Source: an uncultured Methanosarcinales archaeon (GTDB lineage: Archaea > Nanobdellota > Nanobdellia > Woesearchaeales > JACPBV01). From it: a DNA stretch of 64,000 bases. A model generated the notes under the pieces. That model was given only the letters and a program-made list of their open reading frames with translations. It was not told the DNA's origin and ran no database searches. The number at the start of each line of letters is the position of its first letter. Within the stretch, counting starts at the first letter, position 1. Shown here piece by piece: positions 1 through 64,000 of this stretch. The stretch lies in NCBI GenBank assembly GCA_964609455.1, contig CAZSRD010000001.1:70920-134919 (forward strand), given 5' to 3'. The position numbers were made by a program, and so were the translations under genes.

Positions 1-543
1 TTAGAGTTTCCAGATTACATTAGCATTGAAGATGAAATTATTGATATCTTAAAGAGCAGGAACAAAAGATTGTATCTTGCATTGCCTTTATTACTTATTG
101 AGAAGTTTGATTATAATAGGATAATTAAGAGACTGGATAAAAAGTTACATAAGGAATTTGATAAGATAATTGGGATTACAGCTAAAATCTTTAAGCTTGA
201 GGGGATTGATAATCAGCTGCCAAGGGGAAAATTTGATAAGGGGGATTTCGAGTATTATTACAGCTCTTTTAAACAATTCATTGCCAGTAAAGAGAAAAAA
301 GATGAAGAAGATCTTAAGGAAAGCATAAGAATACGCTCAAAACTAAATATCAATAAGGCTTCATCTACAATATTCGCTCCGGGAAAATTGAGGATTATGA
401 ACCAGATATTTAATCATGAAAAACTGACTAATACTGAATTAAAATATTACTATAGGTCCATAAGGCCTTTGATACATGCAATACTGAATGAAAATCTGCA
501 GAAATATGTTCGAATTATTGAATCGACCAAAAAGTATAGTTAG
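1..543 (+). CDS. Hypothetical protein, 5'-truncated by the window edge. Reading frame 1 is open from base 1. The track ORF starts at an internal TTG at position 70.
   Basis: Open frame from nt 1 to the stop at 541-543. Lys/Glu-rich with no recognisable motif. Confidence 0.35.
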   Translation, partial: LEFPDYISIEDEIIDILKSRNKRLYLALPLLLIEKFDYNRIIKRLDKKLHKEFDKIIGITAKIFKLEGIDNQLPRGKFDKGDFEYYYSSFKQFIASKEKKDEEDLKESIRIRSKLNINKASSTIFAPGKLRIMNQIFNHEKLTNTELKYYYRSIRPLIHAILNENLQKYVRIIESTKKYS

Positions 544-546
544 AAT

Positions 547-561
547 TTAGGAAACAACCTA
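547..561. repeat. 15-bp direct repeat TTAGGAAACAACCTA, copy 1. It overlaps the stop of the PhzF-like gene.
   Basis: Exact 15-mer is also at 1477-1491. The two copies bracket the PhzF-family gene. Confidence 0.5.
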
Positions 562-1407
562 TTGTAGAAAAGCAATCCCGCCAACTTTTACTTTAGCTAT
601 CTTATTATTTTTTATGTCTAGACTGACCAAGACTTCAGATGGTCTATCCATGGAATAGCCTTGTTCAAAAATAAGATTTTTAGCTTGTTTTTTTGTAATC
701 ATCTTATTTTCAAATAAATAACATGCTAATGCACCATTGGCGGTTCCAGTAGCAGATTCTTCAGGCACACCATATAATGGAGCAAAATTTCTACAATGAG
801 CAGCTGATTTAAATTTAGTCTCTAATGTAAACAAATGATACCCAACTACCCCATATTTTTTACTAATCTTAATAATCTTAGGGAAATTGGGTTTTATTTT
901 ATGTAATTCTTTAATAGAATTAATAGGAATAAAAATCTCCTTTAATCCAGTTGAAACAATTTGAATTGGGAGATTTGGTGGAAAAGCAGCCTCAGATACA
1001 TTTAATGATTTGGCAATCTCTTTTTTACTAATGATTTCAGAAAATTTTGGTCTATTTTGCTCCATAAAGGCAGTTTTATCTTTTTTAATTTCAACGTTTA
1101 AGATACCTGCTTTGGTTTCTTGCGTATAATTTCCTGGTTTTATTATTCCTTTCTTAGCTAACAAGTAAAATGTTGCTATAGTCGCATGACCGCATAGATC
1201 AATTTCTTTATTTGGAGTAAAAAATCTAACCTTAAAATCTGCTTTATCAGATTTTTGAACAAAGGCGGTTTCAGAAAAACCAACTTTTTTAGCAATTATC
1301 TGCATATCTTTTTTAGACAAAGAATCTGCATCTATCACAACCCCTGCGGGATTGCCTCCTTTTTTTGATTTCGCAAATGCATTTAACGTATAAACTTTAA
1401 CATTCAT
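559..1407 (-). CDS. PhzF-family (phenazine biosynthesis-like) isomerase/epimerase
   Basis: GGNPAGVV near the N-terminus, FFTPNKEIDLCGHATIA and a C-terminal GTANGALACYL. These are the typical PhzF/YHI9 family motifs. Length 282 aa. Confidence 0.8.
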   Translation of the reverse strand: MNVKVYTLNAFAKSKKGGNPAGVVIDADSLSKKDMQIIAKKVGFSETAFVQKSDKADFKVRFFTPNKEIDLCGHATIATFYLLAKKGIIKPGNYTQETKAGILNVEIKKDKTAFMEQNRPKFSEIISKKEIAKSLNVSEAAFPPNLPIQIVSTGLKEIFIPINSIKELHKIKPNFPKIIKISKKYGVVGYHLFTLETKFKSAAHCRNFAPLYGVPEESATGTANGALACYLFENKMITKKQAKNLIFEQGYSMDRPSEVLVSLDIKNNKIAKVKVGGIAFLQ

Positions 1408-1476
1408 ATTATTATTTAATGAAATGAATAGTATATAAATACTTTGTTGAGAAATTTAAAAGTTTTTTATTAAAAC

Positions 1477-1491
1477 TTAGGAAACAACCTA
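1477..1491. repeat. 15-bp direct repeat TTAGGAAACAACCTA, copy 2. It lies about 70 bp upstream of the PhzF-like start.
   Basis: Exact match to 547-561. Confidence 0.5.
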
Positions 1492-1628
1492 CCAGTTCTT
1501 TTCATATAATCTTTGTATTTTAATAAATGTTATGTTTAAGAAGAAGAATAAATAAAGGGGCAAAAGGTCAGCCTTCTCTTTGTAAAAATTTATAAAGAAC
1601 AAATACTTTAATCCTTATAGGTGATATC

Positions 1629-1964
1629 ATGAGAAAAATAATCTATTCAATAATCTTGTTGTGTGTTTTAGTTGGCTGCACAATACAGGAACCAGTAGAA
1701 GAAGTAACAGAACCAACAGTTGAAGAAATCCTTGAACCACAACTAACAATCGAACAGGCAAGAGAACTAGCTCAAGGCACAGAATGCACAGAAAAAGGAA
1801 CATTAATAGATAATTATATGTTTAATGAAAATTCAAAAACCTGGTGGATTGATTTAGAGATGAAGCCAGAGTTTGAAAACGAGCTTTGCAGTCCAGCATG
1901 TGTTGTTTTTGAAGAAACCAATGAAGTAGAGATCAACTGGAGATGCACAGGCGCTTTACCTTAA
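1629..1964 (+). CDS. Small secreted/lipoprotein-like protein, cysteine-rich
   Basis: N-terminal MRKIIYSIILLCVLVGC is a signal peptide with a lipobox-like LVGC. Six Cys in 111 aa. Confidence 0.45.
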   Translation: MRKIIYSIILLCVLVGCTIQEPVEEVTEPTVEEILEPQLTIEQARELAQGTECTEKGTLIDNYMFNENSKTWWIDLEMKPEFENELCSPACVVFEETNEVEINWRCTGALP

Positions 1965-2804
1965 ATCGAAATATTCAGTGAGTCTCCCTAGATGTATCAT
2001 TATATTAGTCTTAACATCGAAGTACCTTTCCCGGCCATAAAATCCTAACCCTAAACCTTCCTGAAATGCAACAGCATATGATGTTTTCTTAATATGCTTT
2101 TTGATGATTTTATGCACACTGCTATAAAATAACATCCTGACAAGCGCAGCAGCCCCAGATTCATCATCTGGCCTTACCCTTTCAGCGCTTGAATGCTGCA
2201 AAACAACCTCTCCATCCTTTATTCTGTAGTTAGTAGGAGCACATAATCCTTCTAAGTTTATGCCATCCCTGCATATCTTCCCTAATCTAAAACCCCATTT
2301 CCCAAATAATTCACATCTGCGTTTAAAATCAGCCTTTTTCAGCTCATTAAAAAAGCTTTTCCTTGCGCATTCCGAAGCAATATAAACCTCGCCATTTGCA
2401 ACAACAACCCCAAAAACCTGAGGTTTATGCCCCAAATAACTTGGCAGGAACTCATCCGGAATGCAGTAAAGAGCCCTGTCTGACCATTGCAACTCATCGC
2501 CAAAATGAACAGGAACTGGAACTTCACTCTCTGCAAGTTCTTGCCCATGTAATGCGAACAACAATCCGCCAACCCCGCAAAATAGCCCATCATATCTTCT
2601 GTCATCTGATCCTGCATGGTAAACAGGAACAACATATTCATCCCCGCCATAATCCAATGAAACAACATCCCTTTTAGTGTTCAAAGGCAGCCAGGCTTCA
2701 AATAGCTCCCTATTCCTCCCCATCGCTTCAACCTGTTCAGGTGTAAGCCCTTCAGCTACCCTGCTCGGCAGCAAATCTATTTCATCTTCTATCAAGCGCA
2801 ACAT
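1956..2804 (-). CDS. Hypothetical protein with atypical composition (GC-rich, Arg/Leu/Gly/Val-rich)
   Basis: 282-aa ORF. Its DNA is visibly more GC-rich than neighbouring genes. No confident motif. Antisense ORFs 2339-2668 and 2363-2677 are nested inside and regarded as spurious. Confidence 0.45.
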   Translation of the reverse strand: MLRLIEDEIDLLPSRVAEGLTPEQVEAMGRNRELFEAWLPLNTKRDVVSLDYGGDEYVVPVYHAGSDDRRYDGLFCGVGGLLFALHGQELAESEVPVPVHFGDELQWSDRALYCIPDEFLPSYLGHKPQVFGVVVANGEVYIASECARKSFFNELKKADFKRRCELFGKWGFRLGKICRDGINLEGLCAPTNYRIKDGEVVLQHSSAERVRPDDESGAAALVRMLFYSSVHKIIKKHIKKTSYAVAFQEGLGLGFYGRERYFDVKTNIMIHLGRLTEYFDLR

Positions 2805-2844
2805 AAACCGTCAAAGTTACAGGGCTTTTTTTAAATATATCTAT

Positions 2845-3336
2845 TTATGCAACCAGCTTCTTAACAAATCTAGAACTCAACCCAGCAAAAGCAGCCCATA
2901 ACAAATCGCTGAAGAACAGAGCAATAACTATTGCATTTACTGCTTTTACAGGCATTCCTGCTAGATAAACATCAGTAAGCCATAACCAGGGCATCTGAAT
3001 AAGATAAGCAGCTAAAGCAGCAATTATCAGATTCCATCTCAGCCTTATAAATAAGCCAAATAACCCTCCAAGAATAACATTCCCAACTAGGACATAAGGA
3101 TTATTCAAGGCAGCAGCAGTCCATATTGAGCCAAAAGCACCTGAGATTATTCCTCCAACAGGGCCATAAATCAAAGCTGCTAAAAATATCAAATACTGAA
3201 AGAAATGAACCCTAACACCAAAAACAGTTGTATGAAACAAGCCTAAAACATTTGGGAATATTGCTAAGAATGAGAATAAAGTTATGTTTTTCCATGTCCA
3301 TTTTATATCGAAGTTGAAGATGTTTTTGTATTGCAT
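2845..3336 (-). CDS. Small polytopic membrane protein, ECF-transporter S-component-like (putative vitamin/queuosine-precursor uptake)
   Basis: 163 aa with about 5 hydrophobic helices and Gly-rich helices (GPVGGIISGAFGS). No partner ATPase in the window. Confidence 0.4.
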   Translation of the reverse strand: MQYKNIFNFDIKWTWKNITLFSFLAIFPNVLGLFHTTVFGVRVHFFQYLIFLAALIYGPVGGIISGAFGSIWTAAALNNPYVLVGNVILGGLFGLFIRLRWNLIIAALAAYLIQMPWLWLTDVYLAGMPVKAVNAIVIALFFSDLLWAAFAGLSSRFVKKLVA

Positions 3337-3371
3337 AAAAAAAGATAAGAGCTTCTAATTTAAATAATTAA

Positions 3372-4607
3372 CTAATCCAGCACAGGCATTATGCAGCTTC
3401 TAGATGCAATATCTTTTCCAATCTTTCTCAGGGCAGCTTCAACCTTGCTTAGCTCTGTCCTTTCAGTAACCATCGCTAATGGAACAAACTCTCCTTCTGG
3501 CCTGTGTTTTTCATCCTGCACAACCTTTGCTATATTCACTCCAAAATCTGCAAGGGCAGTCGCTATCTTTGCAAAAACCCCTGCAACATGCAAAGCATCA
3601 AAAGCTACAAAAAACCTTGAATCAGTAAGCTCGGTTGATAATATCTGGCATTTCTTTCCATCAAACCAATTAATCTCCCCATATTCTTTGCCAATCCTTT
3701 TTGCAATGTTTCTTATATCGCTGACAACAGCTCCAGGTGTTGCTGGCGAGCCAGCGCCCTCTCCTGCAAAGAGAAGATGCGCATTACCCTCAAGATAAAC
3801 ACCATTCATTTCGTAACTTATCTTTGCCAAGTCATGAGTTTTAATAACTAAAGCAGGTCTTACCCACGCATTTAACCTGCTATCTATAATTCTTGCTGCA
3901 GCTATAAGTTTTATCTTATACCCTGGGTCAAACCTGGAAGCTAAATAAAGGTCATTCTTAGTTAATTTTGTAATTCCCTCTTTATATATCTCTTCAGAGC
4001 TTATCTTACATCCAAAATTAATGGAAGCCAATATTGCCAGTTTCTGCGCAGCATCCTTTCCTTCAACATCAAAGCTGGGATCCTTTTCTGCAAAGCCTTT
4101 CTGCTGCGCTTCTTTTAATGCATCTTTATAGCTTAATCCTTCACCCATTCTTGTTAAAATATAATTGGTTGTTCCATTCAAGATGCCCATAATTGTTTTT
4201 GTATTATTTCCAACTGCCCCAAACTTCAATGCATTGATTATTGGAATCCCGCCGCAGACAGCAGCTTCAAAGAACAAATACACCTTATTTTTAATTGCTA
4301 TTTCATTAAGCTCTGCCCCATATTTATCAATAACAGCTTTGTTTGCTGTAACAACATGCTTTCCATTCTCCAAAGCTTTTTTTATAAACTCGTAAGCAGG
4401 ATTATACCCTCCAATCAGCTCAACAACAATATCAACTTCTTTATTTTCCAGAACATCATTAACATCTGTAGAAAAAGGCAAGCCAAAAACATCTCTTTCT
4501 TTTCTGGAATCGACTAACTTAACTATCTTAATCTCTTTATCCCCCTTTAACTGCTCCACAACTCCGCTTCCAATAGTTCCTAAGCCAATTATTCCAACAT
4601 TTGCCAT
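3372..4607 (-). CDS. hom: Homoserine dehydrogenase with C-terminal ACT domain
   Basis: N-terminal NAD-binding MANVGIIGLGTIGSGVV. The catalytic core and C-terminal regulatory domain are typical of Hom. 411 aa. Confidence 0.85.
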   Translation of the reverse strand: MANVGIIGLGTIGSGVVEQLKGDKEIKIVKLVDSRKERDVFGLPFSTDVNDVLENKEVDIVVELIGGYNPAYEFIKKALENGKHVVTANKAVIDKYGAELNEIAIKNKVYLFFEAAVCGGIPIINALKFGAVGNNTKTIMGILNGTTNYILTRMGEGLSYKDALKEAQQKGFAEKDPSFDVEGKDAAQKLAILASINFGCKISSEEIYKEGITKLTKNDLYLASRFDPGYKIKLIAAARIIDSRLNAWVRPALVIKTHDLAKISYEMNGVYLEGNAHLLFAGEGAGSPATPGAVVSDIRNIAKRIGKEYGEINWFDGKKCQILSTELTDSRFFVAFDALHVAGVFAKIATALADFGVNIAKVVQDEKHRPEGEFVPLAMVTERTELSKVEAALRKIGKDIASRSCIMPVLD

Positions 4608-4706
4608 TTTATTAGACTAAAACAAAGAACTTTTTATAAATATTCTCTTTTTGTTATCATCATAACACAATATATTTAAATAAGCCATATATCTTTATTT
4701 TTTAGA

Positions 4707-5783
4707 ATGAGAAAATTAAGAGTGGGAATATTAGGCGCAACTGGAATGGTCGGACAAAGGTTTATAACTTTATTAGATGCTCATCCATGGTTTGATGTAG
4801 TGGCTGTAGCTGCTTCTCCAAGATCTGCTGGAAAAAAATACCAAGAAGCTGTTGAAGGAAGATGGTTTTCTAAGAACGCAATACCAGCAAATGTTAAAGA
4901 TTTAATTGTTAGTGATGTTGCAGATATTGATGCTATAAAATCCAAGGTTGACTTTGTCTTTTCAGCAATTGAATCTTCAAAGGATGAAATCAAAGCCTTT
5001 GAAAATAAATACGCAGAAAACAACATTCCAGTAGTTTCAAACAATTCAGCACACAGATGGACAAAAGATGTTCCGATGATAATCCCAGAGATCAATCCCC
5101 ATCACTTAGAAATGATTGATATACAAAAAAAGAATCATGGATGGAACAAAGGATTTGTAGTTGTAAAGCCAAATTGCTCATTGCAGAGCTATCTGCCAGC
5201 TATTGCTCCATTGCTTAAATTTAATCCTACAGAAATGATAATAACTACAATGCAGGCTATCTCTGGGGCAGGAAAAACCTTTGAGACATATCCTGAAATA
5301 CTGGATAATGTAATTCCCTTTATCGGTGGAGAAGAGGAAAAATCAGAGCAAGAGCCATTAAAGATATTGGGAAAAATAGAGAACAATGAATTTGTCAATT
5401 ATGATGGTATGAAGATATCTGCGCATTGCAATAGAGTTGCAGCTTCTGACGGCCATATGGCAACTATTTCTGTAAAATTTGAAAATAAGCCAACAAAAGA
5501 AGAAATCTTGAGTATATGGAAAAATTACAGGCCAGAGCCTCAACAGCTTGGATTACCTACTGCTCCTGACCCGGTACTAATATACTATGATGAAGAAAAC
5601 AGGCCGCAGACTAAATTAGACAGGGATGCTGGAAAAGGAATGGCAATTACACTAGGAAGGTTAAGGGAATGCAATGTATTTGACTATAGGTTTGCTGCTC
5701 TTTCGCATAATACCATAAGGGGAGCAGCAGGCGGCGCTATCTTAGTTGCTGAATTGTTGTATAAGAAAGGGTATTTGGGTTAA
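4707..5783 (+). CDS. asd: Aspartate-semialdehyde dehydrogenase
   Basis: VGILGATGMVGQRF Rossmann motif, active-site region SNNSAHRW/CSLQ, 358 aa. Divergent from hom. Confidence 0.9.
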   Translation: MRKLRVGILGATGMVGQRFITLLDAHPWFDVVAVAASPRSAGKKYQEAVEGRWFSKNAIPANVKDLIVSDVADIDAIKSKVDFVFSAIESSKDEIKAFENKYAENNIPVVSNNSAHRWTKDVPMIIPEINPHHLEMIDIQKKNHGWNKGFVVVKPNCSLQSYLPAIAPLLKFNPTEMIITTMQAISGAGKTFETYPEILDNVIPFIGGEEEKSEQEPLKILGKIENNEFVNYDGMKISAHCNRVAASDGHMATISVKFENKPTKEEILSIWKNYRPEPQQLGLPTAPDPVLIYYDEENRPQTKLDRDAGKGMAITLGRLRECNVFDYRFAALSHNTIRGAAGGAILVAELLYKKGYLG

Positions 5784-5784
5784 A

Positions 5785-6255
5785 CTATTCTTTACCTGTT
5801 TTCTGTTTAACCGCTTTTTTAAGCTCATCTTGATAAATTTTTAAATTGTTCTCCCAAATACTTCCTAAACTTAAGATAGCCCAAACCTCCTGAGACATTA
5901 TTTTCCTCCAATAATCCTTGAAACCAGAAGTATTATCTGCTTTTAAGCATAGTTGGTATCTTTGCTCAACTAGTTGTATAAGGTCTAATGTGGTATAAAC
6001 AAAAGAAAATTCAGTAGGGTCGTCAAGTTTTTTTAAATCTATTCTTCGGTATGGTCCAGCAATATTATCACTGAAATTTTTAAATGCTTCTTGAACTTCT
6101 GATTCAGGATAATCACCCCTCATACCTTCAATAATGCCTGTAAGTTTTGTTCTAAATCCTTCAATCTTGATGGAATGATACAATTCAATCCTTCCATGAA
6201 TATAGCTTATTCTTGATTCAAGGTCTGTCGGAAATCTATCTGTATTTACCCCCAT
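5785..6255 (-). CDS. Hypothetical protein
   Basis: 156-aa ORF, no recognisable motif. Confidence 0.35.
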   Translation of the reverse strand: MGVNTDRFPTDLESRISYIHGRIELYHSIKIEGFRTKLTGIIEGMRGDYPESEVQEAFKNFSDNIAGPYRRIDLKKLDDPTEFSFVYTTLDLIQLVEQRYQLCLKADNTSGFKDYWRKIMSQEVWAILSLGSIWENNLKIYQDELKKAVKQKTGKE

Positions 6256-6302
6256 GACTTAGAAGAATACAATTATCTTTAAAAATATATAGAATATTTG
6301 AT

Positions 6303-6680
6303 TTAATTCCCTAAATAAACAACATCTTTTTCTTTTTTAAAGTGAGGGTCTCCAGAAACCAATTGCAGTTTATGCGCTTTTGCGCTTTCATATATTAAAG
6401 AATCCCCTAATCCCCACTTCTTCTTGACATTTGTTTTAGCTGCATTCAGAGCTGTTTGTGGCTCTACAGGTATGACAAAACATCTGGACATCATAAAAAC
6501 CATAAAACCATCTGCTTCCTGCTCTGTATGAGTTAATAAAAAATGTTTATAGACTTCAGAGAGATTTATTACGCTAATGAATAGCTTTCCATCTCCATCA
6601 ATATATTCTTCAACCTTTTTTCCCAACTTGGTTCCGTTGAAATACTCTACCCAACACCAAGAATCAAGCAAAACGGTCAA
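6303..6680 (-). CDS. vapC: PIN-domain toxin (VapC-like)
   Basis: Acidic PIN residues (LLDS near the N-terminus, GDSLIYESA near the C-terminus). 125 aa. Overlaps the upstream small ORF by 17 nt. Confidence 0.7.
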   Translation of the reverse strand: MTVLLDSWCWVEYFNGTKLGKKVEEYIDGDGKLFISVINLSEVYKHFLLTHTEQEADGFMVFMMSRCFVIPVEPQTALNAAKTNVKKKWGLGDSLIYESAKAHKLQLVSGDPHFKKEKDVVYLGN

Positions 6681-6858
6681 TTTCTTCCCTCACAAATGGC
6701 CTTTTAGTTTTGGCTTTGCCGAAATAAGATTTTTTTAATCTTTTTGCCTTGCTTATAAGCTTTTGAATTGTTTCATCATAGGATTCTGTATTTAATTCAT
6801 TCTTCATCATTGTCAACAAAAAGTATGTATCATCCTTTAAAGCAACAGTTGTAGCCAT
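6664..6858 (-). CDS. vapB: Putative antitoxin (VapB-like) of the PIN toxin
   Basis: 64-aa ORF immediately upstream of vapC and overlapping it. Basic C-terminus. Confidence 0.5.
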   Translation of the reverse strand: MATTVALKDDTYFLLTMMKNELNTESYDETIQKLISKAKRLKKSYFGKAKTKRPFVREEIDRFA

Positions 6859-6979
6859 ATTATATCACCATAACTTATAGAACTATAACTTATATTTAAA
6901 TTTTTTGGTTTTGCGATTTTCACACAAAAATGGGGCTCATCGTAGGGAAAATTTTGGGAATAACATACAACTTTTTTTT

Positions 6980-7048
6980 GACCGTAAAGTTTTATAAACT
7001 TTATTTCTAAACCGTTACGGTCTCCATTTTATTCCGACCGTAAAGTTT
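6980..7048. promoter_or_regulatory. Three copies of GACCGTAA(AGTTT) (direct, inverted, direct) in the divergent vapBC / protease-rimK intergenic region. Candidate operator.
   Basis: GACCGTAAAGTTT at 6980-6992 and 7036-7048. TTACGGTC (the reverse complement) at 7015-7022. Confidence 0.4.
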
Positions 7049-7076
7049 AAAAACACCAATACAAGCTCTAAGGTAT

Positions 7077-7442
7077 ATGACATACAGGAAAATTGACAAC
7101 AAAATAGTTATCGGATTGATAGAGCCGGTTGTGATATACAGCAAGACAGAAGGCAAGAAAACAATAATGGCAAAGATAGACACAGGAGCATCAAAAAGCT
7201 CTATAGATGTGAACCTAGCCTCACAACTCAGATTAGGCCCAATAATAAGGTCAAAATTGGTTAAATCTGCATCTGGAAACAAGGTAAGGCCGGTTATAGA
7301 GACAGAGATTGAATTAGCAGATAAGAGATCAAAAGAGGAGTTTACATTAGCGGATAGGTGGCATATGAAATATAGGGTATTGATAGGGCAAAATATTCTG
7401 AAACATGGCTATTTTATTGACCCTTCAAAAATTCAAAAATGA
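7077..7442 (+). CDS. Retropepsin-like aspartic protease (the so-called putative ATP-dependent zinc protease family commonly paired with RimK)
   Basis: KIDTGASKSSI contains the D-T-G-A aspartyl protease signature. 121 aa. Stop overlaps the rimK start (ATGA). Confidence 0.6.
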   Translation: MTYRKIDNKIVIGLIEPVVIYSKTEGKKTIMAKIDTGASKSSIDVNLASQLRLGPIIRSKLVKSASGNKVRPVIETEIELADKRSKEEFTLADRWHMKYRVLIGQNILKHGYFIDPSKIQK

Positions 7443-8515
7443 AAGCAGCGCTAATATCCCTGGGTTCTACAAGTTCAGAATGGACTATTAAAGCTATGGA
7501 GAAATATTTTGATAATGTAGATGCTATAAATTTAAGAAATATTGAAGTAAATTTATCATCTGGCAAGTCAGATGTGCTTTATGATGGAAAACCATTAGAA
7601 AAATATGACTGCATATACGCCAAAGGAAGCTTTAGATATGCCCAGACATTAAGGGCTGTAACAGGAGCACTATACCCTGCAACATACATGCCGGTAAAAG
7701 CAGGAGCTTTTACAGTTGGGCATGATAAATTGATAACACACCTTTTCTTACAACAATATAAAATTCCAATGCCTACTACTTATTTAAGTTCATCACCAAC
7801 AGCTGCAAAAAAGATTTTGCAGAAGGTGAATTATCCGATTATATTCAAATTTCCTTCTGGGACAGGAGGAAAAGGAGTCATGTATGCAGAAAGTTTTGCA
7901 GCTGCATCTTCTTTGATGGATGCTTTAGAGGCCTTAAGGCAGCCCTTCCTTATACAAGAATATATAGAAACTGGGGGAGAGGATATAAGGGCTATAGTGG
8001 TTGGAGACAAGGTAGTTGCTGCTATGAAAAGAAAAGCAATTCTTGGAGAGAAAAGAGCTAACATACATGCTGGTGGTGAGGGAGAAGCTTACTTACCTGA
8101 TTCACATATGAAAAAAATAGCTGTTGAAGCAGCCCAGGCAGTAGGGGCAGATATATGCGCTGTTGACCTTTTAGAGAGTGTTAAGGGGCCTGTTGTTGTA
8201 GAAGTTAATTTAAGCCCTGGATTGCAGGGAATAACAAAAGCAACTGGCATAGATGTTGCTGATAAGATTGCCAAGTTTCTTTATGAAAAAACAAAAACAT
8301 TTACAGAAAAAGGCACTAAAAAAGGAACAGGGGATATTATGAAAGAGATTGGCGTTGATAAAAAGGCAAAGGAGCAGCAGATTGTTACAAATCTTGACTT
8401 TAGGGGCGAGAGAATCCTATTGCCTAAATTAGTCACAGAGTTATGTAATTTTGATGATAAGCACGAGTGTGTAATAAAGATAAAGAAAGGAAAAATGGAG
8501 ATTGAGAGAGTATAA
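7439..8515 (+). CDS. rimK: RimK-family ATP-grasp alpha-L-glutamate ligase with a ~60-aa C-terminal extension
   Basis: ATP-grasp core (FPSGTGGKGVMYAE, IQEYIETGGEDIRAIVVGD, AVDLLES). 358 aa versus ~300 for canonical RimK. Confidence 0.7.
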   Translation: MKAALISLGSTSSEWTIKAMEKYFDNVDAINLRNIEVNLSSGKSDVLYDGKPLEKYDCIYAKGSFRYAQTLRAVTGALYPATYMPVKAGAFTVGHDKLITHLFLQQYKIPMPTTYLSSSPTAAKKILQKVNYPIIFKFPSGTGGKGVMYAESFAAASSLMDALEALRQPFLIQEYIETGGEDIRAIVVGDKVVAAMKRKAILGEKRANIHAGGEGEAYLPDSHMKKIAVEAAQAVGADICAVDLLESVKGPVVVEVNLSPGLQGITKATGIDVADKIAKFLYEKTKTFTEKGTKKGTGDIMKEIGVDKKAKEQQIVTNLDFRGERILLPKLVTELCNFDDKHECVIKIKKGKMEIERV

Positions 8516-9226
8516 TTATTCTAGAAATTTAGCTGCGAGTTTTTTTCCTGCACTTCCCGGCAGGAATTTTATGAGATTAAAGAACGCTGTTTCTGGCAAT
8601 AAACCTATATTGTTATTTTTGAAATTTTCCACAAAAAATGAAGGGTCTTTTATATAGCCATCATAGATTTTTGCCAGTAAAGCTGCTCTCAATGTTATCC
8701 TATCATTTTCTATATTGAAAGGCGGATCTTTGAAGAGGTCCTCTTTGCTTATACCGTTCTTTGATAAAACTGAATATGGGTCGTTTGAAGTCAAAGCAAG
8801 GATGTATTGATTTTTCATCAATACTTTCTCACCTATTGGGATACGCTCATCAATATTTTCCAGGGCCTCAACATTAATGAAGATTATCTTGTAGTAATCA
8901 TCTAATAACGTGTTGTAAAACCTTTCTTTGATATATGTGGTGTAAAACAGTGTTTCTTCTGCGTTTAAATACCTTAGTTCTTCACCTGCGATTAGGGCAG
9001 TGATGAATTCATCCTTATTTTGCAATATTATTAATTTGTCATCATTTAAAAAATTCTCCTTTAGGCTTCTCATATCCTGGACTACAAAAGAGCCAAAAAT
9101 TACAGAGAAGATTATCAATGTTAAAATTGAGAATGCTATTGCCTTAATTGTCTTTTCCACTATGATTAGAATAAGCGCTATTATGAATATCATCAATGTC
9201 AGGCTTGAGAACAGCATAATATCCAT
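8516..9226 (-). CDS. Membrane-anchored hypothetical protein
   Basis: Two N-terminal hydrophobic helices followed by a soluble domain. 236 aa. Confidence 0.35.
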   Translation of the reverse strand: MDIMLFSSLTLMIFIIALILIIVEKTIKAIAFSILTLIIFSVIFGSFVVQDMRSLKENFLNDDKLIILQNKDEFITALIAGEELRYLNAEETLFYTTYIKERFYNTLLDDYYKIIFINVEALENIDERIPIGEKVLMKNQYILALTSNDPYSVLSKNGISKEDLFKDPPFNIENDRITLRAALLAKIYDGYIKDPSFFVENFKNNNIGLLPETAFFNLIKFLPGSAGKKLAAKFLE

Positions 9227-9270
9227 ATTGTGCTCTTTAACCTGATTATATATAAAGGTTTTTATTCAAA

Positions 9271-9405
9271 GTATGCACATAGCATCTTCAAAATTCTCGA
9301 CGGAGCTGTGGAAAGAGCTGCATCCCCGTAAGGGACAACCCCCTGCAACGCTCGTCGATGATATTTGTGTGATTGAATTTTGACCTTATGATGCTATGCA
9401 CATAC
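9271..9405. other. GC-rich structured intergenic element bounded by an imperfect 16-bp inverted repeat. Candidate small RNA or UTR structure.
   Basis: Arms are GTATGCACATAGCATC and GATGCTATGCACATAC. The core is GC-rich with a CCC-GTAA-GGG hairpin and a GACGGAGC/GCTCGTC outer stem. Confidence 0.25.
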
Positions 9406-9408
9406 TAT

Positions 9409-10731
<1,323 letters not shown>

Positions 10732-10790
10732 CTATTTTCTTTTAATACCAGGCAATAATTTTATAAATGATCCAATTTTAACACTTTAGA

Positions 10791-11648
10791 ATGAACTTAT
10801 TAACACTAAAAGACTGGAGTAAAGGGGATATATTACAAATAATAGAAGAATCCATTTTACTCAAAGAAGATCCTGAGAAATACTACGAGGTTTTAAGAGG
10901 AAAAACATTAGCTATGCTTTTTGAGAAGACATCAACAAGGACAAGAATAAGCTTTGAGGTGGGGATGACCCAGTTAGGCGGCCATGCTATGTTTATTGAC
11001 TGGAAGACTACCCAGTTAGGAAAAGCAGACCTAAAGGATGAAATAAAATGTATAGAAAGATATGTTGATCTTATCATGGCTCGTGTCTATAAACACGAAA
11101 CTATACAGAAGATAGCTGAAAACTCTTCTAAGCCTGTGATTAATGGCTTATGCGATAAGTATCATCCATGCCAGATACTTGCTGATCTTTTGACTATCAA
11201 AGAAAAGTTAGGTAAATTAGAAGGCTTGAAATTGGCTTATATCGGAGACGGGAATAATGTCTGCAACTCATTAATAATTGGATGTAAAAAAGTTGGAATG
11301 AAAATTAATGTTGCAGCACCTAAAGGTTACGAGCCATTAGAAGAGCCAGATTTGTTGACAACTGACCCTAAAGAAGCTGCAAAGGATGCTGATATTATAT
11401 ACACAGACACATGGGTTTCAATGGGCCAGGAAAAAGAAGCAGAGGAAAGAAAGAAGGTATTCAGGCCTTACCAGGTCAATAAAGAATTATTGGGAAAGGC
11501 ATTATTCATGCATTGCCTGCCAGCATACAGGGGTTATGAAGTAACAGATGAAGTTATTGATTCTAAGCAGAGTATTGTATTTGACCAGGCTGAAAACAGG
11601 CTGCATGCACAGAAAGCAGTTATCCTAAAATTGATGGGAAAGATATAA
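10791..11648 (+). CDS. argF: Ornithine carbamoyltransferase
   Basis: STRTR carbamoyl-phosphate motif, HPCQ, DTWVSMGQE (SMG) and HCLPA (HCLP). These are OTC-specific rather than ATCase. 285 aa. Confidence 0.7.
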   Translation: MNLLTLKDWSKGDILQIIEESILLKEDPEKYYEVLRGKTLAMLFEKTSTRTRISFEVGMTQLGGHAMFIDWKTTQLGKADLKDEIKCIERYVDLIMARVYKHETIQKIAENSSKPVINGLCDKYHPCQILADLLTIKEKLGKLEGLKLAYIGDGNNVCNSLIIGCKKVGMKINVAAPKGYEPLEEPDLLTTDPKEAAKDADIIYTDTWVSMGQEKEAEERKKVFRPYQVNKELLGKALFMHCLPAYRGYEVTDEVIDSKQSIVFDQAENRLHAQKAVILKLMGKI

Positions 11649-11652
11649 TTGT

Positions 11653-11679
11653 CCAATTCTAGACATTTTTGTTTATTTT
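11653..11679. promoter_or_regulatory. Second copy of the AATTCTAGACATTyTTGTyTATTTT motif, upstream of the amino-acid-kinase/GNAT gene
   Basis: 24/27 identity with 10712-10738. Confidence 0.35.
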
Positions 11680-11730
11680 GTCCTATATGGGGCGATAGGC
11701 TTTTAAAATAGGTGTCTATCTCAGAAGTAT

Positions 11731-13215
11731 ATGGCAAATGGAAAACTAACTCGTGGAAAAATAATTGAAATCGAGAATAAGTATGGAATAAAAGTATCTG
11801 AACAATGGCTAAACCAACTTTTATCTATGGGTGAGCATGAAAGGGGGGTAGTTAAAGCCAGTGGCAAGTTGATACAAGGAATACCCTTAGATGACATTGT
11901 AAAAAATTATCAGATACTTGATAATGAACTGGGGATAGTTCTGCCCTTAGTGATTGGTGGTGGCCCACAATATGATGAATTACCTGCTTACAAAGGCTCA
12001 TTTAAAGTTAACGGAATACGTGTTACCCCTTCTGGGCTATTAGAACAGATGCTACCTGTTGCACAAGAGAATCTTGATCATGTAGTTGCTGCTTTAACAT
12101 CAGCTGGAGTTAAAGCAGTAGCAATGCCTAACTGCATATTTAAAGTTGAACCTCATGGTGTTGAGACATATTTTGATGAAGAAAAAAAGGAGTTTGTAGA
12201 GCAAGACACTGGTTTTGTAGGTGATGTGGTAAGGATTGATACTGCACCTGTTATTGCTGCTTTACATGAGGGAAAAGTGCCTGTTTTAAGCCATATAGGC
12301 ATAGATGTTCATGCTGGCCTACCCTCTTTTAAACCACTTTACCACGAACCTAATCCCCAGTATTACAACATAAATGCAACTACAGCTGCGGCTGCTTTAG
12401 TTAAACAACTACAAGCTTATAAATTGATATTATTAGGTGATAAACCTATCTTAGACGCAAATGGCGAATTAATAAAAGAAATAAAATCCGAGGCGCAGCT
12501 CCATAAACTCTTAAAAGAAGGCACAATAAAAGATGGAATGGCTATTAATGCGCAAGAAGCTTATGATCTATTGAAGATTATGGGGCCAGGACGTAGTGTA
12601 CAGATAACTACGCCTGAAGACTTAATTAAAGAATTGCTTTCAGATGGAGCCGGAACAATGTTTCGTATGCCATTTATAGTCCAGAGCTACCATAAACCTG
12701 AACATGTAGGCAAAGACGGAAAAGAATTATTGACTGATAAGATTGACCAGGCATTTGCAGATCGTGGAATGGCTTTAGTACCTGGTTATTGGGATAGTCA
12801 TGAAATTAATGAAAAAGCACCAATAGACAGGATGTATATAGATGCTCCTGTAATAACTGGTGGAGCTGTTGTGCGTAAGTTATGGGATCATGCATATATG
12901 TGTAAACTCTTTAAGGAAAAAGGTTATCGTGGTAGTGGATTAGCTAAACAATTAATGGATGATATAATTTCCGACCAAGGATGTCTTTTTTGGCGTACTG
13001 GCGCAGAAGAGGGTAATGTGGGGAACATAGAACATTACAAAGCTTATGTGGATAATTTCAAAAATAGCAGCTTACAAAAACCAGGAAAGGTTAGCACGTA
13101 TGAAAAAGTTGGTGAGAGTTATTGGGTTTTTGCTGTTAATGTATATCAGTATTATTGGAATTTATTAAAACTTCAAGTTTCTTGTTTGCCACAAACATTA
13201 GTCAAACATAAATAA
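11731..13215 (+). CDS. Amino-acid-kinase family domain fused to a C-terminal GNAT acetyltransferase. This is an N-acetylglutamate synthase (ArgA / ArgAB)-like protein.
   Basis: VVKASGKL and LVIGGGPQ (the AAK / NAGK-like HGGGPQ motif). C-terminal GYRGSGLAKQLMD is a GNAT acetyl-CoA motif. 494 aa. Confidence 0.5.
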   Translation: MANGKLTRGKIIEIENKYGIKVSEQWLNQLLSMGEHERGVVKASGKLIQGIPLDDIVKNYQILDNELGIVLPLVIGGGPQYDELPAYKGSFKVNGIRVTPSGLLEQMLPVAQENLDHVVAALTSAGVKAVAMPNCIFKVEPHGVETYFDEEKKEFVEQDTGFVGDVVRIDTAPVIAALHEGKVPVLSHIGIDVHAGLPSFKPLYHEPNPQYYNINATTAAAALVKQLQAYKLILLGDKPILDANGELIKEIKSEAQLHKLLKEGTIKDGMAINAQEAYDLLKIMGPGRSVQITTPEDLIKELLSDGAGTMFRMPFIVQSYHKPEHVGKDGKELLTDKIDQAFADRGMALVPGYWDSHEINEKAPIDRMYIDAPVITGGAVVRKLWDHAYMCKLFKEKGYRGSGLAKQLMDDIISDQGCLFWRTGAEEGNVGNIEHYKAYVDNFKNSSLQKPGKVSTYEKVGESYWVFAVNVYQYYWNLLKLQVSCLPQTLVKHK

Positions 13216-13490
13216 CCCCATAAACTAAACTTCGCAGGAGCATGGCTAGGGTTGCGTATAACGCTTAAAAAAGGCAGTGTTTGGATAAGATACCATTTGA
13301 TGGGTATTGCAATAGCTTTTGCTATTAAAATGTTGTTTTTTTAGGGGTTTCTCGTAGGGCTGAAATGGCTAAATTTAGGCTTTATAGAGCTTCTAGAGGC
13401 AAAATTTTATCGAAACATTTATAAAGTATCTTATGTTATTTTGTACTAAGCATAAATCTGAATTTTGTATAAAAATTAGAGGGTATGTAG

Positions 13491-15377
<1,887 letters not shown>

Positions 15378-15471
15378 ATTTGCTTGCAAATTTATGCTAC
15401 GAAATTCAATTGAGTATGTCTAAACCAAAAAAACAAAGTTTTATAAATCAACCCCTTTTCTCAATATTAAA

Positions 15472-16296
15472 ATGGCAGAAGAAAAAGCAACGAAAATAAA
15501 GAAGAAGAAATGGGTTCAGATAATTGCCCCAGCATACTTCAACAGTGAATTGCTTGGAGTAATACCTGTAACTGAAACAAAATCCTTAGTTGGCAGATCA
15601 ATTACAGTAAATTTGATGGCTTTAACAAGGGATATTAAAAAGCAGAATACAAATCTTAGATTTTCTATTAAAAAAATACAAGGAGAAAATGCAACTACAG
15701 AGATTTATGGCTATTATCTTAGTGCTGCTTCTATCAGAAGATTGGTAAGAAGAGGCAAGCAGAAGATTGAGATTTCTTTTATATGCAAGACATCAGATAA
15801 TAAAAGGGTCAGAATAAAGCCATTGATGGTACCGATTAATAAGGTAAAAGGCTCTGTTGCTGCTAGTTTGAGTAAGGCTGCTTCTAAATTTGTAATTGAA
15901 TATTTATCCAAGATAAGCTTAGATAATCTGATTAAAGATTTGATAAGCGGTAAATTAAGAAAAGAAATGAAAGATGCTTTGAAAAAGATCTATCCTATCA
16001 AGATTGTAGAAATAGCTAAACTCCATATTGAAGAAGGAAAAAAGAAAGTTGGAGACATTAAGGTTGAAGAACCAGCAGAGAAGGAAGAAGTTGATGAGCA
16101 GGCAGAGGAAGAGGTTGAAGAACCAGCAGAGAAGGAAGAAGTTGATGAGCAGGCAGAGGAAGAGGTTGAAGAACCAGTAGAGAAGGAAAAAGTTGAAGGG
16201 AAACCAGCTAAAAAAAAGGATAAACCAAAGAAAAAAGAAGCTGAAGAGATTGAAGAAGAGACAGAAGAAGCTGTTGAAGAAAAACAGGAAGAATAA
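15472..16296 (+). CDS. rps3ae: 30S ribosomal protein S3Ae (S1e) with an extended acidic C-terminal tail
   Basis: N-terminus KKKWVQIIAPAYFNSELLGVIPV is typical of S3Ae. 274 aa versus ~200-220 usual. Confidence 0.8.
   Translation: MAEEKATKIKKKKWVQIIAPAYFNSELLGVIPVTETKSLVGRSITVNLMALTRDIKKQNTNLRFSIKKIQGENATTEIYGYYLSAASIRRLVRRGKQKIEISFICKTSDNKRVRIKPLMVPINKVKGSVAASLSKAASKFVIEYLSKISLDNLIKDLISGKLRKEMKDALKKIYPIKIVEIAKLHIEEGKKKVGDIKVEEPAEKEEVDEQAEEEVEEPAEKEEVDEQAEEEVEEPVEKEKVEGKPAKKKDKPKKKEAEEIEEETEEAVEEKQEE
16063..16200 (+). repeat. 51-bp in-frame tandem repeat (~2.7 copies) encoding VEEPAEKEEVDEQAEEE in the S3Ae tail
   Basis: Units at 16063-16113 and 16114-16164 are identical. A third, partial unit follows. 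Confidence 0.85.
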
Positions 16297-16307
16297 TTCT
16301 ATACTCA

Positions 16308-16328
16308 AAGACAAAAATCTTGTCTTTT
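16308..16328 (+). terminator. Hairpin plus T-run after S3Ae (AAGACAA-AAATC-TTGTCTTTT)
   Basis: 7-bp inverted repeat followed by TTTT. A second hairpin-like segment with a T7 run lies at 16339-16362. Confidence 0.35.
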
Positions 16329-16474
16329 CGTAATACGTAAAAAACACTTTGTGTTTTTTTGTACAAGAAATGCGAAGGATTTCTTTGTAAGCAAATGACG
16401 TGTATATTGTATAAAAATTTGTGTCATTTGCTATAATAAGATTTTTAAAGTGAAGTAGTTTTCTTATTGTTTAT

Positions 16475-16547
16475 AGCCCCGTAGTCTAGCGGTCAAGGAT
16501 AGGGCCCTCTGGAGGCTCTGACGGCAGTTCGAATCTGCCCGGGGCTA
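16475..16547 (+). tRNA. tRNA-Gln (anticodon CTG)
   Basis: Acceptor AGCCCCG/CGGGGCT, T-arm GGCAG-TTCGAAT-CTGCC, anticodon loop CTCTGGA. No encoded CCA. Followed by CTTTTT. Confidence 0.8.
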
Positions 16548-16553
16548 CTTTTT

Positions 16554-17240
16554 ATGATGAATATGAAAAATAAACTTATTGGAAACAAGGTTTCCAAGAA
16601 TCCCCCTGGGATTTTTTCAAATTTCCCCCTGGGAAAAAAAATAGCACAAGGTGCAGAAGCGAAACTCTTTTTAGTAGATAATAAAATAGTCAAAGACAGG
16701 TTTAGGAAGGATTATAGGATAAAAGAAATAGATGAAAGACTAAGAAAGTCCAGAACAAAAAGAGAAGCAAAGATATTTTCTAAGCTAAGTGCAATTGGTT
16801 TTCCTTCTCCTAAATTGATTGAGAGTGATGATAAAGAAAAGATAATTATGGAGTTTATTAAAGGCCCTAAAGTAAGGGATATTCTTGAAGAGAAGGATTA
16901 TGTTAAACTATGTTCTGAGATTGGCAGGAAGGTTGCTGTTTTGCATAATAATGGAATAATCCATGGTGATTTGACAACTTCTAATATGATTTTTAGTAAT
17001 GAAGTTTATTTTATTGATTTTGGATTAAGCTTTTTTTCAGATAAAGTAGAGGATAAAGCAGTTGATTTGCATCTTTTGAAACAGGCTCTTGAAAGCAAGC
17101 ATTACAAAGTTTGGGAGAAATGTTTTGATGCTGCAATTAAAGGTTATAAGAAAGAATGTAAGGATAGTTCTTTGGTTTTTAAAAGATTAGAGAATGTTGA
17201 AGGCAGGGGAAGGTATAAGGGGAAGAGGAAAAATATATAA
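16554..17240 (+). CDS. bud32: Bud32/PRPK-type atypical Ser/Thr kinase (KEOPS subunit)
   Basis: Gly-loop region KIAQGAEAKLFL, IIHGDLTTSNMIF catalytic loop and FIDFGLS. 228 aa is the typical Bud32 size. Confidence 0.75.
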   Translation: MMNMKNKLIGNKVSKNPPGIFSNFPLGKKIAQGAEAKLFLVDNKIVKDRFRKDYRIKEIDERLRKSRTKREAKIFSKLSAIGFPSPKLIESDDKEKIIMEFIKGPKVRDILEEKDYVKLCSEIGRKVAVLHNNGIIHGDLTTSNMIFSNEVYFIDFGLSFFSDKVEDKAVDLHLLKQALESKHYKVWEKCFDAAIKGYKKECKDSSLVFKRLENVEGRGRYKGKRKNI

Positions 17241-17263
17241 ACCCGTAATACTATGGTTCTCTT

Positions 17264-17932
17264 ATGTGGGTTGCTAAGTTAAGATTAAAGCATGAAGATT
17301 GTGCCATAGGCAGAAGATGCAAGAGATTTAATGTTGTTTCTATGGGTATTCCAGGTAATAGTTATAAAGAAGGAGATAAAGCCTATTACACTCATTTTGA
17401 GACTTTAGTTGGTGATCAGGATAAGGTAGCAAGGTTTATTGAGGATTTGAAAGAAGATCCTTTAATACATAATGTTGAAGTCCAGGGTAATTCTATTTTT
17501 TTTGTAAATGAAGCACTAATACAACAAAAGATACCAACTATAACTAATAATCCTAAGCTATTCTGGGTTAAGCCTGTAATGGTAGATGAGAAAGGGTATG
17601 AAGATTGGTATTTGGGTTCGTGGGATGAAAAGGCTCTGAGAGATTTTGTTGTTGGCCTACAAAAAGAACATCATGATGTTAAAATAGAGAAAATAGAAAA
17701 TAAAGGGCTAAGTGATATAGATTTTCCAAAGGTTTTGCCTGCTTTGACAAAAGGCCAGAAAAAAGCTTTAGAGATAGCAAAACAACATGGTTACTATGAT
17801 TTTCCGAGAAAGGCTGATTTAAAGGAGCTGGCCGCAGAAGCTGGAATATCTCTTTCTACATTTAGAGAGCATCTAAGAAAAGCAGAGAAGAAAGTAATGC
17901 CTGATTTGGTTAGGGCTGCAAAAACCGAATAA
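17264..17932 (+). CDS. Transcriptional regulator with C-terminal HTH_10 (bacterio-opsin activator-like) domain
   Basis: The C-terminal LTKGQKKALEIAKQHGYYDFPRKADLKELAAEAGISLSTFREHLRKAE matches the HTH_10 pattern. Confidence 0.5.
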   Translation: MWVAKLRLKHEDCAIGRRCKRFNVVSMGIPGNSYKEGDKAYYTHFETLVGDQDKVARFIEDLKEDPLIHNVEVQGNSIFFVNEALIQQKIPTITNNPKLFWVKPVMVDEKGYEDWYLGSWDEKALRDFVVGLQKEHHDVKIEKIENKGLSDIDFPKVLPALTKGQKKALEIAKQHGYYDFPRKADLKELAAEAGISLSTFREHLRKAEKKVMPDLVRAAKTE

Positions 17933-17961
17933 TTTATAAATAATAAGTTCTTTCTAAATAT

Positions 17962-18987
17962 ATGGTGGTAGATAAATCATATAAGATAGCCACGATTGGC
18001 TCTCATTCTGCGTTACAGATACTTAAAGGAGCGAAAGACGAAGGTTTTGAGACAATTTGTATTTGTCTAAAAGGTAGAGAAAAGCCTTACCAGCAGTTTA
18101 AGGTTGCTGATAAGATAATTTCTATAAAGGATTTCAGTGAGTTTGAGAAAGTACAAGATGAGCTGCTTAAAGATAATGCTATCATAATACCCCATGCTTC
18201 ATTCATTTCTTATATGGGGCTTGAGAGGGTAGAGAAATTAAAGGTTCCTTATTTCGGGAATAAGGAAATATTAAAATGGGAGTCAGACAGGAACTGGGAA
18301 AGGAAGTGGCTTACGAAAGCAGGGCTTAAGATGCCTAAGATTTTCAAGAAACCGGAAGATATTGACAGGCCTGTAATACTCAAGTTCCATGGCGCAGATG
18401 GAGGCAAAGGCTATTTTTTAGCCAAGAATTATAATGATTTCAAGAGAAAGATAAAATTACACCCTAACAGCAAGAAATATGTCATTCAGGAATATATTCT
18501 AGGAGTTCCTATGTATGCTCATTATTTCCATTCTCCTTTAACAGGGGAAACAGAGTTGATGGGTTTTGACAAAAGATATGAGAGTAATGTTGACAGCCTA
18601 GGAAGGATTTCTGCCAGGGACCAGATGGCATTGCCTAAAGAACAAGTTGATCCTAGCTATGTTATTGTTGGTAACATGCCTGTTGTAGTTAGAGAATCTT
18701 ACTTACCAGGTTATATAAGCAAAGGAGAGAAAACAGTAAAAGAAAGCAAAAAGTTAGTTAAAGGTGGGTTGTTCGGGCCTTTCTGCCTAGAAACAATAAT
18801 AACTCCTGACGGAGAGATTATCACCTTTGAGATTTCAGCAAGGATTGTTGCTGGCACAAACCCTTATGTTCATGGCTCACCATATACCTGGCTGAGGTAT
18901 AATGAGCCTATGTCAACTGGAAGGAGGATTGCTCGTGAAATAAAGTTGGCTATTGAGCAAAATAAATTAAACAAGGTGTTGAGTTAA
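17962..18987 (+). CDS. purP: PurP-type 5-formaminoimidazole-4-carboxamide ribonucleotide (FAICAR) synthetase, formate-dependent ATP-grasp
   Basis: IATIGSHSALQILKGAKDEGFETICICLKGREKPY is the characteristic archaeal PurP N-terminus. 341 aa. Confidence 0.7.
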   Translation: MVVDKSYKIATIGSHSALQILKGAKDEGFETICICLKGREKPYQQFKVADKIISIKDFSEFEKVQDELLKDNAIIIPHASFISYMGLERVEKLKVPYFGNKEILKWESDRNWERKWLTKAGLKMPKIFKKPEDIDRPVILKFHGADGGKGYFLAKNYNDFKRKIKLHPNSKKYVIQEYILGVPMYAHYFHSPLTGETELMGFDKRYESNVDSLGRISARDQMALPKEQVDPSYVIVGNMPVVVRESYLPGYISKGEKTVKESKKLVKGGLFGPFCLETIITPDGEIITFEISARIVAGTNPYVHGSPYTWLRYNEPMSTGRRIAREIKLAIEQNKLNKVLS

Positions 18988-18988
18988 A

Positions 18989-20299
18989 ATGGCTAAAAAG
19001 AGGGTTATTAAAAAAGTTCATAGATCAAAAACCAGGAAACATAAAGGCATGTTTGATAAGTTCTTTAAGGGCGTTAAGATTGAGGTAAACAAGGTAAGCA
19101 GCGAAGTAAAGGAGAAAGAAGAGGATGTTTTCGGAAAGCTTGGCGAGATAAAAGAAAAAGTTCTTAGAGTTGGCGGATCAACAAATATTTCTAAAATATT
19201 AGAAAGTTATGACAAAACTAACATTACAATAGGCGTTTTAGGTGGCCATAGCGCTTTGGATGTTTGCAGGGGGGCTAAGAAATTAGGTTTCAGAACAGTA
19301 GCTGTATGTAAAAAGGGGCGTGAACAGACTTATGCTAAGTATTACAAAACAAGAGAGGATGGAAGAGGCATTATTGACGAGATTATCTTAGTTGATAAGT
19401 TTGATGATATTGCCAAAAAAGATGTGCAGGATAAATTAAGAGAGCTAAATACTATTTTTATACATAACAGGTATTTCTGGGTTTATTGTGATTTCAAAAA
19501 GATTGAGAAACAGTTTAAGGTGCCTATTTTTGGTACCCGAACCATGCTTAAATTAGAAGAAAGGGATGTTCCTAAGAACCAGTATTATTTACTTGAAAGA
19601 GCAGGTATAAGAATGCCTAAGATTTATTCTGATGCTAAGAAGATTGACAGGTTAGTGATTGTAAAGGTTGCAGAGGCTGCAAGAGGCTATGAAAGGGCAT
19701 TCTTTTTTTGCAACAATTATGAAAGCTATAAGCAGAAATCTGATGATATGTTAAAGAAGAAGATAATAACTCCAGTTGCCTTAAAAAAAGCTGTTATTGA
19801 AGAGTATATTGTTGGTGCCCAAGTTAATTTTAATTATTTCTATAGTCCTTTGACTGAAGAGCTTGAATTGATGGGGACTGACACAAGGAGACAGACTAAT
19901 CTAGATGGGTTGTTAAGGTTACCTGCTGATGTTCAGCTGGAAGTATTGAAGTATATCCAACCTAAATTAGTAGAGACAGGGCATATTGCAGTCACAACAA
20001 AAGAAAGTATTTTAGAAAAAATATTTTTAATTGGCGAGAAGTTTGTTGAAACTTGTAAAAAAGAGCATCCGCCTGGGATAATTGGACCATTTGCATTGCA
20101 AGGAGCTGTTGCTGCTGAGGAAGGCAAAGAGGAATTGGTTATATTTGATGTTTCAATGAGAATTCCCGGAAGTCCTGGGACAATTTCAACGCCATATTCT
20201 GGTTACTTGCATCATGATTCTATATCTTATGGTGAAAGGATTGCTATGGAGATAAAAAAGGCAATTGAAGAAGATAAATTAGATTGGATTTGTACTTAA
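18989..20299 (+). CDS. Second PurP-family paralog with a ~75-aa basic N-terminal extension
   Basis: ITIGVLGGHSALDVCRGAKKLGFRTVAVCKKGREQTY parallels the upstream PurP. 436 aa. Confidence 0.6.
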   Translation: MAKKRVIKKVHRSKTRKHKGMFDKFFKGVKIEVNKVSSEVKEKEEDVFGKLGEIKEKVLRVGGSTNISKILESYDKTNITIGVLGGHSALDVCRGAKKLGFRTVAVCKKGREQTYAKYYKTREDGRGIIDEIILVDKFDDIAKKDVQDKLRELNTIFIHNRYFWVYCDFKKIEKQFKVPIFGTRTMLKLEERDVPKNQYYLLERAGIRMPKIYSDAKKIDRLVIVKVAEAARGYERAFFFCNNYESYKQKSDDMLKKKIITPVALKKAVIEEYIVGAQVNFNYFYSPLTEELELMGTDTRRQTNLDGLLRLPADVQLEVLKYIQPKLVETGHIAVTTKESILEKIFLIGEKFVETCKKEHPPGIIGPFALQGAVAAEEGKEELVIFDVSMRIPGSPGTISTPYSGYLHHDSISYGERIAMEIKKAIEEDKLDWICT

Positions 20300-20312
20300 T
20301 TTTTATTAGGGG

Positions 20313-21263
20313 GTGTTATCAATGGATGTACAAAAATTCATACAAGACAAGGTTAAAGAAATAAAAGAGAAAGTAGGAAGTGATACAGCAGTTAATGCTT
20401 TATCAGGTGGTGTAGACAGTTCTGTTGTTGCTATACTTGCGCATAAGGCTCTTGGTGATAAGGTTAAGAATATTTTTCTAAACGATGGTTTAATGCGCTT
20501 AAATGAGCCTGAGACAATTAAATCAAGCTTTGCTAAGATTGGAATTGATGTAGAAGTAAAAGATGTTGCAGATAAATTCTTCTCAGCTTTAAAAGGGCTA
20601 GAAGATGGTGAAGAGAAAAGAAAAGCTTTTAGAGATACTTTCTACAAGGTTTTAGGTGAAGCTGTTAAGGAATCAGGTGGAAAGGTTTTATTGCAAGGAA
20701 CTATAAAGCCAGATATTGAAGAAACTAAAGCTGGAGTTAAAACACAGCATAATATTTTATCTCAAATAGGGATTGATCCTGAAAAAGAGTATGGATATAG
20801 AATTGCTGAGCCTCTTATTGATTTAGTAAAATGGGAAGTAAGAGAAGTGGGAAAAGCTTTGGGATTGCCACAAACAAGGTTTAATACTATGCCTTTCTTA
20901 GGGCCTGGGCTTTCTGGCAGGGTAATTGGTGAAGTTACTCGTGAAAGAGTTGAGATTGTAAGAAAAGCCAACAATATTGTTGAAGAGGAGCTAATGCCAT
21001 TAAAGCCATTCCAGTGCTTGGCTGTTTTGCTTAAGGACAATGCTACAATGAAAGGCGATGAGAATGCTAAAGGTAGGAATTACGGAAATATAATTGCAGT
21101 TAGGTGCGTTGAAAGCACAGATGCCAGAACTGTTGAGGTAACGGAAGTTCCTTATGATATTCTAAAAAGAATTGTCAAGAGAATAACAACAGAAGTTCCT
21201 GGTGTGATAAAGGTTGTGTATGACGTTACGCCAAAGCCGCCAAGTACGATTGAGTATATTTAA
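20313..21263 (+). CDS. guaA: GMP synthase subunit B (ATP pyrophosphatase domain of the split archaeal GuaA)
   Basis: SGGVDSSVVA PP-loop and a C-terminal dimerisation region. 316 aa. The glutamine amidotransferase subunit is not in the window. Confidence 0.8.
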   Translation: MLSMDVQKFIQDKVKEIKEKVGSDTAVNALSGGVDSSVVAILAHKALGDKVKNIFLNDGLMRLNEPETIKSSFAKIGIDVEVKDVADKFFSALKGLEDGEEKRKAFRDTFYKVLGEAVKESGGKVLLQGTIKPDIEETKAGVKTQHNILSQIGIDPEKEYGYRIAEPLIDLVKWEVREVGKALGLPQTRFNTMPFLGPGLSGRVIGEVTRERVEIVRKANNIVEEELMPLKPFQCLAVLLKDNATMKGDENAKGRNYGNIIAVRCVESTDARTVEVTEVPYDILKRIVKRITTEVPGVIKVVYDVTPKPPSTIEYI

Positions 21264-22804
21264 CACCCACTGCAACTTTCGTAGCTTCTTTTCCCTTTCT
21301 TTCCTGATTTGAAGTCTTTTAATGCTTTACAATAAGTTGTTCTTCCGCATGGTGTTGGATATTTGCCTGTTAAGCAAGCAAGGCATAAATCGTTCTTTGG
21401 CAAGCCTATGCTCTTTATTAAGCCAGGAATTGTTTGATAGATTAAGGAATCTGCGCCCATATCTTTTGCTATCTTTGCGCATGTTTTTTCTGATATCTTT
21501 TCCGGGTCTATTGGCCTTTCATAATGAGGCAATAATAATTCACCAATAGTGGACATATCTATTCCATAGAAACATGGCGCTTTGATTGGCGGACATGTAA
21601 CTCTAACATGAACTTCTTCTGCTCCGCCGATCTCTTTTAGGAATTTAACGATCTGCTTTGATGTTGTTCCCCTTACAATGCTGTCATCAACCAGCAAAAC
21701 TTTCTTTCCTTTTAAGATTTCTTTTATAACGGTATACTTATTTCCTACCTTGTCTTCTCTTTTGCTTCCTTCAATAAAAGTTCTTCCTACAAACCTGTTT
21801 CTAATCAATCCTTCCATTGAAGGTATTCCTAGCTCGTAAGCGTAGGCATCGCCTGCTGCTTTTGCAGTATCTGGTACAGGCACAACAATGTGGTCAGATG
21901 TCATTGTTTCTGTCTCCAGCTTTGCTAATTCCTTGCCTAGGTTTGTTCTTGTGATATAAACAGATTTTCCGTCTAAAACAGAGCTTACGTTTGCAAAGTA
22001 TACCCATTCAAACATGCAGTATGCTTTCCTTGGTGATTTTGCAAACCTTTCTATCTTTATGTTTCCGTTTTCTGATGTTATCAGCTTTCCAGGCTCTAAG
22101 GGCTTAAAATCGTGCAGGCCAATATTTGTTAAGGCATTGCTTTCAGAAGCCACAAACAGGTTTCCGCCTTTAATTGAATAGCACATTGGCCTAAATCCTA
22201 AAGGATCCCTGCAAACAGTTAAATCACCATAACCATTTATGAAAGCTATGTTATAAGCTCCATCAAAATTTTTGCTTATGGATGAGAAAATATTTTTTAA
22301 AAGCGGTTTTTTGTATCCTTTAAGGTCCCTTGCCAGGTAATGCATTATTATTTCCGTATCATTATTAAGGACGAAATGATATTCTGTTTTTTCAACCAAG
22401 GGTTTTTTTAATTTTTCAAAATTGACCAAGTTTCCATTGAAGCAGAAGCTGAACCATTTCCACATCCTTCCGTGCTTTCTTTCAAATGGCTGCGCATATG
22501 TTTTATCGTTTGCTCCGCATGTTGCATAACGAACATGACCTATGCCCTTATTGCCTGCGTATTTTCTGAATAATTCCATGCTTCTTTGTACATTGCTTGT
22601 CCTGAAAACCTCATTTACTGTCCCTATATTCCTATAAGTATTGATTAACTGCGGCCTTTCTTTATTGTAGGTTGTTATGCCGGCTGATAATTGGCCTCTG
22701 TTTTGAAGGCTAAGAAGCATCCTATAAAGATAGAACAGAGCTTTATGGTCTTTTTTAAGAGAGACTGCAGCTACGCCGCATTCGTCTTTTATTTCACCAC
22801 TCAT
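21260..22804 (-). CDS. purF: Amidophosphoribosyltransferase (glutamine PRPP amidotransferase)
   Basis: Propeptide MSGEIKDE then the Cys nucleophile (CGVAAV). NRGQLSAG, a PRTase motif, and a Cys-rich C-terminus. The track ORF's extra 34 N-terminal codons were rejected. Confidence 0.85.
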   Translation of the reverse strand: MSGEIKDECGVAAVSLKKDHKALFYLYRMLLSLQNRGQLSAGITTYNKERPQLINTYRNIGTVNEVFRTSNVQRSMELFRKYAGNKGIGHVRYATCGANDKTYAQPFERKHGRMWKWFSFCFNGNLVNFEKLKKPLVEKTEYHFVLNNDTEIIMHYLARDLKGYKKPLLKNIFSSISKNFDGAYNIAFINGYGDLTVCRDPLGFRPMCYSIKGGNLFVASESNALTNIGLHDFKPLEPGKLITSENGNIKIERFAKSPRKAYCMFEWVYFANVSSVLDGKSVYITRTNLGKELAKLETETMTSDHIVVPVPDTAKAAGDAYAYELGIPSMEGLIRNRFVGRTFIEGSKREDKVGNKYTVIKEILKGKKVLLVDDSIVRGTTSKQIVKFLKEIGGAEEVHVRVTCPPIKAPCFYGIDMSTIGELLLPHYERPIDPEKISEKTCAKIAKDMGADSLIYQTIPGLIKSIGLPKNDLCLACLTGKYPTPCGRTTYCKALKDFKSGKKGKRSYESCSGC

Positions 22805-22957
22805 ATTATATATAATTAATATGAGGTTTATAAACTTTATGATTGAGCGTAGCGAAAGCATAAAGTATTGGGACAATAGGTTTTGTTTGGGATATTTATT
22901 TTCCACTTCAATAAAACTTAAATATAAGGTATCCTAATTTCTTGTAGGGGTGATTAA

Positions 22958-24379
22958 ATGAGCGGTATTTTTGGTGTTGTGAGCAATAATAACTGTATTT
23001 CTAGCTTGTACTATGGGGTGGATTACCACAGCCATTTAGGGACTGAATACGGAGGAATCGCTTTTATTAATAAGGATGGTAAACCAGTAAGAAAAATACA
23101 TGATATTTCCAATTCTCAGTTCAAGTCAAAATTTTACGAAGGCTCTGAAGAGATTAAAACCAATCTTGGCATTGGCGTTATATCTGATAAGGACCCACAG
23201 CCATTGAGTTTTGAAAGCAAGTTCGGGCCCTTTGCATTATGCTGCGCTGGATTAATAACAAATAGAGATGAATTAGTCAAGGAGTTAATAAAAAAAGGAA
23301 TTACATTTAGTGAGATAGCGCATGGGGATATAAATGCTATTGAGGTTGTTGCAAGCCTTATAAACCAGGGAGATTCAATTATTGAGGGCATTGAAGAGAT
23401 GTATAATAAGATTAGGGGTTCAATATCTTTGCTTTTATTAACTAAAGATGGCATATATGCTGCAAGAGATAGAAACGGAGTTACTCCTTTGGTAATTGGA
23501 GAAAAGGATGGAGAAGTTGCTATTGCAAGTGAAAGCTGCAGTTTTCCAAACCTGGGGTTTAAGATTAAGAAGTTTCTTGAGCCAGGAGAGATTGTTTTTA
23601 TAAGCCAAAAAGGGATTGAAACTAAAAAAGAAGGCAATCAGGATAGCAGGATATGCGCATTCTTATGGATATATACAGGATTTCCTGCTTCAACTTATGA
23701 GGGCATAAATGTGGAGAAGGTCAGGGAAGATTGCGGCAGGTTTTTAGCAAAAAGGGATGATGTGGAGGTAGATATTATAGCTGGTGTTCCTGATTCAGGA
23801 ATAGCGCATGCTATTGGGTATGCAATGGAATCCGGCAAGCCATATAGGAGGGTATTATTGAAATATACTCCTGGCTATGGCAGAAGTTATACTCCGCCTT
23901 CACAAGAAGTCAGAGATAGGGTTGCTCTTATGAAGCTAATTGCTAATGAGGCAATAATCAAAGGCAACAGGATAATACTATGTGATGATTCTATTGTTAG
24001 AGGAACTCAATTAAAGAATTTTACAATAACTAAGCTGAAGGATGCTGGTGCTAAAGAAGTTCATGCAAGGCCTGCTTGCCCTCCTTTGATGTTTCCTTGC
24101 ATCTATAATTTATCAACAAGGAGCATTAATGAGTTAGCTGCACGCAGAGCGATTAGAGCTTTAGAAGGAAAAGATATTGAAGATGTTTCTGAGTATTTGG
24201 ATCCTAATTCTTCAAAATATAAGCAGATGATTGATTGGATTGCTAAAGATTTAGGAGTAACTACATTAAGGTATATGTTAATAGATGATATGGTTGAGGC
24301 TATTGGTCTTCCTAAAGATAAGTTATGCACGTACTGCTGGACTGGGAAAGGTGTGCAGAAGAGTTTGAGTTCTTATTAG
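22958..24379 (+). CDS. PurF-like paralog (Ntn amidotransferase fold plus type I PRTase) with Ser replacing the N-terminal Cys nucleophile
   Basis: Starts MSGIFGVV instead of MCGI(V/F)G. The R-G-Q-D-S-A-G glutaminase motif is absent. The PRTase PRPP motif (RIILCDDSIVRGTQ) is conserved. Confidence 0.6.
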   Translation: MSGIFGVVSNNNCISSLYYGVDYHSHLGTEYGGIAFINKDGKPVRKIHDISNSQFKSKFYEGSEEIKTNLGIGVISDKDPQPLSFESKFGPFALCCAGLITNRDELVKELIKKGITFSEIAHGDINAIEVVASLINQGDSIIEGIEEMYNKIRGSISLLLLTKDGIYAARDRNGVTPLVIGEKDGEVAIASESCSFPNLGFKIKKFLEPGEIVFISQKGIETKKEGNQDSRICAFLWIYTGFPASTYEGINVEKVREDCGRFLAKRDDVEVDIIAGVPDSGIAHAIGYAMESGKPYRRVLLKYTPGYGRSYTPPSQEVRDRVALMKLIANEAIIKGNRIILCDDSIVRGTQLKNFTITKLKDAGAKEVHARPACPPLMFPCIYNLSTRSINELAARRAIRALEGKDIEDVSEYLDPNSSKYKQMIDWIAKDLGVTTLRYMLIDDMVEAIGLPKDKLCTYCWTGKGVQKSLSSY

Positions 24380-24435
24380 ATTTTTGTTACTATAATATCA
24401 CAACATTTTTAAAGCAAATAGCGTTTTTCTAGGTT

Positions 24436-25929
24436 ATGAATGTAGATGGATTAACCAGAATATTAGACTCTGAACATGCTGGATTTGTTGATTTATTAGG
24501 CAAAGAAATAGAAATGGAGAAAGTTGAAAGAGTTTATCGTGCTTTAGCAACAGCTCCTGCCCCAACTGGAAATATTATGGAGCTTAGCGTTCTTTTGAAA
24601 AGATTGATGAAAGAAGAGTTCGGATGGGGAGGATATAATATAGATTATAGGGTAGACACAAACAGAAAAGGACAAGTTGGATTGGTGTTTGGAAATTTAG
24701 ATAATAATGAAACATTCATTTCTATTGTCCCCCATGGAGACCAAATAATGTTTAATGTTGATGAAAGAGGTAGGGGGTTCCCTGAAGGTGTTGAAGGTAA
24801 GGTTTCTGAAGGTTTTAGGTGTGTGCAGGTATTCCCTAGCCATAAAAACAAAATGAAAAGTGGACAGGTGTGGGAAGCTAGTTGTTATGTTTATGACCCA
24901 ACAAAATATACAGTTGATACTTGGAACCATCCTGGAATAAAGCTTTTGACTAAAGGGGTTGTAAGGTGTGTAGCAGACCCTGATGTTTCATTGCAGCCTC
25001 TTGTAGAAGGGGAATATGAAAAGTTATTGTCCTCTTTTTCTTTATATATAAAACCCGAACAGATGCCAAGCAGGGAAGATTATTTAGGATGGAGGATGTT
25101 ACAAAGAAATGTAAGGAATATGATGGGTAATTCACAACCGGCAGTAAAACAAGGAGAGGTTTCTCAATTTATTTTTGAATATCCCAAAAAGGTTGGAGAA
25201 ATTCCATACGATGCTGTTGTTATTTATGATAATGAAAGCTATTATAATTCCGGACACTGGCCAATAATTGAATCTGCATGTGCGGATGACAGAGCTGGTA
25301 TTTGCGCTGCTCTTTTTGCTTCTGACCTTTTGTTTAGGTACTATAAAAAAGGGGGAATTAACGTTGAGGTAGTGGATGGGGACGAAATAAATGTAGTCGG
25401 TCCAAAAATGCTGGTTAATCTTCATGCAGATGAAGAAGGACCATCAGATAGGGGGGTAAATTGGGATGATGGTGGAAACTTCGGAACTTTTGATGCAGTA
25501 GCAAGAAACAAGGTACCTGCATCACACGCCATAATCATTGACGGACACAAAGAAGCAGGAGATACAAGGTTAGGAAACGGAGCTTTCTTTTCTTATAATC
25601 CTGGTGGAGGATACGGAAGTAGGACTCCTCAAGGATTAAAAGCTTTCCTAAAGCTTATTTCGCAAATTGCCCATATTAAAAAGATTAGGTTTAATATGAA
25701 TCCTGAGTATGTAAGCAGATCAAGTGATGTGGATCTCAAACAGTATCAAGATATAATTAATGTAGGATTTCCAATTGATCATCCACATGAGATGCCTGAA
25801 AGTATACACTTAGATGATGTTGTAGATGTTGCTAGGGCAGTAGCGCTCATAAGTGTTGCACATGCAATAAAACCAATAAGGGAACAGTATTTATGCATGA
25901 GGCATGATCGTTATAGGTACCACCCTTAA
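24436..25929 (+). CDS. Hypothetical protein with possible M42/M20-like metallopeptidase-fold signatures
   Basis: The ordered PHGDQ ... ACADDRAGICAAL ... LHADEEG resembles the M42 His/Asp/Glu-Glu metal-ligand order. 497 aa is much longer than M42 enzymes, so the assignment is weak. Confidence 0.3.
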   Translation: MNVDGLTRILDSEHAGFVDLLGKEIEMEKVERVYRALATAPAPTGNIMELSVLLKRLMKEEFGWGGYNIDYRVDTNRKGQVGLVFGNLDNNETFISIVPHGDQIMFNVDERGRGFPEGVEGKVSEGFRCVQVFPSHKNKMKSGQVWEASCYVYDPTKYTVDTWNHPGIKLLTKGVVRCVADPDVSLQPLVEGEYEKLLSSFSLYIKPEQMPSREDYLGWRMLQRNVRNMMGNSQPAVKQGEVSQFIFEYPKKVGEIPYDAVVIYDNESYYNSGHWPIIESACADDRAGICAALFASDLLFRYYKKGGINVEVVDGDEINVVGPKMLVNLHADEEGPSDRGVNWDDGGNFGTFDAVARNKVPASHAIIIDGHKEAGDTRLGNGAFFSYNPGGGYGSRTPQGLKAFLKLISQIAHIKKIRFNMNPEYVSRSSDVDLKQYQDIINVGFPIDHPHEMPESIHLDDVVDVARAVALISVAHAIKPIREQYLCMRHDRYRYHP

Positions 25930-26891
25930 GATAAATCAGCTTTCTTGAGTTTTCTGAAAAGATTATCCACTAATCCAATACCTTTTTTTGTCTTAAGATC
26001 CAATCCTATGCTGCATTCTCTTAGGAAATGGGCTTCTGCTCTCTGAGCAATCTCTTTTGATCTTATGTAGATCCCGCCAGTTATTATATTATGCTCATCC
26101 CTTGTGTAGATGAATACATGTTGGGGATCATTATCTACGACGGGCATCATAAAATCAAAGCCAAAAGGATACTCTAAGAAATACATCTCAATCATCTTTT
26201 GTGTCTTCAATATGTTTTTCAGGTTTTTTATAGTAAGCTCTACTTCATGGATCGCTGCTTTTTTGTCTTTTAATTTATTGAATGCGTGTTTGTAAGGCAC
26301 ATAAATATTGAATTGGGTTAAATATATTATCTTAAGCTTTTTCTGGACAAAACCGCGCTCAATCAACGTATCAACATAACCCTGTCTTGAAGAAGAGTTG
26401 CTTATTATGCCTGTAAAAGAGATGTTTGCAAAAGGAGAGACGATATAGATCTTATCCGAATTCTTAAGTATCTTATTTGCCTCATTGAAGAATTCTCTTG
26501 ATGTATTAAGGTATCTGACAAGAGGTGCTTCATCCTTTTCCCCTAAGTGCTTGAATACTTGCTCTATCTTTGATGATGCTTTCTTAAATTCATCAAGATT
26601 ATTTGAAAGATTACCTTCTGTTTTCTTTAGCCTTGATTTTATTCCTTCAATATCCAATACATAGTTTGCTTTGGAGACCTTTTGGATAAGATCCTCCTGC
26701 ACCAATCTTTTGATCTGTCTAAAAAGATTTGGCTTGTTTATTGTATGCTTGAAAAGAGAATTATACCTTTCATCGATATTTGCTGCCGAAGCTTTTATCC
26801 CTTCATTGTTTAGCATATTGATTATAGTCAGTATCTGGTATTGCTGCTCAGTTATATCCAGCCATTCCTTAAGCTGCTTTAGCTCTTCCAT
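25926..26891 (-). CDS. Winged-HTH transcriptional regulator, TrmB-like (N-terminal wHTH plus a C-terminal effector-like domain)
   Basis: The N-terminal ~70 aa have the wHTH pattern (ITEQQYQILTIINMLNNEGIKASAANIDE). 321 aa. Confidence 0.35.
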   Translation of the reverse strand: MEELKQLKEWLDITEQQYQILTIINMLNNEGIKASAANIDERYNSLFKHTINKPNLFRQIKRLVQEDLIQKVSKANYVLDIEGIKSRLKKTEGNLSNNLDEFKKASSKIEQVFKHLGEKDEAPLVRYLNTSREFFNEANKILKNSDKIYIVSPFANISFTGIISNSSSRQGYVDTLIERGFVQKKLKIIYLTQFNIYVPYKHAFNKLKDKKAAIHEVELTIKNLKNILKTQKMIEMYFLEYPFGFDFMMPVVDNDPQHVFIYTRDEHNIITGGIYIRSKEIAQRAEAHFLRECSIGLDLKTKKGIGLVDNLFRKLKKADLS

Positions 26892-26992
26892 AACCTTTGC
26901 AGTTTAAATATAGTATTTATATCTTTCGATTTTTAGGTGTAAGTATATCATTACATATACACTAATATACAATATTTATTTATATACTACGG

Positions 26993-27499
26993 ATGATTTA
27001 TATAAAATATAAAACGATTCCGAGGGAAACAACTATGATGCAGAAAAAAGATTTGTTAATTTTGTCAAATTTGCGAAAAGACGCAAGAATGTCTTTAACG
27101 AATATGAGCAAAGCAACACACATACCTATATCAACTATATTTGACAGGCTGAGGATGCATGAAGTGGGTTTGATAAAGAAACATACCAGCCTTATTGATT
27201 TTGAGAAATTGGGCTTTAACACAAGGGCTAATGTATGCATTAAGGTGGATAAGAGTAAAAGAGAAGAATTGAGAGAGCATTTATCAAAGCACCAGAATGT
27301 TAATTCTGTGTTTAAGATAAACAATGGCTATGACTTTCTTGCAGAGGTTGTTTTTCACAATATAAAAGATTTAGAGGAGTTTATGGAGAACCTTGAAGAG
27401 AGGTTTAATGTAACACAGACGCAGGTTTATTATCTGATAGAAGACATTAAAAGAGAGGAGTTTATGGCTGATCCTTTGTTAATGGATTTAATTAACTGA
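26993..27499 (+). CDS. Lrp/AsnC-family transcriptional regulator
   Basis: The HTH LLILSNLRKDARMSLTNMSKATHIPISTIFDRL and a C-terminal RAM domain. The true start is likely at MMQKK. Confidence 0.7.
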   Translation: MIYIKYKTIPRETTMMQKKDLLILSNLRKDARMSLTNMSKATHIPISTIFDRLRMHEVGLIKKHTSLIDFEKLGFNTRANVCIKVDKSKREELREHLSKHQNVNSVFKINNGYDFLAEVVFHNIKDLEEFMENLEERFNVTQTQVYYLIEDIKREEFMADPLLMDLIN

Positions 27500-27576
27500 A
27501 TATCTTTCTATTATATCAGAAAACTTTCAGGTTTTCTTAGGTAAGCCATTTAAATAAAATATGTTCTAATTGATTT

Positions 27577-28014
27577 ATGCTTACAGAAAAAGAGCTGTTG
27601 ATATTGTCTCATTTGAGGGAAAACTCGAGGAAGACGATAACAGATATAGCAAAAGAAACAGGAATACCAAAATCTACGGTTTTTGATAATATAAATAAAT
27701 TAAAAACAAAAGTGATTAAAAAGAATGTTTCATTGCTTGATTTTTCAAAGGTAGGGTATGGATTAAGGGTGAACTTCGCTATAAAAGCAAAAAATAAAAA
27801 AGAAGCCAGAGAATTCCTGGCAAACCATAAAAATGTTAACTCAGTTTATAAAACAACAAACAATTTTGACTTTTATATTGAAGCTATTTTTAAGAATATG
27901 AAGGAAATGCATGATTTCAAAGACGAACTGGATAATTTAGGCATTAAAAGAAGCGAAGAGCATTTTTTGATAGATGATATCAAAAGAGAGGGATTTATGC
28001 TTAGGAAGGAATAA
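27577..28014 (+). CDS. Lrp/AsnC-family transcriptional regulator (tandem paralog)
   Basis: ELLILSHLRENSRKTITDIAKETGIPKSTVFDNINKL plus a RAM domain. 145 aa. Confidence 0.75.
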   Translation: MLTEKELLILSHLRENSRKTITDIAKETGIPKSTVFDNINKLKTKVIKKNVSLLDFSKVGYGLRVNFAIKAKNKKEAREFLANHKNVNSVYKTTNNFDFYIEAIFKNMKEMHDFKDELDNLGIKRSEEHFLIDDIKREGFMLRKE

Positions 28015-28573
28015 CTCTCTGAAGACAAAACAAAGCTAGGTTAAGTGTTTCCATATTGCTTCTTACTGATGCTTCCCTTAATTCTGAGGGAACTAAATAA
28101 TCTTCAATTGAGATATATTCAAATCCAAACCTTCTCCTATCTCCTGGCTCTGGCAGCTCTAATGCTAAGACGGGGTAAGTGCATGGCTGGCCAAAATCAA
28201 AAGTGTCTGGCGGAAAAATTCTGTCTAAGAGGTATGGGATATCCGGATTAGGCAATATTTCTGGTTTTGATATAAGATAATCCCCATGCACTTCCAAAAG
28301 TATTTTATCGTGCTGTCGGTTCAAACCGCTTGCAAAGGATATCCTATGGTTATATTCTCGCAATGGTATTTCTCCTCCATTTTCGAGAAGGGAATTCAGC
28401 GTTAAATAAGGGGGGTATTGCGCAAAAGAAACATTCTCAGGAGAGAATATTGGCTTAAAATCAACAGAAGGTTCTCCTCTTAGGAAAGAATCAATTCGCC
28501 TGCAAGCTTCATATGCATTTCTTTCGTTTGGATGAACTCCCCAGATTACGGCAATTTTCTTTGCAGATTCCAT
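28001..28573 (-). CDS. Hypothetical protein with atypical composition (GC-rich, Pro/Arg/Leu-rich). The N-terminus weakly resembles the AstE/AspA HxxE metal motif.
   Basis: IAVIWGVHPNERNA resembles the GxHGNE start of the succinylglutamate desuccinylase/aspartoacylase family. At 190 aa it is shorter than that family. Confidence 0.3.
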   Translation of the reverse strand: MESAKKIAVIWGVHPNERNAYEACRRIDSFLRGEPSVDFKPIFSPENVSFAQYPPYLTLNSLLENGGEIPLREYNHRISFASGLNRQHDKILLEVHGDYLISKPEILPNPDIPYLLDRIFPPDTFDFGQPCTYPVLALELPEPGDRRRFGFEYISIEDYLVPSELREASVRSNMETLNLALFCLQRVIPS

Positions 28574-28855
28574 TCTGGTTAATGTTAAAAACAGCTTATT
28601 AACGATAACTGAGAAAAAAACGAAGAGTTTCTGCAGGAATCAGAATAAATTTGCTTTAGCTTAAAATATCCGAATATTTTTCACTTGTTTGTTCTGAAAA
28701 ACCTATCAAAAAAGATGGTTCATTAAAAGTTTTGATAGTGTTCCTGAAAATATTTTATCTTTTCTTATTTTTCCCGGAAACTAATGGCATATTGACGAAA
28801 AAGAGGCGGAAATTGATTGCAAAGAGATATTAAAAGAGATTTCCTCTTTTAGATT

Positions 28856-30436
28856 ATGGGAATAGGATCTGCATTTATGGATTGGAAAGGCAGGTATGAA
28901 CCAGATTTGAAAGAAATGCAAAAATATCTTGGCCATATCTTTGACGCTTACAGAAAAGCAGTCCATAGGCCAAACAGAGTAAATGATGATGAATCACTAG
29001 ACTCAAGCATGGATTCATTTGAAGTGGATATTAGAAACGGGAATATAAGCGGCCTTAGCACTTTGGATCACCTCTTAGGCATACTTGCTACTGAAACAAC
29101 CCATTTTAGTGAAGAAACATATTTCGCCCATATGCTGTCCCAATCTCCAAAATTGCTGATGCTAAGCCACATGATAGGAATAATCAATAGTGGCAATCAT
29201 GTAGCAGCTGAAGTTTCAAGGCTTAGCAACAATCTTGAAAGAAGGATAGGGAGAAAGATAGATGATATGGTCGGCTACACCACCAAATCAGCTTTGTCTT
29301 TAGTGGTATCTGGAGGCACTGAGGCAAATATGATGGCGTTGCTGGTTGCAAGGAATACAGCTTACCAGGAGTTTGATCTTCGCAAGAATGGTGGCATTGG
29401 AAATGAAAAAATTAATCAAAAACCTGCTGTAATATTGCCGGCATCAGCGCATTATTCATTGGATAAATCACAAAACTTGCTAGGCCTAGGAGAAGTAAAC
29501 CAGGTTTATGTAAGGGTTAATGACAGATGCCAAATGGATCTTGATGACCTGCAAAATAAATTAATGCAGGTCTATAAAGAAAATAGAAGAATAGTGGCTG
29601 TTGTTGGCATTGCAGGAAATACAGAAACAGGAGCGATAGATGATTTAAGAGGGATAAATAGGATAGTGAGGCAATTCGAAAGAGAGACAGGAAAAAAAGT
29701 TTGGCTGCATGCTGATGCTGCCTGGGGCGGGCCATATATTTTCATGCTAGATGAATTCAAAGAAAAATTTGGTAAAGCCCTAAAATGGTATGACTCTGTT
29801 TCTATAGACCCGCATAAAAATTTTTATACACCCTATAATGCAGGAGTAATCTCTTTTAAGAACGGCATAAATGCAAGAAGGCAATTGTCTACAGATGCCA
29901 AATATCTAAAAGGCCATATAAAGCACCCAGGGGGTGTTAAATTAATAGGCTCACAATCTACAAGCGGTATTTTTTCAACTTATATGGCGTTATTTGCTTA
30001 CCCTGAAGAGTTCTATAAAGAGGTTTTTAGAACTTGCCTAGCTAGAACCAGCTACTTTGTTGAGCAACTAAAAAAAGTTAAATTGAATTCTGGCAGGATA
30101 GAGGTTGTAGTTGAAAACCCCGAGATGAACCTGGTCAATTTCAGGTATATCCCTGCTGAATTAGACAAGCCATCTTCTTCAAAAGAAAGAGCATTGCAAA
30201 AAGGAGAAAACACCCCTTATTTAAGCAGGGTGAATAGATTAAACGAAGCAATTGGATCATACATAAACAGTGAAGGGAGATATACAATTTCTGATACTTC
30301 AGGCTTAGCTAAATCTGGTCTTTATTGCCACAGGGTTGTTTTGATGAACCCTTTAACAAAAAGAGAGAATATAGACGGGTTTGTTGAAGTTTATAAAAAA
30401 GCGATTGAACATGTTATGAGCCAAAGGAGACAATAA
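28856..30436 (+). CDS. PLP-dependent amino-acid decarboxylase (group II fold)
   Basis: S-x-D-P-H-K PLP-lysine motif (SIDPHKNF). SGGTEANMMAL and LHADAAWGG are typical of group II decarboxylases. 526 aa. Confidence 0.7.
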   Translation: MGIGSAFMDWKGRYEPDLKEMQKYLGHIFDAYRKAVHRPNRVNDDESLDSSMDSFEVDIRNGNISGLSTLDHLLGILATETTHFSEETYFAHMLSQSPKLLMLSHMIGIINSGNHVAAEVSRLSNNLERRIGRKIDDMVGYTTKSALSLVVSGGTEANMMALLVARNTAYQEFDLRKNGGIGNEKINQKPAVILPASAHYSLDKSQNLLGLGEVNQVYVRVNDRCQMDLDDLQNKLMQVYKENRRIVAVVGIAGNTETGAIDDLRGINRIVRQFERETGKKVWLHADAAWGGPYIFMLDEFKEKFGKALKWYDSVSIDPHKNFYTPYNAGVISFKNGINARRQLSTDAKYLKGHIKHPGGVKLIGSQSTSGIFSTYMALFAYPEEFYKEVFRTCLARTSYFVEQLKKVKLNSGRIEVVVENPEMNLVNFRYIPAELDKPSSSKERALQKGENTPYLSRVNRLNEAIGSYINSEGRYTISDTSGLAKSGLYCHRVVLMNPLTKRENIDGFVEVYKKAIEHVMSQRRQ

Positions 30437-30439
30437 AAT

Positions 30440-31963
30440 ATGGAAAAGAAAAAAGCAATACTTGATGAAACTGAGATGGGGTTGGTTAGATGTATCCATG
30501 CAAATTATAAGTATGGCTCATTTGAAGCAGAGTCTTTGCAGCAGGTTACTCAGATGGAGATTAGCTCTTTGTTATACAGGCTTCAAAGCCTTGCAAGCAA
30601 GGGGCTTGTGAGCATTGATGTTTCCCAAAAACAAAAATTGGTTCTGGATGATGTTCTTGCTGAAAAATATGTTCCTGCTGAGCTTGTTGCCTTGGATTTT
30701 ATTTTACAATCTGAATCAAAAGCCATTCTTTTTTCTGAGCTTGAAGCAGCGCTTCCAAAAACAGAGGTGTACTATTCATTAACTTCGCTTGAAAAGCTTG
30801 GAATTGTAAATGTTGAAAGAGGAGATGGTTATGAGGTTGCTTCAGTTGATCCCGGCAAGAAGGATGCTACTGAACAAATGCTGGCAGAATATCTTGTATT
30901 GCTTGACAGCTTAACTGGCAAAAAACAGGCTGAGGTAACAGTTGATGATTCGAACAGGATATTGTGCGAGATATTAAAGAAGAGAAAAATTGGGAAGATT
31001 AAGCAATTTAATGCCAGAACAATTAAGTTAAATCCGGATTTTGAAAGTTACGAGCTAGAGCTAGAGAAAAAGCCAGTTGCAGACTTAACAGCAGAAATGC
31101 TAAAAGACGGCAGTTGGGAAACAACTCCATTAAAGGAATTTAACCTGGGGCTACACCCAGACAGGATTTATGGCGGAAGACTGGCGCCACTAAGGGAATT
31201 AAGCGAGTATGTCAGAAAGATATTCTTGAACATGGGTTATGAGGAGATGGAAGGGGCTTTTGTTGATTTGTCATTCTGGAATTTTGATGCATTATTTACC
31301 AGGCAAAATCATCCGGCAAGAAGGATACAGGATACATTTTATTTGGGAAATATCCAGGTTAAAGGAGAGCTTGACCAAGAATTAGTTAAAAGGGTAAGAG
31401 AAAGCCACGAATTTGCTTATGATGAACAATGGGATATAAACGAGGCCAGAAGACCTATACTCAGAACACATACCACTGATTTAACTGCTCATTACCTAAC
31501 AACAAGAAAAAAATTGCCCCTTAAATTATTTGCTATAGGCAGGGTTTTTAGAAATGAAACTACTGACAATATGCATCTGCCAGAATTTCATCAGATAGAA
31601 GGGGTAGTTGTTGATGAAAAACTTTCTTTGAGAAATTTGATAGGGACGCTATCTGAATTCTACAGCCATCTTGGCCTTAAGGATATAAAGCTTAAGCCGA
31701 CTTACAATCCTTATACAGAGCCTTCTATGGAAATATATGCGTATTTTGCGCCATTAGGGAAGTATTTAGAGATAGCTAATTCTGGCTTGTTTAGGCCTGA
31801 AATGATGTCTGCTTTGGGGCATGAAGGAAAATCTGCAATTGCCTGGGGTTTAGCATTGGAAAGATTAGCTGCCCTACTGTATGGCACTGGATCAATAAGG
31901 GAATTGTTAGGAAGTGATATGGAGCTGAAATATTCAAGAGAGAGGAAAAAATTATGGCTATAG
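30440..31963 (+). CDS. pheS: Phenylalanine--tRNA ligase alpha subunit, archaeal type
   Basis: Class II motifs HPARRIQDTFY and GLALERL near the C-terminus. The long N-terminal wHTH-like region is typical of archaeal PheS. 507 aa. Confidence 0.85.
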   Translation: MEKKKAILDETEMGLVRCIHANYKYGSFEAESLQQVTQMEISSLLYRLQSLASKGLVSIDVSQKQKLVLDDVLAEKYVPAELVALDFILQSESKAILFSELEAALPKTEVYYSLTSLEKLGIVNVERGDGYEVASVDPGKKDATEQMLAEYLVLLDSLTGKKQAEVTVDDSNRILCEILKKRKIGKIKQFNARTIKLNPDFESYELELEKKPVADLTAEMLKDGSWETTPLKEFNLGLHPDRIYGGRLAPLRELSEYVRKIFLNMGYEEMEGAFVDLSFWNFDALFTRQNHPARRIQDTFYLGNIQVKGELDQELVKRVRESHEFAYDEQWDINEARRPILRTHTTDLTAHYLTTRKKLPLKLFAIGRVFRNETTDNMHLPEFHQIEGVVVDEKLSLRNLIGTLSEFYSHLGLKDIKLKPTYNPYTEPSMEIYAYFAPLGKYLEIANSGLFRPEMMSALGHEGKSAIAWGLALERLAALLYGTGSIRELLGSDMELKYSRERKKLWL

Positions 31964-33639
31964 CAACTTTTTTGCTGAAAGATCTTGAAAAACTGGTTGG
32001 AAAGGAGTTAACACAGGAAGAATTAAACAGGATTGGATTTAGTTTAGGAACATCTCTTGAGGCATTCGATGGTGAAAATGCATCTATCGAGGTGACTCCT
32101 CAAAGGCCTGACTTGCTCAGTGTAGAAGGATATGCAAGACAATTAAGAGGGCACTTAGATATAGAAGTTGGGGCCCCATATTATGAATCATTGCCATCTG
32201 AGCATGTGATTAATGTAGAAGCTGAAATGCTAATGATAAGGCCGCATATCAGGGCAGCTGTAATCAGGGGCTTGTCAGTTGATGATTTCTTGATTAAATC
32301 AATGATTGGCCTTCAGGAAAAAATACATGAAACATTTGGCAATGACAGGGAAAAGGTGTCTATAGGGATATACAACAGCGACAAGGTTGAGTTTCCTTTG
32401 TTTTACAAAGCAGTAGAGCCAAGCTCAGTAAGATTTGAGCCTTTGGAGCTTGCACAAGAATTAGACCTTGAAGAGATACTAGCACTGCACCCATGCGGAG
32501 TAAAATATGGGCATCTTATAAGAGACTTTGAGAAATACCCTATATTTATGGATAATCAGGGAAGGGTTTTATCTTTCCCGCCGATAATAAACTCAAATTA
32601 CAGCGGCAAGGTTGTAGAAGGTGATTCAAACTTATTGGTTGAGGTCACTGGGCTACATGAAAAAAGTGTTGAGGATGCATTGTGCATAATTGCTACAGCA
32701 TTAATAGACAGGGGAGGAAAATGTTACACTGTAAATTCAGTTTACCCAGGATCGCAAAGAAAATCAGTATCACTAGCAAATAAACCAGCTACTGTCTCTG
32801 CAGATTATATTAATGAAATGGCAGGCGTATCTATGCCTGCTGAAGAGATAATAGCCCATTTAATGCGTATGAGATTTGGAGCCAAGCAAAGAAATGGGCT
32901 AATCCATGTTGATGTTCCATGTTATAGGGTGGATATACTGCCTCAGAAAGATAAGGCGATACAACCTGACCTTGCAGAGGATGTATGCATTAGCTATGGG
33001 TATGAAAATCTTAAGCCGCAGCTTGAGAAAGGATACCAGCTTGGAAAAGAGACACTGCATGCAAGAAAAACAAGGCACTTTGGAGAATTATGCGTTTCTT
33101 TAGGCTATACTGAGGTCATGACTTCTGTAATTACAAACAGGCAAAGGCAATTTGATAATATGGGAAAAGATGATGACCCAACATTACCGATAGTACAACA
33201 ACCAAAAACTAAGTCAGTTAATATGATAAGAACAGATATACTTCCTGAATTGTTATATTTGTTGTCTAGAAATAAGTCAGAAAGCCTGCCTATAAAGGTG
33301 TATGAGATTGATGATGTAATCCAAAAGGATGATTCACCAACAGGGTTTTCAAACAATATGAGATTATGCTTAGCAGTAATGTCAAATAATGAATCATTCA
33401 ATATGGCTTATGGGGCTTTAGATGAGGTAATGGCAAGGTCTGGAATTGACTACGGCCTAAGGGAGTTTTCTGCGCCATATTTAATAAAAGGCAGAAGCGC
33501 TGAGGTTATAGTTGGCGGAAAAACAATAGGAATAATGGGGCAGATTCATCCTAGAGTTCTTTTAAAATTCGGGTTAGAAGCGCCAGTCTCAGCAATAGAA
33601 ATCAGCTTAGATTATGTCCTTGGCGGGATTAAACAATAA
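31954..33639 (+). CDS. pheT: Phenylalanine--tRNA ligase beta subunit, archaeal type
   Basis: B3/B4 and B5 domain pattern. 561 aa. Overlaps pheS by 10 nt. Confidence 0.8.
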   Translation: MAIATFLLKDLEKLVGKELTQEELNRIGFSLGTSLEAFDGENASIEVTPQRPDLLSVEGYARQLRGHLDIEVGAPYYESLPSEHVINVEAEMLMIRPHIRAAVIRGLSVDDFLIKSMIGLQEKIHETFGNDREKVSIGIYNSDKVEFPLFYKAVEPSSVRFEPLELAQELDLEEILALHPCGVKYGHLIRDFEKYPIFMDNQGRVLSFPPIINSNYSGKVVEGDSNLLVEVTGLHEKSVEDALCIIATALIDRGGKCYTVNSVYPGSQRKSVSLANKPATVSADYINEMAGVSMPAEEIIAHLMRMRFGAKQRNGLIHVDVPCYRVDILPQKDKAIQPDLAEDVCISYGYENLKPQLEKGYQLGKETLHARKTRHFGELCVSLGYTEVMTSVITNRQRQFDNMGKDDDPTLPIVQQPKTKSVNMIRTDILPELLYLLSRNKSESLPIKVYEIDDVIQKDDSPTGFSNNMRLCLAVMSNNESFNMAYGALDEVMARSGIDYGLREFSAPYLIKGRSAEVIVGGKTIGIMGQIHPRVLLKFGLEAPVSAIEISLDYVLGGIKQ

Positions 33640-33644
33640 TTCTC

Positions 33645-34442
33645 ATGGATAAAAAAACTGGAAGCCTGATTGACAGCTTGTACAGATGTCTGCAAGAGAG
33701 GTTTGAAATAAGGCACGAATCTGAATCTTTTGAAGTAGAGGTGTTATTTGAAGGTACGGACCTTGAAAGCAAGGTATGCTCAAGAAAGATGCAAAAGAAA
33801 TTAAGGGAAGTTGAAGCTTTTTTAACACAATTAAAAAATAATAACATGTTTTCTGATTCTTATTGTTATGTGGATTGGTGCTCTGGAAAAGGGATATTGG
33901 GTGCAGCAATAGCTTATTTGCTGCACGCAAAGACCTATCTTGTAGATAAGGATGCAAAAAATTTAAATGGGTTTGGAGAAATCAAAGAGAGGCTTGTATT
34001 AGAAGGTATTATTAAGTATATTAACACGGATGTTATTGAGAATCCATCACTTGGCATTAGGGGCCCATTTGTATATGTTGGTTTGCATTGTTGCGGGAAT
34101 GCACCTGATTATATAATTAACTATAGTATAAATGAAGAAAAACCCGAAGGAATTTTTATAGTGCCTTGTTGTTATGGCAAGATTGATCAAAATGCTTTTC
34201 CGATGGATGGTTCTTTTGGGCTGAGGGCTATACCTTTAGTTAAGTTTAGGGAGATATGCAAAATAGCAGATTATTTTGGGAAAGATGAAGCTAAATTGGC
34301 TTATGCAAGAAAAGCAATGTATATCATTGATGCCCTGCGTGTAAGAGTTCTTGAAGAAAGGGGTTATTCTGTTAAAATTGCAGAGTTTTTGCCAAGGGGG
34401 GTAACTCCTAAGAACCATATGATTATTGGGCAAAAGATATAA
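33645..34442 (+). CDS. SAM-dependent methyltransferase, Methyltransf_32/METTL25-like
   Basis: VDWCSGKGILG (motif I-like) and GLHCCGNAPD (the LHACGDL-like signature). 265 aa. Immediately downstream of pheST. Confidence 0.5.
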   Translation: MDKKTGSLIDSLYRCLQERFEIRHESESFEVEVLFEGTDLESKVCSRKMQKKLREVEAFLTQLKNNNMFSDSYCYVDWCSGKGILGAAIAYLLHAKTYLVDKDAKNLNGFGEIKERLVLEGIIKYINTDVIENPSLGIRGPFVYVGLHCCGNAPDYIINYSINEEKPEGIFIVPCCYGKIDQNAFPMDGSFGLRAIPLVKFREICKIADYFGKDEAKLAYARKAMYIIDALRVRVLEERGYSVKIAEFLPRGVTPKNHMIIGQKI

Positions 34443-34470
34443 ATAATAGCTATTTCTCTTTATTTCTGGA

Positions 34471-35787
34471 GTGATTATCATGATATCAGTACTTTTAGTG
34501 GGGAATGGCGCTCGCGAGCATGCAATTGCAGAAGCTCTTGTCAGAAGCCCGCAGAAACCAAAGCTTTTTTCTTATATGAAATCTAATAATCCAGGTATTG
34601 CTAAATTATCTGAGCAGGTACAGATTGGCAAGTATAATGATCTAGATGAGATTGAGAATTTTGCTAAAAGCTCTAATGTAGAGTTTGCTGTCATTGGCCC
34701 TGAAGATCCATTAAGCAATGGAGTAGTTGATGCTTTGGAAGCTATAGGAATTCCTTGTGTAGGGCCTAAAAAGGAATTGGCTAGATTGGAAACATCAAAA
34801 TCATTTACAAGGTTACTTATGAAAAAATACAAGATTCCTGGAATGCCTAAGTTCAGGGTTTTTGAAAGTTTAGACGGAGTGATGGAGTTTATTGAAAAGT
34901 TAGATGGTGTTGTTGTAAAGCCAGATGGGTTAACCGGAGGAAAAGGTGTTAAGGTTCAAGGAGATCATTTTGAAACAAAGGATGAAGCTTATGCATATTG
35001 TGAAGATGTTTTGAAAAATCATAAAGCAGTTGTTGTTGAAGAGAAATTAGTTGGAGAAGAGTTCTCTTTGCAAAGCTTTACTGATGGAAAAAGCTTATTT
35101 GACTGCCCTCCTGTTCAGGACCATAAAAGGGCTTTTGTTGATGATAAAGGGCCTAATACTGGAGGAATGGGAAGCTATTCTACAGGCAAGTTATTGCCTT
35201 TTATGACTGAGCAAGATTTAAGGGAAGCACATGTAATTACTGACAAGATGAGAGAAGCTTTATTTAAAGAGTGCGGTGAGCTGTATAAAGGAGTCATGTA
35301 TGGCGGTTTTATATGCACAAAGAAAGGCGTTAAATTGATAGAGTATAATGCTCGATTAGGTGATCCTGAAGCAATGAATGTTTTGCCAATAATGAAAAAT
35401 GATTTTGTTGATGTTTGTAAAGCTATTATTGAAGGTACACTGCATAAGATAAGGCCTAATTTTTCTGAAAATGCAACTGTATGTAAATATGCTGTTCCTG
35501 AAGGCTATCCAACAAATCCTGTTGAAGGACAGAAGATATCTTTAGGTGAGGTGCCTGATAATGTAAAGGTATATTATGCTTCTGTCGACAGAAAAGATGG
35601 TGAGTTATACATGTCAAAATCAAGGGCAGTGGCTTTTGTTGGAATTGCTCCAACATTAGAACAAGCTCAGGTAATCGCAGAAGATGGTGTTTGTTCTGCA
35701 CAAGGACCAATATTCCATAGAGAAGATATTGGAACAAAAGAATTGATTGATAAAAGAATTGAACATATGGAAGAGTTGAGGGGTTAA
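34471..35787 (+). CDS. purD: Phosphoribosylamine--glycine ligase
   Basis: N-terminus VLLVGNGAREHAIAEAL, ATP-grasp core and C-terminal domain. The start is possibly at the third Met (34480). Confidence 0.9.
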   Translation: MIIMISVLLVGNGAREHAIAEALVRSPQKPKLFSYMKSNNPGIAKLSEQVQIGKYNDLDEIENFAKSSNVEFAVIGPEDPLSNGVVDALEAIGIPCVGPKKELARLETSKSFTRLLMKKYKIPGMPKFRVFESLDGVMEFIEKLDGVVVKPDGLTGGKGVKVQGDHFETKDEAYAYCEDVLKNHKAVVVEEKLVGEEFSLQSFTDGKSLFDCPPVQDHKRAFVDDKGPNTGGMGSYSTGKLLPFMTEQDLREAHVITDKMREALFKECGELYKGVMYGGFICTKKGVKLIEYNARLGDPEAMNVLPIMKNDFVDVCKAIIEGTLHKIRPNFSENATVCKYAVPEGYPTNPVEGQKISLGEVPDNVKVYYASVDRKDGELYMSKSRAVAFVGIAPTLEQAQVIAEDGVCSAQGPIFHREDIGTKELIDKRIEHMEELRG

Positions 35788-35819
35788 TACAAAAGATTTT
35801 TATATATCCTAATTAAAAA

Positions 35820-36824
35820 TTGGTTATGATATTAATTGTTTCACTATTGGTTATAATTATATTTTCTTATTTTATGGTTTTCTTAGCAAAGAGACTGAAG
35901 GTTCCAATGGTTGTTGCCTTGATACTAAGCGGCTTGATTCTTGGCCAACCCCTGATAAAGAGCGCAGTACTTGAACCCAATACCGGATTGATATCTAATA
36001 TCGGGAATATTGCACTGCTTTGCTTGATGTTCTTTGCTGGGTTAAAAAGCTCGTCAAAAGTTATATACAGTGAAGGAAAGGAAAGCTTTGTTATCACTAT
36101 ATTCGGCGCATTGACTTCTTTTTTACTAGGTTTTGTTGTATTCTTTTTAATAGGATATTCTATATTTGTTTCCTTGATAGTTGGTATCTGTATGAGCATA
36201 ACTGCGGAAGCAACCACGGCTTCCTTCTTGATTGAACTAAAAAAACTGAAAACAAGAGTAGCTTCAATTATCATTGATGCTGGCATTTTTGATGACATCC
36301 TGGGGTTTTCATTATTCATCATCATCACATACTTATTCAAGGAAGCTTACATAAAAGAAGATATACTTTTAGCGTTAATAATTGTAGCTTTCTTTGTTGG
36401 CATTGTTTCACAAAGGGTGATAGACAAAAGTAAAAATAGCACTAAAACTTTTGAGAAGATGGTATTCCTAATAATTGTGCCTTTTTTCTTCATATCCATG
36501 GGCCTTGATTTTAATCTTGATTCACTAAAAGTTAGCCCATTTTTGGTTATAGTAACAATAGTTGTCGCTATAATAGGAAAATTGTTTGGTACGCTGCTTA
36601 CAAAACCATTCACAAAACTAAGTTTCAAGAAACTTCATCTAATAGGCTGGGCAATGAACAGCAGAGGAGCTGTAGGGCTTGCTCTTGCGCTTATAGCATT
36701 CAAAACAGCGCTATTACCATTAGAAGTTTATTCAAATATTGTTGTCATGACATTGGTTACTACGCTAATATTTCCTTTTGTGATAACAAGTATGATAAAA
36801 AAGAATCCTAAGATAATGGATTGA
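35820..36824 (+). CDS. Polytopic membrane protein, cation:proton antiporter-like
   Basis: About 10 predicted hydrophobic helices across 334 aa. No soluble domain. Confidence 0.4.
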   Translation: MVMILIVSLLVIIIFSYFMVFLAKRLKVPMVVALILSGLILGQPLIKSAVLEPNTGLISNIGNIALLCLMFFAGLKSSSKVIYSEGKESFVITIFGALTSFLLGFVVFFLIGYSIFVSLIVGICMSITAEATTASFLIELKKLKTRVASIIIDAGIFDDILGFSLFIIITYLFKEAYIKEDILLALIIVAFFVGIVSQRVIDKSKNSTKTFEKMVFLIIVPFFFISMGLDFNLDSLKVSPFLVIVTIVVAIIGKLFGTLLTKPFTKLSFKKLHLIGWAMNSRGAVGLALALIAFKTALLPLEVYSNIVVMTLVTTLIFPFVITSMIKKNPKIMD

Positions 36825-36874
36825 TATATTTTATTATAAAAAGAATAGAACATATGAAAGAGTTAAGAGGATAG

Positions 36875-38809
36875 TTATTTAGCCATCTCTTTTATTTTCT
36901 TTAAAATATCTTTAGAGTCTAATCCTTGGTAAGGAATCTGCTCTTCCTGGCCGCCAATTCCTGGTTTTGTTGCTCCGATGTGAGCGTATTTGGTGCATAA
37001 GCCCCTTTCCAAGAGCCATGTTCCATACCTTATCCCTAATCCAGTGTTGTAATTTTGAGATTCTACTAATAATATAAATTTAGATTTTCCAATCTTTTTA
37101 AGCATAGCTTCATCAGGAATATTCAATGTTGGCTTGTTGATTAATCCAACATCTATGCCTTCTTTTCTTGCTTTTTCGACAGCATCTAAGGCTCTGTAGA
37201 GCATTTCTCCGTAACTTATTACATAACCATCCTTGCCTTCTCTTATTATTTCATTTTTATTTGGCTTGAATTGGTAATTTTCATAGAGCTTTTTTCCTTT
37301 CTCATCAAGTATATAAGGAACACCTGGTCTTGTAGAGAAAACAAACCTTATGCCTTCATCATTAAACACTTTCTTTACAATTGCATCCATCTGTAATGCG
37401 TCTGCTGGAAAGTACATTTTTGTTGTGTCTTCTGATGCAGGACCGTTGTTTAGGAAGAAGATATTCCAACCGAAATGGCATGTATTGTCTGACATTCCGT
37501 CTTCGCCTGCATGTGAATAGTGAATAAGCATATTCCTTTTGCTTAGCCTTAACATTGTTAATTCACTAATTATCATCTCACTAAAAGCAGAGAATGTTGC
37601 ATAGATTCCTTGCTTGCCCCTCTCTGAGCCAAAACCACCAGCTGCCAATATTCCTGCTCTTTCCTGCGGCCCAATATTATGGTAAACGGATTTTGCTAAG
37701 TTTTTATCTTTCTTTTCCAAAGCTTCCCTGATTGATTGTAGCCCAGTTGAACCTTCTAAGTCAGGGTCAAAGATACGGACTGAATTCAGGATTTGTTTGC
37801 CTGATAGTTTAGATAGAATAGATGCAACTGTCTTGCCGAATTGTGAACGACATTTACCTTCTTCAACAGAACTTCCAAGATGTTCCTCTTTGTAGGTTAT
37901 TGGTTTTGTGTTTTTCAAAAGCTCAACTGCATCTTTATAGCCCTTAGCTTTAAGATATTCAATTGCTACATCAACACCTATTGCATCATGAGCTTTTGGT
38001 GAGCCTTCAATGCCCTTTATACCAACAGCCATTTTTCTTTTTGTAACGACAGCTGATGGTCCATCCTCAGAAAGTACTTGCCTTATTTGCTTGTAAAGCA
38101 GATCAATATCCTCTTTATCATTATAATTGCCAACTAATGCTTTTATTCCATGGCCTCCAAGTGTCTGCTCGATATTGAATCCTTTCATATATTCAGTAGG
38201 ATGGCCTGCGATTGTTACGTCGTTCATATCGAATAGAACTTTAACATTAAGGTTTCTGGAAACAGCTATTCTGGCAGCTTCTGCATCATTCCCCTCTAAG
38301 AAAGAGCCATCACTTCCAAGCATGACTATCTTTTTATCTGGATTTGCCATTGCTATTCCATTTACTTCTCCCCACATATGGCCTAATCTGCCTGAGTTAA
38401 ACTTTGCTGTTTTTAGCTCTGTTTCTGGGTGGCCTGGCAAGCCGCTTTTAAATTCTCTGTAATGCATTAATTTTTGCAATCCATCTTTGCCCCATTCTTT
38501 GTTTATAGCAGACATTGCATATTGTATTGCAACTCTATGGCCTGCTTCATCAAATATAACGGGATAAATTGTTTTATCTCCTCTGGCGAATGCTTCTGTT
38601 ATGAGGTATTCTGGAACAACATCATATGCTCCTCCTGTATGGCCACCAATGTCTTTTGCTTTTGCATAGGCTGTGAAGAAAACAACTGTGTCCCTTACTA
38701 ATTGGATGTTCTTTATTAATTGCTTTTTTTGCTCTGAACTTAATGTAGGTTTAGAAATATCAAAAGTCAAAGGTTTGTAATCTTTTAAGTCTATTGGAAA
38801 CTTTGGCAT
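36875..38809 (-). CDS. tkt: Transketolase-family TPP-dependent enzyme (fused N- and C-terminal halves)
   Basis: TPP-binding GDG...N motif (LGSDGSFLEGNDAEAARIA...DMND), then pyrimidine-binding and C-terminal domains. 644 aa. Confidence 0.6.
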   Translation of the reverse strand: MPKFPIDLKDYKPLTFDISKPTLSSEQKKQLIKNIQLVRDTVVFFTAYAKAKDIGGHTGGAYDVVPEYLITEAFARGDKTIYPVIFDEAGHRVAIQYAMSAINKEWGKDGLQKLMHYREFKSGLPGHPETELKTAKFNSGRLGHMWGEVNGIAMANPDKKIVMLGSDGSFLEGNDAEAARIAVSRNLNVKVLFDMNDVTIAGHPTEYMKGFNIEQTLGGHGIKALVGNYNDKEDIDLLYKQIRQVLSEDGPSAVVTKRKMAVGIKGIEGSPKAHDAIGVDVAIEYLKAKGYKDAVELLKNTKPITYKEEHLGSSVEEGKCRSQFGKTVASILSKLSGKQILNSVRIFDPDLEGSTGLQSIREALEKKDKNLAKSVYHNIGPQERAGILAAGGFGSERGKQGIYATFSAFSEMIISELTMLRLSKRNMLIHYSHAGEDGMSDNTCHFGWNIFFLNNGPASEDTTKMYFPADALQMDAIVKKVFNDEGIRFVFSTRPGVPYILDEKGKKLYENYQFKPNKNEIIREGKDGYVISYGEMLYRALDAVEKARKEGIDVGLINKPTLNIPDEAMLKKIGKSKFILLVESQNYNTGLGIRYGTWLLERGLCTKYAHIGATKPGIGGQEEQIPYQGLDSKDILKKIKEMAK

Positions 38810-38936
38810 TTACCATCCCTTTTTTACTTATAATATTAAAAGGTGGGATTTGGTTTAAATAGTTTTCTATTTGGTTTTAGCCCGAAGTTTCCTGTAATGA
38901 CAAATTTTATTAACCAGCTCTTCCTTTATACTGTTA

Positions 38937-39467
38937 ATGAAACAAACAAGCAGGAGGGTTATATTGAGAAAAAGGAATCGGTTAAGCAAGGAAGAGATTA
39001 TTTCTAAATCTTCTGTTATTAAAGAAAAATTGTTTAACTCTGAAGATTACAAAAATGCTAAGGTTGTAATGTTTTATGTTTCTTTTGGCTCTGAGGTTGA
39101 TACTTTTGACATGATGAAGAAAGCTTTGAAAGATAAGAAAGTTTGTGTGCCTGCTGTTAAAGGAGATAAGATTGTTGCTTCTTTGATTAAAGATTTTAAA
39201 GAGCTAGATAAAAAAGGAAAATATGGTATATTAGAACCATCAAAGATAAAAGAGATTGATAAAAAAGACATAGACTTAGTTATTGTCCCCGGGGTTGTTT
39301 TTGACAAAAGAAACCATAGGATAGGGTATGGCAAAGGTTATTATGATAAATTCTTAAAGGATTTTAAAGGAAAGAAAGTTGGTTTAGCATTTAAGATGCA
39401 GATTTTAGAGTTTATACCTAATCATGATTGGGATGTTAGGCTGGATAAGGTTATAAGTGAAATATAG
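38937..39467 (+). CDS. 5-formyltetrahydrofolate cyclo-ligase
   Basis: The VMFYVSFGSEVDT ... LVIVPGVVFDKRNHRIGYGKGYYDKFL pattern is typical of MTHFS. 176 aa. Confidence 0.8.
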   Translation: MKQTSRRVILRKRNRLSKEEIISKSSVIKEKLFNSEDYKNAKVVMFYVSFGSEVDTFDMMKKALKDKKVCVPAVKGDKIVASLIKDFKELDKKGKYGILEPSKIKEIDKKDIDLVIVPGVVFDKRNHRIGYGKGYYDKFLKDFKGKKVGLAFKMQILEFIPNHDWDVRLDKVISEI

Positions 39468-39565
39468 AAATATAAAAAAAGCTTTACCTTTTTTTAGCTT
39501 CTAAAATGCTAAGCATTTTAGAAACATATTTAAACAACTTCTTTTTAATCCTTATCGGGTGATTA

Positions 39566-40912
39566 TTGATGGACAGAATGCAAGACCTTGAGAAGTTTGA
39601 TCCTGATGTTTCTAAAGCTATAAAGAATGAGATAAAGAGGCAGGAAGAAGGGGCTGAGATGATCGCTTCTGAGAACTTTGTGAGCAAAGCTGTCTTGCAG
39701 GCAATGGGGAGTGTGCTTACAAACAAATATTCTGAAGGTTATCCTGACCATAGATATTATGGCGGCAATGAATTTATTGATGTTTGTGAAAAGCTGGCTA
39801 TCGAGAGGGCGAAGAAACTTTTTGATGCGCCGCATGCAAATGTCCAGCCTAATGCAGGCTCACCAGCAAACATGCAGGCTTATTTCACAATATTAAAACC
39901 AGGAGATACTATATTAGGATTGAACTTAGCTCATGGGGGGCATTTGACGCATGGAAGCCCTGTTAATTTTTCTGGAAAGATGTATAATATTGTGCCTTAT
40001 GGGGTTAATTCTGATACAGAAAGGATAGAGATGGACGAGGTAAGAGAATTAGCATTGAAACACAATCCTAAATTAATTTTATCTGGTTTTTCTGCTTATC
40101 CCAGGGATTTGGATTTTAAGAAATTCAGAGAAATCGCAGAAGAAGTTGAAGCTTATCATATGGCAGACATTGCCCATATTGCAGGCCTGTGTGCAGCTGG
40201 TGTTCATCAAAACCCAATGCCTTATTGCGATATCGTAACTACGACAACGCATAAGACTTTAAGGGGGCCAAGGGGCGCCATGATACTCTGCCAAATAGAA
40301 GATAGATTGAAAGAGAAGTACTGCCCTGATGAAAAGAAGAATTTAGCTCAGAGGATTGACTTTTCTGTCTTCCCCGGAACGCAAGGCGGTCCATTGGACC
40401 ATATCATAGCTGCAAAAGCTGTTGCATTTAAGGAAGATCTGCAGCCTGACTTTAAAGTATATTGCAAGCAGATTGTGAAGAATGCAAAGGTGCTGTCAGA
40501 GACCCTTATGGGTTTAGGTATAAAACTGGTGTCAGATGGAACTGACAATCATTTGATGCTGCTTGATGTTTGGGGAAGCAAGAAGATATCTGGGAAACAA
40601 GCTGAAACAGCTCTTGATAAAGCACATATTTATACCAATAAGAACATGATTCCAAATCCTTCTGGCGAGTTGCCAATTGATTCTTTGGGCAAAAAGGTTG
40701 GAACTCCATTTAACCCAAGAGGGATTAGGATAGGGACACCTGCTTTGACTACTCGTGGATTTAAAGAAGGTGAGATGGAGATAATTGGAAAATTGATTGT
40801 CAAGGTTCTTGATAATTGGGGCAATGAAGCTGCGCTTAATGATGTAAAAAAAGATGTTATGGGGCTTGTTAAGAAGTTTCCACTGTATCCTAATTTAGGG
40901 ATATTAAAATAA
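39566..40912 (+). CDS. glyA: Serine hydroxymethyltransferase
   Basis: [29 protein letters not shown] and the PLP-lysine region [13 protein letters not shown]. 448 aa. Confidence 0.9.
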
Positions 40913-40947
40913 TAAGATTTATATAAGTTAAACACAAGGTTATTTAT

Positions 40948-41790
40948 ATGACAGCAAAAATAATAGATGGCAAAAAGGTAGCTGCTGAGATAAGAGCTGA
41001 GCTTAAGAAAAAGGTTTCTAAGCTAAAGGAAAAGCCAGGCTTAGCTGTTGTTTTAGTTGGTGATGATCCTGCTTCTCAGGTATATGTAAGGGGAAAAGAT
41101 AAAGCATGCCAGGAAGCTGGTTTTTATTCTAGAATGATAAAGCTTGGTAAGGATACAAGCGAGGAAAAACTCTTAGATGAAGTTAATAAGCTTAATCAAG
41201 ACAGCAAGATACATGGATTTATTGTTCAGTTGCCTTTGCCAAAACATATCAATGAGCAGTTTATTATTGATGCTATTTTACCATATAAAGATGCAGATGG
41301 TTTTAGCCCTGTAAATATTGGTAATTTGATGATGGGCAAAAATACAATTTTGCCTGCTACTCCTAAAGGGATTATGAAGTTGATTGAAAGCACTGGTATT
41401 AATTTAGAAGGGAAGCATGCTGTTGTTGTTGGAAGAAGCAATATTGTCGGTAAGCCTGTTTCTTTATTATTACAACAAAAGAATTGTACTGTAACAATGT
41501 GCCATTCCAGAAGCAAGCCATTAGAGAAGTATACGAAGGATGCTGATATTTTGGTAGTGGCTATTGGAAAACCTCGTTTGATTAAGAGAGATATGGTCAA
41601 GAAAGGGGCTGTTGTCATTGATGTTGGCACTAACAAAGTATATGATAAATTAGTCGGAGATGTTGATTTTGATTCTGTAAAAGATGTTGCCGGATATATT
41701 ACGCCTGTTCCAGGCGGAGTGGGGCCAATGACAATCACTATGTTATTAGAGAATACTTTAGAGTGTATGGAACTGCAGAAAAGATTGTGA
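40948..41790 (+). CDS. folD: Bifunctional methylene-THF dehydrogenase / methenyl-THF cyclohydrolase
   Basis: The pattern [18 protein letters not shown] ... [17 protein letters not shown] ... [12 protein letters not shown]. 280 aa. Confidence 0.9.
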
Positions 41791-41791
41791 T

Positions 41792-42793
41792 TTATTTGCT
41801 ATAAGCTCTAAGTTGTACGTTTTTGAATTGTTCAAATAGCCGCATATTTATACTACTGATAGAAACTGAACTGCCATCAATCATTCTTGGAGTTGAGATT
41901 AATCCCATTTTACATAAGACATCTTTTATTCCACCTATTATGTGAGTGTATTTAGAATCAGATTTACCATATAACAATGCACATGCCCAGTCCATATTCC
42001 TTTGTGATGCTTCAATAGGATGTTCATAAACGCTCCTTACAAATTCTGGAGCAACATTAGCCATGCTTGGAACAATGCCTGCTGGTTTTATTTTTCCGCT
42101 AAATGAAGCGTGAATAAGCCTTTCTGAGCCCTGGAAAACCTTAAAGCCTTGGTTTTGAAGCGCAAGAAGCTGCATAAAATAATCTAAATCTTCTGAGCTA
42201 TCTTTGATGCCTGCAATGTTATCATACCTGCTTAATTCACTAACTACTCCTATTGGCAAGCTCTTTTCATCGTGATGTATTCTTTGGTTGTTGTACAAGA
42301 AAAGAGGCAAGCCTTTTTTAGCTGCATAATCTGCTACTTCTTTTGTGAATTGAACAACATTTTCTTCTGTGATTGAATTATAATAATATGGGCATAGTAA
42401 AACATGATTAGCCCTTGCTTCTGTAGCATCATTTATGTTTTGTTTTGTCAGCTGTAATGCTTCTTCATAAGAGCCTGCCCTCAAGTTGTCTGTAACGTTT
42501 GCTATTACAGGCACTCTCCCTTCAGTATGCCCAACAACCCTGATTAGATTATATTTCCTTTGTAAACGACTTAAAGAGTAGAACTCTGCTGTTGCGCCAT
42601 TAACAAGTATTCCATCAACGCCGCCCGTTATTACATGATTAACAATTGCCCAAGGGCTACTTTCGTCTACTTCTAAATCTGGAAGTATTGGGGTGATTAA
42701 AGGGACAATTATGCCCTCCAAGCTTGTTTGTTTCACAACTGTTGCAGTTACTATTGCACTTTTAAATATAACTATTTTTTGGCGTGTAAGCAA
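41792..42793 (-). CDS. DapA/NAL-family class I aldolase (4-hydroxy-tetrahydrodipicolinate synthase-like)
   Basis: GVDGILVNGATAEFYSLS (the GxDG...GTTGE-like motif) and a Schiff-base lysine region GIKDSS. 333 aa. Confidence 0.65.
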   Translation of the reverse strand: MLTRQKIVIFKSAIVTATVVKQTSLEGIIVPLITPILPDLEVDESSPWAIVNHVITGGVDGILVNGATAEFYSLSRLQRKYNLIRVVGHTEGRVPVIANVTDNLRAGSYEEALQLTKQNINDATEARANHVLLCPYYYNSITEENVVQFTKEVADYAAKKGLPLFLYNNQRIHHDEKSLPIGVVSELSRYDNIAGIKDSSEDLDYFMQLLALQNQGFKVFQGSERLIHASFSGKIKPAGIVPSMANVAPEFVRSVYEHPIEASQRNMDWACALLYGKSDSKYTHIIGGIKDVLCKMGLISTPRMIDGSSVSISSINMRLFEQFKNVQLRAYSK

Positions 42794-42848
42794 ATTTTGT
42801 AGTAATATTTATAAACTAAATGGATTTTCTGATAGTACGGTGGTTTGA

Positions 42849-43463
42849 ATCTTAAAAATTGCCGTATTAGGCAGCACAAGGGGAACTGATCTACAAGCTG
42901 TAATAGATGCTATAGAGTCTGATGAGTTACCTGATGTTGAGATTTCTTTTGTTTTAAGCAATAAGTCAGAAGCTGGCATACTTGAAAGAGCCAAAAAACA
43001 TGGTTTAAAGGCTATTTTCTTAGATCCTAAAAGTAAGGAAAGAGAGGAATATGACAGAGAAGTCGATAAACTGTTGGCAGAGCATGGTGTTGATTTAGTT
43101 CTTTTGATAGGATATATGAAACTTATGTCTTCATGGTTTGTACAGAAATGGCTGAATAAGGTTATGAATATACACCCTAGTCTGCTGCCTAAGTATGCTG
43201 GCGGCATGGACAAAGGTGTTCATGAAATGGTTTTAGAGAATGGAGACGAGGTTACAGGAGCAAGCTTAATCTTTATTGATGAAGGAGCAGATACAGGGCC
43301 TATAATACTGCAGAAAGAGGTTCCTGTTGAGGAAGGAGAAACTGTAGATAGCCTGAAAGAAAAGGTACAGGCAGCTGAACAGAAGATTATACTAAAAGGT
43401 ATTGAGTTGTATAGGGATGGAAATATAAAGGTTGATGGCCATAAAGTTAAGATATTAGAATAA
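42849..43463 (+). CDS. purN: Phosphoribosylglycinamide formyltransferase. The N-terminus is in frame, but no ATG/GTG/TTG is available.
   Basis: Frame 0 reads ILKIAVLGSTRGTDLQAVIDA...NIHPSLLP...GASLIFIDEGADTGPIIL (PurN motifs). An in-frame TGA sits at 42846-48 and the first canonical start is TTG at 43074. GGTGG lies 6 nt before ATC at 42849 and ATT is at 42858. Confidence 0.7.
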   Translation: MLKIAVLGSTRGTDLQAVIDAIESDELPDVEISFVLSNKSEAGILERAKKHGLKAIFLDPKSKEREEYDREVDKLLAEHGVDLVLLIGYMKLMSSWFVQKWLNKVMNIHPSLLPKYAGGMDKGVHEMVLENGDEVTGASLIFIDEGADTGPIILQKEVPVEEGETVDSLKEKVQAAEQKIILKGIELYRDGNIKVDGHKVKILE

Positions 43464-43489
43464 TTTATGAAAGAGGAGATGAATGAAAA

Positions 43490-45016
43490 ATGATAAAAAG
43501 GGCATTGATTTCAGTTTTTGACAAGACAGGAATTGTAGAGTTTGCTAAAGAACTTGATAAATTAGGAGTTGAGATATTATCAACTGGGGGGACAGCTAAG
43601 AAATTAAAGGAAGCTGGCGTTAAGGTTAAGGATGTTTCTGAATATACTAAATTTCCCGAGATGATGGACGGCAGAGTTAAAACATTACATCCATTGATAC
43701 ATGGAGGTTTACTTGCTCTTAGAGATAATAAAGAGCACATGAAGCAGGCTAAAGATAACAATATTGAAATGATTGATATGGTTGTTGTCAATCTATATCC
43801 TTTTGAAGATACTGTCAAGAAAAAGGTTAGTTTTGAGGAAACAATTGAAATGATTGATATTGGCGGGCCTTCTATGATAAGGAGTGCTGCTAAGAATTTC
43901 AGGGATGTTATTGTGTTGACAGATCCTAAAGATTATGAGCCAATCCTAACTAAATTGAAGAAAAAGGAAAAGATTTCAATTGAAGAAAGGAAAAAGCTAG
44001 CTCAGAAAGTTTTTGAAAGAACGGCTGTTTATGATAGCATGATTGCAAGGTATTTAGGCGAGGAAGAGCTGCCTGATACAATGGTTTTAGCTTTCAATAA
44101 AGTACAAAACTTAAGATATGGTGAAAACCCTCATCAGAAAGGAGCTTTCTACAGGGAGCCTATCTTACATGAAACCTCAATTGTAAATGCTAAACAGCTT
44201 TGGGGCAAGGAGCTTAGTTATAATAATATATTTGATGGAGATGGAGCTTTAGAGTTGGTCAAGGAATTCAAAGCGCCTGCTGTTGCTGTAATAAAACATG
44301 CTAATCCATGCGGTGTTGCTTCCAGAGATACAATTGAGAAGGCATTTGAAGATGCATATAATGTTGATCCAATGTCTGCTTTTGGCTGTGTAATAGCAAT
44401 GAATAGGACTTGCAGCTTGAAGGTTGCTGAGATGAGTAAAGGAAAATTTATTGAATTATTAATAGCACCAAGTTTTGATAAAGATGCTTTAGAATTCTTA
44501 AAAGAAAATAAAAAGGATTGCAGAATCCTAGAAGTTGGAAAGTTAACAAAAGCTTCTGAAGGCTATGACATGAAAAAAGTTGTTGGTGGTATTCTAATTC
44601 AGTCAAGAGAATGGCCTGATGTTGATAAATTAGAGCTGAAATGTGTAACTAAAAGAAAGCCTAGCGCTAAGGAATTAGAGGATTTAAAGTTTGCATGGAA
44701 AGTCAACAAACATACTAAATCTAATTCTGTTGTTTTTGCTAAAGATAAAACTGGCTATGGCATGGGTGTTGGGCAGATGTCAAGGGTAGATGCTTCTATC
44801 ATTGCAAAAAGAAAATCTGCTGGAAGGGCCCAAGGGGGAGCTATGAGTTCTGATGCATTCTTTCCATTTCCTGATGCGGTTGAAGCTGCTGCTGAGGCTG
44901 GGATTAAATCAATCATTCAACCAGGCGGCGCTAAAAAAGATTCAGAAGTTATTACAAAGTGTGACGAGTTAGGGATTGCAATGGTGTTTTCTGGTGTGAG
45001 GCTGTTTAAGCATTAA
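43490..45016 (+). CDS. purH: Bifunctional AICAR transformylase / IMP cyclohydrolase
   Basis: N-terminal MGS-like domain (ALISVFDKTGIVEFAKEL, LSTGGTAK) and a C-terminal AICARFT domain. 508 aa. Confidence 0.9.
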   Translation: MIKRALISVFDKTGIVEFAKELDKLGVEILSTGGTAKKLKEAGVKVKDVSEYTKFPEMMDGRVKTLHPLIHGGLLALRDNKEHMKQAKDNNIEMIDMVVVNLYPFEDTVKKKVSFEETIEMIDIGGPSMIRSAAKNFRDVIVLTDPKDYEPILTKLKKKEKISIEERKKLAQKVFERTAVYDSMIARYLGEEELPDTMVLAFNKVQNLRYGENPHQKGAFYREPILHETSIVNAKQLWGKELSYNNIFDGDGALELVKEFKAPAVAVIKHANPCGVASRDTIEKAFEDAYNVDPMSAFGCVIAMNRTCSLKVAEMSKGKFIELLIAPSFDKDALEFLKENKKDCRILEVGKLTKASEGYDMKKVVGGILIQSREWPDVDKLELKCVTKRKPSAKELEDLKFAWKVNKHTKSNSVVFAKDKTGYGMGVGQMSRVDASIIAKRKSAGRAQGGAMSSDAFFPFPDAVEAAAEAGIKSIIQPGGAKKDSEVITKCDELGIAMVFSGVRLFKH

Positions 45017-45048
45017 ATTTATTAATCAGCTTAGAATTAGCCATAAAT

Positions 45049-46227
45049 ATGGACTATAATCAAACGATAAAAGAGATATACAGCCTTCATGGCTCTGAAC
45101 ATAAAGGCCATTTTAACCTTAGCTTGGATAATATCAAAATTCTTCTTAAAAAAATAGGAAATCCTGAGAAATCTCTTAAAGTAATTCATGTTGCAGGTAC
45201 TAATGGAAAAGGTTCGGTATGTGCGATGATTAGTTCTGTATTGAAAGAAGCAGGCTATAAGGTGGGGATGTATACTTCCCCTCATCTGAAGGAGTTCAGG
45301 GAAAGATTTTTGATTAATGGAAAAAAAATATCTGAAAAAGATCTAATTAATTATTTTAAAAAGATAAAACCATTTATAACAGACCAAACATTCTTTGAGG
45401 TTATAACTGCGATGGCTTTTCTTTATTTCAAGGATAAAAAAGTAGATTATCTGGTTTTGGAGGTTGGCTTAGGCGGCAGGTTAGATGCTACTAATGTTGT
45501 TGATCCTTTAGTTTCGGTTATAACAAATATTGGATTAGAGCATCAGGATTATTTAGGAGATACTATTAAAAAGATTGCTTATGAAAAAGCTGGGATTATT
45601 AAAGAGGGAAAACCGGTTGTTACTGGTGCTAAAGGTTCTGCTTTGAATGTTATCAAGAAGATTGCGAAGGATAAGGGCTGCAAGGTTTTTACAGACGGCA
45701 AACCAATAAATGTTCCTCTAAAATTAAAAGGGGAATTTCAACTAGTAAATGCTTCAATTGCTATGGAAACCATTAGGGTATTAAATCATTATTATAATTT
45801 AAAAATTAAAAAAAATGAAATAAATAATGGTTTGTTAAAAACTGTATGGCATGGAAGGTTGGAGTTTATCTCTAATAATGTATTAGTTGATTGCGCGCAT
45901 AATCCAGATGCTGTTAAAGCTCTAAAGAAAGAATTGCTGAAGATAAAAAAGGGGTATAATAAGATAATACTAATATTGGGTATACTAAAGGACAAGGATT
46001 ACAAGGCAATGATAAAAGAATTAAAACCATTAAGCAGCAGGACTATACTTGTAAAGCCAAATATACCCCGAGCCATAGACCCAAGGATACTTGCTGAGCA
46101 GATTGAGTTCAATTACATAATAATAGAGAATGTAAAGGCAGCTCTGGGTTATGCTAAGAAGATTGCTAAGCAAGATGACTTAATATTGGTTACTGGCTCT
46201 ATCTATGTTGTTGGAGAGATAATATAA
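45049..46227 (+). CDS. folC: Folylpolyglutamate synthase / dihydrofolate synthase (Mur-ligase fold)
   Basis: HVAGTNGKGS P-loop, YTSPHL, and the DCAHNPDA region. 392 aa. Confidence 0.8.
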   Translation: MDYNQTIKEIYSLHGSEHKGHFNLSLDNIKILLKKIGNPEKSLKVIHVAGTNGKGSVCAMISSVLKEAGYKVGMYTSPHLKEFRERFLINGKKISEKDLINYFKKIKPFITDQTFFEVITAMAFLYFKDKKVDYLVLEVGLGGRLDATNVVDPLVSVITNIGLEHQDYLGDTIKKIAYEKAGIIKEGKPVVTGAKGSALNVIKKIAKDKGCKVFTDGKPINVPLKLKGEFQLVNASIAMETIRVLNHYYNLKIKKNEINNGLLKTVWHGRLEFISNNVLVDCAHNPDAVKALKKELLKIKKGYNKIILILGILKDKDYKAMIKELKPLSSRTILVKPNIPRAIDPRILAEQIEFNYIIIENVKAALGYAKKIAKQDDLILVTGSIYVVGEII

Positions 46228-46281
46228 AATCCAAAAAATATATAAAGCAATATACTTAATCTTTCTTATAGGGGTGATTAT

Positions 46282-47061
46282 ATGCCTAAGGCGTTAGTAA
46301 TATTTGGCTCTAAATCAGATGCGCCTGTTTACAAGGAGATAATGCATGGATTGAAAAAAGAAGGTGTTGAAGCAGAATTAAGGATAAGCTCTGCGCATAG
46401 GACACCTGAAGAGCTTGAGCAGATAATAAGTTCTGATTATGACCTTATAATTGCAGGTGCTGGGTTAAGCGCTGCTCTGCCTGGTGTGATTGCTTCTAAA
46501 ACTATAAAACCAGTAATTGGCGTTCCTTGCCACGGCAGCTATCAAGGCCTAGACGCTTTGCTTTCTATAATGCAGATGCCTTCTGGGATACCTGTCTTGA
46601 GTGTTGGTGTCAATGCTGTTGATGCAGCTGTTAAGAACGCTACTAAAATACTGGGACAACATTCTACTGTTAATTTAATAAGCGAGGCGCCTAGTGAGGC
46701 CTTGAAAAAAGCAAAAGCAATCTTTGAGGAGTTTGACATTAAATTTAGTGAATCTGAAGGGCCAGAAGAGGATGGCATAAATATCGAATTTATAAGTTTA
46801 GATGAGCCAATACCTGAAAAGGAGCAATTAGTCATTTACTGCCCAGTATTGCTAAAAGATGATGACAAAGCAGAAGCTGCTTTGAATGTTTTAAAGCATA
46901 GTACACATGGCTTATGGGTGGGGCTGAATAATGGCAAGAATGCTGCTCTGGCTGCAATTCAAATTCTTAATGTGGGCAATAAGTATACACTTAAGCTAGA
47001 GGAGTTTAGGGATAAATTAAAGAGCCAGGTTAAGGAAAGCGATAAAGAACTTCAACAGTAA
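46282..47061 (+). CDS. purE: PurE (AIR carboxylase / N5-CAIR mutase) with a degenerate PurE-like C-terminal repeat
   Basis: The first ~150 aa have ALVIFGSKSDAPV and SAHRTPEEL. The C-terminal ~100 aa repeat a weaker PurE-like pattern (VGLNNGKNAALAAIQIL). 259 aa. Confidence 0.75.
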   Translation: MPKALVIFGSKSDAPVYKEIMHGLKKEGVEAELRISSAHRTPEELEQIISSDYDLIIAGAGLSAALPGVIASKTIKPVIGVPCHGSYQGLDALLSIMQMPSGIPVLSVGVNAVDAAVKNATKILGQHSTVNLISEAPSEALKKAKAIFEEFDIKFSESEGPEEDGINIEFISLDEPIPEKEQLVIYCPVLLKDDDKAEAALNVLKHSTHGLWVGLNNGKNAALAAIQILNVGNKYTLKLEEFRDKLKSQVKESDKELQQ

Positions 47062-47075
47062 GGAGGCTGGTTAGT

Positions 47076-48044
47076 GTGGCATCTGACAAGGGTATTAAGC
47101 AACAAATAAATTTTACATTAAATGAGACTAATTTTAAAGGTTTAGGTGAAAGAAAAAAAGGCAAGGTCAGGGATGTTTATGTTTCTGATGATAAAATATT
47201 TTTAATAGCAACTGACAGGCAAAGCGCTTTTGACAGAATATTGGCCAGAATTCCATTTAAAGGGCAGGTTTTAACACAGACATCTGTTTTTTGGTTTGAA
47301 CAGACAAAAGATATTATTGCTAACCATGTTATTGATGTCCCTGATCCAAATGTTGTTGTTTGCAAAAAATTGAAGGTATTTCCTGTTGAGGTTGTTGTAA
47401 GAGGATATATAACTGGCGTAACATCAACAGCAGCATGGACAGCTTACGCTAAAGGTGAGAGGAATTTTTGCGGGAATGTTTTGCCTGAAGGCCTGAAGAA
47501 GAACCAAAAGTTTGATACACCCATTATAACTCCAACAACAAAATCTGATGAGCATGATGAGAAGATTTCAGGAGAAGAGATTGTTAAAAAAGGATTAATG
47601 AGCAAGGAGCAATGGAGGCTTGTTTCTGCTAAATCTCTTGAATTGTTTGATAGAGGAACTGAGATTGCTGCAAAGAACGGCTTAATCCTAGTAGACACAA
47701 AATACGAATTTGGCTACGATTCCGAAGGGAATATATTCTTGATAGATGAGATTCATACACCTGATAGTTCTCGTTTTTGGATTAAAGAAACTTATGAAGA
47801 AAGGATTGCAAAAGGCGAAGAGCCAGAGAACATTGACAAGGAATTCTTAAGGTTGTGGTTTACAGAGCATTGTGACCCATATAAGGATAAGGTTTTGCCA
47901 GAGGCTCCTGAAGAGTTGGTAATTGAGTTGAGCAAAAGGTATATCCAGCTTTATGAGATGATAACAGGGAATAAGTTCAAGACTAAGGTTGGAGATGTTT
48001 CTAAAAGGATTGAGGAGAATTTGAAAAATGCAGGCTACATTTAA
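47076..48044 (+). CDS. purC: SAICAR synthetase
   Basis: The motifs KGKVRDVYVSDDKIFLIATDRQSAFD and LVDTKYEFG. GTG start. Confidence 0.9.
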   Translation: MASDKGIKQQINFTLNETNFKGLGERKKGKVRDVYVSDDKIFLIATDRQSAFDRILARIPFKGQVLTQTSVFWFEQTKDIIANHVIDVPDPNVVVCKKLKVFPVEVVVRGYITGVTSTAAWTAYAKGERNFCGNVLPEGLKKNQKFDTPIITPTTKSDEHDEKISGEEIVKKGLMSKEQWRLVSAKSLELFDRGTEIAAKNGLILVDTKYEFGYDSEGNIFLIDEIHTPDSSRFWIKETYEERIAKGEEPENIDKEFLRLWFTEHCDPYKDKVLPEAPEELVIELSKRYIQLYEMITGNKFKTKVGDVSKRIEENLKNAGYI

Positions 48045-48792
48045 ACAAACAGCTATCAAAGCGGCAAAAGAAGCTGGAAAGATACAATTAAGGTATTTTG
48101 CCAAGGGAATTAAAAAGAGCAGGAAAAAGGATGATAGTTTCGTTACTAAGGCGGATATTGAGAGCAGTGATAAAATAAGGCATATAATTCTTAAAAGGTT
48201 TCCAGAGCACAATATTTTATGCGAGGAGTATGGAAAAAGCAATAGGAAATCAGGCTATAAGTGGATTATTGACCCTTTAGATGGGACGCATAATTTTATT
48301 ATGGATAACCCTCTTTTTGGCGCTTCTATTGCACTAGAGCATGAAGGAGAAATTGTATTAGGTGTGATTTACCTGCCTGTTCTAAAAAGATTATATTATG
48401 CGGAAAAAGGAAAAGGGGCTTTTTGTAATGGAAAACGAATTAAGGTTAACAATGAAACTGATTTAAAGAAATGCTTGTTTATGTTTGATGCTAAGTTAAG
48501 AAGCAAAACTGATATGAAAATACGGATACTCAAAAAATTAGCAAAGTTAACATGGCGCTTTAGGGTTTATGGCGCTGCTGTTTACCATAGTTTGTTAGTT
48601 GCAGAGGGCAAAGCTGGGCTTAACATTGATTTTGACTCAAACTCGTGGGATCATTCTGCTGCTTTATTGATGGTTGAAGAAGCAGGCGGCAAAGTAACTG
48701 ATATTAACGGGAAAAAATGGAATCCTTATATGGAAGATTATATTGCTTCTAATGGGAAGATCCATAGTAAGGTTTTAAACGTTCTTAAATAG
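48028..48792 (+). CDS. Inositol-monophosphatase / FBPase-family phosphatase
   Basis: WIIDPLDGTHNF metal-binding motif and a C-terminal WDHSAA. 254 aa. Overlaps purC by 17 nt. Confidence 0.75.
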   Translation: MQATFKQTAIKAAKEAGKIQLRYFAKGIKKSRKKDDSFVTKADIESSDKIRHIILKRFPEHNILCEEYGKSNRKSGYKWIIDPLDGTHNFIMDNPLFGASIALEHEGEIVLGVIYLPVLKRLYYAEKGKGAFCNGKRIKVNNETDLKKCLFMFDAKLRSKTDMKIRILKKLAKLTWRFRVYGAAVYHSLLVAEGKAGLNIDFDSNSWDHSAALLMVEEAGGKVTDINGKKWNPYMEDYIASNGKIHSKVLNVLK

Positions 48793-48934
48793 TAAACAAT
48801 ATATATAATGTATTACAGTAAAGTTTATAAATAATGAACACTTCACTTATTCTATTCGTATCACATTCATAAAAACCACCAATAGAGGTTTTAATAAAAA
48901 AACCTACTCCCAAAAGAGATACGGGTTCTTTATT

Positions 48935-50644
48935 ATGTTGCCTTTGTTGGTGGTTTTTTATGAAATTAAAGAGGTAGATTATAAGATGGAACTATCAAAA
49001 CTGTTTACAAAGAAGAATATTGAAATTCTTAGGTTATTAGAAGAAGAATCTATGCACATAAGAGAGATTGCTGAAAAATTAAATATTTCTCCTGCTAAAG
49101 TGCATGGCACTATACAGCTTTTTAAGAAAAATAATATTATAAACATTATTGATGATAAGAACAGAAAGATCATAAAGCTAAATAAAAACAACAAGGTGCT
49201 TAAGAATATTGAGAATTTGATCAACCTAAAAGAAGGGGTATCAGGAGAAGAAGAGGACATAGCTTTGTTTGATAATATTTCCCCTTTAGACTTTAGGTAT
49301 TACGGGAGAAGTGATAAGGTTAAAGAGAAGTTAAGGCCTTACCTTTCTGAAGAGGGTGCTGTTCGTTACTTAGCCAGGGTTGAAGCTGCTTTGACAAGGA
49401 CATTAGCTAAGAAAGGGGTTTGCAGTAAAGCTATTGCTGACGAAGTTTCAAGAGCTTGCCACCAGATTACTGCTCAAGAGGTTTATTTGGAGGAAGACAA
49501 AATAAAGCATAATATCAGAGCTCTGGCTAATTCCATCCGTAAGAGGGTTTCTGATAAGGCTAAGCCTTATGTCCATTTTACAACAACATCCCATGATATA
49601 ATATGCACGGCAGATGCATCTCGCTTTAAGGATTTTTCAAACGAAGTTTTGATTCCTGCTTTAATCAATTTTGAAAGAACATTAATTTATTTGGCCTTAC
49701 GTGAAAAAAATACATTACAGATTGGAAGAACACACGGGCAGCATGCAGAGCCTATTACATTTGGCTTTGCAATCGCACAATATGTTTCAAGAGTTGGGGC
49801 CAGGATAAGGGCGGTTCATAAGGCTGCTAATAACTTACGCGGTAAAATTGCAGGGGCTGTTGGAGCATATAATGCTTCTTCGCTATTTTTTGCAGATCCA
49901 GAAGAGTTTGAAAGAGCGGTTTTAGCTGAATTAAAGCTTAAGCCTTCTCCGATCTCTACCCAGGTTGTAGAAGCAGAGTATATGGCTGATTATTTTCATT
50001 CAATAATCTCTTGTTTTGGTGTCCTGGCGAATTTGGCAGATGACATGAGGCATTTGCAAAGAAGCGAGATAGCTGAAGTTGCAGAAGCATTTGGAGAAAA
50101 ACAGGTTGGAAGCTCTACAATGCCGCATAAGAGGAATCCAATCAACTTTGAAAATGTTAAATCCATGTGGAAAGAGTTCATGCCAAGGATGAGCACCATA
50201 TATATGGACCAGATATGCGAACATCAACGAGATTTGACAAATTCAGCTTCATCAAGATTTGTTACGGAGATTTTGGCTGGTTTGTATGTTTCAGTTACAA
50301 GGCTGAACAAAACAATGAGCAAACTGGTAGTTGATAAACCAAATTTGAAAAAGAATTTTGATATGAATAAAGAGATGATAACAGCAGAGCCTGCATATAT
50401 TTTATTAGCAGCACATAATCATCCTGATGCGCATGAATATGTAAGGAAGCTTACATTGGAAAGCCAGCAAACAGGAAAGCCATTTAGGGAGCTTTTGCTA
50501 AGAGATCCTGGATTGAAGCCTTATTTAGATAAGTTCAGTAAAAGGCAGATTGAAATTTTAAAGAATCCTGAAAGGTATACGGGGATTGCTGCTAAAAAAG
50601 TAGAGAATATATGCGGCTTTTGGAAGAAAGAGCTGAAGATTTAA
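48935..50644 (+). CDS. purB: Adenylosuccinate lyase with an N-terminal ~100-aa winged-HTH domain fused in frame
   Basis: The wHTH is IEILRLLEEESMHIREIAEKLNISPAKVHGTIQLFKK. The PurB part runs from LDFRYYG through the fumarate-lyase signature GSSTMPHKRNP. 569 aa. A possible alternative start is MELSKL at 48986. Confidence 0.8.
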   Translation: MLPLLVVFYEIKEVDYKMELSKLFTKKNIEILRLLEEESMHIREIAEKLNISPAKVHGTIQLFKKNNIINIIDDKNRKIIKLNKNNKVLKNIENLINLKEGVSGEEEDIALFDNISPLDFRYYGRSDKVKEKLRPYLSEEGAVRYLARVEAALTRTLAKKGVCSKAIADEVSRACHQITAQEVYLEEDKIKHNIRALANSIRKRVSDKAKPYVHFTTTSHDIICTADASRFKDFSNEVLIPALINFERTLIYLALREKNTLQIGRTHGQHAEPITFGFAIAQYVSRVGARIRAVHKAANNLRGKIAGAVGAYNASSLFFADPEEFERAVLAELKLKPSPISTQVVEAEYMADYFHSIISCFGVLANLADDMRHLQRSEIAEVAEAFGEKQVGSSTMPHKRNPINFENVKSMWKEFMPRMSTIYMDQICEHQRDLTNSASSRFVTEILAGLYVSVTRLNKTMSKLVVDKPNLKKNFDMNKEMITAEPAYILLAAHNHPDAHEYVRKLTLESQQTGKPFRELLLRDPGLKPYLDKFSKRQIEILKNPERYTGIAAKKVENICGFWKKELKI

Positions 50645-50711
50645 ATTAAACCTTTTGGTTTAATAATCTCTAAACCAAAACTTTATATATTCCAATAAAA
50701 TTCATGTTTTT

Positions 50712-51830
50712 ATGGATATAGATTACAAGAAAACAAAGGTTTTCTCTAATCCGGTAAAGCCCTCACAAGGTTCGGACTTTACGGATTACCAAAAAAGAGA
50801 AGCCAAAGCAGTTAGCGCTATAAAGAAAGCTATACCTTCTTCTTTAAAGAAAAATATGGTTTATGGTGAAGGGATGTTTGCTGAGCTGTATTCTAATGAT
50901 AAGGTATTTCCTAATCATTTAATGGCTTGTGCTATTGATGGCGTTGGAACTAAATTATTGTTAGCTGAGGAGATGGAAAAGTATGATACTATTGGCATTG
51001 ATTTAGTTGCTATGTCTGCGAATGATTTGGCTACTCTTGGGAAGGTTTCTCCGTTTTTGTTTATTGATTATTTTGCTGTTCAAAATGAATTTGAGGAGAT
51101 GGGTTTAACTGGAGACTTGATGAAAGGGATTGTTAAGGGATTAGAGATGTGCGATGTTGGAGACATCTTAAGAAGCTCTATACATGTTAATATTGGAAAA
51201 GGTGAAACTGCCTCTGTTGATGAGATGGTAAAAGGCTTAAAGCCAGGAATGGGATTTGATATCGCTGGCGGTTTAATTGGTTTTATGAAAAAAGAAGATC
51301 TTAATACTTCTGTAAAAGTTGGAGATAAGATAATTGCTTTGAAAAGCTCTGGAGCACATTCAAATGGCTATACTGACTTAAGGTTGAAGTTTTTAAAAAA
51401 TAGAAAAATAGAGGATAAGTTTGATGGCTCTACAATTGGAGAGATTTTATTAGAGCCAACGAGGATATATTCTAAAACAGTTGCTGCTATTGCTGATAAG
51501 GTTAAATTAGTAGGAATTAACAATACTGGATATGGGCTAAAGAACCTGAATAGGGTAAAAGGGGTGCAGTTTGAGATTAATGCTCCTATTAAGCCGCAGC
51601 CGATATTTGAGCTTGTGCAGAAAGAAACTAAGTTTTCAGATGAAGATATGTACAGGAAGTTTAATATGGGCCAGGGTTTCTTTTTGATAGTTGATTCAAA
51701 AGATGCTGACAATGCTGTTTCTATTGCCTCTAAGTTTAAGGATGAAGCTAAAGTAATTGGAGAAGTTAAGAAAGGAAGTGGAACTGTTCTTTTAAAAGAT
51801 AATAAAAAGATATTGTTTGAAGGGTATTAA
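50712..51830 (+). CDS. purM: Phosphoribosylformylglycinamidine cyclo-ligase (AIR synthetase)
   Basis: AIDGVGTKLLLAEEM and the PurM N/C domain pattern. 372 aa. Confidence 0.85.
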   Translation: MDIDYKKTKVFSNPVKPSQGSDFTDYQKREAKAVSAIKKAIPSSLKKNMVYGEGMFAELYSNDKVFPNHLMACAIDGVGTKLLLAEEMEKYDTIGIDLVAMSANDLATLGKVSPFLFIDYFAVQNEFEEMGLTGDLMKGIVKGLEMCDVGDILRSSIHVNIGKGETASVDEMVKGLKPGMGFDIAGGLIGFMKKEDLNTSVKVGDKIIALKSSGAHSNGYTDLRLKFLKNRKIEDKFDGSTIGEILLEPTRIYSKTVAAIADKVKLVGINNTGYGLKNLNRVKGVQFEINAPIKPQPIFELVQKETKFSDEDMYRKFNMGQGFFLIVDSKDADNAVSIASKFKDEAKVIGEVKKGSGTVLLKDNKKILFEGY

Positions 51831-52840
51831 CCCCCACCAATTACTGTTCTAGCTATATACTTAACAGAAGATGCCATTGCCTTCATGTTTTCCACTATTT
51901 TTGCTGTAGCTGCGCATGCTGGCCTAAAATTACAAACCCCCTTCCCATCTCCGTTTGTAAATTTTAAATCTTTATGGTAATGTTTTTCAAAGAAGCTGTC
52001 ACATGCAACTATTATTTCCTTGTTTCTCTTTTCTACTTCAAGCGCTATTTTTTCGTCATTGGTGTGATAAGATCTCATAACATCAAAGTAGCTTTGTTTG
52101 ATACTGTTAAAAAGAGTTTTCATCTCTTCACTCCACTTTCCACTTACTTTTGTATCACCAATATACCTGCATATTCTTTTAGTATTGTCAGCTATTCTTT
52201 CTATCATTGTTGTAACTGTATGGTCTGAGTGCAGCCTTAATGAGTTGGTTTGCAGTGAATTTGCTATTCTGACGTCTTTCAAGGCCCCCCTAATAATCCT
52301 TGAGGTAAGAAAATGCAGCCTGTTAACATCTTCATCTCTGTGGATTATACTTTCGGCATCTTCTTTTCCGCAAAAACAATTAAAAGTATCCTCGAGCATT
52401 GCTCTTGCAATATTGTCCATCCTTCTTATTAATGTTTTAATTGGAATCTCTTTTATGTCGATTAGATCTTTTGCAACAATCCTTGTTGAACTTTGGTTTA
52501 TTATCTCTAACCCAGATAAATTTTGAAGCATTGATTTTATTTCTGGAGCTTTGTTTTTAAGGTCTTTAGAAATAACCTCTATCATGTTATAATTATTAAG
52601 GTATGCTGATACGATTTCTGTTCTTAATATGTCTGGGCTTTTGTTTTCTGCCTCAATAACTATTGATTTTGGCTCTTCTTTCAGTGTTTCTGTGCTATTT
52701 GTTTTTAAGAATAAGCCGTCTTTTGCTTCTTCTATAGAAATCAAATCTCCTTTTTGTAATTTGTTCTTCTCTACCCATGGTTTTGGCAAGGACAAAACAT
52801 AAGAGTTTTTACCAAATCTGATTAATTTCCTCATATTCAT
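51827..52840 (-). CDS. AbrB/SpoVT-type swapped-hairpin domain fused to PhoU-like repeats (archaeal phosphate-uptake-regulator-like)
   Basis: N-terminus MRKLIRFGKNSYVLSLPKPWVEKNKLQKGDLI is an AbrB-like fold. The start is taken at MNMRKL. The track ORF's 24 extra codons were rejected. Confidence 0.65.
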   Translation of the reverse strand: MNMRKLIRFGKNSYVLSLPKPWVEKNKLQKGDLISIEEAKDGLFLKTNSTETLKEEPKSIVIEAENKSPDILRTEIVSAYLNNYNMIEVISKDLKNKAPEIKSMLQNLSGLEIINQSSTRIVAKDLIDIKEIPIKTLIRRMDNIARAMLEDTFNCFCGKEDAESIIHRDEDVNRLHFLTSRIIRGALKDVRIANSLQTNSLRLHSDHTVTTMIERIADNTKRICRYIGDTKVSGKWSEEMKTLFNSIKQSYFDVMRSYHTNDEKIALEVEKRNKEIIVACDSFFEKHYHKDLKFTNGDGKGVCNFRPACAATAKIVENMKAMASSVKYIARTVIGGG

Positions 52841-53026
52841 TTTTACCCCCCCCAAGTTTATTTTATAAAATATACAAATTATATATAAAAGTATATACCA
52901 TAAATTTTGCATATATACTATATATAATATATGGTAAGGTTATATATAAATGTTTCGCCAATATTAAGGTTAGCTGATAAGAAAGGCGGATTAGTTTTTA
53001 TCTGATTGAATGTGGAGGTGAAAAAA

Positions 53027-53155
53027 ATGGAAGAAAAAACAACCCATGACTACATAAGGGAACATCTATTGAAGGATATTGTTTTTGTGCCTTTTGATAT
53101 AGAGGATAAAATTCGTTTTGACTTGTTTACCAAAATAGAAGAGGTATTAGGGTGA
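53027..53155 (+). CDS. Small protein (42 aa), no Cys. First of a tandem run of tiny ORFs.
   Basis: GGAGGTG sits 7 nt upstream of the ATG. Below the ORF-track cutoff. Translated by hand. Confidence 0.35.
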   Translation: MEEKTTHDYIREHLLKDIVFVPFDIEDKIRFDLFTKIEEVLG

Positions 53156-53161
53156 TATAAA

Positions 53162-53308
53162 ATGGCAGAAATAATGCAAAACAGAATGGTTTTTGCAAAC
53201 GAACCAAATTGGGTATACTGCTACAATTGCAAAACAGAAATGAGCTTTAATGGACATGGTTATGAGTGCCCGGTGTGTGGCTCTATGTATTTAGACAGAG
53301 GTGATTAA
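53162..53308 (+). CDS. Small zinc-ribbon protein (48 aa, CxxC...CxxC)
   Basis: Hand translation MAEIMQNRMVFANEPNWVYCYNCKTEMSFNGHGYECPVCGSMYLDRGD. Confidence 0.45.
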   Translation: MAEIMQNRMVFANEPNWVYCYNCKTEMSFNGHGYECPVCGSMYLDRGD

Positions 53309-53437
53309 ATGAAAAGAAGAATATGTGTAAGTTGCGGCTCTAAAATTATGAAGAGCGCATTTCATGATCCCTATTTATGCAGGGAATGTGAGAAAGAGGT
53401 GAAAGAAGAGCAAAGGTTTGCTTTTCTAGATGGTTAA
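53309..53437 (+). CDS. Small zinc-ribbon protein (42 aa, CxxC...CxxC)
   Basis: Hand translation MKRRICVSCGSKIMKSAFHDPYLCRECEKEVKEEQRFAFLDG. AGAGGTG precedes the ATG, which abuts the previous stop. Confidence 0.45.
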   Translation: MKRRICVSCGSKIMKSAFHDPYLCRECEKEVKEEQRFAFLDG

Positions 53438-53641
53438 ATGCAGCGGGAAAATCGGAAAAAGCCATAAATTCAGCGGAAAGCCATAAACACTTCGTGTTTA
53501 ATGTCACTGAATTTAATGTTACTGATTTTCCCTGGTCTCTTTTTGCTTACAAAAAGAGGAGGTGGTAAAATTGGATGAAGGAGAAGATCATTGGTTTTTT
53601 GTAGAATGTGATGATGATAAAATGATGGAATTTTCAGAAAA

Positions 53642-53791
53642 ATGAAGTCCAAGCTATGTAGATATTGTGGTATGGAGTTTACCGATATTGATTTTCCTGC
53701 TCAATTTGATAGAATGATTACTTGTGGTACTTCTGAATGCATGAAATTAAGGAGATGGGAAAGGTTGGGGATAAAAGAAGAAGGTTTTTAG
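53642..53791 (+). CDS. Small zinc-ribbon protein (49 aa, CxxC...CxxxxC). Its N-terminus is paralogous to the 53309 ORF.
   Basis: Hand translation MKSKLCRYCGMEFTDIDFPAQFDRMITCGTSECMKLRRWERLGIKEEGF. A 24-aa acidic TTG-start ORF with an AGGAGGTGG RBS precedes it at 53571-53645. Confidence 0.4.
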   Translation: MKSKLCRYCGMEFTDIDFPAQFDRMITCGTSECMKLRRWERLGIKEEGF

Positions 53792-54723
53792 TCTGTGTCT
53801 CTTGTTGTATAGAATAAAGCCCATACTGGGAAATGGTCAGATACTTTTTCTGCTGCTTTTTGGGTTAGCCCGTATCTGCTTTTGAAATCTAAAACCTGCC
53901 ATTTGCCTGCATAATCCTCGCTGGTGAATGCTTTTCTAAAAACTATTCTGTCGTAAGTATAGTTTGTTGCTTTTACAGTTGTATCAGCCCAGTCTGGTAT
54001 AACCCATTGGTACCTTGTATCCCTAAATCCTGTTGTTATTTTCTCTGAGAAATATTTGCCATCTGCATTAAAGTCCCCTAATACTATAACATCTTTATCA
54101 TCTTTTACCATGTCATCTGCATATTTTTCCACTTCTTCTAATGCCATTACCTCCCTAGTTGCATATTCTGGTTTTGTGTGTATGTTAACTAAGGTAAAAT
54201 CAAACTTTCCTGAACTAAACGCAGCTATAAATGGTGTTCTTGTGAATTTCTTTGATGAATCGTTGTATATTGCTGAGATTCTTCTGAAGTTTACTGTTCT
54301 TGTGTTGTATATAAAAGCATAACTTTCAGCAGCAGCACCTTCTCCAACACGGGGGCTTATAACATAATCATACTTGTCTCCTGCTGCTGCGTTTATCCTT
54401 TCCATAAAGTAAGGGACTGTTTTCCCCCCTATATCTTTTATCTCTTGTATTGCAACAACATCAAAGTTCCTGACAATTTTTTCAAGAACCTGCATTACCT
54501 CTTCTTTTTCCCTCTTTGCTTTTCCGAATACCTGGATATTGAAGGAAGCTATTTTGATGGTTGGTTCAGAAAGCTGTTGCTCTAAAGAAGCGGGTTGTGT
54601 TGTTTGGGTTTGTTCTATTCTTGAAGGGGATTTCGGTTCGTATCTATATTTAGGAATTTCTCTATCTCCCCTACAATAAAAGATAGCTGCTATCATTCCT
54701 AAAGTAATGAGTAACTTTCTCAT
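53788..54723 (-). CDS. Secreted/lipoprotein endonuclease-exonuclease-phosphatase (DNase I-like) family nuclease
   Basis: N-terminal signal with a lipobox-like FYC. The EEP motifs are IASFNIQ, VVAIQE, GDFNAD and SDHFPVW. 311 aa. Confidence 0.75.
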   Translation of the reverse strand: MRKLLITLGMIAAIFYCRGDREIPKYRYEPKSPSRIEQTQTTQPASLEQQLSEPTIKIASFNIQVFGKAKREKEEVMQVLEKIVRNFDVVAIQEIKDIGGKTVPYFMERINAAAGDKYDYVISPRVGEGAAAESYAFIYNTRTVNFRRISAIYNDSSKKFTRTPFIAAFSSGKFDFTLVNIHTKPEYATREVMALEEVEKYADDMVKDDKDVIVLGDFNADGKYFSEKITTGFRDTRYQWVIPDWADTTVKATNYTYDRIVFRKAFTSEDYAGKWQVLDFKSRYGLTQKAAEKVSDHFPVWALFYTTRDTD

Positions 54724-54770
54724 AACCTAGAAGAATGCAATTTGGTTTTTAAGGGTTTCTTTAAGGGGGA

Positions 54771-54801
54771 AATGCCCCCAACGGGATTTGAACCCATGTC
54801 C
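54771..54801 (-). repeat. Exact 31-nt copy of the tRNA-Glu 3' end (variable loop, T-arm, acceptor 3' strand, discriminator and 2 nt). An att-like remnant.
   Basis: Identical to the sequence beginning at 56679 in the intact tRNA-Glu locus. A further shared flank CTAGAAGAATGC sits at 54728-54739 (matching 56672-56683). Confidence 0.75.
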
Positions 54802-54837
54802 AGTTGGTTTGTGGTCGGTGGTTAGTGGTTTTTGGTT

Positions 54838-54866
54838 GTCGACAAAATCGTTAGATTTTGCTCGAC
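54838..54866 (-). terminator. Hairpin downstream of the 239-aa gene (GTCGACAAAATC-GTTA-GATTTTGCTCGAC)
   Basis: 12-bp stem with one bulge. It lies just past the stop of the minus-strand gene ending at 54935. Confidence 0.3.
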
Positions 54867-54934
54867 TAGGAAAATTTTGAAGAAATTTTCCGTTTCCGCT
54901 TTTGACGGCAGTGAATCCATGTTTTGAACCGATG

Positions 54935-55654
54935 TTAACCACCTCGTTGAGTTTTTATTTTTTCTTCCTGTTCTTCAGGAAAACATTCTTGATTAAAACA
55001 TTTATCACACATACAAGCATGCCAATCTTTGTTATGAGCTGAAATCTTTTTATTGCATTTTTTACAAGTAAAATTCAGGTCTTCATCATGCTTTTTATGG
55101 AATGTTTTTATTTTTTCTTTTATATCCTTAGGGCCTAATGTTTCTGCAAAAGATCCTTCTGACCAAAGGCTTTCCCCACTCATTTTAGGTTTTTCTTCCT
55201 TTTTCATCATCTTTGCGATTTCTTCAGGAGACATTTTTTCGATAGTTTTCTGAGCATGTTTCATTTCTTCTTCAAACATATTATTTGAAGTCTCTGTTCC
55301 AGCTAAAAAACTTAGGAAACATGCCTCTTTTTTGGTCGCTTCTTTCAAATCCTTCTTTAGTTTTGGCCAGAGTTCCTTATCAAAAAATTCTCTCATATCA
55401 TCAATTTCCTCTTGATTAAAGTCGTCCTCATCTGTCACATCTACAGGCTCAGGCGCCTCTTTCCCATATATTTCCTTATACATCTCAGCAGGAGTTTTTC
55501 CAGTATCAGATTGTTTCCTTACATTATTATACCAGTGGAAGAACTCTTCAAGCATTTTTTTGTTTTCTTCTTCGTCTTTAGGTTTTGGTTTATCTTTAAA
55601 AAACTCATCAAAAGCTTGCCTATATTCCTTAACTGCTGGGCTTTTATCTTCCAT
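54935..55654 (-). CDS. Hypothetical Lys/Glu-rich protein with a C-terminal Cys/His zinc-finger-like cluster
   Basis: C-terminus CKKCNKKISAHNKDWHACMCDKC. 239 aa. Lies inside the tRNA-Glu repeat-bounded segment. Confidence 0.4.
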   Translation of the reverse strand: MEDKSPAVKEYRQAFDEFFKDKPKPKDEEENKKMLEEFFHWYNNVRKQSDTGKTPAEMYKEIYGKEAPEPVDVTDEDDFNQEEIDDMREFFDKELWPKLKKDLKEATKKEACFLSFLAGTETSNNMFEEEMKHAQKTIEKMSPEEIAKMMKKEEKPKMSGESLWSEGSFAETLGPKDIKEKIKTFHKKHDEDLNFTCKKCNKKISAHNKDWHACMCDKCFNQECFPEEQEEKIKTQRGG

Positions 55655-55707
55655 AGTTTAAACCTCACAATTTTTCTCAATAAGTCAACTTAATATTAAA
55701 TATTGGT

Positions 55708-56550
55708 TCATTTCAATCTTTTCCTATAGGTATTAGCAATCATCTTTTCATCTTTTTTAACTCTTCTTTCAAGTTTCTTGATATCTTCTTCAGGAGGCAG
55801 TTCTTCTGGTTTTATTCCTCTCTTGGATAATAAGCCCCTTACTTCCGCATTATTCCTTACATGTTCGCCAGTTATTCTATCTTCACCTTCAAGATTATCT
55901 TTCTTTACATTAAAATTAGTGATTTCTGTAGCTAGATTCTTTGCTGTGATAGTGATTGTTGGAAGAAAATCTGCTAAAGGCCTGTTCTTATGGATTTTAA
56001 GCTTACTTTTCATCATGGCAGTAGTATAACCTCCAAATAATGCTTTATCCCCTTTGCTTCTTATTCTTGCAAATCCTGCTTCATCAACTCCCTTTTCATA
56101 GATTAGCTTAGAAAGCTCTGTCTCAGATGCCACTAATTTCTGCCTTGCACTTAATCTTTCAATTAGTGCAATCCTTTCTTCAATCAATTCTTGTTTTCTT
56201 GTTTGTACTGCAAAATAACTTTGAGCAAAAGCTATCTGCTCTTTTCTAGGATCTCCGTTTTGAGCAATTAAATAACATGCATATCTTGTAAGCATGATAT
56301 CCTCAATTTCCCTCTCTGCTTCAGAACCAATCTTGACCTTTTTCCTGATGTCAGGAAAATGGTCGCTTACCTCCTGTCCCGAGTTCCTGCAGGATTCTTT
56401 TGCTTTGGCAATTACATTTAGAAAATTCTCCCATTTATTATACCCTAATAACTGCTGCAAATCTCTTGCAAACCAAAACTCTATGCCATCAGCTTCATTA
56501 GCATAATCCTCAAAGGATTTTCTAAGTTTTATTATAATCTCTTTTTTCAT
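55708..56550 (-). CDS. DinD / RhuM-family (DNA-damage-inducible protein D-like) protein, a common mobile-element cargo
   Basis: N-terminus IIKLRKSFEDYANEADGIEFWFARDLQQLLGYNKWENFLNVIAKAKESCRNSG matches the conserved DinD/RhuM N-terminal block. 280 aa. Confidence 0.6.
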   Translation of the reverse strand: MKKEIIIKLRKSFEDYANEADGIEFWFARDLQQLLGYNKWENFLNVIAKAKESCRNSGQEVSDHFPDIRKKVKIGSEAEREIEDIMLTRYACYLIAQNGDPRKEQIAFAQSYFAVQTRKQELIEERIALIERLSARQKLVASETELSKLIYEKGVDEAGFARIRSKGDKALFGGYTTAMMKSKLKIHKNRPLADFLPTITITAKNLATEITNFNVKKDNLEGEDRITGEHVRNNAEVRGLLSKRGIKPEELPPEEDIKKLERRVKKDEKMIANTYRKRLK

Positions 56551-56680
56551 CTTCCATGTAAGTAATGAATACTTGTATTTATAATTTTTGAAAATCCACT
56601 CCTTACGTCGTTCTATTGGTTTCTGGTAAGTGGTTAGTAGAACTACGCACTACCCACTACTAACTAAAAAACTAGAAGAA

Positions 56681-56755
56681 TGCCCCCAACGGGATTTGAA
56701 CCCATGTCCCAGCCTCGAAAAGGCTGAATGATTGACCGGACTACACCATGGGGGC
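56681..56755 (-). tRNA. tRNA-Glu (anticodon TTC)
   Basis: Reverse complement reads GCCCCCA-...-CAGCC-TTTTCGA-GGCTG-GGAC-ATGGG-TTCAAAT-CCCGT-TGGGGGC-A. Confidence 0.85.
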
Positions 56756-56806
56756 GTAAGTATTGAGTTTTCTAATTTTTTTATAAATCTTTGTTTTTGT
56801 AAAGAG

Positions 56807-56912
56807 TGGGCTCGCAGGGATTTGAACCCCAGACCGCCGGCTCACTTAGAGCCGTTTGCCTAGAACGTGGCCATATAAGACCGGCGCTCTAACCAGGCTG
56901 AGCTACGAGCCC
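56807..56912 (-). tRNA. Intron-containing tRNA with apparent anticodon TAT (tRNA-Ile2-like). 31-nt intron at the canonical 37/38 position (plus coordinates 56843-56873).
   Basis: Acceptor GGGCTCG/CGAGCCC and an Ile/Met-type D-arm AGCTCAGCCTGGTTAGAGC. Anticodon stem CCGGT/GCCGG with loop CTTATA|intron|A. Intron-end TAAG pairs with loop CTTA (a BHB-like arrangement). 106 nt precursor. Confidence 0.6.
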
Positions 56913-56964
56913 ATTAAGGTAAGAGAATAAGTATTTTGTTTATAAATATTTTTGTTTTGATAAA

Positions 56965-57036
56965 TGCGACGGCCGGGATTTGAACCCGGGTGAGAGCCTT
57001 GGCAAGGCCCTATCATAACCGCTAGATCACCATCGC
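56965..57036 (-). tRNA. tRNA-Gly (anticodon GCC)
   Basis: Anticodon arm GGGCC-TTGCCAA-GGCTC, T-arm CCGGG-TTCAAAT-CCCGG, acceptor GCGATGG/CCGTCGC. Confidence 0.85.
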
Positions 57037-57039
57037 AGA

Positions 57040-57112
57040 TGGGCCCAGCCAGAGTCGAACTGGCGACTTACACCTTGTAAGGGTGTTGTCATAACCACTA
57101 GACCATGAGCCC
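57040..57112 (-). tRNA. tRNA-Val (anticodon TAC)
   Basis: Anticodon arm ACACC-CTTACAA-GGTGT, T-arm GCCAG-TTCGACT-CTGGC. Only 3 nt separate it from tRNA-Gly. A TTTATATG TATA-like box sits ~-24 to -31 relative to the 5' end. Confidence 0.85.
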
Positions 57113-57131
57113 GATACTCTAGTGAATTTTA

Positions 57132-57956
57132 TTGTCATATAAAAAGCTTTTTATATTTACACATTTAATTGGTAAAATAATGGAAGAATTAGTGACAAAT
57201 GCGGAACAAGAGCCACATGAAAAGATATTTGAAATGCTATTTGATAAGGATGAGGTTACTTGGCAGGCCCTCATCCATGAATTGGTTAAATCTGAGCAGA
57301 TTGATCCTTGGGATGTCAATATTTCATTATTAACAAAGAAATATATTGAGACGATACAAAAACTAAAAGAGCTTGACTTTAGGGTTTCTGGAAAAATGTT
57401 ATTAGCTGCTGCAATCCTGTTAAAGATAAAATCGAATAAATTAGTTGGAGAGGATATAGAGTACCTTGACAGATTGATTTCACAAGAGGATGATGAAGAA
57501 TTAAGCTTTGAGGAAGAGCTTGAGCCTAGGCCAAAAGAAGACATACCTACTAGTTTGATACCAAGAACACCTCAGCCAAGAAAAAGAAAGGTTTCTATTT
57601 ATGATTTGATGGGGGCTTTGGAAAGGGCTTTAGAGATAAAAAGAAGGAGGGTACTTAAAAGCATACCCCCTATGGATGTTCACATCCCAGAGAAGAAGAA
57701 GGACATTTCAGCTATAATAAAAGACATTTATGGAAAGATTAAGCTGTTTTTCTGGGAGCATAGAAAAGATAGATTAACTTTTTCTAATCTTCTTCCTGAA
57801 GGCGCATCAAAAGAAGATAAGGTATATACCTTTGTTCCTCTGCTTCACCTTACAAACCAGAGAAAGATAGATGTATTCCAGCAGCAGCACTTTGGAGAGA
57901 TTGACATTGTATTGAGGCAGACAACAGAAGAAGTTGATAAAGAACTCGGGATATAA
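57132..57956 (+). CDS. scpA: Segregation and condensation protein A (kleisin)
   Basis: IHELVKSEQIDPWDVNISLLTKKYIETI matches the ScpA N-terminal block. The likely true start is MEELVTN at 57180. Confidence 0.7.
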   Translation: MSYKKLFIFTHLIGKIMEELVTNAEQEPHEKIFEMLFDKDEVTWQALIHELVKSEQIDPWDVNISLLTKKYIETIQKLKELDFRVSGKMLLAAAILLKIKSNKLVGEDIEYLDRLISQEDDEELSFEEELEPRPKEDIPTSLIPRTPQPRKRKVSIYDLMGALERALEIKRRRVLKSIPPMDVHIPEKKKDISAIIKDIYGKIKLFFWEHRKDRLTFSNLLPEGASKEDKVYTFVPLLHLTNQRKIDVFQQQHFGEIDIVLRQTTEEVDKELGI

Positions 57957-57970
57957 TTGTTTATACATTT

Positions 57971-58870
57971 CTAAGATTTACTAGAGCCATTTTCAACTAT
58001 TACCTGTTGAGGCTCTAATCCGCTCTTTATCGAATCAATCACCTTGCTCTTCTGCGAGCTTAGATCAGATATGGTTTTTTCAGGAAGGACCTTAGAGCCC
58101 CTTAGCTTCTCAAATAAAGATTCATTTATCTCTATGCATTTGTTTACTAGATTAAGAGTCAGTTCCCTTCTCCAATCTGGCCTAGATTGGTTTAATAAGG
58201 TTATAATCTCGTTCAGCCTTTCGAAAGAAACCAATATGCTGTTTAAAAGCAATTCTGCGTTAAGCGGGTCTAAAACCTTTTTGAAATGCTTGTTGCCTGA
58301 AATTAGCGTAAGCGACAAAACCTCATTAAGGACATCCTCAAACGATGAGACAGAAACATAGATATCATTTATCTCCCTTTTTCTTAGTGTATTCTCCTCT
58401 ACTTTGTTTATGAGCCTGTTTATATTCTGCCTAAACACAAGCAAGGAAGACCTTAAGCGATTTATCCTCTCATTAAATGATATGTCATATATCTCGCTAA
58501 GGATTATATCCTGTTTTATGGACACAAGCTTTGAGGTAACAACAGCCAAAAGCAATAATCCAAATATTACTTCTATTATAGCTATAATCTTGAATATGCC
58601 TACAGGGGTAATATCCCCGAAGCCTGTTGTTGTTGCTGTTATAAAGCTGAAATATATCCTGTCAACAAAGCTTTTAACGCGCTCGCCGTTTGAGGGATAT
58701 AATAAAAAAGATGAGCTGCTTTCCAACATAAGGTAAAAGACTCCAAAAAGCACAACTATCAATAGCCATATAATCAGGATGCTAGAAAAACTAAACCTAT
58801 CCGGGAAAGTGTTCAGCTTTCTTCCTTTTAATTTAGCAAATAATTCGTTTATGGAGATAAAGTTTTTCAT
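57971..58870 (-). CDS. Two-TM potassium-channel pore protein with a cytoplasmic C-terminal domain
   Basis: Pore helix plus selectivity filter FITATTTGFGDITP between two hydrophobic helices. 299 aa. Confidence 0.65.
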   Translation of the reverse strand: MKNFISINELFAKLKGRKLNTFPDRFSFSSILIIWLLIVVLFGVFYLMLESSSSFLLYPSNGERVKSFVDRIYFSFITATTTGFGDITPVGIFKIIAIIEVIFGLLLLAVVTSKLVSIKQDIILSEIYDISFNERINRLRSSLLVFRQNINRLINKVEENTLRKREINDIYVSVSSFEDVLNEVLSLTLISGNKHFKKVLDPLNAELLLNSILVSFERLNEIITLLNQSRPDWRRELTLNLVNKCIEINESLFEKLRGSKVLPEKTISDLSSQKSKVIDSIKSGLEPQQVIVENGSSKS

Positions 58871-58883
58871 CTTAGCATCAATG

Positions 58884-59096
58884 TTATGTGATTTCCTGAT
58901 TATTCTTTTTTCTTACAAGCCTTGCCACATAACCAGTAATCTTGTTTCTAAGATTTTTAGAAGCAGTCAAAACCCTGGTGATTGCAATTTCCTGGTTTTT
59001 TTCAAAATTATCTGTAAATTCGTTTGGGTAAATATCCAAAAGATTATGAGTTATCCTCTTTATCTGCGCTGTTTTAATCCTTCCCATTTTTATCAC
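58884..59096 (-). CDS. rps17e: 30S ribosomal protein S17e
   Basis: GRIKTAQIKRITHNLLDIYPNEFTDNFEKNQ...ITGYVARLV is the S17e pattern. ~67 aa. Confidence 0.7.
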   Translation of the reverse strand: MIKMGRIKTAQIKRITHNLLDIYPNEFTDNFEKNQEIAITRVLTASKNLRNKITGYVARLVRKKNNQEIT

Positions 59097-59118
59097 TCTT
59101 GACTATATTAAAGATTGA

Positions 59119-59334
59119 TCACCACCCTATCTTCTCGTAAGGTTTTCCATGTATTGGGCTTTTCCTATTTGTTGGGTGGCAGATAATAGGGATTATTTTG
59201 CAAACATAATCCTCGTAGTTATTTATGTACGCTCTTCCATTCTCAACACTATCAAACACAAGAATTTTTCCATTTTTCCTAAGAGCCTTCCAATTTAAGG
59301 TTCCTTTTTTTCGAATTTTTATATAATTAAACAT
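59119..59334 (-). CDS. Hypothetical small protein
   Basis: 71-aa ORF, basic, no motif. Confidence 0.3.
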   Translation of the reverse strand: MFNYIKIRKKGTLNWKALRKNGKILVFDSVENGRAYINNYEDYVCKIIPIICHPTNRKSPIHGKPYEKIGW

Positions 59335-59470
59335 TTTTTAACCTCCACTAAACGAGAAAATTTCATAAATCATGATAAATAGTGAAATTTTCCCTAGTTA
59401 ATAAAGTTGAAAACTTCGTTTTTATACTTTATAAACAATAAAAAAAATAAAAAAAATTTAATATTGCAAA

Positions 59471-59542
59471 TCACCAAGTATCGTCTTCTGGTTCTTGTTC
59501 ATCTTCATCATCAGAAGATGATGGATAATCCAATTCTTCCAT
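59471..59542 (-). CDS. Tiny acidic peptide (23 aa, MEELDYPSSSDDEDEQEPEDDTW) with a strong GGAGGT RBS
   Basis: Hand-translated. GGAGGT sits 7 nt upstream of the ATG on the minus strand. Confidence 0.3.
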   Translation of the reverse strand: MEELDYPSSSDDEDEQEPEDDTW

Positions 59543-60053
59543 TTTTTTACCTCCTCAGTTTATTGCTACTCTTCGTTTTTCAACTGAACCAACAATCCGC
59601 TAAGCTCCTTCTTATAAGCCTCTAACTTACTCTGCTTCATCCCTTTTAGCCTAGCGTCCTGTATATTATGGATATCCCATTCTAACAAAGAGATTGATTT
59701 CCTAAGCTCGTATATCCTATCGCTGGTTGAGATTGTTTTTTGCATTTAGATGCACCTTAAAACCGTGACTTTTAGCTGTTTTTAATCAGTTATTCTGCCC
59801 TAAGAAAAAGTAGTATTATTTGTTCGGGTTTATGTTTTTCTCCTTTTTATTATCTGTTGGTTCTCTAAGCTTCCTTACTATGAATTTGCCTAATGCTTAG
59901 AATATTACCTTAAGCCTGTATAAGGCCGGATATATTTAAGCTTTTCTAAAAGGCAGTTTCAAAAGCAGAAAAAGCCCCTTTCTTTTTTCAGCTTTGAGAT
60001 TACATTTTAATTTCAAAAGCTTTTTAAACACCCAATAATTCTACAAGTATTAG

Positions 60054-61037
60054 GTGGTTTTAATGACAAAGAAGATCAGTTTATTGGCTGGAACATCTAA
60101 TTTAGAGCTAGCTAAGGAAATATCTTCACACCTAAAGGTAGAACTAACGCCTATAGAGGTTAAGAACTTTAATGATGGGGAGGTATATGTGCATATTGAA
60201 AAGAGTGTAAGGGGCTCTACTTTGTTTATAATCCAATCTACTTCTCCTCCAGTAAATGACAAGCTGATGGAACTTTTGCTGATTATTGATGCCTGCAAAA
60301 GGGCTTCTGCAAAAGAGATTAATGTTATTGTGCCTTATTATGGCTATTCAAGGCAGGATAGAAAAGCTCTGCCAAGAGAGCCAATATCTGCTAAATTAGT
60401 GGCTAATTTGATTGAAGCAGCAGGAGCAGATAGGTTAGTTACTTTTGATTTGCATGTGGACCAGATCCAGGGATTTTTTGATATACCTGTTGATAATTTG
60501 GAAGCAGTATCCTTGATTGCTAATTATCTCATAGATAAAAAATTAAAGGATGTTGTTGTAGTTTCTCCAGATGTTGGCGGGGCAAGGAGAGCAAGAAGAT
60601 TAGCTAAGATATTAGATGTAAATATTGCAATAATAGACAAGAGAAGGCCAGCACATGGTGTTGCAGAGATAATGAATATTATAGGAGATGTAAAAGATAA
60701 GGATTGTATTTTATTTGATGATATAATTGATACAGCAGGCACTATATCAAATGGCGCTAAGGCTTTAAAAGAAAGCGGGGCAAGGAATATTTATGTGGCA
60801 GCAACACATGCTTTATTCTCAGGACCTGCTGTTGAAAGACTACAAGATGATGCAATTAAAGAGATTATAGCCACAAACACAATCGAAATACCTAAAGAGA
60901 AGATATTTAAAAAGTTAAAAGTTATATCTTTGGCGCATTTATTAGCTGATTCGATAACAAAGATCTATGAAGGCACGCCAATGGGCATTCTTTTTGACGA
61001 TTTGTATAACAAAATAAAGAAAAAAAGGCCACTATAA
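60054..61037 (+). CDS. prs: Ribose-phosphate pyrophosphokinase (PRPP synthetase)
   Basis: PYYGYSRQDRK, the PRPP-binding VVVSPDVGG and DDIIDTAGT. 327 aa. Confidence 0.9.
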   Translation: MVLMTKKISLLAGTSNLELAKEISSHLKVELTPIEVKNFNDGEVYVHIEKSVRGSTLFIIQSTSPPVNDKLMELLLIIDACKRASAKEINVIVPYYGYSRQDRKALPREPISAKLVANLIEAAGADRLVTFDLHVDQIQGFFDIPVDNLEAVSLIANYLIDKKLKDVVVVSPDVGGARRARRLAKILDVNIAIIDKRRPAHGVAEIMNIIGDVKDKDCILFDDIIDTAGTISNGAKALKESGARNIYVAATHALFSGPAVERLQDDAIKEIIATNTIEIPKEKIFKKLKVISLAHLLADSITKIYEGTPMGILFDDLYNKIKKKRPL

Positions 61038-61504
61038 TGAAAAAAGAAGAACATAAGGCAGAAAATAGCTCTACTTCAAAAGGTTCTGAAGAAAGAGAAT
61101 TACAAGAAAAGTATATTGAAATGAAAATACTAGAGGAACAGATGCAGCATATGCAGAAACAAGCTCAAGTTGTTGAGCAACAATTGATGGAAATGATGTC
61201 AACAGTACAGAGTTTAGAGGAGTTTAAGAAAACAAAAATAGGAGATAAGGTTTTAGTTCCGATAAGCTCAGGAATTTTTGCAAAAGCAGAATTAAAAGAT
61301 AATACACAGTTCCTGGTTAATGTTGGGGCAGATATTGTTGTAAGCAAGGATATTGAATCTACTAAAGCGCTTATACAAAAACAGGTTGAGGAATTGAGTG
61401 AATTACAGAATAAGGTAATGATGAACATACAGAAAATGTCTTTGAAAGCAGCTAGTATAGAAGAAGAATTGAGATATTTGGCTTCTAAAGTGCAAAATGT
61501 TTAA
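61037..61504 (+). CDS. pfdA: Prefoldin alpha subunit
   Basis: Coiled-coil / beta-hairpin (KVLVPISSGIFAKAEL) / coiled-coil architecture. 155 aa. Confidence 0.75.
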   Translation: MKKEEHKAENSSTSKGSEERELQEKYIEMKILEEQMQHMQKQAQVVEQQLMEMMSTVQSLEEFKKTKIGDKVLVPISSGIFAKAELKDNTQFLVNVGADIVVSKDIESTKALIQKQVEELSELQNKVMMNIQKMSLKAASIEEELRYLASKVQNV

Positions 61505-62795
61505 ATTCTTAAAAGAAAAATTAAAACTGGGTATTAAGAATATTTCTAATAAGATTGAGGAAGAAGGAGTTACAGAGGAAACTGTAGTAGAGAAGCCTGT
61601 AGAGGCTCCTGCTGAGAAGAAAGGTTTTTTTTCAAGGCTACGAGAGAGATTTACTAAAGAGAAGATAGAAGAATTTCCAGAAGAAGAAGCTGTTGAAGAG
61701 AAGGTTGATGTCAAGGATGAGGTTGAGCAATACCAGAAGAAAGAAGAGCTGAAAGAGCAGGAGAAGGAATTAGAGGAGAAAGAAGAAAAAATAAAAGAGA
61801 AGGTAGAGAAAAAGGAAATTCCAAAAATACAAGAATTAATGGAGAAACAGGAAGAGGAAAAGAAAGTTGAGGAGATAAAGAAAGTAATTGAAGAGCCTAA
61901 GATTGAGGAGCCTGAAAAAAGGGGTTTTTTCAGAAAGATAAAGGAAAGGATTACAACCAAGAAGATAAATGAAGAACAATTTGATAAGATATTTTGGGAG
62001 CTGGAGCTGGCTTTATTAGAGAATAATGTTGCTGTAGAGGTTATTGAGAAAATAAAAGATGACTTAAAGCAGGAGCTTGTTGATAACCCATTACCAAGAG
62101 GAAAAATAGAAGAGGTTATCTTAAACACATTAAAGTCGTCAATTGAACAGATACTTAATGTTAAGTCATTTAATTTATTGGATGAAGCTAGAGAAAAGAA
62201 ACCTTATGTCATATGCTTTATAGGAATAAATGGCTCAGGAAAAACAACAACAATAGCTAAGATGGGCAGAATGCTTTTAGACAATGGATTTTCAGTTATT
62301 TTAGCTGCTTCAGATACATTCAGGGCAGCTGCAATAGACCAATTACAGCATCATGCTGATAAATTAGGGGTTAAGCTGATAAAGCATAACTATGGCTCAG
62401 ATCCAGCTGCTGTTGCTTTTGATGCTATAAAACATGCAAAATCAAAGAATATTGATGTTGTTTTGATTGATACTGCTGGAAGGATGCATAGTAATGTTAA
62501 TTTAACAGATGAAATGAAGAAAATTGTTAGGGTAGCTAATCCTGATTTGAAAATATTTGTTGGTGAGTCAATAACAGGAAATGATTGTGTTGAGCAGGCT
62601 AAAAAGTTTGATGAGGCAATTGAGCTGGATGCAATAATATTGTCAAAAGCAGATGTTGATGAAAAAGGGGGGGCTGCTATTTCTGTTTCTTATGTTACAC
62701 AAAAACCCATTATTTACATAGGTACTGGACAGGAATATAAAGATTTAGAAGCTTTTGATGCATCTATTATTATGAATAGTTTAGGGCTTGCTTAA
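61497..62795 (+). CDS. ftsY: Signal recognition particle receptor FtsY (acidic A-domain plus NG domain)
   Basis: GINGSGKTTT P-loop, DTAGR, and the SKADVD/GGAAIS motifs. The N-terminal Glu/Lys-rich domain has two GFF(S/R)+ amphipathic repeats. 432 aa. Confidence 0.85.
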   Translation: MFKFLKEKLKLGIKNISNKIEEEGVTEETVVEKPVEAPAEKKGFFSRLRERFTKEKIEEFPEEEAVEEKVDVKDEVEQYQKKEELKEQEKELEEKEEKIKEKVEKKEIPKIQELMEKQEEEKKVEEIKKVIEEPKIEEPEKRGFFRKIKERITTKKINEEQFDKIFWELELALLENNVAVEVIEKIKDDLKQELVDNPLPRGKIEEVILNTLKSSIEQILNVKSFNLLDEAREKKPYVICFIGINGSGKTTTIAKMGRMLLDNGFSVILAASDTFRAAAIDQLQHHADKLGVKLIKHNYGSDPAAVAFDAIKHAKSKNIDVVLIDTAGRMHSNVNLTDEMKKIVRVANPDLKIFVGESITGNDCVEQAKKFDEAIELDAIILSKADVDEKGGAAISVSYVTQKPIIYIGTGQEYKDLEAFDASIIMNSLGLA

Positions 62796-63463
62796 TAGAA
62801 TTCGATTTCTTCTTCTAAATAGATTCCTTTATGAAGCTTAACTGGCCTCCAATTGTCTATAACTAATTCTGCATCTAACCATTCTGCAAGCTCTTCCGGG
62901 TTGCCTATTGTTGCTGATAAAGCAATTAACTGCATATTTTTCAAAAGTTTTCTTAAGATTGTGATAAGTATCTCTAATGTTGGGCCTCTGCTTACATCGT
63001 TCATCATGTGGACTTCATCAACTATAACAGTAGCTACTGAACTTAACCATGGTGTATGGTGCCTTATTAAAGAATCTAGTTTTTCTGCTGTGCAAATAAT
63101 CAGGCCGTAATCTGCCAAATATGGGTCTGCAGAGTCCAGGTCTCCAATCGAGAGCGCTATTCTTACAATATGCCCGTATCTTTTCTTGAAATCCTTGAAT
63201 TTTTCATTGGCTAAAGCTTTTAATGGAACTATGTAGATTGCCTTTCCTTTTCCCTCTAAGATGTTTTTTATTGCTGCTAACTCAGCAATTAATGTTTTTC
63301 CAGAAGCAGTTGGTGTGCATACCAATAAGTTTTTGTTATTTAAGAGGCCATGCTTAACTGCCTTTTCCTGCGCAGGCCTCAATTCTTTGATTTCTTTGTC
63401 AAGTATATTGAATAATTCATTTGGAAGCTCTTTTTGGATTGATTCTAGGTTCATTATAAACAA
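62792..63463 (-). CDS. Hel308/Ski2-like helicase N-terminal RecA1 domain only (truncated gene or fragment)
   Basis: Q-motif LRPAQEKAV, motif I TPTASGKT, motif II DEVH and motif III SAT are present, then DNWRPV. The ORF stops at 223 aa. The downstream sequence is the convergent ftsY. Confidence 0.6.
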   Translation of the reverse strand: MFIMNLESIQKELPNELFNILDKEIKELRPAQEKAVKHGLLNNKNLLVCTPTASGKTLIAELAAIKNILEGKGKAIYIVPLKALANEKFKDFKKRYGHIVRIALSIGDLDSADPYLADYGLIICTAEKLDSLIRHHTPWLSSVATVIVDEVHMMNDVSRGPTLEILITILRKLLKNMQLIALSATIGNPEELAEWLDAELVIDNWRPVKLHKGIYLEEEIEFY

Positions 63464-63591
63464 AGATTAATTGAGTTAATATAAAGATTTCTAAAAAATC
63501 AGTAATTTTTTAGGACCTAAAAATTCATTTTGAATTTTTAGATTTCTACTAAAACACAAGATTTAAATATATTTTAGTTAAATATTGTATT

Positions 63592-64000
63592 ATGTTAGAA
63601 TTGAGAAAAGATTACATCTTAGATAGGTGGGTTATTGCTGCTTCTGTCAGGGGTAAAAGACCTAAGGAGTTCAAACAAGAGGGTAAAGCAACTGAACCAA
63701 AGTTATGTGTTTTCTGCCCTGGAAATGAGCATTTAACTCCGCCTGAGATTGGGAGAGTTGAGAAAGATGGCAAGTGGGTTTTAAGGTGGTTTCCTAATAA
63801 ATTCCCTTTTGTTGAGCAGAAAGGAAGTGCTAGAGTGAAGACAAAGAATAAATTTTTTACTTCTGCTGCTGCATATGGAAAACATGAGGTTATTGCAGAC
63901 ACAAATGATCCTAATAAGCAGCTATGGGATATGCCTCAAAGCCATATTAAACTTCTTTTAGATGTTATTAAACAGAGGATTACCAGTTTAGAAAGATTGA
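63592..64000 (+). CDS. galT: Galactose-1-phosphate uridylyltransferase (class I HIT), 3'-truncated by the window edge
   Basis: Hand translation MLELRKDYILDRWVIAASVRGKRPKE...CVFCPGNEH... is the GalT N-terminal zinc-site pattern. The frame is open to nt 64000. Confidence 0.7.
   Translation, partial: MLELRKDYILDRWVIAASVRGKRPKEFKQEGKATEPKLCVFCPGNEHLTPPEIGRVEKDGKWVLRWFPNKFPFVEQKGSARVKTKNKFFTSAAAYGKHEVIADTNDPNKQLWDMPQSHIKLLLDVIKQRITSLERL

What the first reader, a model, noticed from the sequence alone, without database searches (positions are those of the whole stretch)
53027..53791. Tandem run of tiny ORFs (one 42-aa non-Cys protein, three 42-49-aa zinc ribbons, a 24-aa acidic peptide), unannotated
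Five closely spaced small ORFs on the + strand, most with good Shine-Dalgarno-like sequences. Three carry CxxC...CxxC zinc-ribbon spacing, and two share an MK+xxCxxCG N-terminus (paralogs). All fall below the ORF-track cutoff.

The cluster sits behind an AT-rich, TATATA-dense divergent promoter region. Neighbours are an AbrB-PhoU regulator and a secreted DNase I-like nuclease. Clusters of small zinc ribbons like this are typically uncharacterised and could be regulators or components of an undescribed system.
Basis: seen in the sequence. Interest (0 to 1): 0.55.

Follow-up and report, generated by a model that had tools for sequence, protein, structure and literature searches.

The report
Conserved archaeal operon of tiny zinc proteins
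Five tiny genes in a DPANN (Woesearchaeota-type) archaeon are real: four belong to undescribed small-protein families (three zinc-binding, one acidic peptide) kept beside the same AbrB-PhoU regulator gene in related genomes, but their function is not known.

Summary
Five small ORFs lie on the + strand at 53027-53791, four of them with Shine-Dalgarno-like sequences. Three have four cysteines each.

Four of the five are real genes. ORF2-ORF5 have relatives in related Woesearchaeota/Nanoarchaeia contigs, in the same order and on the same side of an AbrB-PhoU regulator gene. Their divergence pattern is that of coding sequence: pN/pS 0.31-0.40, and codon position 3 is far less conserved than positions 1 and 2. 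ORF1 has only one weak relative.

They form distinct families:
- ORF2: a zinc ribbon.
- ORF3: CxxC...CxxC plus a helix.
- ORF4: an acidic peptide ending ...DKMxEFxEK.
- ORF5: a confident treble-clef model, with FCS/YacG-like folds as the top but non-significant matches.

ORF4's stop codon overlaps ORF5's start (ATGA). This two-gene cassette also sits beside a paralogous AbrB-type regulator and beside a wHTH-receiver regulator in a related genome.

None reaches the threshold of any Pfam, NCBIfam, PHROGs or PADLOC model, and none is a known ribosomal or RNA polymerase subunit. ORF3 and ORF5 are not paralogues.

A conserved bidirectional TATA-box control region drives the operon. The best reading is a lineage-specific small-protein module that works with AbrB-PhoU-type regulators. 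The mechanism is inferred, not shown.

The parts
51827..52840 (-). AbrB(SpoVT/MazE-fold)-PhoU regulator gene, 337 aa from ATG 52840. It is the one conserved neighbour of the small-ORF operon and is transcribed divergently from it.
   Evidence: Pfam PhoU 5e-12 and MazE_antitoxin/AbrB 3e-6. There are 167 homologues at E<=1e-20, named Woesearchaeota/Nanoarchaeia where a name exists. Start confirmed by the N-terminal consensus MxMRKLISFG.
52841..53026 (.). Bidirectional control region. It holds a TATA box facing the regulator (52877-52889), three ATATAT boxes (52910-52934), and a TATA box for the small-ORF operon (GGTTATATATAAA, 52938-52950) followed by TGTTTCGCC. A 5' leader follows, with the SD GGAGGTG at 53014-53020.
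   Evidence: An 11-locus alignment shows 77% mean column identity with invariant ATATAT/TATATATAAA blocks, against about 0.45 identity at codon position 3 of the adjacent genes. Both motifs have a single exact copy in the window. Calling them TATA boxes is inference from archaeal promoter knowledge.
53027..53155 (+). ORF1, 42 aa, acidic (pI 4.7), no Cys. It sits in the first operon position, which family A (zinc ribbon) or family G (acidic) occupies in relatives. It is probably a gene, but this is not verified by conservation.
   Evidence: Strong SD plus ATG. Called as a gene in public assemblies. The only relative is weak: L044, 53% over 19 aa, phmmer E 0.05. No match to families A-E or G.
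53162..53308 (+). ORF2, 48 aa, family B. A Cys4 zinc ribbon (C-x2-C-x12-C-x2-C), paralogous to family A.
   Evidence: Relatives in 5 loci at 51-63% identity in the same operon position. The four Cys are invariant in all 19 A/B sequences. pN/pS 0.35. Only sub-threshold generic zinc-ribbon/HypA hits.
53309..53437 (+). ORF3, 42 aa, family C. Consensus MxRxRCxxCGxxIxKSAxxDPYLCRECE...ERYAYLD: a Cys4 knuckle plus helix with an acidic-aromatic C-terminal motif. Its start codon directly follows ORF2's stop.
   Evidence: HMM hits in 17 loci plus the window. The four Cys are invariant in 17/17. A profile search of 1.84 billion representatives gave 81 hits, about 65 of them stand-alone proteins of 33-99 aa. 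pN/pS 0.35. AF2 pLDDT 74, helix 25-39.
53438..53570 (+). 133-nt spacer specific to this genome. It holds a long imperfect hairpin (about 53445-53532), then a T-run, then a second small hairpin whose 3' arm overlaps ORF4's SD. It could be a terminator or attenuator and/or hold an internal promoter (TTTAATG-type boxes at 53497-53520).
   Evidence: RNA fold -39 kcal/mol, z = -2.7, 3 of 200 shuffles as good. Not repeated in the window or in the loci. No Rfam match. Relatives have 7-62 nt here instead. The functional reading is inference.
53571..53645 (+). ORF4, 24 aa from TTG, family D. A very acidic peptide (charge -8) with the family's C-terminal signature DKMMEFSEK-stop. Its stop overlaps ORF5's start.
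   Evidence: D-family HMM E 2e-8 for the window copy. 21 loci by HMM and 24 by the C-terminal motif, which occurs in only 26 of 23,224 small frames and almost only at this position. pN/pS 0.40. The TTG start is supported by the same-type 24-aa homologue MEDEETYWFFIECDDDKMKEFLEK in L125.
53642..53791 (+). ORF5, 49 aa, family E. Consensus CRYCGxEFxDIDFPAQFxRMxTCGxxECMxxRRWER: a treble-clef zinc finger (beta-hairpin knuckle plus helix), translationally coupled to ORF4.
   Evidence: 9 loci plus 29 clusters at 90% identity, all 39-75 aa and stand-alone. 20 invariant positions, including C6, C9 and C33 (C28 is conserved in >=90%). pN/pS 0.31. AF2 pLDDT 90.5. Best folds are FCS fingers 2w0t/2l8e and YacG, TM 0.4-0.5, not significant. 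ATGA overlap with D in 9 of 11 distinct contexts.

Best explanation
This is a lineage-specific (Woesearchaeota/Nanoarchaeia, DPANN) operon of very small proteins. It is transcribed from a conserved, strong TATA-box promoter that shares a bidirectional control region with an AbrB-PhoU-type transcription regulator gene.

Shown:
- ORF2-ORF5 are real protein-coding genes under purifying selection.
- They belong to four undescribed families: B zinc ribbon, C zinc knuckle-helix, D acidic peptide, E treble-clef zinc finger.
- Their order, (A or G)-(B)-C-D-(E), and their position divergent from the regulator gene are conserved.
- D and E form a cassette with overlapping stop/start codons. This cassette also occurs beside a paralogous AbrB-type regulator and beside a wHTH-receiver regulator.

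Inferred mechanism:
- The small proteins are produced together with, and under the control of, the neighbouring regulator.
- They act as its accessory or modulating partners.
- The Cys4 proteins each bind one zinc ion and serve as small nucleic-acid- or protein-binding modules.
- The strongly acidic peptide D (like ORF1, and like family G in other genomes) either pairs one-to-one with E or masks the DNA-binding AbrB domain in the way AbbA does for Bacillus AbrB.
- Together this would form a feedback loop on the shared promoter.
For: Real genes:
- tblastn and HMM hits for ORF2-5 in related loci, in the same order and strand.
- Pooled pN/pS 0.31-0.40, with identity 0.65-0.77 at codon positions 1-2 against 0.43-0.47 at position 3.
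- N-termini conserved, which confirms the start codons.

Zinc binding:
- Four Cys invariant in A/B (19/19) and in C (17/17). In E, C6, C9 and C33 are invariant and C28 is >=90% conserved.
- AF2 gives a beta-hairpin knuckle plus helix for ORF5 (pLDDT 90.5) and a knuckle plus helix for ORF3 (pLDDT 74).
- Top fold matches are zinc fingers.

Link to the regulator:
- 52 of 87 regulator loci with at least 700 nt upstream carry at least one family member, divergent, within 1.5 kb. Only 4 members lie elsewhere in the roughly 10-kb loci.
- The D C-terminal motif is almost exclusive to that position (24 of 26 occurrences among 23,224 frames).
- The intergenic control region is more conserved than synonymous sites (against 46).
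- In the L007 genome the D-E cassette recurs beside a 23%-identical AbrB-type paralogue (L128; syntenic in L129 from another genome) and beside a wHTH-REC regulator (L125).

Physical partnership within the operon:
- ATGA coupling of D and E.
- A C-D read-through fusion in three independent samples.
- A B-C in-frame fusion in L007.

Precedents:
- Brz, a small zinc-finger protein that regulates its neighbouring gene (PMC2253796).
- AbbA, which competes with DNA for AbrB (10.1101/2024.08.12.607668).
- SpoVT/AbrB-PhoU proteins, listed as chromosome-associated regulators in Thermococcus (PMC7325993).
Against: - No experiment and no homology to any characterised protein supports a specific function. 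All database hits are below threshold.
- Gene neighbourhood alone cannot tell 'partners of the regulator' from 'targets of the regulator' or from mere sharing of a strong promoter.
- 35 of 87 regulator loci show none of the families, although my HMMs may miss divergent ones.
- ORF5 is nearly neutral (pI 7.6), so a simple acid-base pairing with ORF4 is not obvious.
- No sequence similarity to AbbA was found or expected; the AbbA comparison is an analogy.
- The fold matches are not statistically significant (E 0.6-5).
- ORF1 lacks conservation support.
Confidence: 0.45

Rival explanations
1. The zinc proteins (ORF2, ORF3, ORF5) are lineage-specific structural components of a large machine, such as accessory ribosomal or RNA polymerase subunits. 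They would be expressed at a high level from a strong promoter. Their position beside the AbrB-PhoU gene would then be a conserved accident of genome layout, not a functional link.
For: - Archaeal ribosome structures keep revealing small zinc-ribbon proteins such as aS21 (PMC12605026).
- The A/B profile's weak PDB hits include aS21 (9o17_AZ, E 1e-4), aS34 and HVO_2753-like ribosome-bound proteins.
- ORF3's best fold and profile matches include archaeal uS14 (9znf_BP, TM 0.55, 36% identity over 33 columns; profile E 0.05) and eL43.
- The promoter has a near-perfect TATA box.
- One E paralogue lies next to a ribosomal protein/RNAP operon (L125).
Against: - All scores are far below family cut-offs: S14 14 bits against 54, PRK14890/aS21 17 against 61.
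- ORF2 is acidic, and ORF3 and ORF5 are only weakly basic to neutral (pI 4.8, 8.5, 7.6), unlike ribosomal proteins.
- Presence is patchy. B occurs in 6 loci and E only in the closest clade, with two to three E copies in one genome. A core subunit would not vary like this.
- The families are tied to regulator genes in three different contexts.
Confidence: 0.2
2. ORF4-ORF5 (D-E) is a miniature toxin-antitoxin-like or otherwise selfish two-gene cassette: an acidic neutraliser upstream and a zinc-finger effector downstream. It would tend to settle beside regulator genes.
For: - The 4-nt ATGA overlap and small-acidic-then-larger gene order resemble type II toxin-antitoxin organisation.
- There are three cassette copies in one genome, in different contexts.
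- Truncated D-like fragments lie beside intact copies in L007, L045 and L128, which suggests turnover.
Against: - No hit to any PADLOC, Pfam or NCBIfam toxin or antitoxin model.
- D occurs without E in many loci (L010, L016, L017, L020, L027, L031 and others).
- The positions are syntenic across genomes (the PPDK-GatB locus in two genomes) rather than mobile.
- The window contains no mobile-element genes adjacent to the cassette.
Confidence: 0.1
3. The Cys4 proteins are a zinc (or other metal) buffering or trafficking set. They would be controlled by the PhoU-domain regulator acting as a metal sensor, with ORF5 as a TRASH-like metal-handling domain.
For: - Three to four Cys4 proteins are co-expressed.
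- ORF5's Cys spacing (C-x2-C-x18-C-x4-C) and its treble-clef model resemble the TRASH/FCS/YHS class. The top fold match is an FCS finger.
- The regulator has a conserved Cys and His set (C280 invariant; H287, C303, C309 >=90%).
- PhoU domains are known to bind metal ions (established knowledge, not tested here).
Against: - No hit to the TRASH, YHS, zf-FCS or L24e models at E<=1.
- The spacing differs from the TRASH C-x3-C pair.
- The many invariant non-Cys residues of E (IDFPAQF, RRWER) point to a specific macromolecular interface rather than simple metal storage.
- No metal transporter genes are conserved nearby.
Confidence: 0.1
4. The ORFs are chance open frames in an AT-rich intergenic or regulatory region and are not translated.
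For: - Many spurious 20-60 aa ORFs exist throughout the window.
- ORF1 has almost no conservation support.
Against: For ORF2-5:
- Conserved frames, start codons and invariant Cys across loci whose regulator is only 30-70% identical.
- A coding-type substitution pattern.
- Hundreds of database members between them.

Confidence: 0.03

Closest known systems
Haloarchaeal one-domain zinc-finger micro-proteins with C(P)XCG motifs (for example HVO_2753, HVO_0758) and Brz of Halobacterium salinarum
   Same: They are stand-alone archaeal proteins under 70 aa, built around two CxxC(G) knuckles that bind one zinc ion. Some act in regulation. Brz is encoded next to the gene it regulates (PMC6562870, PMC11241148, PMC10716476, PMC2253796).
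   Different: There is no detectable sequence relationship: NCBIfam HVO_2753, HVO_2142 and HVO_2901 models score 11-16 bits against cut-offs of 80-90. Here three unrelated zinc families plus acidic peptides form one conserved operon tied to an AbrB-PhoU regulator. The lineage is DPANN, not haloarchaea.
FCS / TRASH / YacG-type treble-clef zinc fingers (L3MBTL2 and PHC1 FCS domains, YacG gyrase inhibitor, ribosomal eL24)
   Same: ORF5's confident model has a CxxC beta-hairpin knuckle, and its second Cys pair sits at the start of a helix. The top-ranked PDB folds are the 2w0t and 2l8e FCS fingers and YacG 4tma. The Cys spacing is of the same type.
   Different: The fold matches are not significant (E 0.6-4, TM 0.4-0.5). 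No Pfam hit to zf-FCS, TRASH, YHS, YacG or L24e at E<=1. The second pair is C-x4-C rather than C-x3-C. The IDFPAQF and RRWER motifs are unique to this family.
Zinc-type ribosomal protein uS14 and archaeal aS21 (DUF1610/PRK14890)
   Same: Similar size and Cys4 knuckles. ORF3's 'C..CG...(13)...LCR.C.(K/R)E' pattern resembles uS14. These are the best weak profile and fold hits.
   Different: Scores are far below the cut-offs: 14-17 bits against 54-61. ORF3 has an acidic C-terminal ERYAYLD motif and lacks the basic N- and C-terminal extensions of uS14. aS21 has two zinc sites. The phyletic pattern is patchy.
AbbA, the anti-repressor of Bacillus AbrB
   Same: A small, acidic protein that could antagonise an AbrB-fold DNA-binding domain (10.1101/2024.08.12.607668). 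ORF4/D, ORF1 and family G are small acidic proteins encoded beside an AbrB-domain regulator.
   Different: This is purely an analogy: no sequence similarity and no interaction data. AbbA is about 65 aa and bacterial, whereas D is 24-40 aa and archaeal.
HypA zinc-ribbon module
   Same: ORF2 and family A give their best Pfam hit to the C-terminal zinc-ribbon part of HypA (profile positions 58-97, E 2-3e-4), with the same C-x2-C-x12-C-x2-C spacing.
   Different: The hits fall below the gathering score (21-22 against 28.9 bits). The N-terminal nickel-binding domain of HypA is absent, so this is a stand-alone ribbon.

Membership tests
Ribosomal protein uS14 (zinc type) | Sequence reaches the family model's cut-off (NCBIfam NF004424, 54 bits) | tested here: not met
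   ORF3 scores 14.4 bits, E 0.025. The C-family profile against PDB uS14 chains gives E 0.05-5. Foldseek TM 0.55, E 0.78.
Archaeal aS21 / DUF1610 (PRK14890 Zn-ribbon RNA-binding protein) | Model cut-off of 61 bits; two zinc sites (four CxxC) in about 60 aa | tested here: not met
   ORF2 scores 17.0 bits and ORF3 16.7 bits. Each has only two CxxC pairs.
RNA polymerase subunits Rpo12/RpoP and Rpo10/RpoN | Match to the Pfam or PDB sequence family | tested here: not met
   No Pfam hit at E<=1 for any of the five ORFs. RPB12 chains give only E 0.5-0.9 for the C profile.
Haloferax HVO_2753 / HVO_2142 / HVO_2901 zinc-finger micro-protein families | NCBIfam equivalog cut-offs of 80-90 bits | tested here: not met
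   11-16 bits.
FCS / TRASH / YHS / YacG / eL24 treble-clef domains | Sequence match to the Pfam models | tested here: not met
   Pfam returned no family for ORF5 at E<=1. One of two further E members returned nothing and the other only zf-C2HC_2 at E 0.43. None of the FCS, TRASH, YHS, YacG or L24e models was hit.
FCS / TRASH / YHS / YacG / eL24 treble-clef domains | Treble-clef fold: CxxC knuckle on a beta-hairpin, with the second ligand pair at the N-terminus of a helix | tested here: inconclusive
   The AF2 model (pLDDT 90.5) has strands 3-5 and 12-14 and helix 31-42, with C28 and C33 at the helix start. FCS fingers rank first, but with E 0.59 and TM 0.47-0.51.
Cys4 zinc-binding proteins (zinc ribbon / zinc finger, general) | Four conserved Cys ligands | tested here: met
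   Invariant in A/B (19/19) and in C (17/17). In E, C6, C9 and C33 are invariant and C28 is >=90% conserved.
Cys4 zinc-binding proteins (zinc ribbon / zinc finger, general) | Actual zinc binding | not testable with these tools
   Needs metal analysis of purified protein. Several predicted haloarchaeal C(P)XCG proteins do not bind zinc (PMC11241148).
Type II toxin-antitoxin or anti-phage defence systems | Match to a known toxin, antitoxin or defence model | tested here: not met
   PADLOC gave only one chance-level hit (DruE, E 0.008, 12 bits, ORF2) and nothing for ORF1, ORF3-5, the regulator or the nuclease. No Pfam or NCBIfam toxin families.
HypA nickel metallochaperone | Full-length match above cut-off, including the N-terminal Ni-binding domain | tested here: not met
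   Only profile positions 58-97 of 112 match, at 21-22 bits against 28.9. TIGR00100 gives 16-18 bits against 88.
Mobile element / viral cargo | Relatives on viral contigs or in phage protein families | tested here: not met
   No relatives of ORF2 or ORF5 in IMG/VR. PHROGs gives only weak generic zinc-ribbon hits. The cluster lies outside the tRNA-Glu att repeats.

The most novel reading that the evidence does not exclude
AbrB-PhoU-type regulators of DPANN archaea work as multi-subunit switches. A cassette of micro-proteins encoded across a shared bidirectional promoter would bind the regulator, or its operator, directly and set its activity. The cassette comprises an acidic peptide D (and G or ORF1) acting as a DNA-mimicking or tail-docking anti-repressor, the zinc finger E as its coupled partner, and the zinc proteins B and C as further adaptors. 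If so, this would be a previously undescribed regulatory system built almost entirely from proteins under 60 aa.
Probability: 0.25. Interest if true: 0.65.

Novelty: new variant of a known kind. Interest (0 to 1): 0.45.

Why it matters
DPANN archaea have tiny genomes, so genes they keep are likely to matter. Yet much of their proteome is 'hypothetical', and small ORFs are routinely missed.

This work defines at least five undescribed small-protein families: A/B, C, D and E, plus G in relatives. It gives their invariant residues, a conserved promoter, a coupled two-gene cassette, and a reproducible genomic link to AbrB-PhoU-type regulators, whose own role in archaea is poorly understood.

That turns an anonymous run of ORFs into a testable module with three direct questions. 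Does D bind E? Does either bind the regulator? Does the regulator bind the ATATAT boxes?

The practical value is modest until a function is shown. The result does give family seeds for annotation, and candidates for studies of archaeal micro-proteins.

Tried and rejected
1. Concatenating all five peptides into one query for the search for homologous proteins found nothing. This was a failure of the trick, not evidence of absence: a later profile search found 29 E-family clusters.

2. A single-sequence scan of GTDB genomes with the regulator found nothing. An alignment of homologues was needed.

3. Viral origin is rejected. ORF2 and ORF5 have no relatives on IMG/VR contigs, and PHROGs gives only generic hits.

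4. Strain variants were uninformative. The other contigs carrying these proteins are identical across the cluster.

5. ORF3/ORF5 paralogy is rejected (hhalign 5.5%), as is an A/B-to-C relationship (6.4%).

6. ORF1 as a diverged member of G, D or another family is rejected (HMM E 0.08-0.7).

7. The NDUFS6 hit of the E profile (E 0.003; 19 residues, CKYCENKFVRDDFPAFF) is treated as a chance local match. In NDUFS6 that knuckle is the last ligand pair of a CHCC domain with a different architecture.

8. C2H2 zinc-finger hits (PRDM9, Aart) for the C and A/B profiles are repeats of the linker-knuckle motif 'KPYxCxECG'. The long multi-stretch hits in the representative search are the same thing.

9. 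Unrelated proteins listed in some 90% clusters (a tape-measure protein, FliN, MtaB) are clustering artefacts.

10. The spacer hairpin at 53438-53570 is neither a repeated element nor a known RNA: it has no other copy and no Rfam match.

11. Phosphate-uptake (pst) genes are not conserved around the regulator, so a classical Pho regulon context is not supported.

12. The afdb50 fold library was unavailable.
Full report
**What is in the sequence.**

The window is 35.8% G+C. It comes from a DPANN archaeon of the Woesearchaeota/Nanoarchaeia type. Homologues of its AbrB-PhoU protein carry those names where a name exists, and Rfam finds an intron-containing tRNA.

Five ORFs lie head to tail on the + strand between 53027 and 53791:
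- ORF1, 53027-53155, 42 aa, acidic, no Cys.
- ORF2, 53162-53308, 48 aa, C-x2-C-x12-C-x2-C.
- ORF3, 53309-53437, 42 aa, C-x2-C-x14-C-x2-C. Its ATG directly follows ORF2's stop.
- A 133-nt spacer.
- ORF4, 53571-53645, 24 aa from TTG, net charge -8.
- ORF5, 53642-53791, 49 aa, C-x2-C-x18-C-x4-C.

ORF1 to ORF4 are preceded by GGAGGTG-type Shine-Dalgarno sequences. ORF5 has none, and its ATG overlaps ORF4's TGA. Only 8 of 1060 small frames in the window have such a Cys pattern, and three of them sit here.

**Are they genes?**

The other public contigs carrying these exact proteins are identical across the cluster, so they say nothing. I therefore collected loci through the neighbouring regulator. 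An alignment of its homologues (A1) retrieved 34 loci from GTDB species genomes and 80 from JGI metagenomes.

tblastn and iterated HMM searches on six-frame translations of these loci found relatives of ORF2, ORF3, ORF4 and ORF5. They lie immediately upstream of the regulator gene on the opposite strand, in the same order as in the window.

Pooled over pairs, pN/pS is 0.35 (ORF2 family), 0.35 (ORF3), 0.40 (ORF4) and 0.31 (ORF5). Synonymous sites are saturated. Identity is 0.65-0.77 at codon positions 1 and 2 against 0.43-0.47 at position 3. N-termini are conserved, which fixes the start codons. For ORF4 a 24-aa homologue of the same subtype supports the TTG start. ORF2 to ORF5 are therefore protein-coding.

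ORF1 has only one weak relative (L044) and matches none of the other families. It has a strong ribosome-binding site and is called by gene finders, but conservation does not verify it.

**The families.**

- **B (ORF2).** A zinc ribbon found in six loci including the window. It is a paralogue of a family A (MIETMPGGEPIILEKVPxLLYCGGCMxEM...ACPxCG), which takes the first operon position in close relatives but is absent here. All four Cys are invariant in 19 A/B sequences.
- **C (ORF3).** Consensus MxRxRCxxCGxxIxKSAxxDPYLCRECE...ERYAYLD, with four invariant Cys. A profile search of 1.84 billion representative proteins gave 81 hits. About 65 are stand-alone proteins of 33-99 aa. The long hits are C2H2 or Cys-rich repeats matching only 'PYxCxxC'.
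- **D (ORF4).** An acidic peptide of 24-40 aa, consensus ...EDxYEDFFxRYxDLxDKMxEFxEK-stop. The HMM finds it in 21 loci. A regular expression for its C-terminus finds 26 of 23,224 small frames, and 24 of them are at this genomic position.
- **E (ORF5).** Consensus CRYCGxEFxDIDFPAQFxRMxTCGxxECMxxRRWER, with 20 invariant positions. It comprises 29 clusters at 90% identity, all 39-75 aa and all 'hypothetical protein'.
- **G (not in the window).** In more distant relatives an acidic family (IYSxxxRxxLLEDDEISxEEEAFMxGY) takes the first position. It occurs in 44 loci.

ORF3 and ORF5 share only the N-terminal MK..C..CG knuckle. hhalign gives 5.5% probability, so the proposed paralogy is not supported. 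A/B and C are also unrelated at profile level.

**Comparison with known families.**

No peptide or family member reaches the cut-off of any Pfam or NCBIfam model. PHROGs and PADLOC (which carry no curated cut-offs) return only weak generic hits. The hits overall are generic zinc ribbons at 11-22 bits. In particular the following all fall far short:
- uS14: 14 bits against 54.
- aS21/PRK14890: 17 against 61.
- The Haloferax HVO_2753-type families: 11-16 against 80-90.
- HypA: 21-22 against 28.9, and only its zinc-ribbon part.

Profile searches of PDB sequences give nothing convincing.

AlphaFold2 with a 12-sequence alignment models ORF5 with pLDDT 90.5 as a beta-hairpin knuckle plus a helix (residues 31-42) that carries the second ligand pair. 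That is a treble clef. The top PDB folds are the FCS zinc fingers of L3MBTL2 and PHC1, and YacG also appears, but with E 0.6-4 and TM 0.4-0.5.

ORF3 models less well (pLDDT 74) as a knuckle plus helix. Its weak best matches are archaeal uS14, eL43, the p62 ZZ domain, CsfB and TraR.

So these proteins belong to the known kind 'archaeal Cys4 zinc-finger micro-proteins' (PMC6562870, PMC11241148) but to no described family.

**The conserved context.**

Of 87 regulator loci with at least 700 nt of upstream sequence, 52 carry at least one member of families A-E or G, divergent, within 1.5 kb. The order is colinear: (A or G)-(B)-C-D-(E). Only four members lie anywhere else in the roughly 10-kb loci.

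The other neighbours are not conserved partners. A PurM-like gene follows the regulator in 24 loci. The DNase I-like gene does not recur in the conserved neighbour set, and no pst genes are present.

The intergenic region is itself conserved, at 77% column identity over 11 loci. It reads: TATA box facing the regulator (window 52877-52889), CATATAC, about 12 nt, CATATATACTATATATAATATATGG (52910-52934), then AAGGTTATATATAAATnTTTC (52936-52958) facing the small ORFs. Both motifs have a single exact copy in the window. Reading these as archaeal TATA boxes and operator-like repeats is inference.

**Links among the small proteins.**

- D's stop overlaps E's start (ATGA) in 9 of 11 distinct contexts.
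- A C-D read-through fusion (P0202) is assembled independently in three samples, preceded by a G gene.
- B and C are fused in frame in L007.
- The genome that holds L007 (GCA_028279655.1) has two more D-E cassettes.
  - One is divergent from a 23%-identical AbrB-type paralogue lying between PPDK and GatB genes. This arrangement is syntenic in a second genome (L128, L129).
  - The other is divergent from a wHTH-receiver response regulator, and its D is of exactly the window's ORF4 subtype (L125).

The cassette is thus repeatedly found across a promoter from a transcription regulator.

**Most likely function.**

The best-supported reading is a lineage-specific micro-protein module that works with AbrB-PhoU-type regulators. 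It would be co-transcribed from the shared control region and act back on the regulator or on its targets.

By analogy, the acidic peptides (D; also G and perhaps ORF1) could mask the AbrB DNA-binding domain as AbbA does in Bacillus (10.1101/2024.08.12.607668), or pair one-to-one with E. The zinc fingers could be small nucleic-acid- or protein-binding adaptors, as Brz is for bop (PMC2253796). These steps are inferred from neighbourhood, coupling and composition only.

The rivals are:
- Accessory ribosomal or RNA polymerase subunits. These proteins have weak similarity to uS14 and aS21, and the promoter is strong. Against this, they are not basic and their distribution is patchy.
- A toxin-antitoxin-like D-E cassette. 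It is multi-copy and the genes overlap. Against this, no model matches, its positions are syntenic, and D often occurs without E.
- A metal-buffering set under a metal-sensing PhoU regulator. ORF5 is TRASH-like and the regulator has conserved Cys and His. Against this, no model matches and E has many specific non-ligand residues.

**The spacer.**

The 133-nt gap between ORF3 and ORF4 folds into a long hairpin (z = -2.7), followed by a T-run and a small hairpin that overlaps ORF4's ribosome-binding site. It is absent from relatives, where the gap is 7-62 nt. It is not repeated and matches no Rfam family. It may split the operon into two transcription units in this genome. That is unexplained.

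**Verdict.**

The cluster is a conserved, undescribed small-protein operon of DPANN archaea linked to an AbrB-PhoU regulator. Its biochemical function remains unknown.

Noticed in passing
window 54771-54801 and 56679-56709 (segment 54771-56709): An exact 31-nt direct repeat (AATGCCCCCAACGGGATTTGAACCCATGTCC) equals the 3' part of tRNA-Glu (56681-56755, - strand). The repeats bracket about 1.9 kb holding a Bro-N protein (55708-56550, phrog_8036, 3e-88) and a 239-aa protein with a C-terminal Cys cluster and faint transposase/integrase similarity. This looks like a small integrated element or remnant at tRNA-Glu. The public contig k141_647643 ends at about window 54912, just inside it.
   Followed up: partly
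window 56807-56912 (-): A 106-nt tRNA match found by Rfam (54 bits) but not by ARAGORN. It is presumably an intron-containing archaeal tRNA, within a cluster with tRNA-Glu, tRNA-Gly and tRNA-Val.
   Followed up: no
window 53438-53570: A genome-specific 133-nt spacer between ORF3 and ORF4. It has an imperfect hairpin of about 85 nt (z -2.7), a T-run, and a second hairpin that sequesters part of ORF4's Shine-Dalgarno sequence. It has no repeats and no Rfam match, and it is absent from relatives.
   Followed up: partly
window 51827-52840 (-), residues 280-309 of the regulator: The AbrB-PhoU regulators of this clade share an invariant C280 and nearly invariant H287, C303 and C309 near the C-terminus (...ACDxFFxKHxHKD...GVCxFRxACGAT...). 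This could be a metal or redox site.
   Followed up: no
L128 3608-5180; L129 1709-3198; L125 3630-5249: Related genomes carry extra copies of the D-E cassette. One is divergent from a distant AbrB-type paralogue between PPDK and GatB genes, syntenic in two genomes, with a further small family (…VEEDExIYGEYxxMVDKR…). Another is divergent from a wHTH-receiver response regulator next to a GAF histidine kinase.
   Followed up: partly
44 loci, e.g. L016 3865-4038, L017 4644-4817, L121 2-112: A widespread acidic small-protein family (G: IYSxxxRxxLLEDDEISxEEEAFMxGY, 45-95 aa) takes the first position of the divergent operon in more distant Woesearchaeota and Pacearchaeota. It has no Pfam or NCBIfam match and is not present in the window.
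   Followed up: partly
L121 141-395 (P0202); L007 4411-4692 (reverse strand): Natural in-frame fusions of neighbouring small genes. C-D fused by loss of C's stop codon is seen in three independent samples. B-C appear as one 93-aa ORF in L007.
   Followed up: yes
L007 4310-4405 (reverse strand); L045 about 2094-2144; L128 4814-4882: Short truncated D-like ORFs (…EEAYWFFIxCD…, 16-31 aa) lie beside intact D genes. This suggests duplication and decay within the cassette. The window's ORF4 is the intact form of this subtype.
   Followed up: partly
protein clusters of P0135, P0139, P0163 (tool output, not the window): The 90%-identity clusters holding some of these micro-proteins also list unrelated long proteins: a 1280-aa tape-measure-like protein, high-GC FliN/FliY and MtaB. 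These are evidently clustering artefacts that could mislead automated annotation.
   Followed up: yes
window 53788-54723 (-): The Exo_endo_phos (DNase I-like) protein starts with a hydrophobic segment ending in Cys (MRKLLITLGMIAAIFYC), which is compatible with a secreted or lipid-anchored nuclease. Its stop overlaps ORF5's stop region by 4 nt (convergent). It is not a conserved neighbour of the cluster.
   Followed up: no

What the first reader, a model, noticed from the sequence alone, without database searches (positions are those of the whole stretch)
54728..56757. Duplicated tRNA-Glu 3' end brackets a 1.9-kb segment carrying a DinD-like gene. Integrated-element remnant with nested att-like scars.
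An exact 31-nt copy of the tRNA-Glu 3' end (variable loop to discriminator, plus 2 nt) sits at 54771-54801. It lies 1.9 kb from the intact tRNA-Glu (56681-56755), in the same orientation. A second, shorter shared flank (CTAGAAGAATGC) sits at 54728-54739. So one side carries two nested partial copies separated by a 32-nt insert.

Between the repeats lie only a DinD/RhuM-like gene and a Zn-finger hypothetical, with no integrase. This is the classic signature of site-specific integration into a tRNA 3' end followed by decay, possibly more than once.

An alternative is a Nanoarchaeum-style split-tRNA 3' half. That is less likely, because the sequence 5' of the copy (…AACCAACT) does not recreate the Glu anticodon stem.
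Basis: partly seen in the sequence, partly recalled or inferred. Interest (0 to 1): 0.7.

Follow-up and report, generated by a model that had tools for sequence, protein, structure and literature searches.

The report
Integrase-less mobile-element remnant at tRNA-Glu
A 1.9-kb piece of foreign DNA carrying a dinD gene sits behind a tRNA-Glu gene between two copies of the tRNA's 3' end. It is a cut-down relative of an 8-kb integrase-bearing element found in related tiny (DPANN) archaea, so it is an ordinary kind of feature in a little-studied group.

Summary
An exact 31-mer, the tRNA-Glu(UUC) variable loop through the discriminator plus 2 nt, occurs at 54771-54801 and 56679-56709. Neither is expected by chance.

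Contig L013 carries a complete relative: tRNA-Gln, a tyrosine integrase, 8 kb of cargo, a dinD 86% identical in protein, and a partial tRNA-Gln copy. The 33 nt just upstream of the partial tRNA copy are 91% identical between L013 and the window, although the target tRNA differs.

Three more integrase-less cassettes share this end sequence:
- L033, at tRNA-Glu(CUC), carries an MNT-HEPN pair.
- L036, at tRNA-Gln(CUG), carries dinD.
- L021, at tRNA-Gln, has a decayed end.

Related integrases sit directly 3' of tRNA-Gln or tRNA-Glu genes. The window has no integrase, so its segment is a captured remnant, or possibly a cassette moved in trans. Its cargo matches candidate anti-phage families.

Three things remain open:
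- whether the integrase gene is split by integration, as in SSV-type elements
- the history of the outer scar
- whether the window's join across a 190-nt repeat was assembled correctly

This is a new member of a known kind, of moderate interest.

The parts
56681..56755 (-). Intact tRNA-Glu(UUC). This is the integration target, and its 3' part is the proximal repeat.
   Evidence: ARAGORN; Rfam RF00005, 56.7 bits
56672..56709 (-). attL repeat. It consists of the 31-nt core (56679-56709) plus a 7-nt extension that reappears in the outer scar.
   Evidence: Exact repeats
56598..56678 (-). Left end (LE) of the element. It holds a T-run (56666-56671), a diverged copy of the G/T-rich repeat that starts the integrase ORF in intact relatives (56641-56663), and a second copy of the A/C-rich terminal motif (56616-56638).
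   Evidence: About 80% identical, with indels, to the LE of cassette L033. The motif at 56616-56638 matches the right-end motif at 20 of 23 positions, and 0 of 500 shuffles reach that. The resemblance to the attL-side sequence of L029, L027 and L013 is 16 of 23 by my own reading of the sequences printed.
56551..56597 (-). Conserved dinD upstream region containing TTATAAATA, a likely promoter.
   Evidence: Aligns with the dinD upstream regions of L013 and L036
55708..56550 (-). dinD (280 aa; Bro-N N-terminal domain). This is cargo gene 1.
   Evidence: NCBIfam NF008573, 363 bits; Pfam Bro-N; PADLOC candidate defence family PDC-S13, E 1.5e-117; more than 8000 homologues; also found on bacterial plasmids
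54935..55654 (-). 239-aa protein with a C-terminal zinc ribbon. This is cargo gene 2.
   Evidence: ORF; homologues up to 84% identical in Nanoarchaeota-type contigs; a 78% homologue lies between tRNA-Gln and tRNA-Pro in L021
54802..54962 (-). Right end (RE) of the element. It holds GAGGTGGTTAAC (54934-54945), a decayed T-arm-like block (54905-54922) and five AACCANN heptads (54803-54837). It is the remnant of the integrase 5' region or of its binding sites.
   Evidence: 98% identical to L033 5316-5476. Its last 33 nt are 91% identical to L013 8902-8934. Alignment A2 covers five loci.
54771..54801 (-). attR: the partial tRNA-Glu 3' copy (31 nt, exact).
54739..54770 (-). 32-nt filler between the attR core and the outer scar. 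It contains a TATA-like TTAAAAA about 30 nt before the nuclease ATG. Its first bases pair with the GGGGG of the core (54765-54779).
   Evidence: Sequence
54727..54738 (-). Outer scar GCATTCTTCTAG (sense strand). It is the last 3 nt of the tRNA plus the first 9 nt of the LE.
   Evidence: Exact 12-mer, found twice against 0.01 expected. The same LE start follows tRNA-Glu(CUC) in L033.

Best explanation
Window 54802-56678 is an integrase-less derivative of a family of integrative elements that target the 3' end of tRNA-Gln and tRNA-Glu genes. The host is a low-GC DPANN archaeon of Nanoarchaeota or Woesearchaeota type.

Proposed mechanism:
1. A circular element carried an attP core identical to the tRNA 3' end, running from the variable loop to a few bases past the discriminator. 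Inverted arrays of 7-nt repeats (TGGTTNG / CNAACCA) flanked the core at the 5' end of a tyrosine-integrase gene.
2. Recombination with the tRNA gene rebuilt an intact tRNA at one end (attL, 56709->56679). It left the displaced 3' copy at the other end (attR, 54801->54771).
3. Later, the integrase and the cargo next to it were deleted. What remains is about 80 nt of the left end, dinD, a zinc-ribbon gene and about 160 nt of the right end.
4. The two genes are intact and are now fixed host genes. This is the 'gene capture' outcome described for archaea.
5. The 12-nt outer scar, 32 nt further out, is a stump of at least one other event at the same site.

Shown directly: the repeats; homology of the right end and of the dinD module to an intact integrase-bearing element; the family integrases lying directly 3' of tRNA-Gln or tRNA-Glu; and other cassettes with the same ends but different cargo.

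Inferred only: the order of events; the deletion; the role of the heptad repeats as integrase-binding sites; and whether integration splits the integrase gene.
For: 1. The repeats are exact, in direct orientation, and far beyond chance.

2. L013 is an intact relative. It reads tRNA-Gln 634-706, Phage_integrase 755-1507, cargo, dinD 8001-8849 (86% protein identity) and a 32-nt partial tRNA-Gln copy at 8940-8971.

3. The 33 nt immediately 5' of the partial copy are 91% identical between the window and L013, at BLAST E 7.7e-07, although the tRNA differs. dinD and 47 nt upstream of it are 84% identical at the DNA level.

4. Members of the same integrase family lie directly 3' of tRNA-Gln (L026, L027, L028) and tRNA-Glu(CUC) (L029, L030). 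The G/T-rich heptad array follows the tRNA end in each, and it is the inverted repeat of the window's right-end motif.

5. Other integrase-less cassettes share these ends.
- L033: tRNA-Glu(CUC), an LE about 80% identical to the window's, an MNT-HEPN pair, an RE 98% identical, then the core.
- L036: tRNA-Gln(CUG), dinD (88% protein identity), a 110-aa ORF, an RE homologous to L013's, then a 35-nt partial copy.
- L021: a decayed RE after the zinc-ribbon homologue.

6. The cargo is typical of mobile DNA. dinD matches PADLOC candidate defence family PDC-S13 and occurs on Bacteroidota plasmids at 66-68% DNA identity. The MNT-HEPN pair matches PDC-M05.

7. The site varies in the population. L006 joins the same dinD segment and RE to a different flank, and L033 and L006 carry different fillers between the same boundaries.

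8. The concept is established: tRNA-targeting archaeal integrases, and capture of elements after integrase loss (PMC8371274, PMC7253208).
Against: - I found no empty site, meaning tRNA-Glu directly followed by the nuclease gene. All five nuclease-bearing contigs looked up carry the partial copy, or were listed as similar.
- The segment does not differ in GC content from its surroundings.
- The window has no integrase. No free or viral form of the family was found.
- The LE resembles the integrase 5' region only weakly (16 of 23).
- The RE is a 190-nt repeat, 98-100% identical, within this community. The ENA contigs L001, L002, L003 and L009 all end inside it. None of the contigs I fetched spans from the zinc-ribbon gene through the RE to the nuclease. 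Only the window makes that join, so pairing this attR with this attL rests on one assembly.
Confidence: 0.85

Rival explanations
1. The segment is not dead. It is a non-autonomous cassette that an integrase from a full-length relative can still excise, integrate or swap in trans. Conserved LE and RE would bracket exchangeable defence-type cargo at tRNA-Glu and tRNA-Gln genes.
For: - Two loci have nearly the same ends but different cargo. The RE is 98% identical and the LE about 80% identical between the window and L033.
- A third and a fourth cassette share this kind of end (L036, L021).
- Both att cores are exact, and the heptad array next to attR is intact.
- The population varies exactly at the core. 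L006 and the window have different flanks, and L006 and L033 have different fillers between identical boundaries.
- Excision of split-integrase elements in trans is documented for SSV2 and pTN3 (PMC8371274).
Against: - No integrase specific for this core was found in the window or in the same samples.
- The heptad array on the LE side is degenerate.
- No circular or empty-site junction was seen.
- The variation could come from homologous recombination or from misassembly at a 190-nt repeat.
Confidence: 0.3
2. The partial tRNA copy arose by local duplication or illegitimate recombination unrelated to a mobile element, and dinD is an ancestral chromosomal gene.
For: GC content shows no contrast. 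dinD is very widespread in DPANN, and in L017 it again lies near ScpA and tRNA genes.
Against: The element-specific terminus next to the copy is shared with an integrase-bearing element at a different tRNA. The same end structure recurs at four tRNA genes with different cargo.
Confidence: 0.03
3. The copy at 54771-54801 is the 3' half of a split or permuted tRNA.
For: It contains a complete T arm and the 3' strand of the acceptor stem. A CCCCC run follows that could pair with GGGGG.
Against: An intact tRNA-Glu(UUC) is 1.9 kb away, and an intact tRNA-Glu(CUC) exists in the community. The upstream sequence is the conserved heptad terminus, not an anticodon stem or a leader. The flank holds no sequence resembling a D arm.
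Confidence: 0.01
4. The specific pairing in the window is an assembly chimera across the 190-nt RE repeat. The nuclease-side attR would really belong to another cassette, for example the one at tRNA-Glu(CUC).
For: ENA contigs break inside the RE (L001 at 54912, L002 at 54890, L003 at 54807, L009 at 54918). L033 carries a 98% identical RE. L006 joins the dinD side to another flank.
Against: The window comes from a contig of at least 64 kb, and look-ups put dinD and the nuclease on a 151-kb record. The outer 12-mer matches the window's own attL flank, though it also matches L033's.
Confidence: 0.1

Closest known systems
SSV-type (type I, 'suicidal') integrase elements of archaea: SSV1, pTN3, pT26-2, and the TKV elements of Thermococcus
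   Same: - They integrate into the 3' part of a tRNA gene and leave direct repeats of the tRNA end.
- The attP core lies at the 5' end of the integrase ORF.
- The L013 reconstruction gives one open 302-aa ORF across the core.
- Integrated copies decay into captured genes (PMC8371274, PMC7253208).
   Different: - The integrase has the Pfam Phage_integrase domain PF00589 and no PF16795, even at E <= 10. It has no PDB match to SSV1 Int.
- The hosts are low-GC DPANN archaea from marine and other environmental metagenomes. The known cases are described from hyperthermophiles.
- The part upstream of the core is only about 25 aa.
- Every integrated copy keeps its own ATG or GTG start, so inactivation by integration is not shown.
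pNOB8-type (type II) archaeal integrases and bacterial P4-like tRNA-linked genomic islands
   Same: The integrase gene lies next to attL at a tRNA 3' end. The integrase may stay intact after integration. Islands decay into integrase-less islets bounded by a partial tRNA copy.
   Different: Here the integrase ORF runs open through the tRNA end in several members (P0244, P0248, P0258, P0261). The core is flanked by inverted heptad arrays inside the ORF.
Integron gene cassettes
   Same: Short units of one or two genes, often for defence or toxin-antitoxin functions, carry conserved recombination ends. They are stacked at one site and lack their own recombinase.
   Different: There is no attC hairpin, no platform-encoded integron integrase and no Pc promoter. 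The site is a tRNA gene, and the repeats are tRNA 3' ends.
Split tRNA genes of Nanoarchaeum equitans
   Same: A free-standing piece shaped like a tRNA 3' half, in a DPANN genome.
   Different: An intact gene is present, and there is no complementary leader or 5' half. The upstream sequence is an element terminus.

Membership tests
tRNA-targeting integrative element (integrated form) | Direct repeat of the tRNA 3' end, with the intact tRNA at one boundary | tested here: met
   Exact 31-mer, two copies in the same orientation, with the tRNA intact
tRNA-targeting integrative element (integrated form) | A site-specific recombinase encoded inside the element | tested here: not met
   No integrase in the 64-kb window by tblastn. 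The homologous element L013 and its relatives do encode one. The window copy is therefore a derivative, not an autonomous member.
tRNA-targeting integrative element (integrated form) | Homology of the element ends or cargo to an autonomous element | tested here: met
   The RE terminus is 91% identical and the dinD module 84% identical to L013. See also alignment A2.
tRNA-targeting integrative element (integrated form) | An empty (unoccupied) target site in relatives | tested here: inconclusive
SSV-type / suicidal integrases | attP core inside the integrase ORF, so that integration splits it into Int(N) and Int(C) | tested here: inconclusive
   For: the L013 junction gives one 302-aa ORF. The ATG frame of L036's RE matches the frame needed by the integrases of L026 and L027. 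Against: the heptad DNA has few possible stop codons, and each Int(C) has its own start next to the APIGTKK motif.
SSV-type / suicidal integrases | Phage_integr_3 domain (PF16795), placing it in the SSV / pTN3 / pT26-2 superfamily | tested here: not met
   Only PF00589 was found (E 7.7e-20). PF16795 is absent at E <= 10.
Tyrosine recombinase (for the family integrase, not present in the window) | The catalytic residues R..K..HxxR..H..Y | tested here: met
   Invariant R in GLR(I)SE, HSLRH, ARH and Y in alignment A1; Pfam PF00589
DinD (NF008573) | Full-length match above the curated cutoff | tested here: met
   363 bits against a cutoff of 242, covering residues 1-273 of 280
Split tRNA | A separate 5' half with a complementary leader, and no intact gene | tested here: not met
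   The intact tRNA-Glu is present. The upstream sequence is the conserved element terminus.

The most novel reading that the evidence does not exclude
The window copy could belong to an undescribed DPANN system with two unusual properties.

1. The tyrosine integrase would be unrelated to the PF16795 'suicidal' clade, yet would carry its attP inside its own gene. That would be an independent origin of self-splitting integrases outside hyperthermophiles.
2. Short integrase-less cassettes with conserved left and right ends would carry candidate defence genes (dinD / PDC-S13, and MNT-HEPN). They would be shuffled in trans among tRNA-Glu and tRNA-Gln genes, much as integron cassettes are.
Probability: 0.2. 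Interest if true: 0.75.

Novelty: new member of a known kind. Interest (0 to 1): 0.42.

Why it matters
Mobile elements of DPANN archaea are poorly described, and their genomes are mostly fragmented metagenome bins. This locus and its relatives give four things:
- a tRNA-Gln/Glu-targeting integrase family with recognisable end sequences
- evidence that candidate defence genes (dinD, MNT-HEPN) enter these small genomes this way
- an explanation for assemblies breaking here, because a 190-nt element end is repeated in the community
- a test case for whether integrases that split their own gene exist outside hyperthermophiles

For the window itself the practical result is annotation: attL, attR, the element ends and two captured genes.

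Tried and rejected
Searches that found nothing useful:
- I scanned viral contigs for the att core, the terminal motif, the integrase and the integrase alignment. None gave a hit.
- tblastn of the integrase against phage genomes gave no match.
- The single genome-contig scan, using the terminal motif, returned only the L013 organism again (L025).
- The single metagenome scan, using the core, returned two unrelated 23-tRNA arrays (L031, L032) and the useful L033.

Ideas I considered and rejected or left weak:
- GC contrast as evidence of foreign origin: there is none.
- A decayed third core upstream of dinD: rejected, because that stretch is the conserved dinD promoter region, also present in L013 and L036.
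- L006's filler as a longer decayed tRNA-Glu copy: more likely it is the end of a second element family (AGGTGTCG, a hairpin, then GTGG), also seen in L013 and L021.
- ORF continuity across attP as proof of a suicidal integrase: too weak alone, because the heptad DNA rarely forms stop codons.
- A split or permuted tRNA: rejected.

L041 did not reach the far end of its element.
Full report
**Observation.** The window carries a minus-strand tRNA cluster: Val, Gly, an intron-containing Ile(UAU) and Glu(UUC) at 56681-56755. The 31-mer AATGCCCCCAACGGGATTTGAACCCATGTCC occurs at 54771-54801 and 56679-56709 and nowhere else, even with 3 mismatches allowed. No shuffle produced a match. On the tRNA sense strand it runs from the variable loop to the discriminator plus TT. 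The 32 nt between the two left-hand pieces are bracketed by a 5-nt AATGC duplication.

**Content of the segment.** Between the repeats lie two intact minus-strand genes.
- The 280-aa product of 55708-56550 is DinD. It scores 363 bits against the NCBIfam equivalog NF008573, whose cutoff is 242, and has a Bro-N N-terminal domain.
- The 239-aa product of 54935-55654 has a C-terminal CxxC zinc ribbon and no family assignment.

GC content does not differ from the flanks. tblastn finds no integrase in the 64 kb. The flanking genes are ordinary: a DNase-I-like nuclease on one side, and the tRNA cluster with ScpA on the other.

**Related loci identify the element.** DinD has more than 8000 homologues, many 75-89% identical, in contigs labelled Woesearchaeota or Nanoarchaeota. 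The context of an 86% homologue (L013, a 60-kb JGI contig) is decisive. It reads tRNA-Gln 634-706, a Phage_integrase gene 755-1507, about 6 kb of cargo, dinD 8001-8849, and a 32-nt exact copy of the tRNA-Gln 3' end at 8940-8971. The window segment and L013 share dinD plus 47 nt upstream at 84% DNA identity. They also share the 33 nt immediately 5' of the partial tRNA copy at 91% (E 7.7e-07), although one copy is Glu and the other Gln. These 33 nt are five AACCANN heptads.

The integrase family is small, with 31 clusters. Its members lie directly 3' of tRNA-Gln (L026, L027, L028) or tRNA-Glu(CUC) (L029, L030). In each, the tRNA end is followed after 8-12 nt by TGGTTTGTGGTTGGTAGTTTGTGGTTAGTGGT. 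This is the inverted repeat of the heptad array next to the distal copy. In the circular form the core would therefore be flanked by inverted heptad arrays. I infer that these are recombinase-binding sites.

**More integrase-less cassettes.**
- L033 comes from the same JGI project as contigs that carry an identical dinD. It reads tRNA-Glu(CUC), a left end about 80% identical to window 56680->56590, an MNT-HEPN pair, a right end 98% identical to window 54962->54772, and then the same core.
- L036 reads tRNA-Gln(CUG), dinD (88% protein identity), a 110-aa ORF, a right end homologous to L013's, and a 35-nt partial tRNA copy. Its dinD upstream region matches L013 for more than 100 nt. It therefore looks like an L013-type element with everything from the integrase to dinD deleted.
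- L021 has a decayed right end after a 78% homologue of the zinc-ribbon protein, between tRNA-Gln and tRNA-Pro.

The window segment is one of several reduced derivatives. All of them keep the cargo nearest the right end and lack the integrase side. The cargo is typical of mobile DNA. DinD matches the PADLOC candidate defence family PDC-S13 (E 1.5e-117) and occurs on Bacteroidota plasmids at 66-68% DNA identity. The MNT-HEPN pair matches PDC-M05.

**Mechanism.** Integration by a tyrosine recombinase into the tRNA 3' end, followed by loss of the integrase and fixation of the cargo, is the known 'gene capture' route in archaea (PMC8371274, PMC7253208). The following steps are inferred and not shown: the order of events, the deletion, and binding of the integrase to the heptads.

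The window's left end keeps only a diverged copy of the G/T-rich array (56641-56663, 16 of 23 to L029). It also has a second copy of the A/C-rich motif (56616-56638, 20 of 23, reached by 0 of 500 shuffles). L033 shares this extra copy, so it is part of the common left end of the cassettes.

**Is the integrase 'suicidal'?**

Evidence for:
- Joining L013's right end, core and left interior gives a single 302-aa ORF running from a Shine-Dalgarno-like GAGGTG and an ATG into the integrase.
- L036's right end has an ATG at the equivalent position. Its frame reads the core in the other frame, which is the frame that the L026 and L027 integrases require.
- Length differences between members are multiples of 3 nt. 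Several gene calls run open through the tRNA end.

Evidence against:
- The heptad DNA is poor in the bases needed for stop codons.
- Each integrated integrase has its own ATG or GTG next to the conserved APIGTKK motif.
- The protein lacks PF16795, which marks all known suicidal integrases.
- No free form was found.

I put this at about 45%.

**Nested scars and variation.** The outer 12-mer equals the last 3 nt of the tRNA plus the first 9 nt of the left end. The same left-end start follows tRNA-Glu(CUC) in L033. It therefore looks like the stump of another copy's junction, and I could not reconstruct its history. The 32-nt filler holds a TATA-like TTAAAAA about 30 nt before the nuclease ATG.

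Second scars beyond the distal repeat recur elsewhere. L013, L021 and L006 have G(A/G)AGGTGTCG, a 7-bp hairpin, GTGG and the last 17-20 nt of the tRNA. This suggests that a second element family uses the same tRNAs. L033 also carries a second scar beyond its distal repeat, but with a different filler and without that motif.

L006 joins the window's tRNA cluster, dinD segment and right end (100% identical) to a different flank, a PP2C/SpoIIE gene that L033 shares. L006 and L033 differ in the filler between identical boundaries. This is either recombination at the cores or a further locus.

**Caveat.** The right end is a 190-nt repeat, 98-100% identical, within this community. The ENA contigs L001, L002, L003 and L009 all end inside it. 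No contig I fetched spans from the zinc-ribbon gene through the right end to the nuclease. The window's pairing of this attR with this attL therefore rests on one assembly.

**Verdict.** The feature is a captured, integrase-less derivative of a definable DPANN element family, which makes it a new member of a known kind. Confidence in the element-remnant reading is 0.85. The more novel readings, an independent self-splitting integrase lineage and trans-mobilised cassettes, are possible but unproven.

Noticed in passing
window 56715/56716 (tRNA-Glu positions 37/38); L004 2006-2055; L026 about 1390-1437: Contig L004 is 100% identical to window 58720-55291 except for a 50-nt insertion at the canonical intron position 37/38 of tRNA-Glu(UUC). 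This is an intron presence/absence polymorphism within one population. A similar 48-nt intron (sharing TGATGAAAATC...CAGCAGTTTTGCGATTTC...CATCGAAAAC by eye) sits at 37/38 of a tRNA-Gln in the unrelated contig L026, which suggests a mobile tRNA intron family. The L004 intron folds into a stable helix with z = -4.6.
   Followed up: partly
window 56806-56912 (-): tRNA-Ile(UAU) with a 31-nt intron. Default ARAGORN missed it, but Rfam and ARAGORN in intron mode found it.
   Followed up: yes
window 54905-54945; L013 8846-8895; L036 6718-6770; L021 8712-8765: The right end of the element begins with a conserved GAGGTGGTnAAnATG followed by a T-arm-like hairpin. The stem changes in a compensatory way between loci: CCTGG/CCAGG in L036, CCGGG/CCTGG in L021 and ACAG/CTGT in L013. 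It is decayed in the window. It may be an older att core or a structural element.
   Followed up: partly
L013 about 9060-9110; L021 about 8815-8870; L006 about 2790-2850: A second type of scar lies just beyond attR: G(A/G)AGGTGTCG, a 7-bp hairpin, GTGG and the last 17-20 nt of the tRNA. It occurs at tRNA-Gln and tRNA-Glu sites in three independent contigs. It probably marks another element family that uses the same targets.
   Followed up: partly
window 16475-16548 (+): The 3' end of tRNA-Gln(CUG), GACGGCAGTTCGAATCTGCCCGGGGCTA, is identical to the first 28 nt of the L013 element's 32-nt core. It is followed directly by ordinary sequence. This looks like an unoccupied potential target site in the same genome.
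   Followed up: partly
L031 4561-7891; L032 8636-11966: Two metagenome contigs each carry 23 tRNA genes packed into about 3.3 kb. Their tRNA-Glu has the same 3' end as the window's. They are otherwise unrelated to the window and may be a viral or plasmid tRNA array.
   Followed up: no
L017 2960-3320 and 8925-9150: This marine relative keeps the gene order SRP54, prefoldin, PRPP synthetase, ScpA. Its tRNA genes are interrupted by several long insertions, so ARAGORN misses them. One is a tRNA-Glu(CUC)-like gene directly after dinD. About 5 kb of small ORFs lie between the tRNAs and dinD.
   Followed up: partly
window 55244-55264: Contig L007 lacks 21 nt (7 codons, in frame) of the zinc-ribbon gene. 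This is a strain-level indel that keeps the ORF intact.
   Followed up: yes
L013 9698-16849: The contig carrying the intact element encodes a full MEP isoprenoid pathway (DXS, DXR, IspD/F, a GHMP kinase, GcpE, LytB) next to an archaeal-type ribosomal S15 gene. That is unusual for an archaeon. A related contig in GenBank is labelled Methanosarcinales, which may be a binning error.
   Followed up: no
window 53162-53791: Three small ORFs of 42-49 aa, each with paired CxxC motifs (zinc-ribbon mini-proteins), lie just beyond the nuclease gene. Metagenome gene calls predict the same ORFs.
   Followed up: no

What the first reader, a model, noticed from the sequence alone, without database searches (positions are those of the whole stretch)
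56807..56912. Intron-containing tRNA with anticodon UAU. Possible AUA decoding without agmatidine, as described for Nanoarchaeota and Korarchaeota.
The Ile/Met-type tRNA in the minus-strand cluster folds with anticodon stem CCGGT/GCCGG and loop CUUAUA|A. A 31-nt intron sits at the canonical 37/38 site, and intron 3' TAAG pairs with loop CUUA, as in a BHB motif. The anticodon reads UAU.

Most archaea decode AUA with a CAU anticodon modified to agmatidine by TiaS. A genomically encoded UAU is a rare, lineage-restricted trait.
Basis: partly seen in the sequence, partly recalled or inferred. Interest (0 to 1): 0.65.

Follow-up and report, generated by a model that had tools for sequence, protein, structure and literature searches.

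The report
Intron-containing archaeal tRNA-Ile with UAU anticodon
This is a real, intact archaeal isoleucine tRNA gene with a 31-base intron and a UAU anticodon, which probably reads the very common AUA codon directly; that solution is already known from Nanoarchaeum, Korarchaeum and ARMAN archaea and proves common among DPANN archaea, so it is a sound but ordinary find.

Summary
Window 56807-56912 (minus strand) is a tRNA gene (Rfam RF00005, 54.1 bits, threshold 29). A 31-nt insertion sits between positions 37 and 38. ARAGORN in intron mode independently calls tRNA-Ile(tat) with the same intron. Loop bases C32-A35 (CUUA) pair with intron UAAG, flanked by bulges UA|U and UG|A, which is a canonical bulge-helix-bulge splice motif. 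Splicing gives the loop CUUAUAA with anticodon UAU.

The gene is identical in six independent metagenome assemblies. In 23 DPANN orthologues the spliced cloverleaf is 99.8% paired, with 14 of 21 pairs showing compensatory changes. AUA is the commonest Ile codon in the window (48% of Ile codons). The host looks like a Woesearchaeota-like DPANN archaeon.

The literature already describes tRNA-Ile(UAU) without TiaS in N. equitans, K. cryptofilum and ARMAN. I could check for TiaS and tRNA-Ile2(CAU) only in about 75 kb, where both are absent, so that result is inconclusive.

Verdict: a new member of a known kind, of low to moderate interest.

The parts
56807..56912 (-). Complete pre-tRNA-Ile(UAU) gene, 106 nt. 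No CCA is encoded and the discriminator is A73.
   Evidence: Rfam RF00005 54.1 bits, model positions 1-71 of 71. ARAGORN -i calls tRNA-Ile(tat) i(40,31).
56874..56912 (-). 5' exon, tRNA positions 1-37. It ends in the loop bases C32 U33 U34 A35 U36 A37.
   Evidence: Direct reading, Rfam alignment, ARAGORN -i.
56875..56877 (-). Anticodon U34 A35 U36, read 5'-UAU-3' on the minus strand.
   Evidence: The loop CTTATA was required by the pattern that retrieved the orthologues, so its invariance among them is by construction.
56843..56873 (-). 31-nt intron at the canonical 37/38 site: UGGCCACGUUCUAGGCAAACGGCUCUAAGUG.
   Evidence: It is 24/31 identical, and equal in length, to the intron of the Woesearchaeota-labelled locus L091 (counted by eye).
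56845..56848 (-). Intron UAAG, the 3' strand of the central 4-bp helix of the bulge-helix-bulge motif. It pairs with C32-A35 at 56876-56879. The flanking 3-nt bulges are U36 A37|U (56873-56875) and U G|A38 (56842-56844). The inner helix h' is G-C plus G.U (56871-56872 with 56849-56850).
   Evidence: [quoted passage not shown]
56807..56842 (-). 3' exon, tRNA positions 38-73.
56939..56946 (-). TTTATAAA, a candidate archaeal TATA box 27-34 nt upstream of the mature 5' end. This is an inference. Similar boxes precede tRNA-Val (TTTTTATAT, 57137-57145) and tRNA-Glu (TTTATAAA, 56780-56787).
   Evidence: Direct reading. Not tested statistically.
56681..56755 (-). tRNA-Glu(UUC), the downstream neighbour. 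The Ile(UAU)-Glu(UUC) adjacency recurs in about 14 DPANN loci.
56964..57112 (-). tRNA-Val(UAC) at 57040-57112 and tRNA-Gly(GCC) at 56964-57037, the upstream members of the cluster. Both lack introns.

Best explanation
This is a functional archaeal tRNA-Ile(UAU) gene (tRNA-Ile3) in a Woesearchaeota-like DPANN archaeon. It is transcribed from its own TATA-like promoter as a 106-nt precursor. Loop bases C32-A35 pair with the intron's UAAG to form a bulge-helix-bulge motif. The archaeal splicing endonuclease cuts in the two 3-nt bulges, between 37 and 38, and a ligase joins the exons. CCA is then added. The 75-nt product has the loop CUUAUAA with anticodon UAU. Charged with isoleucine, it reads AUA, which is the most used Ile codon in this AT-rich genome. 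By analogy with N. equitans, K. cryptofilum and ARMAN it most likely replaces the usual archaeal system of tRNA-Ile2(CAU) plus TiaS (agmatidine). Shown here: the gene, intron position, BHB motif, anticodon, conservation and covariation, and AUA usage. Inferred: splicing, Ile charging, any U34 modification that prevents AUG misreading, and absence of TiaS.
For: The tRNA model matches at 54.1 bits with the insertion after position 37. ARAGORN -i independently calls Ile(tat) with a 31-nt intron. The BHB has 4 of 4 central pairs, bulges UAU and UGA, and a 2-bp h'. The same central helix is complete in 18 of 21 genes and fits the published definition. The gene is identical in six separate metagenome assemblies. 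In 23 DPANN sequences the spliced cloverleaf is 99.8% paired, 14 of 21 pairs have double-sided changes, and 0 of 500 shuffles reach these values. AUA makes up 39.6 per 1000 codons and 48% of Ile codons in 27 window genes. AUA positions align to Ile in the syntenic relative L052 as often as AUU and AUC positions do (60% against 56% and 58%), whereas only 1 of 23 AUG positions aligns to Ile. No tRNA(CAU) and no TiaS-like ORF was found in the window or its flanks. ARMAN-2 pre-tRNA-Ile(UAU), with a 25-nt intron at 37/38, was spliced in vitro.
Against: Only about 75 kb of the genome was inspected, so absence of TiaS and tRNA-Ile2(CAU) is not established. No expression, splicing, charging or modification data exist. 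Thermodynamic folding alone predicts neither the BHB nor the cloverleaf. The isolated anticodon arm scores -11.3 to -11.8 kcal/mol in the BHB form against an MFE of -17.1 to -19.3. The same shortfall is seen in all 19 orthologues folded, and for the mature cloverleaf itself, so this test is uninformative rather than contrary. The lineage assignment rests on NCBI labels of MAG contigs, and L052 is only a 4.8-kb binned contig. No splicing endonuclease gene lies in the window.
Confidence: 0.82

Rival explanations
1. The tRNA-Ile(UAU) is functional but redundant. The genome also encodes TiaS and tRNA-Ile2(CAU) elsewhere, so AUA is still decoded mainly through agmatidine.
For: Only about 75 kb was inspected. 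This genome is metabolically richer than a typical DPANN genome, with a near-complete purine pathway, so it may have lost fewer genes.
Against: In every archaeon with tRNA-Ile(UAU) described in the papers read, TiaS and tRNA-Ile2(CAU) are absent. The very heavy AUA usage and the strict conservation of the gene fit a principal decoder.
Confidence: 0.13
2. The intron is excised at another position, so the mature anticodon is not UAU. Cutting after position 34 would give the loop CUUGUGA with anticodon UGU (Thr). ARAGORN makes an analogous slide in several orthologues, calling Ser(tga), Ala, Glu or Tyr.
For: ARAGORN -i miscalls 7 of the orthologous genes by sliding the intron. Enumerating the splice positions that leave a 7-nt loop gives UAU when at least 4 loop bases come from the 5' side. 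It gives UGU or AGU otherwise (direct reading).
Against: The BHB motif fixes both cuts at 37/38. Rfam and ARAGORN agree on this for the window. The tRNA body has a 5-nt variable loop, so it is not a Ser-type tRNA. The CUUA:UAAG helix is conserved across the orthologues. No alternative BHB register exists in the sequence.
Confidence: 0.02
3. It is a decaying or non-functional tRNA pseudogene.
For: None specific. The T stem has two G.U pairs and position 31-39 is U.G.
Against: All four helices are intact and the standard invariant bases are present (U8, A14, G18-G19, U33, GTTCAAATC T-loop). The gene is identical in six assemblies. Orthologues show compensatory substitutions. U31.G39 is itself conserved in 19 of 23 sequences. 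A TATA-like box sits upstream.
Confidence: 0.02

Closest known systems
tRNA-Ile(UAU) ('tRNA-Ile3') of Nanoarchaeum equitans and Candidatus Korarchaeum cryptofilum
   Same: Both are genomically encoded UAU anticodons in an archaeon. The K. cryptofilum gene also contains an intron. These genomes lack tRNA-Ile2(CAU) and TiaS. The window's host appears to belong to the wider DPANN group that includes N. equitans.
   Different: Absence of TiaS and tRNA-Ile2(CAU) is not shown here. The host is a mesophilic, freshwater-metagenome organism with 36% GC and a near-complete purine pathway, not a hyperthermophile. The paper derives the K. cryptofilum gene from tRNA-Ile(GAU). The origin of the window's gene was not determined.
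Pre-tRNA-Ile(UAU) of ARMAN-2 (Micrarchaeota), Fujishima et al. 2011, PMC3239211
   Same: Same anticodon, an intron at 37/38, and a strict hBHBh' motif. ARMAN-2, -4 and -5 lack TiaS and tRNA-Ile(CAU). The precursor was cleaved in vitro by the ARMAN-2 endonuclease.
   Different: The intron is 25 nt there and 31 nt here. The inner helix h' here has only 2 bp (G-C, G.U). The type of endonuclease in this genome is unknown.
Eukaryotic tRNA-Ile(UAU) with intron-dependent Psi34/Psi36 formation by Pus1
   Same: UAU anticodon, an intron at 37/38, and decoding of AUA. The intron is retained in nearly all genes of the lineage. In yeast the intron is needed for Psi-A-Psi formation (PMC4090602).
   Different: This is an archaeal BHB-type intron in a different domain of life. 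No evidence exists here for pseudouridylation or any intron-dependent modification.
Bacterial tRNA-Ile(UAU) of Mycoplasma mobile, Bifidobacterium and Neorickettsia, which lack TilS
   Same: A UAU tRNA replaces a C34-modifying enzyme system. The scan also found many such genes in CPR/Patescibacteria and Planctomycetes.
   Different: The bacterial genes have no BHB intron, belong to a different domain, and use different IleRS and ribosome adaptations.
Canonical archaeal AUA decoding: tRNA-Ile2(CAU) modified to agmatidine by TiaS
   Same: Same task, reading AUA as Ile without reading AUG.
   Different: The genomic anticodon here is TAT, not CAT, so no C34 is available for TiaS to modify. This gene is not a member of that system.

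Membership tests
tRNA (Rfam RF00005) | Cloverleaf sequence and structure profile match above the gathering score | tested here: met
   54.1 bits against 29, model positions 1-71 of 71. The cloverleaf is 99.8% paired across 23 orthologues.
Archaeal BHB-intron pre-tRNA | A 4-bp helix that includes the first two anticodon bases, flanked by two 3-nt bulges carrying the splice sites (hBHBh') | tested here: met
   CUUA:UAAG helix, bulges UA|U and UG|A, outer helix formed by the anticodon stem, inner helix of 2 bp. Definition from PMC4090602.
Archaeal BHB-intron pre-tRNA | A splicing endonuclease (EndA) and an RtcB-type ligase in the genome, and actual excision of the intron | not testable with these tools
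   No EndA-like ORF lies in the window. The rest of the genome is not available and there are no RNA data.
tRNA-Ile(UAU) AUA decoder (tRNA-Ile3) | Mature anticodon UAU | tested here: met
   The BHB fixes the junction.
tRNA-Ile(UAU) AUA decoder (tRNA-Ile3) | AUA is used and behaves as an Ile codon in the host | tested here: met
   AUA is 48% of Ile codons. AUA positions align to Ile, Leu or Val like AUU and AUC positions, and unlike AUG positions (one relative only).
tRNA-Ile(UAU) AUA decoder (tRNA-Ile3) | Aminoacylation by IleRS | not testable with these tools
   A73, A37 and U36 are compatible with Ile identity, but nothing was tested.
TiaS-free AUA decoding (N. equitans / K. cryptofilum / ARMAN type) | No tiaS gene in the genome | tested here: inconclusive
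   Nearly all non-overlapping ORFs of at least 120 aa in the window were scanned with Pfam or NCBIfam and none hit a TiaS family. The flank genes listed show none either. This covers only about 75 kb.
TiaS-free AUA decoding (N. equitans / K. cryptofilum / ARMAN type) | No tRNA-Ile2(CAU) gene in the genome | tested here: inconclusive
   The window holds five tRNAs: Gln CUG, Val UAC, Gly GCC, Ile UAU and Glu UUC. None has a CAU anticodon. The rest of the genome was not seen.
Eukaryote-like intron-dependent modification of tRNA-Ile(UAU) | U34/U36 modification that requires the intron-containing precursor | not testable with these tools
   The evidence is circumstantial only. The intron is present in 21 of 24 DPANN tRNA-Ile(UAU) genes, against 1 of about 22 neighbouring tRNAs.

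The most novel reading that the evidence does not exclude
In DPANN archaea the 37/38 intron of tRNA-Ile(UAU) is retained because the precursor, with U34 and A35 held in the BHB helix, is the required substrate for a modification of the anticodon. That could be pseudouridine or another U34 modification that blocks AUG misreading. This would be an archaeal counterpart of the eukaryotic Pus1 / Psi-A-Psi system and a possible evolutionary link between the two. The conserved U31.G39 and C32/A38 could be part of the same tuning. The evidence does not exclude this reading and hints at it only through the lineage-wide association of the intron with this one tRNA.
Probability: 0.15. Interest if true: 0.6.

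Novelty: new member of a known kind. Interest (0 to 1): 0.3.

Why it matters
How a U34 tRNA can read AUA without misreading AUG is a long-standing question, and bacteria, archaea and eukaryotes have each solved it differently. Archaea that carry tRNA-Ile(UAU) are the least studied case, and no modification data for them appeared in the papers I read. This locus adds a clean example from a host where AUA is the dominant Ile codon. The comparative set gathered here also shows three things. The trait is widespread in DPANN archaea rather than confined to three curiosities. The gene nearly always keeps a BHB intron at 37/38. It usually carries a U31.G39 pair. These regularities give concrete targets for experiments, but the locus itself does not change what is known.

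Tried and rejected
1. Default ARAGORN did not report the gene. This is a tool setting, since intron search is off by default, and not evidence against the gene. With -i it is found.

2. MFE folding of the precursor, of the isolated anticodon arm and even of the mature tRNA gives neither the cloverleaf nor the BHB. The same is true of all 19 orthologues folded, so I dropped this as a test.

3. I enumerated alternative intron placements that would give UGU or AGU anticodons, and looked at ARAGORN's Ser, Ala, Glu and Tyr miscalls of the orthologues. I rejected them because the BHB register and the class-I tRNA body contradict them.

4. The weak Rfam 'Plastid-ycf2' hit at 57039-57112 (+), 31 bits against 65.7, is the antisense strand of tRNA-Val and is an artefact.

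5. Literature searches for TiaS or agmatidine together with DPANN, and for TilS together with Candidate Phyla Radiation, found nothing relevant.

6. I tried to walk beyond the window to look for tiaS, endA or tRNA(CAU). This added only about 10 kb (enolase, iPGM, GalT on one side and unannotated ORFs on the other) and nothing relevant.

The window's own genome was not identified, and the count of genomes with the trait is a lower bound.

8. I looked for a box C/D guide RNA inside the intron, as in the tRNA-Trp intron. The 31-nt intron is too short and has no UGAUGA or CUGA boxes (direct reading).

Full report
**The observation**

Read on the minus strand, window 56912 to 56807 is:

GGGCTCG TA GCTC AGCCTGGTTA GAGC G CCGGT CTTATA [TGGCCACGTTCTAGGCAAACGGCTCTAAGTG] A GCCGG CGGTC TGGGG TTCAAAT CCCTG CGAGCCC A.

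- Rfam's tRNA model matches exactly these coordinates end to end at 54.1 bits (gathering score 29, E = 7.6e-9 over the 64-kb window). Its alignment shows one large insertion directly after CUUAUA.
- ARAGORN with default settings misses the gene.
- With intron search switched on, ARAGORN reports tRNA-Ile(tat) with a 31-nt intron between 'ttata' and 'agccg'.
- The stem CCGGT/GCCGG, the loop CUUAUA|A, the 31-nt intron and the CUUA:UAAG pairing are therefore all confirmed.

**The splice motif**

A review of tRNA introns defines the archaeal bulge-helix-bulge (BHB) motif. It is a 4-bp helix flanked by two 3-nt bulges that carry the splice sites, and the first two anticodon bases form part of the helix (PMC4090602).

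Here the motif reads as follows:
- C32 U33 U34 A35 pair with intron U A A G (56845-56848).
- The 5' bulge is U36 A37|U and the 3' bulge is U G|A38.
- The anticodon stem is the outer helix.
- G-C plus G.U form a short inner helix.

This register fixes the cuts at 37/38 and gives the mature loop CUUAUAA with anticodon UAU. I listed every other excision that would leave a 7-nt loop. Those that keep at least four 5' loop bases still give UAU. The rest give UGU or AGU, and none of them has a BHB to support it.

Thermodynamic folding does not recover the BHB or even the mature cloverleaf. The same holds for all 19 orthologues I folded, so I treat MFE prediction as uninformative here.

**Is it a live gene?**

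- The gene is base-for-base identical in six independent assemblies from ENA, JGI and Logan samples.
- About 24 of those loci are archaeal. All carry DPANN labels: Woese-, Pace-, Nano-, Aenigmat-, Micr- and Iainarchaeota and Nanohaloarchaea.
- I removed the introns and aligned 23 archaeal sequences. The cloverleaf is 99.8% paired, and 14 of 21 pairs carry changes on both sides. None of 500 shuffles reaches these values, and slid registers drop to 24-45% paired.
- The D arm and the loop are invariant by construction, because the search pattern required them. The acceptor, anticodon and T stems are not constrained by the pattern, and they covary.
- The central BHB helix is complete in 18 of the 21 intron-containing genes.

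**The host**

The window encodes archaeal markers:
- two-subunit archaeal-type PheRS, ribosomal proteins S3Ae and S17e, prefoldin, and two PurP paralogues;
- GyrB and a near-complete de novo purine pathway.

GC content is about 36%. Three lines place it near Woesearchaeota:
- The Woesearchaeota-labelled contig L052 is syntenic over the tRNA cluster, ScpA, prefoldin, FtsY and a DEAD helicase, at 38-68% amino-acid identity.
- The Woesearchaeota-labelled L091 has the most similar intron, also 31 nt and 24/31 identical.
- The order Ile(UAU) followed by Glu(UUC) recurs in about 14 DPANN loci.

I conclude that the host is a Woesearchaeota-like DPANN archaeon. The caveat is that this rests on the labels of MAG contigs.

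**Function**

- In 27 confident genes of the window, AUA accounts for 39.6 codons per 1000 and 48% of Ile codons, more than AUU or AUC.
- In alignments to L052, AUA positions pair with Ile in 60% of cases. This matches AUU (56%) and AUC (58%). Only 1 of 23 AUG positions aligns to Ile. AUA is therefore read as Ile and needs an efficient decoder.
- Each of the three tRNA transcription units is preceded by a TTTATAAA-like box about 25-34 nt upstream of the mature 5' end (direct reading). This fits archaeal promoters.
- No CCA is encoded.

The most likely mechanism runs in five steps: transcription, BHB cleavage by EndA and ligation, CCA addition, charging by IleRS, and decoding of AUA. Every step after transcription is inferred from what is established for archaeal tRNA processing. 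ARMAN-2 pre-tRNA-Ile(UAU) was cut in vitro by its own endonuclease.

**The agmatidine question**

Most archaea read AUA with tRNA-Ile2(CAU) modified by TiaS. N. equitans, K. cryptofilum and ARMAN-2, -4 and -5 instead carry tRNA-Ile(UAU) and lack both TiaS and tRNA-Ile2(CAU).

- The window has five tRNAs and none has a CAU anticodon.
- No ORF scanned in the window hits a TiaS family.
- The roughly 10 kb of extra flank I could reach holds nothing relevant.

This is too little of the genome to decide. By analogy I put about 0.7-0.8 on this tRNA being the sole AUA decoder and about 0.13 on redundancy with a TiaS system.

**Comparison and novelty**

The gene meets every testable defining feature of an archaeal BHB-intron tRNA and of a UAU-anticodon tRNA-Ile. 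It is not part of the TiaS system, because there is no C34 to modify.

The trait has been reported repeatedly. Only 2 of 167 mostly cultured archaeal genomes had it. Yet my capped scan shows it in at least 24 DPANN species genomes and in about 90 bacterial ones. For this lineage it is expected rather than surprising. I file it as a new member of a known kind.

**What is left that is interesting**

- Of 24 DPANN tRNA-Ile(UAU) genes, 21 carry an intron at this site. Only 1 of about 22 neighbouring tRNAs in the same loci does, and none of the window's four other tRNAs does.
- K. cryptofilum and ARMAN-2 also have the intron.
- Eukaryotic tRNA-Ile(UAU) has an intron that is required for Psi34/Psi36 formation.
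- U31.G39 is conserved in 19 of 23 sequences and C32/A38 in 20 of 23.

This suggests, but does not show, that the intron and the anticodon-arm features take part in tuning U34 so that it does not read AUG. I give that reading about 0.15.

Noticed in passing
Loci L007-L126: About 90 of the 120 species genomes matching the tRNA(UAU) pattern are bacterial. Most are CPR/Patescibacteria (Saccharibacteria and Parcubacteria groups). Others are Planctomycetes (Gemmataceae, Pirellulales), Chloroflexota and several Streptomyces, one of them on a plasmid (L027). tRNA-Ile(UAU) therefore seems common in both ultrasmall radiations, CPR and DPANN. A literature search for TilS plus Candidate Phyla Radiation found nothing.
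   Followed up: partly
window 56837-56841 / 56880-56884 and alignment A1 columns 34/42: The bottom pair of the anticodon stem is a U31.G39 wobble in 19 of 23 DPANN tRNA-Ile(UAU) genes, including the window's. C32 and A38 are present in 20 of 23. This is a conserved anticodon-arm signature whose significance is unknown.
   Followed up: partly
L026, L032, L037, L040, L047, L052, L060, L084, L091, L111, L113, L117 and window 56681-56912: tRNA-Ile(UAU) is followed by tRNA-Glu(UUC) on the same strand in about 14 DPANN loci. The spacing ranges from 9 nt to about 2 kb. This is conserved micro-synteny across the Woese/Pacearchaeota-labelled genomes.
   Followed up: partly
L037, L047, L071, L077, L091, L104, L111, L115: ARAGORN in intron mode miscalls these orthologous tRNA-Ile(UAU) genes as Ser(tga), Ala(tgc), Glu(ctc) or Tyr(ata) by sliding the intron. 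Automated annotation of DPANN MAGs may therefore under-report tRNA-Ile(UAU).
   Followed up: partly
window 9409-10725, 17962-20299, 20313-22906, 34471-35787, 43490-51830, 60054-61037: The window holds a near-complete de novo purine pathway. It includes purA, two PurP paralogues (DUF1246/DUF1297), the GMP synthase C subunit, purF, purD, purH, purE, purC, purB fused to an N-terminal HTH domain, purM and PRPP synthase. Folate enzymes are also present (SHMT, FolD, 5-FTHF cyclo-ligase, an FPGS-like Mur ligase). This is unusually rich for a DPANN-affiliated genome.
   Followed up: no
window 48935-50644 (+): Adenylosuccinate lyase carries an N-terminal winged-helix / HVO_A0114-type DNA-binding domain (residues about 19-81). 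This is an enzyme-regulator fusion.
   Followed up: no
window 33645-34442 (+): A TRM13 / Methyltransf_32-like methyltransferase lies immediately downstream of the PheRS beta gene. Trm13 is known as a eukaryotic tRNA 2'-O-methyltransferase (from memory).
   Followed up: no
window 55708-56550 (-): A DinD / Bro-N family protein sits about 130 nt downstream of the tRNA cluster. It scores 363 bits to NCBIfam NF008573, the 'DNA damage-inducible protein D' equivalog. This is a bacterial or phage-like gene next to tRNAs and may have been acquired horizontally.
   Followed up: no
window 13497-15377 (+): A DNA gyrase B subunit is present in this DPANN-like archaeon.
   Followed up: no
window 57039-57112 (+): A sub-threshold Rfam hit to 'Plastid-ycf2 5'UTR' (31 bits against 65.7) is simply the antisense strand of tRNA-Val.
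   Followed up: yes
L104 (Aenigmatarchaeota-labelled), about 4692-4842 (-): This tRNA-Ile(UAU) orthologue appears to carry two introns. One is in the anticodon loop and the second lies between the variable region and the T arm (direct reading).
   Followed up: no
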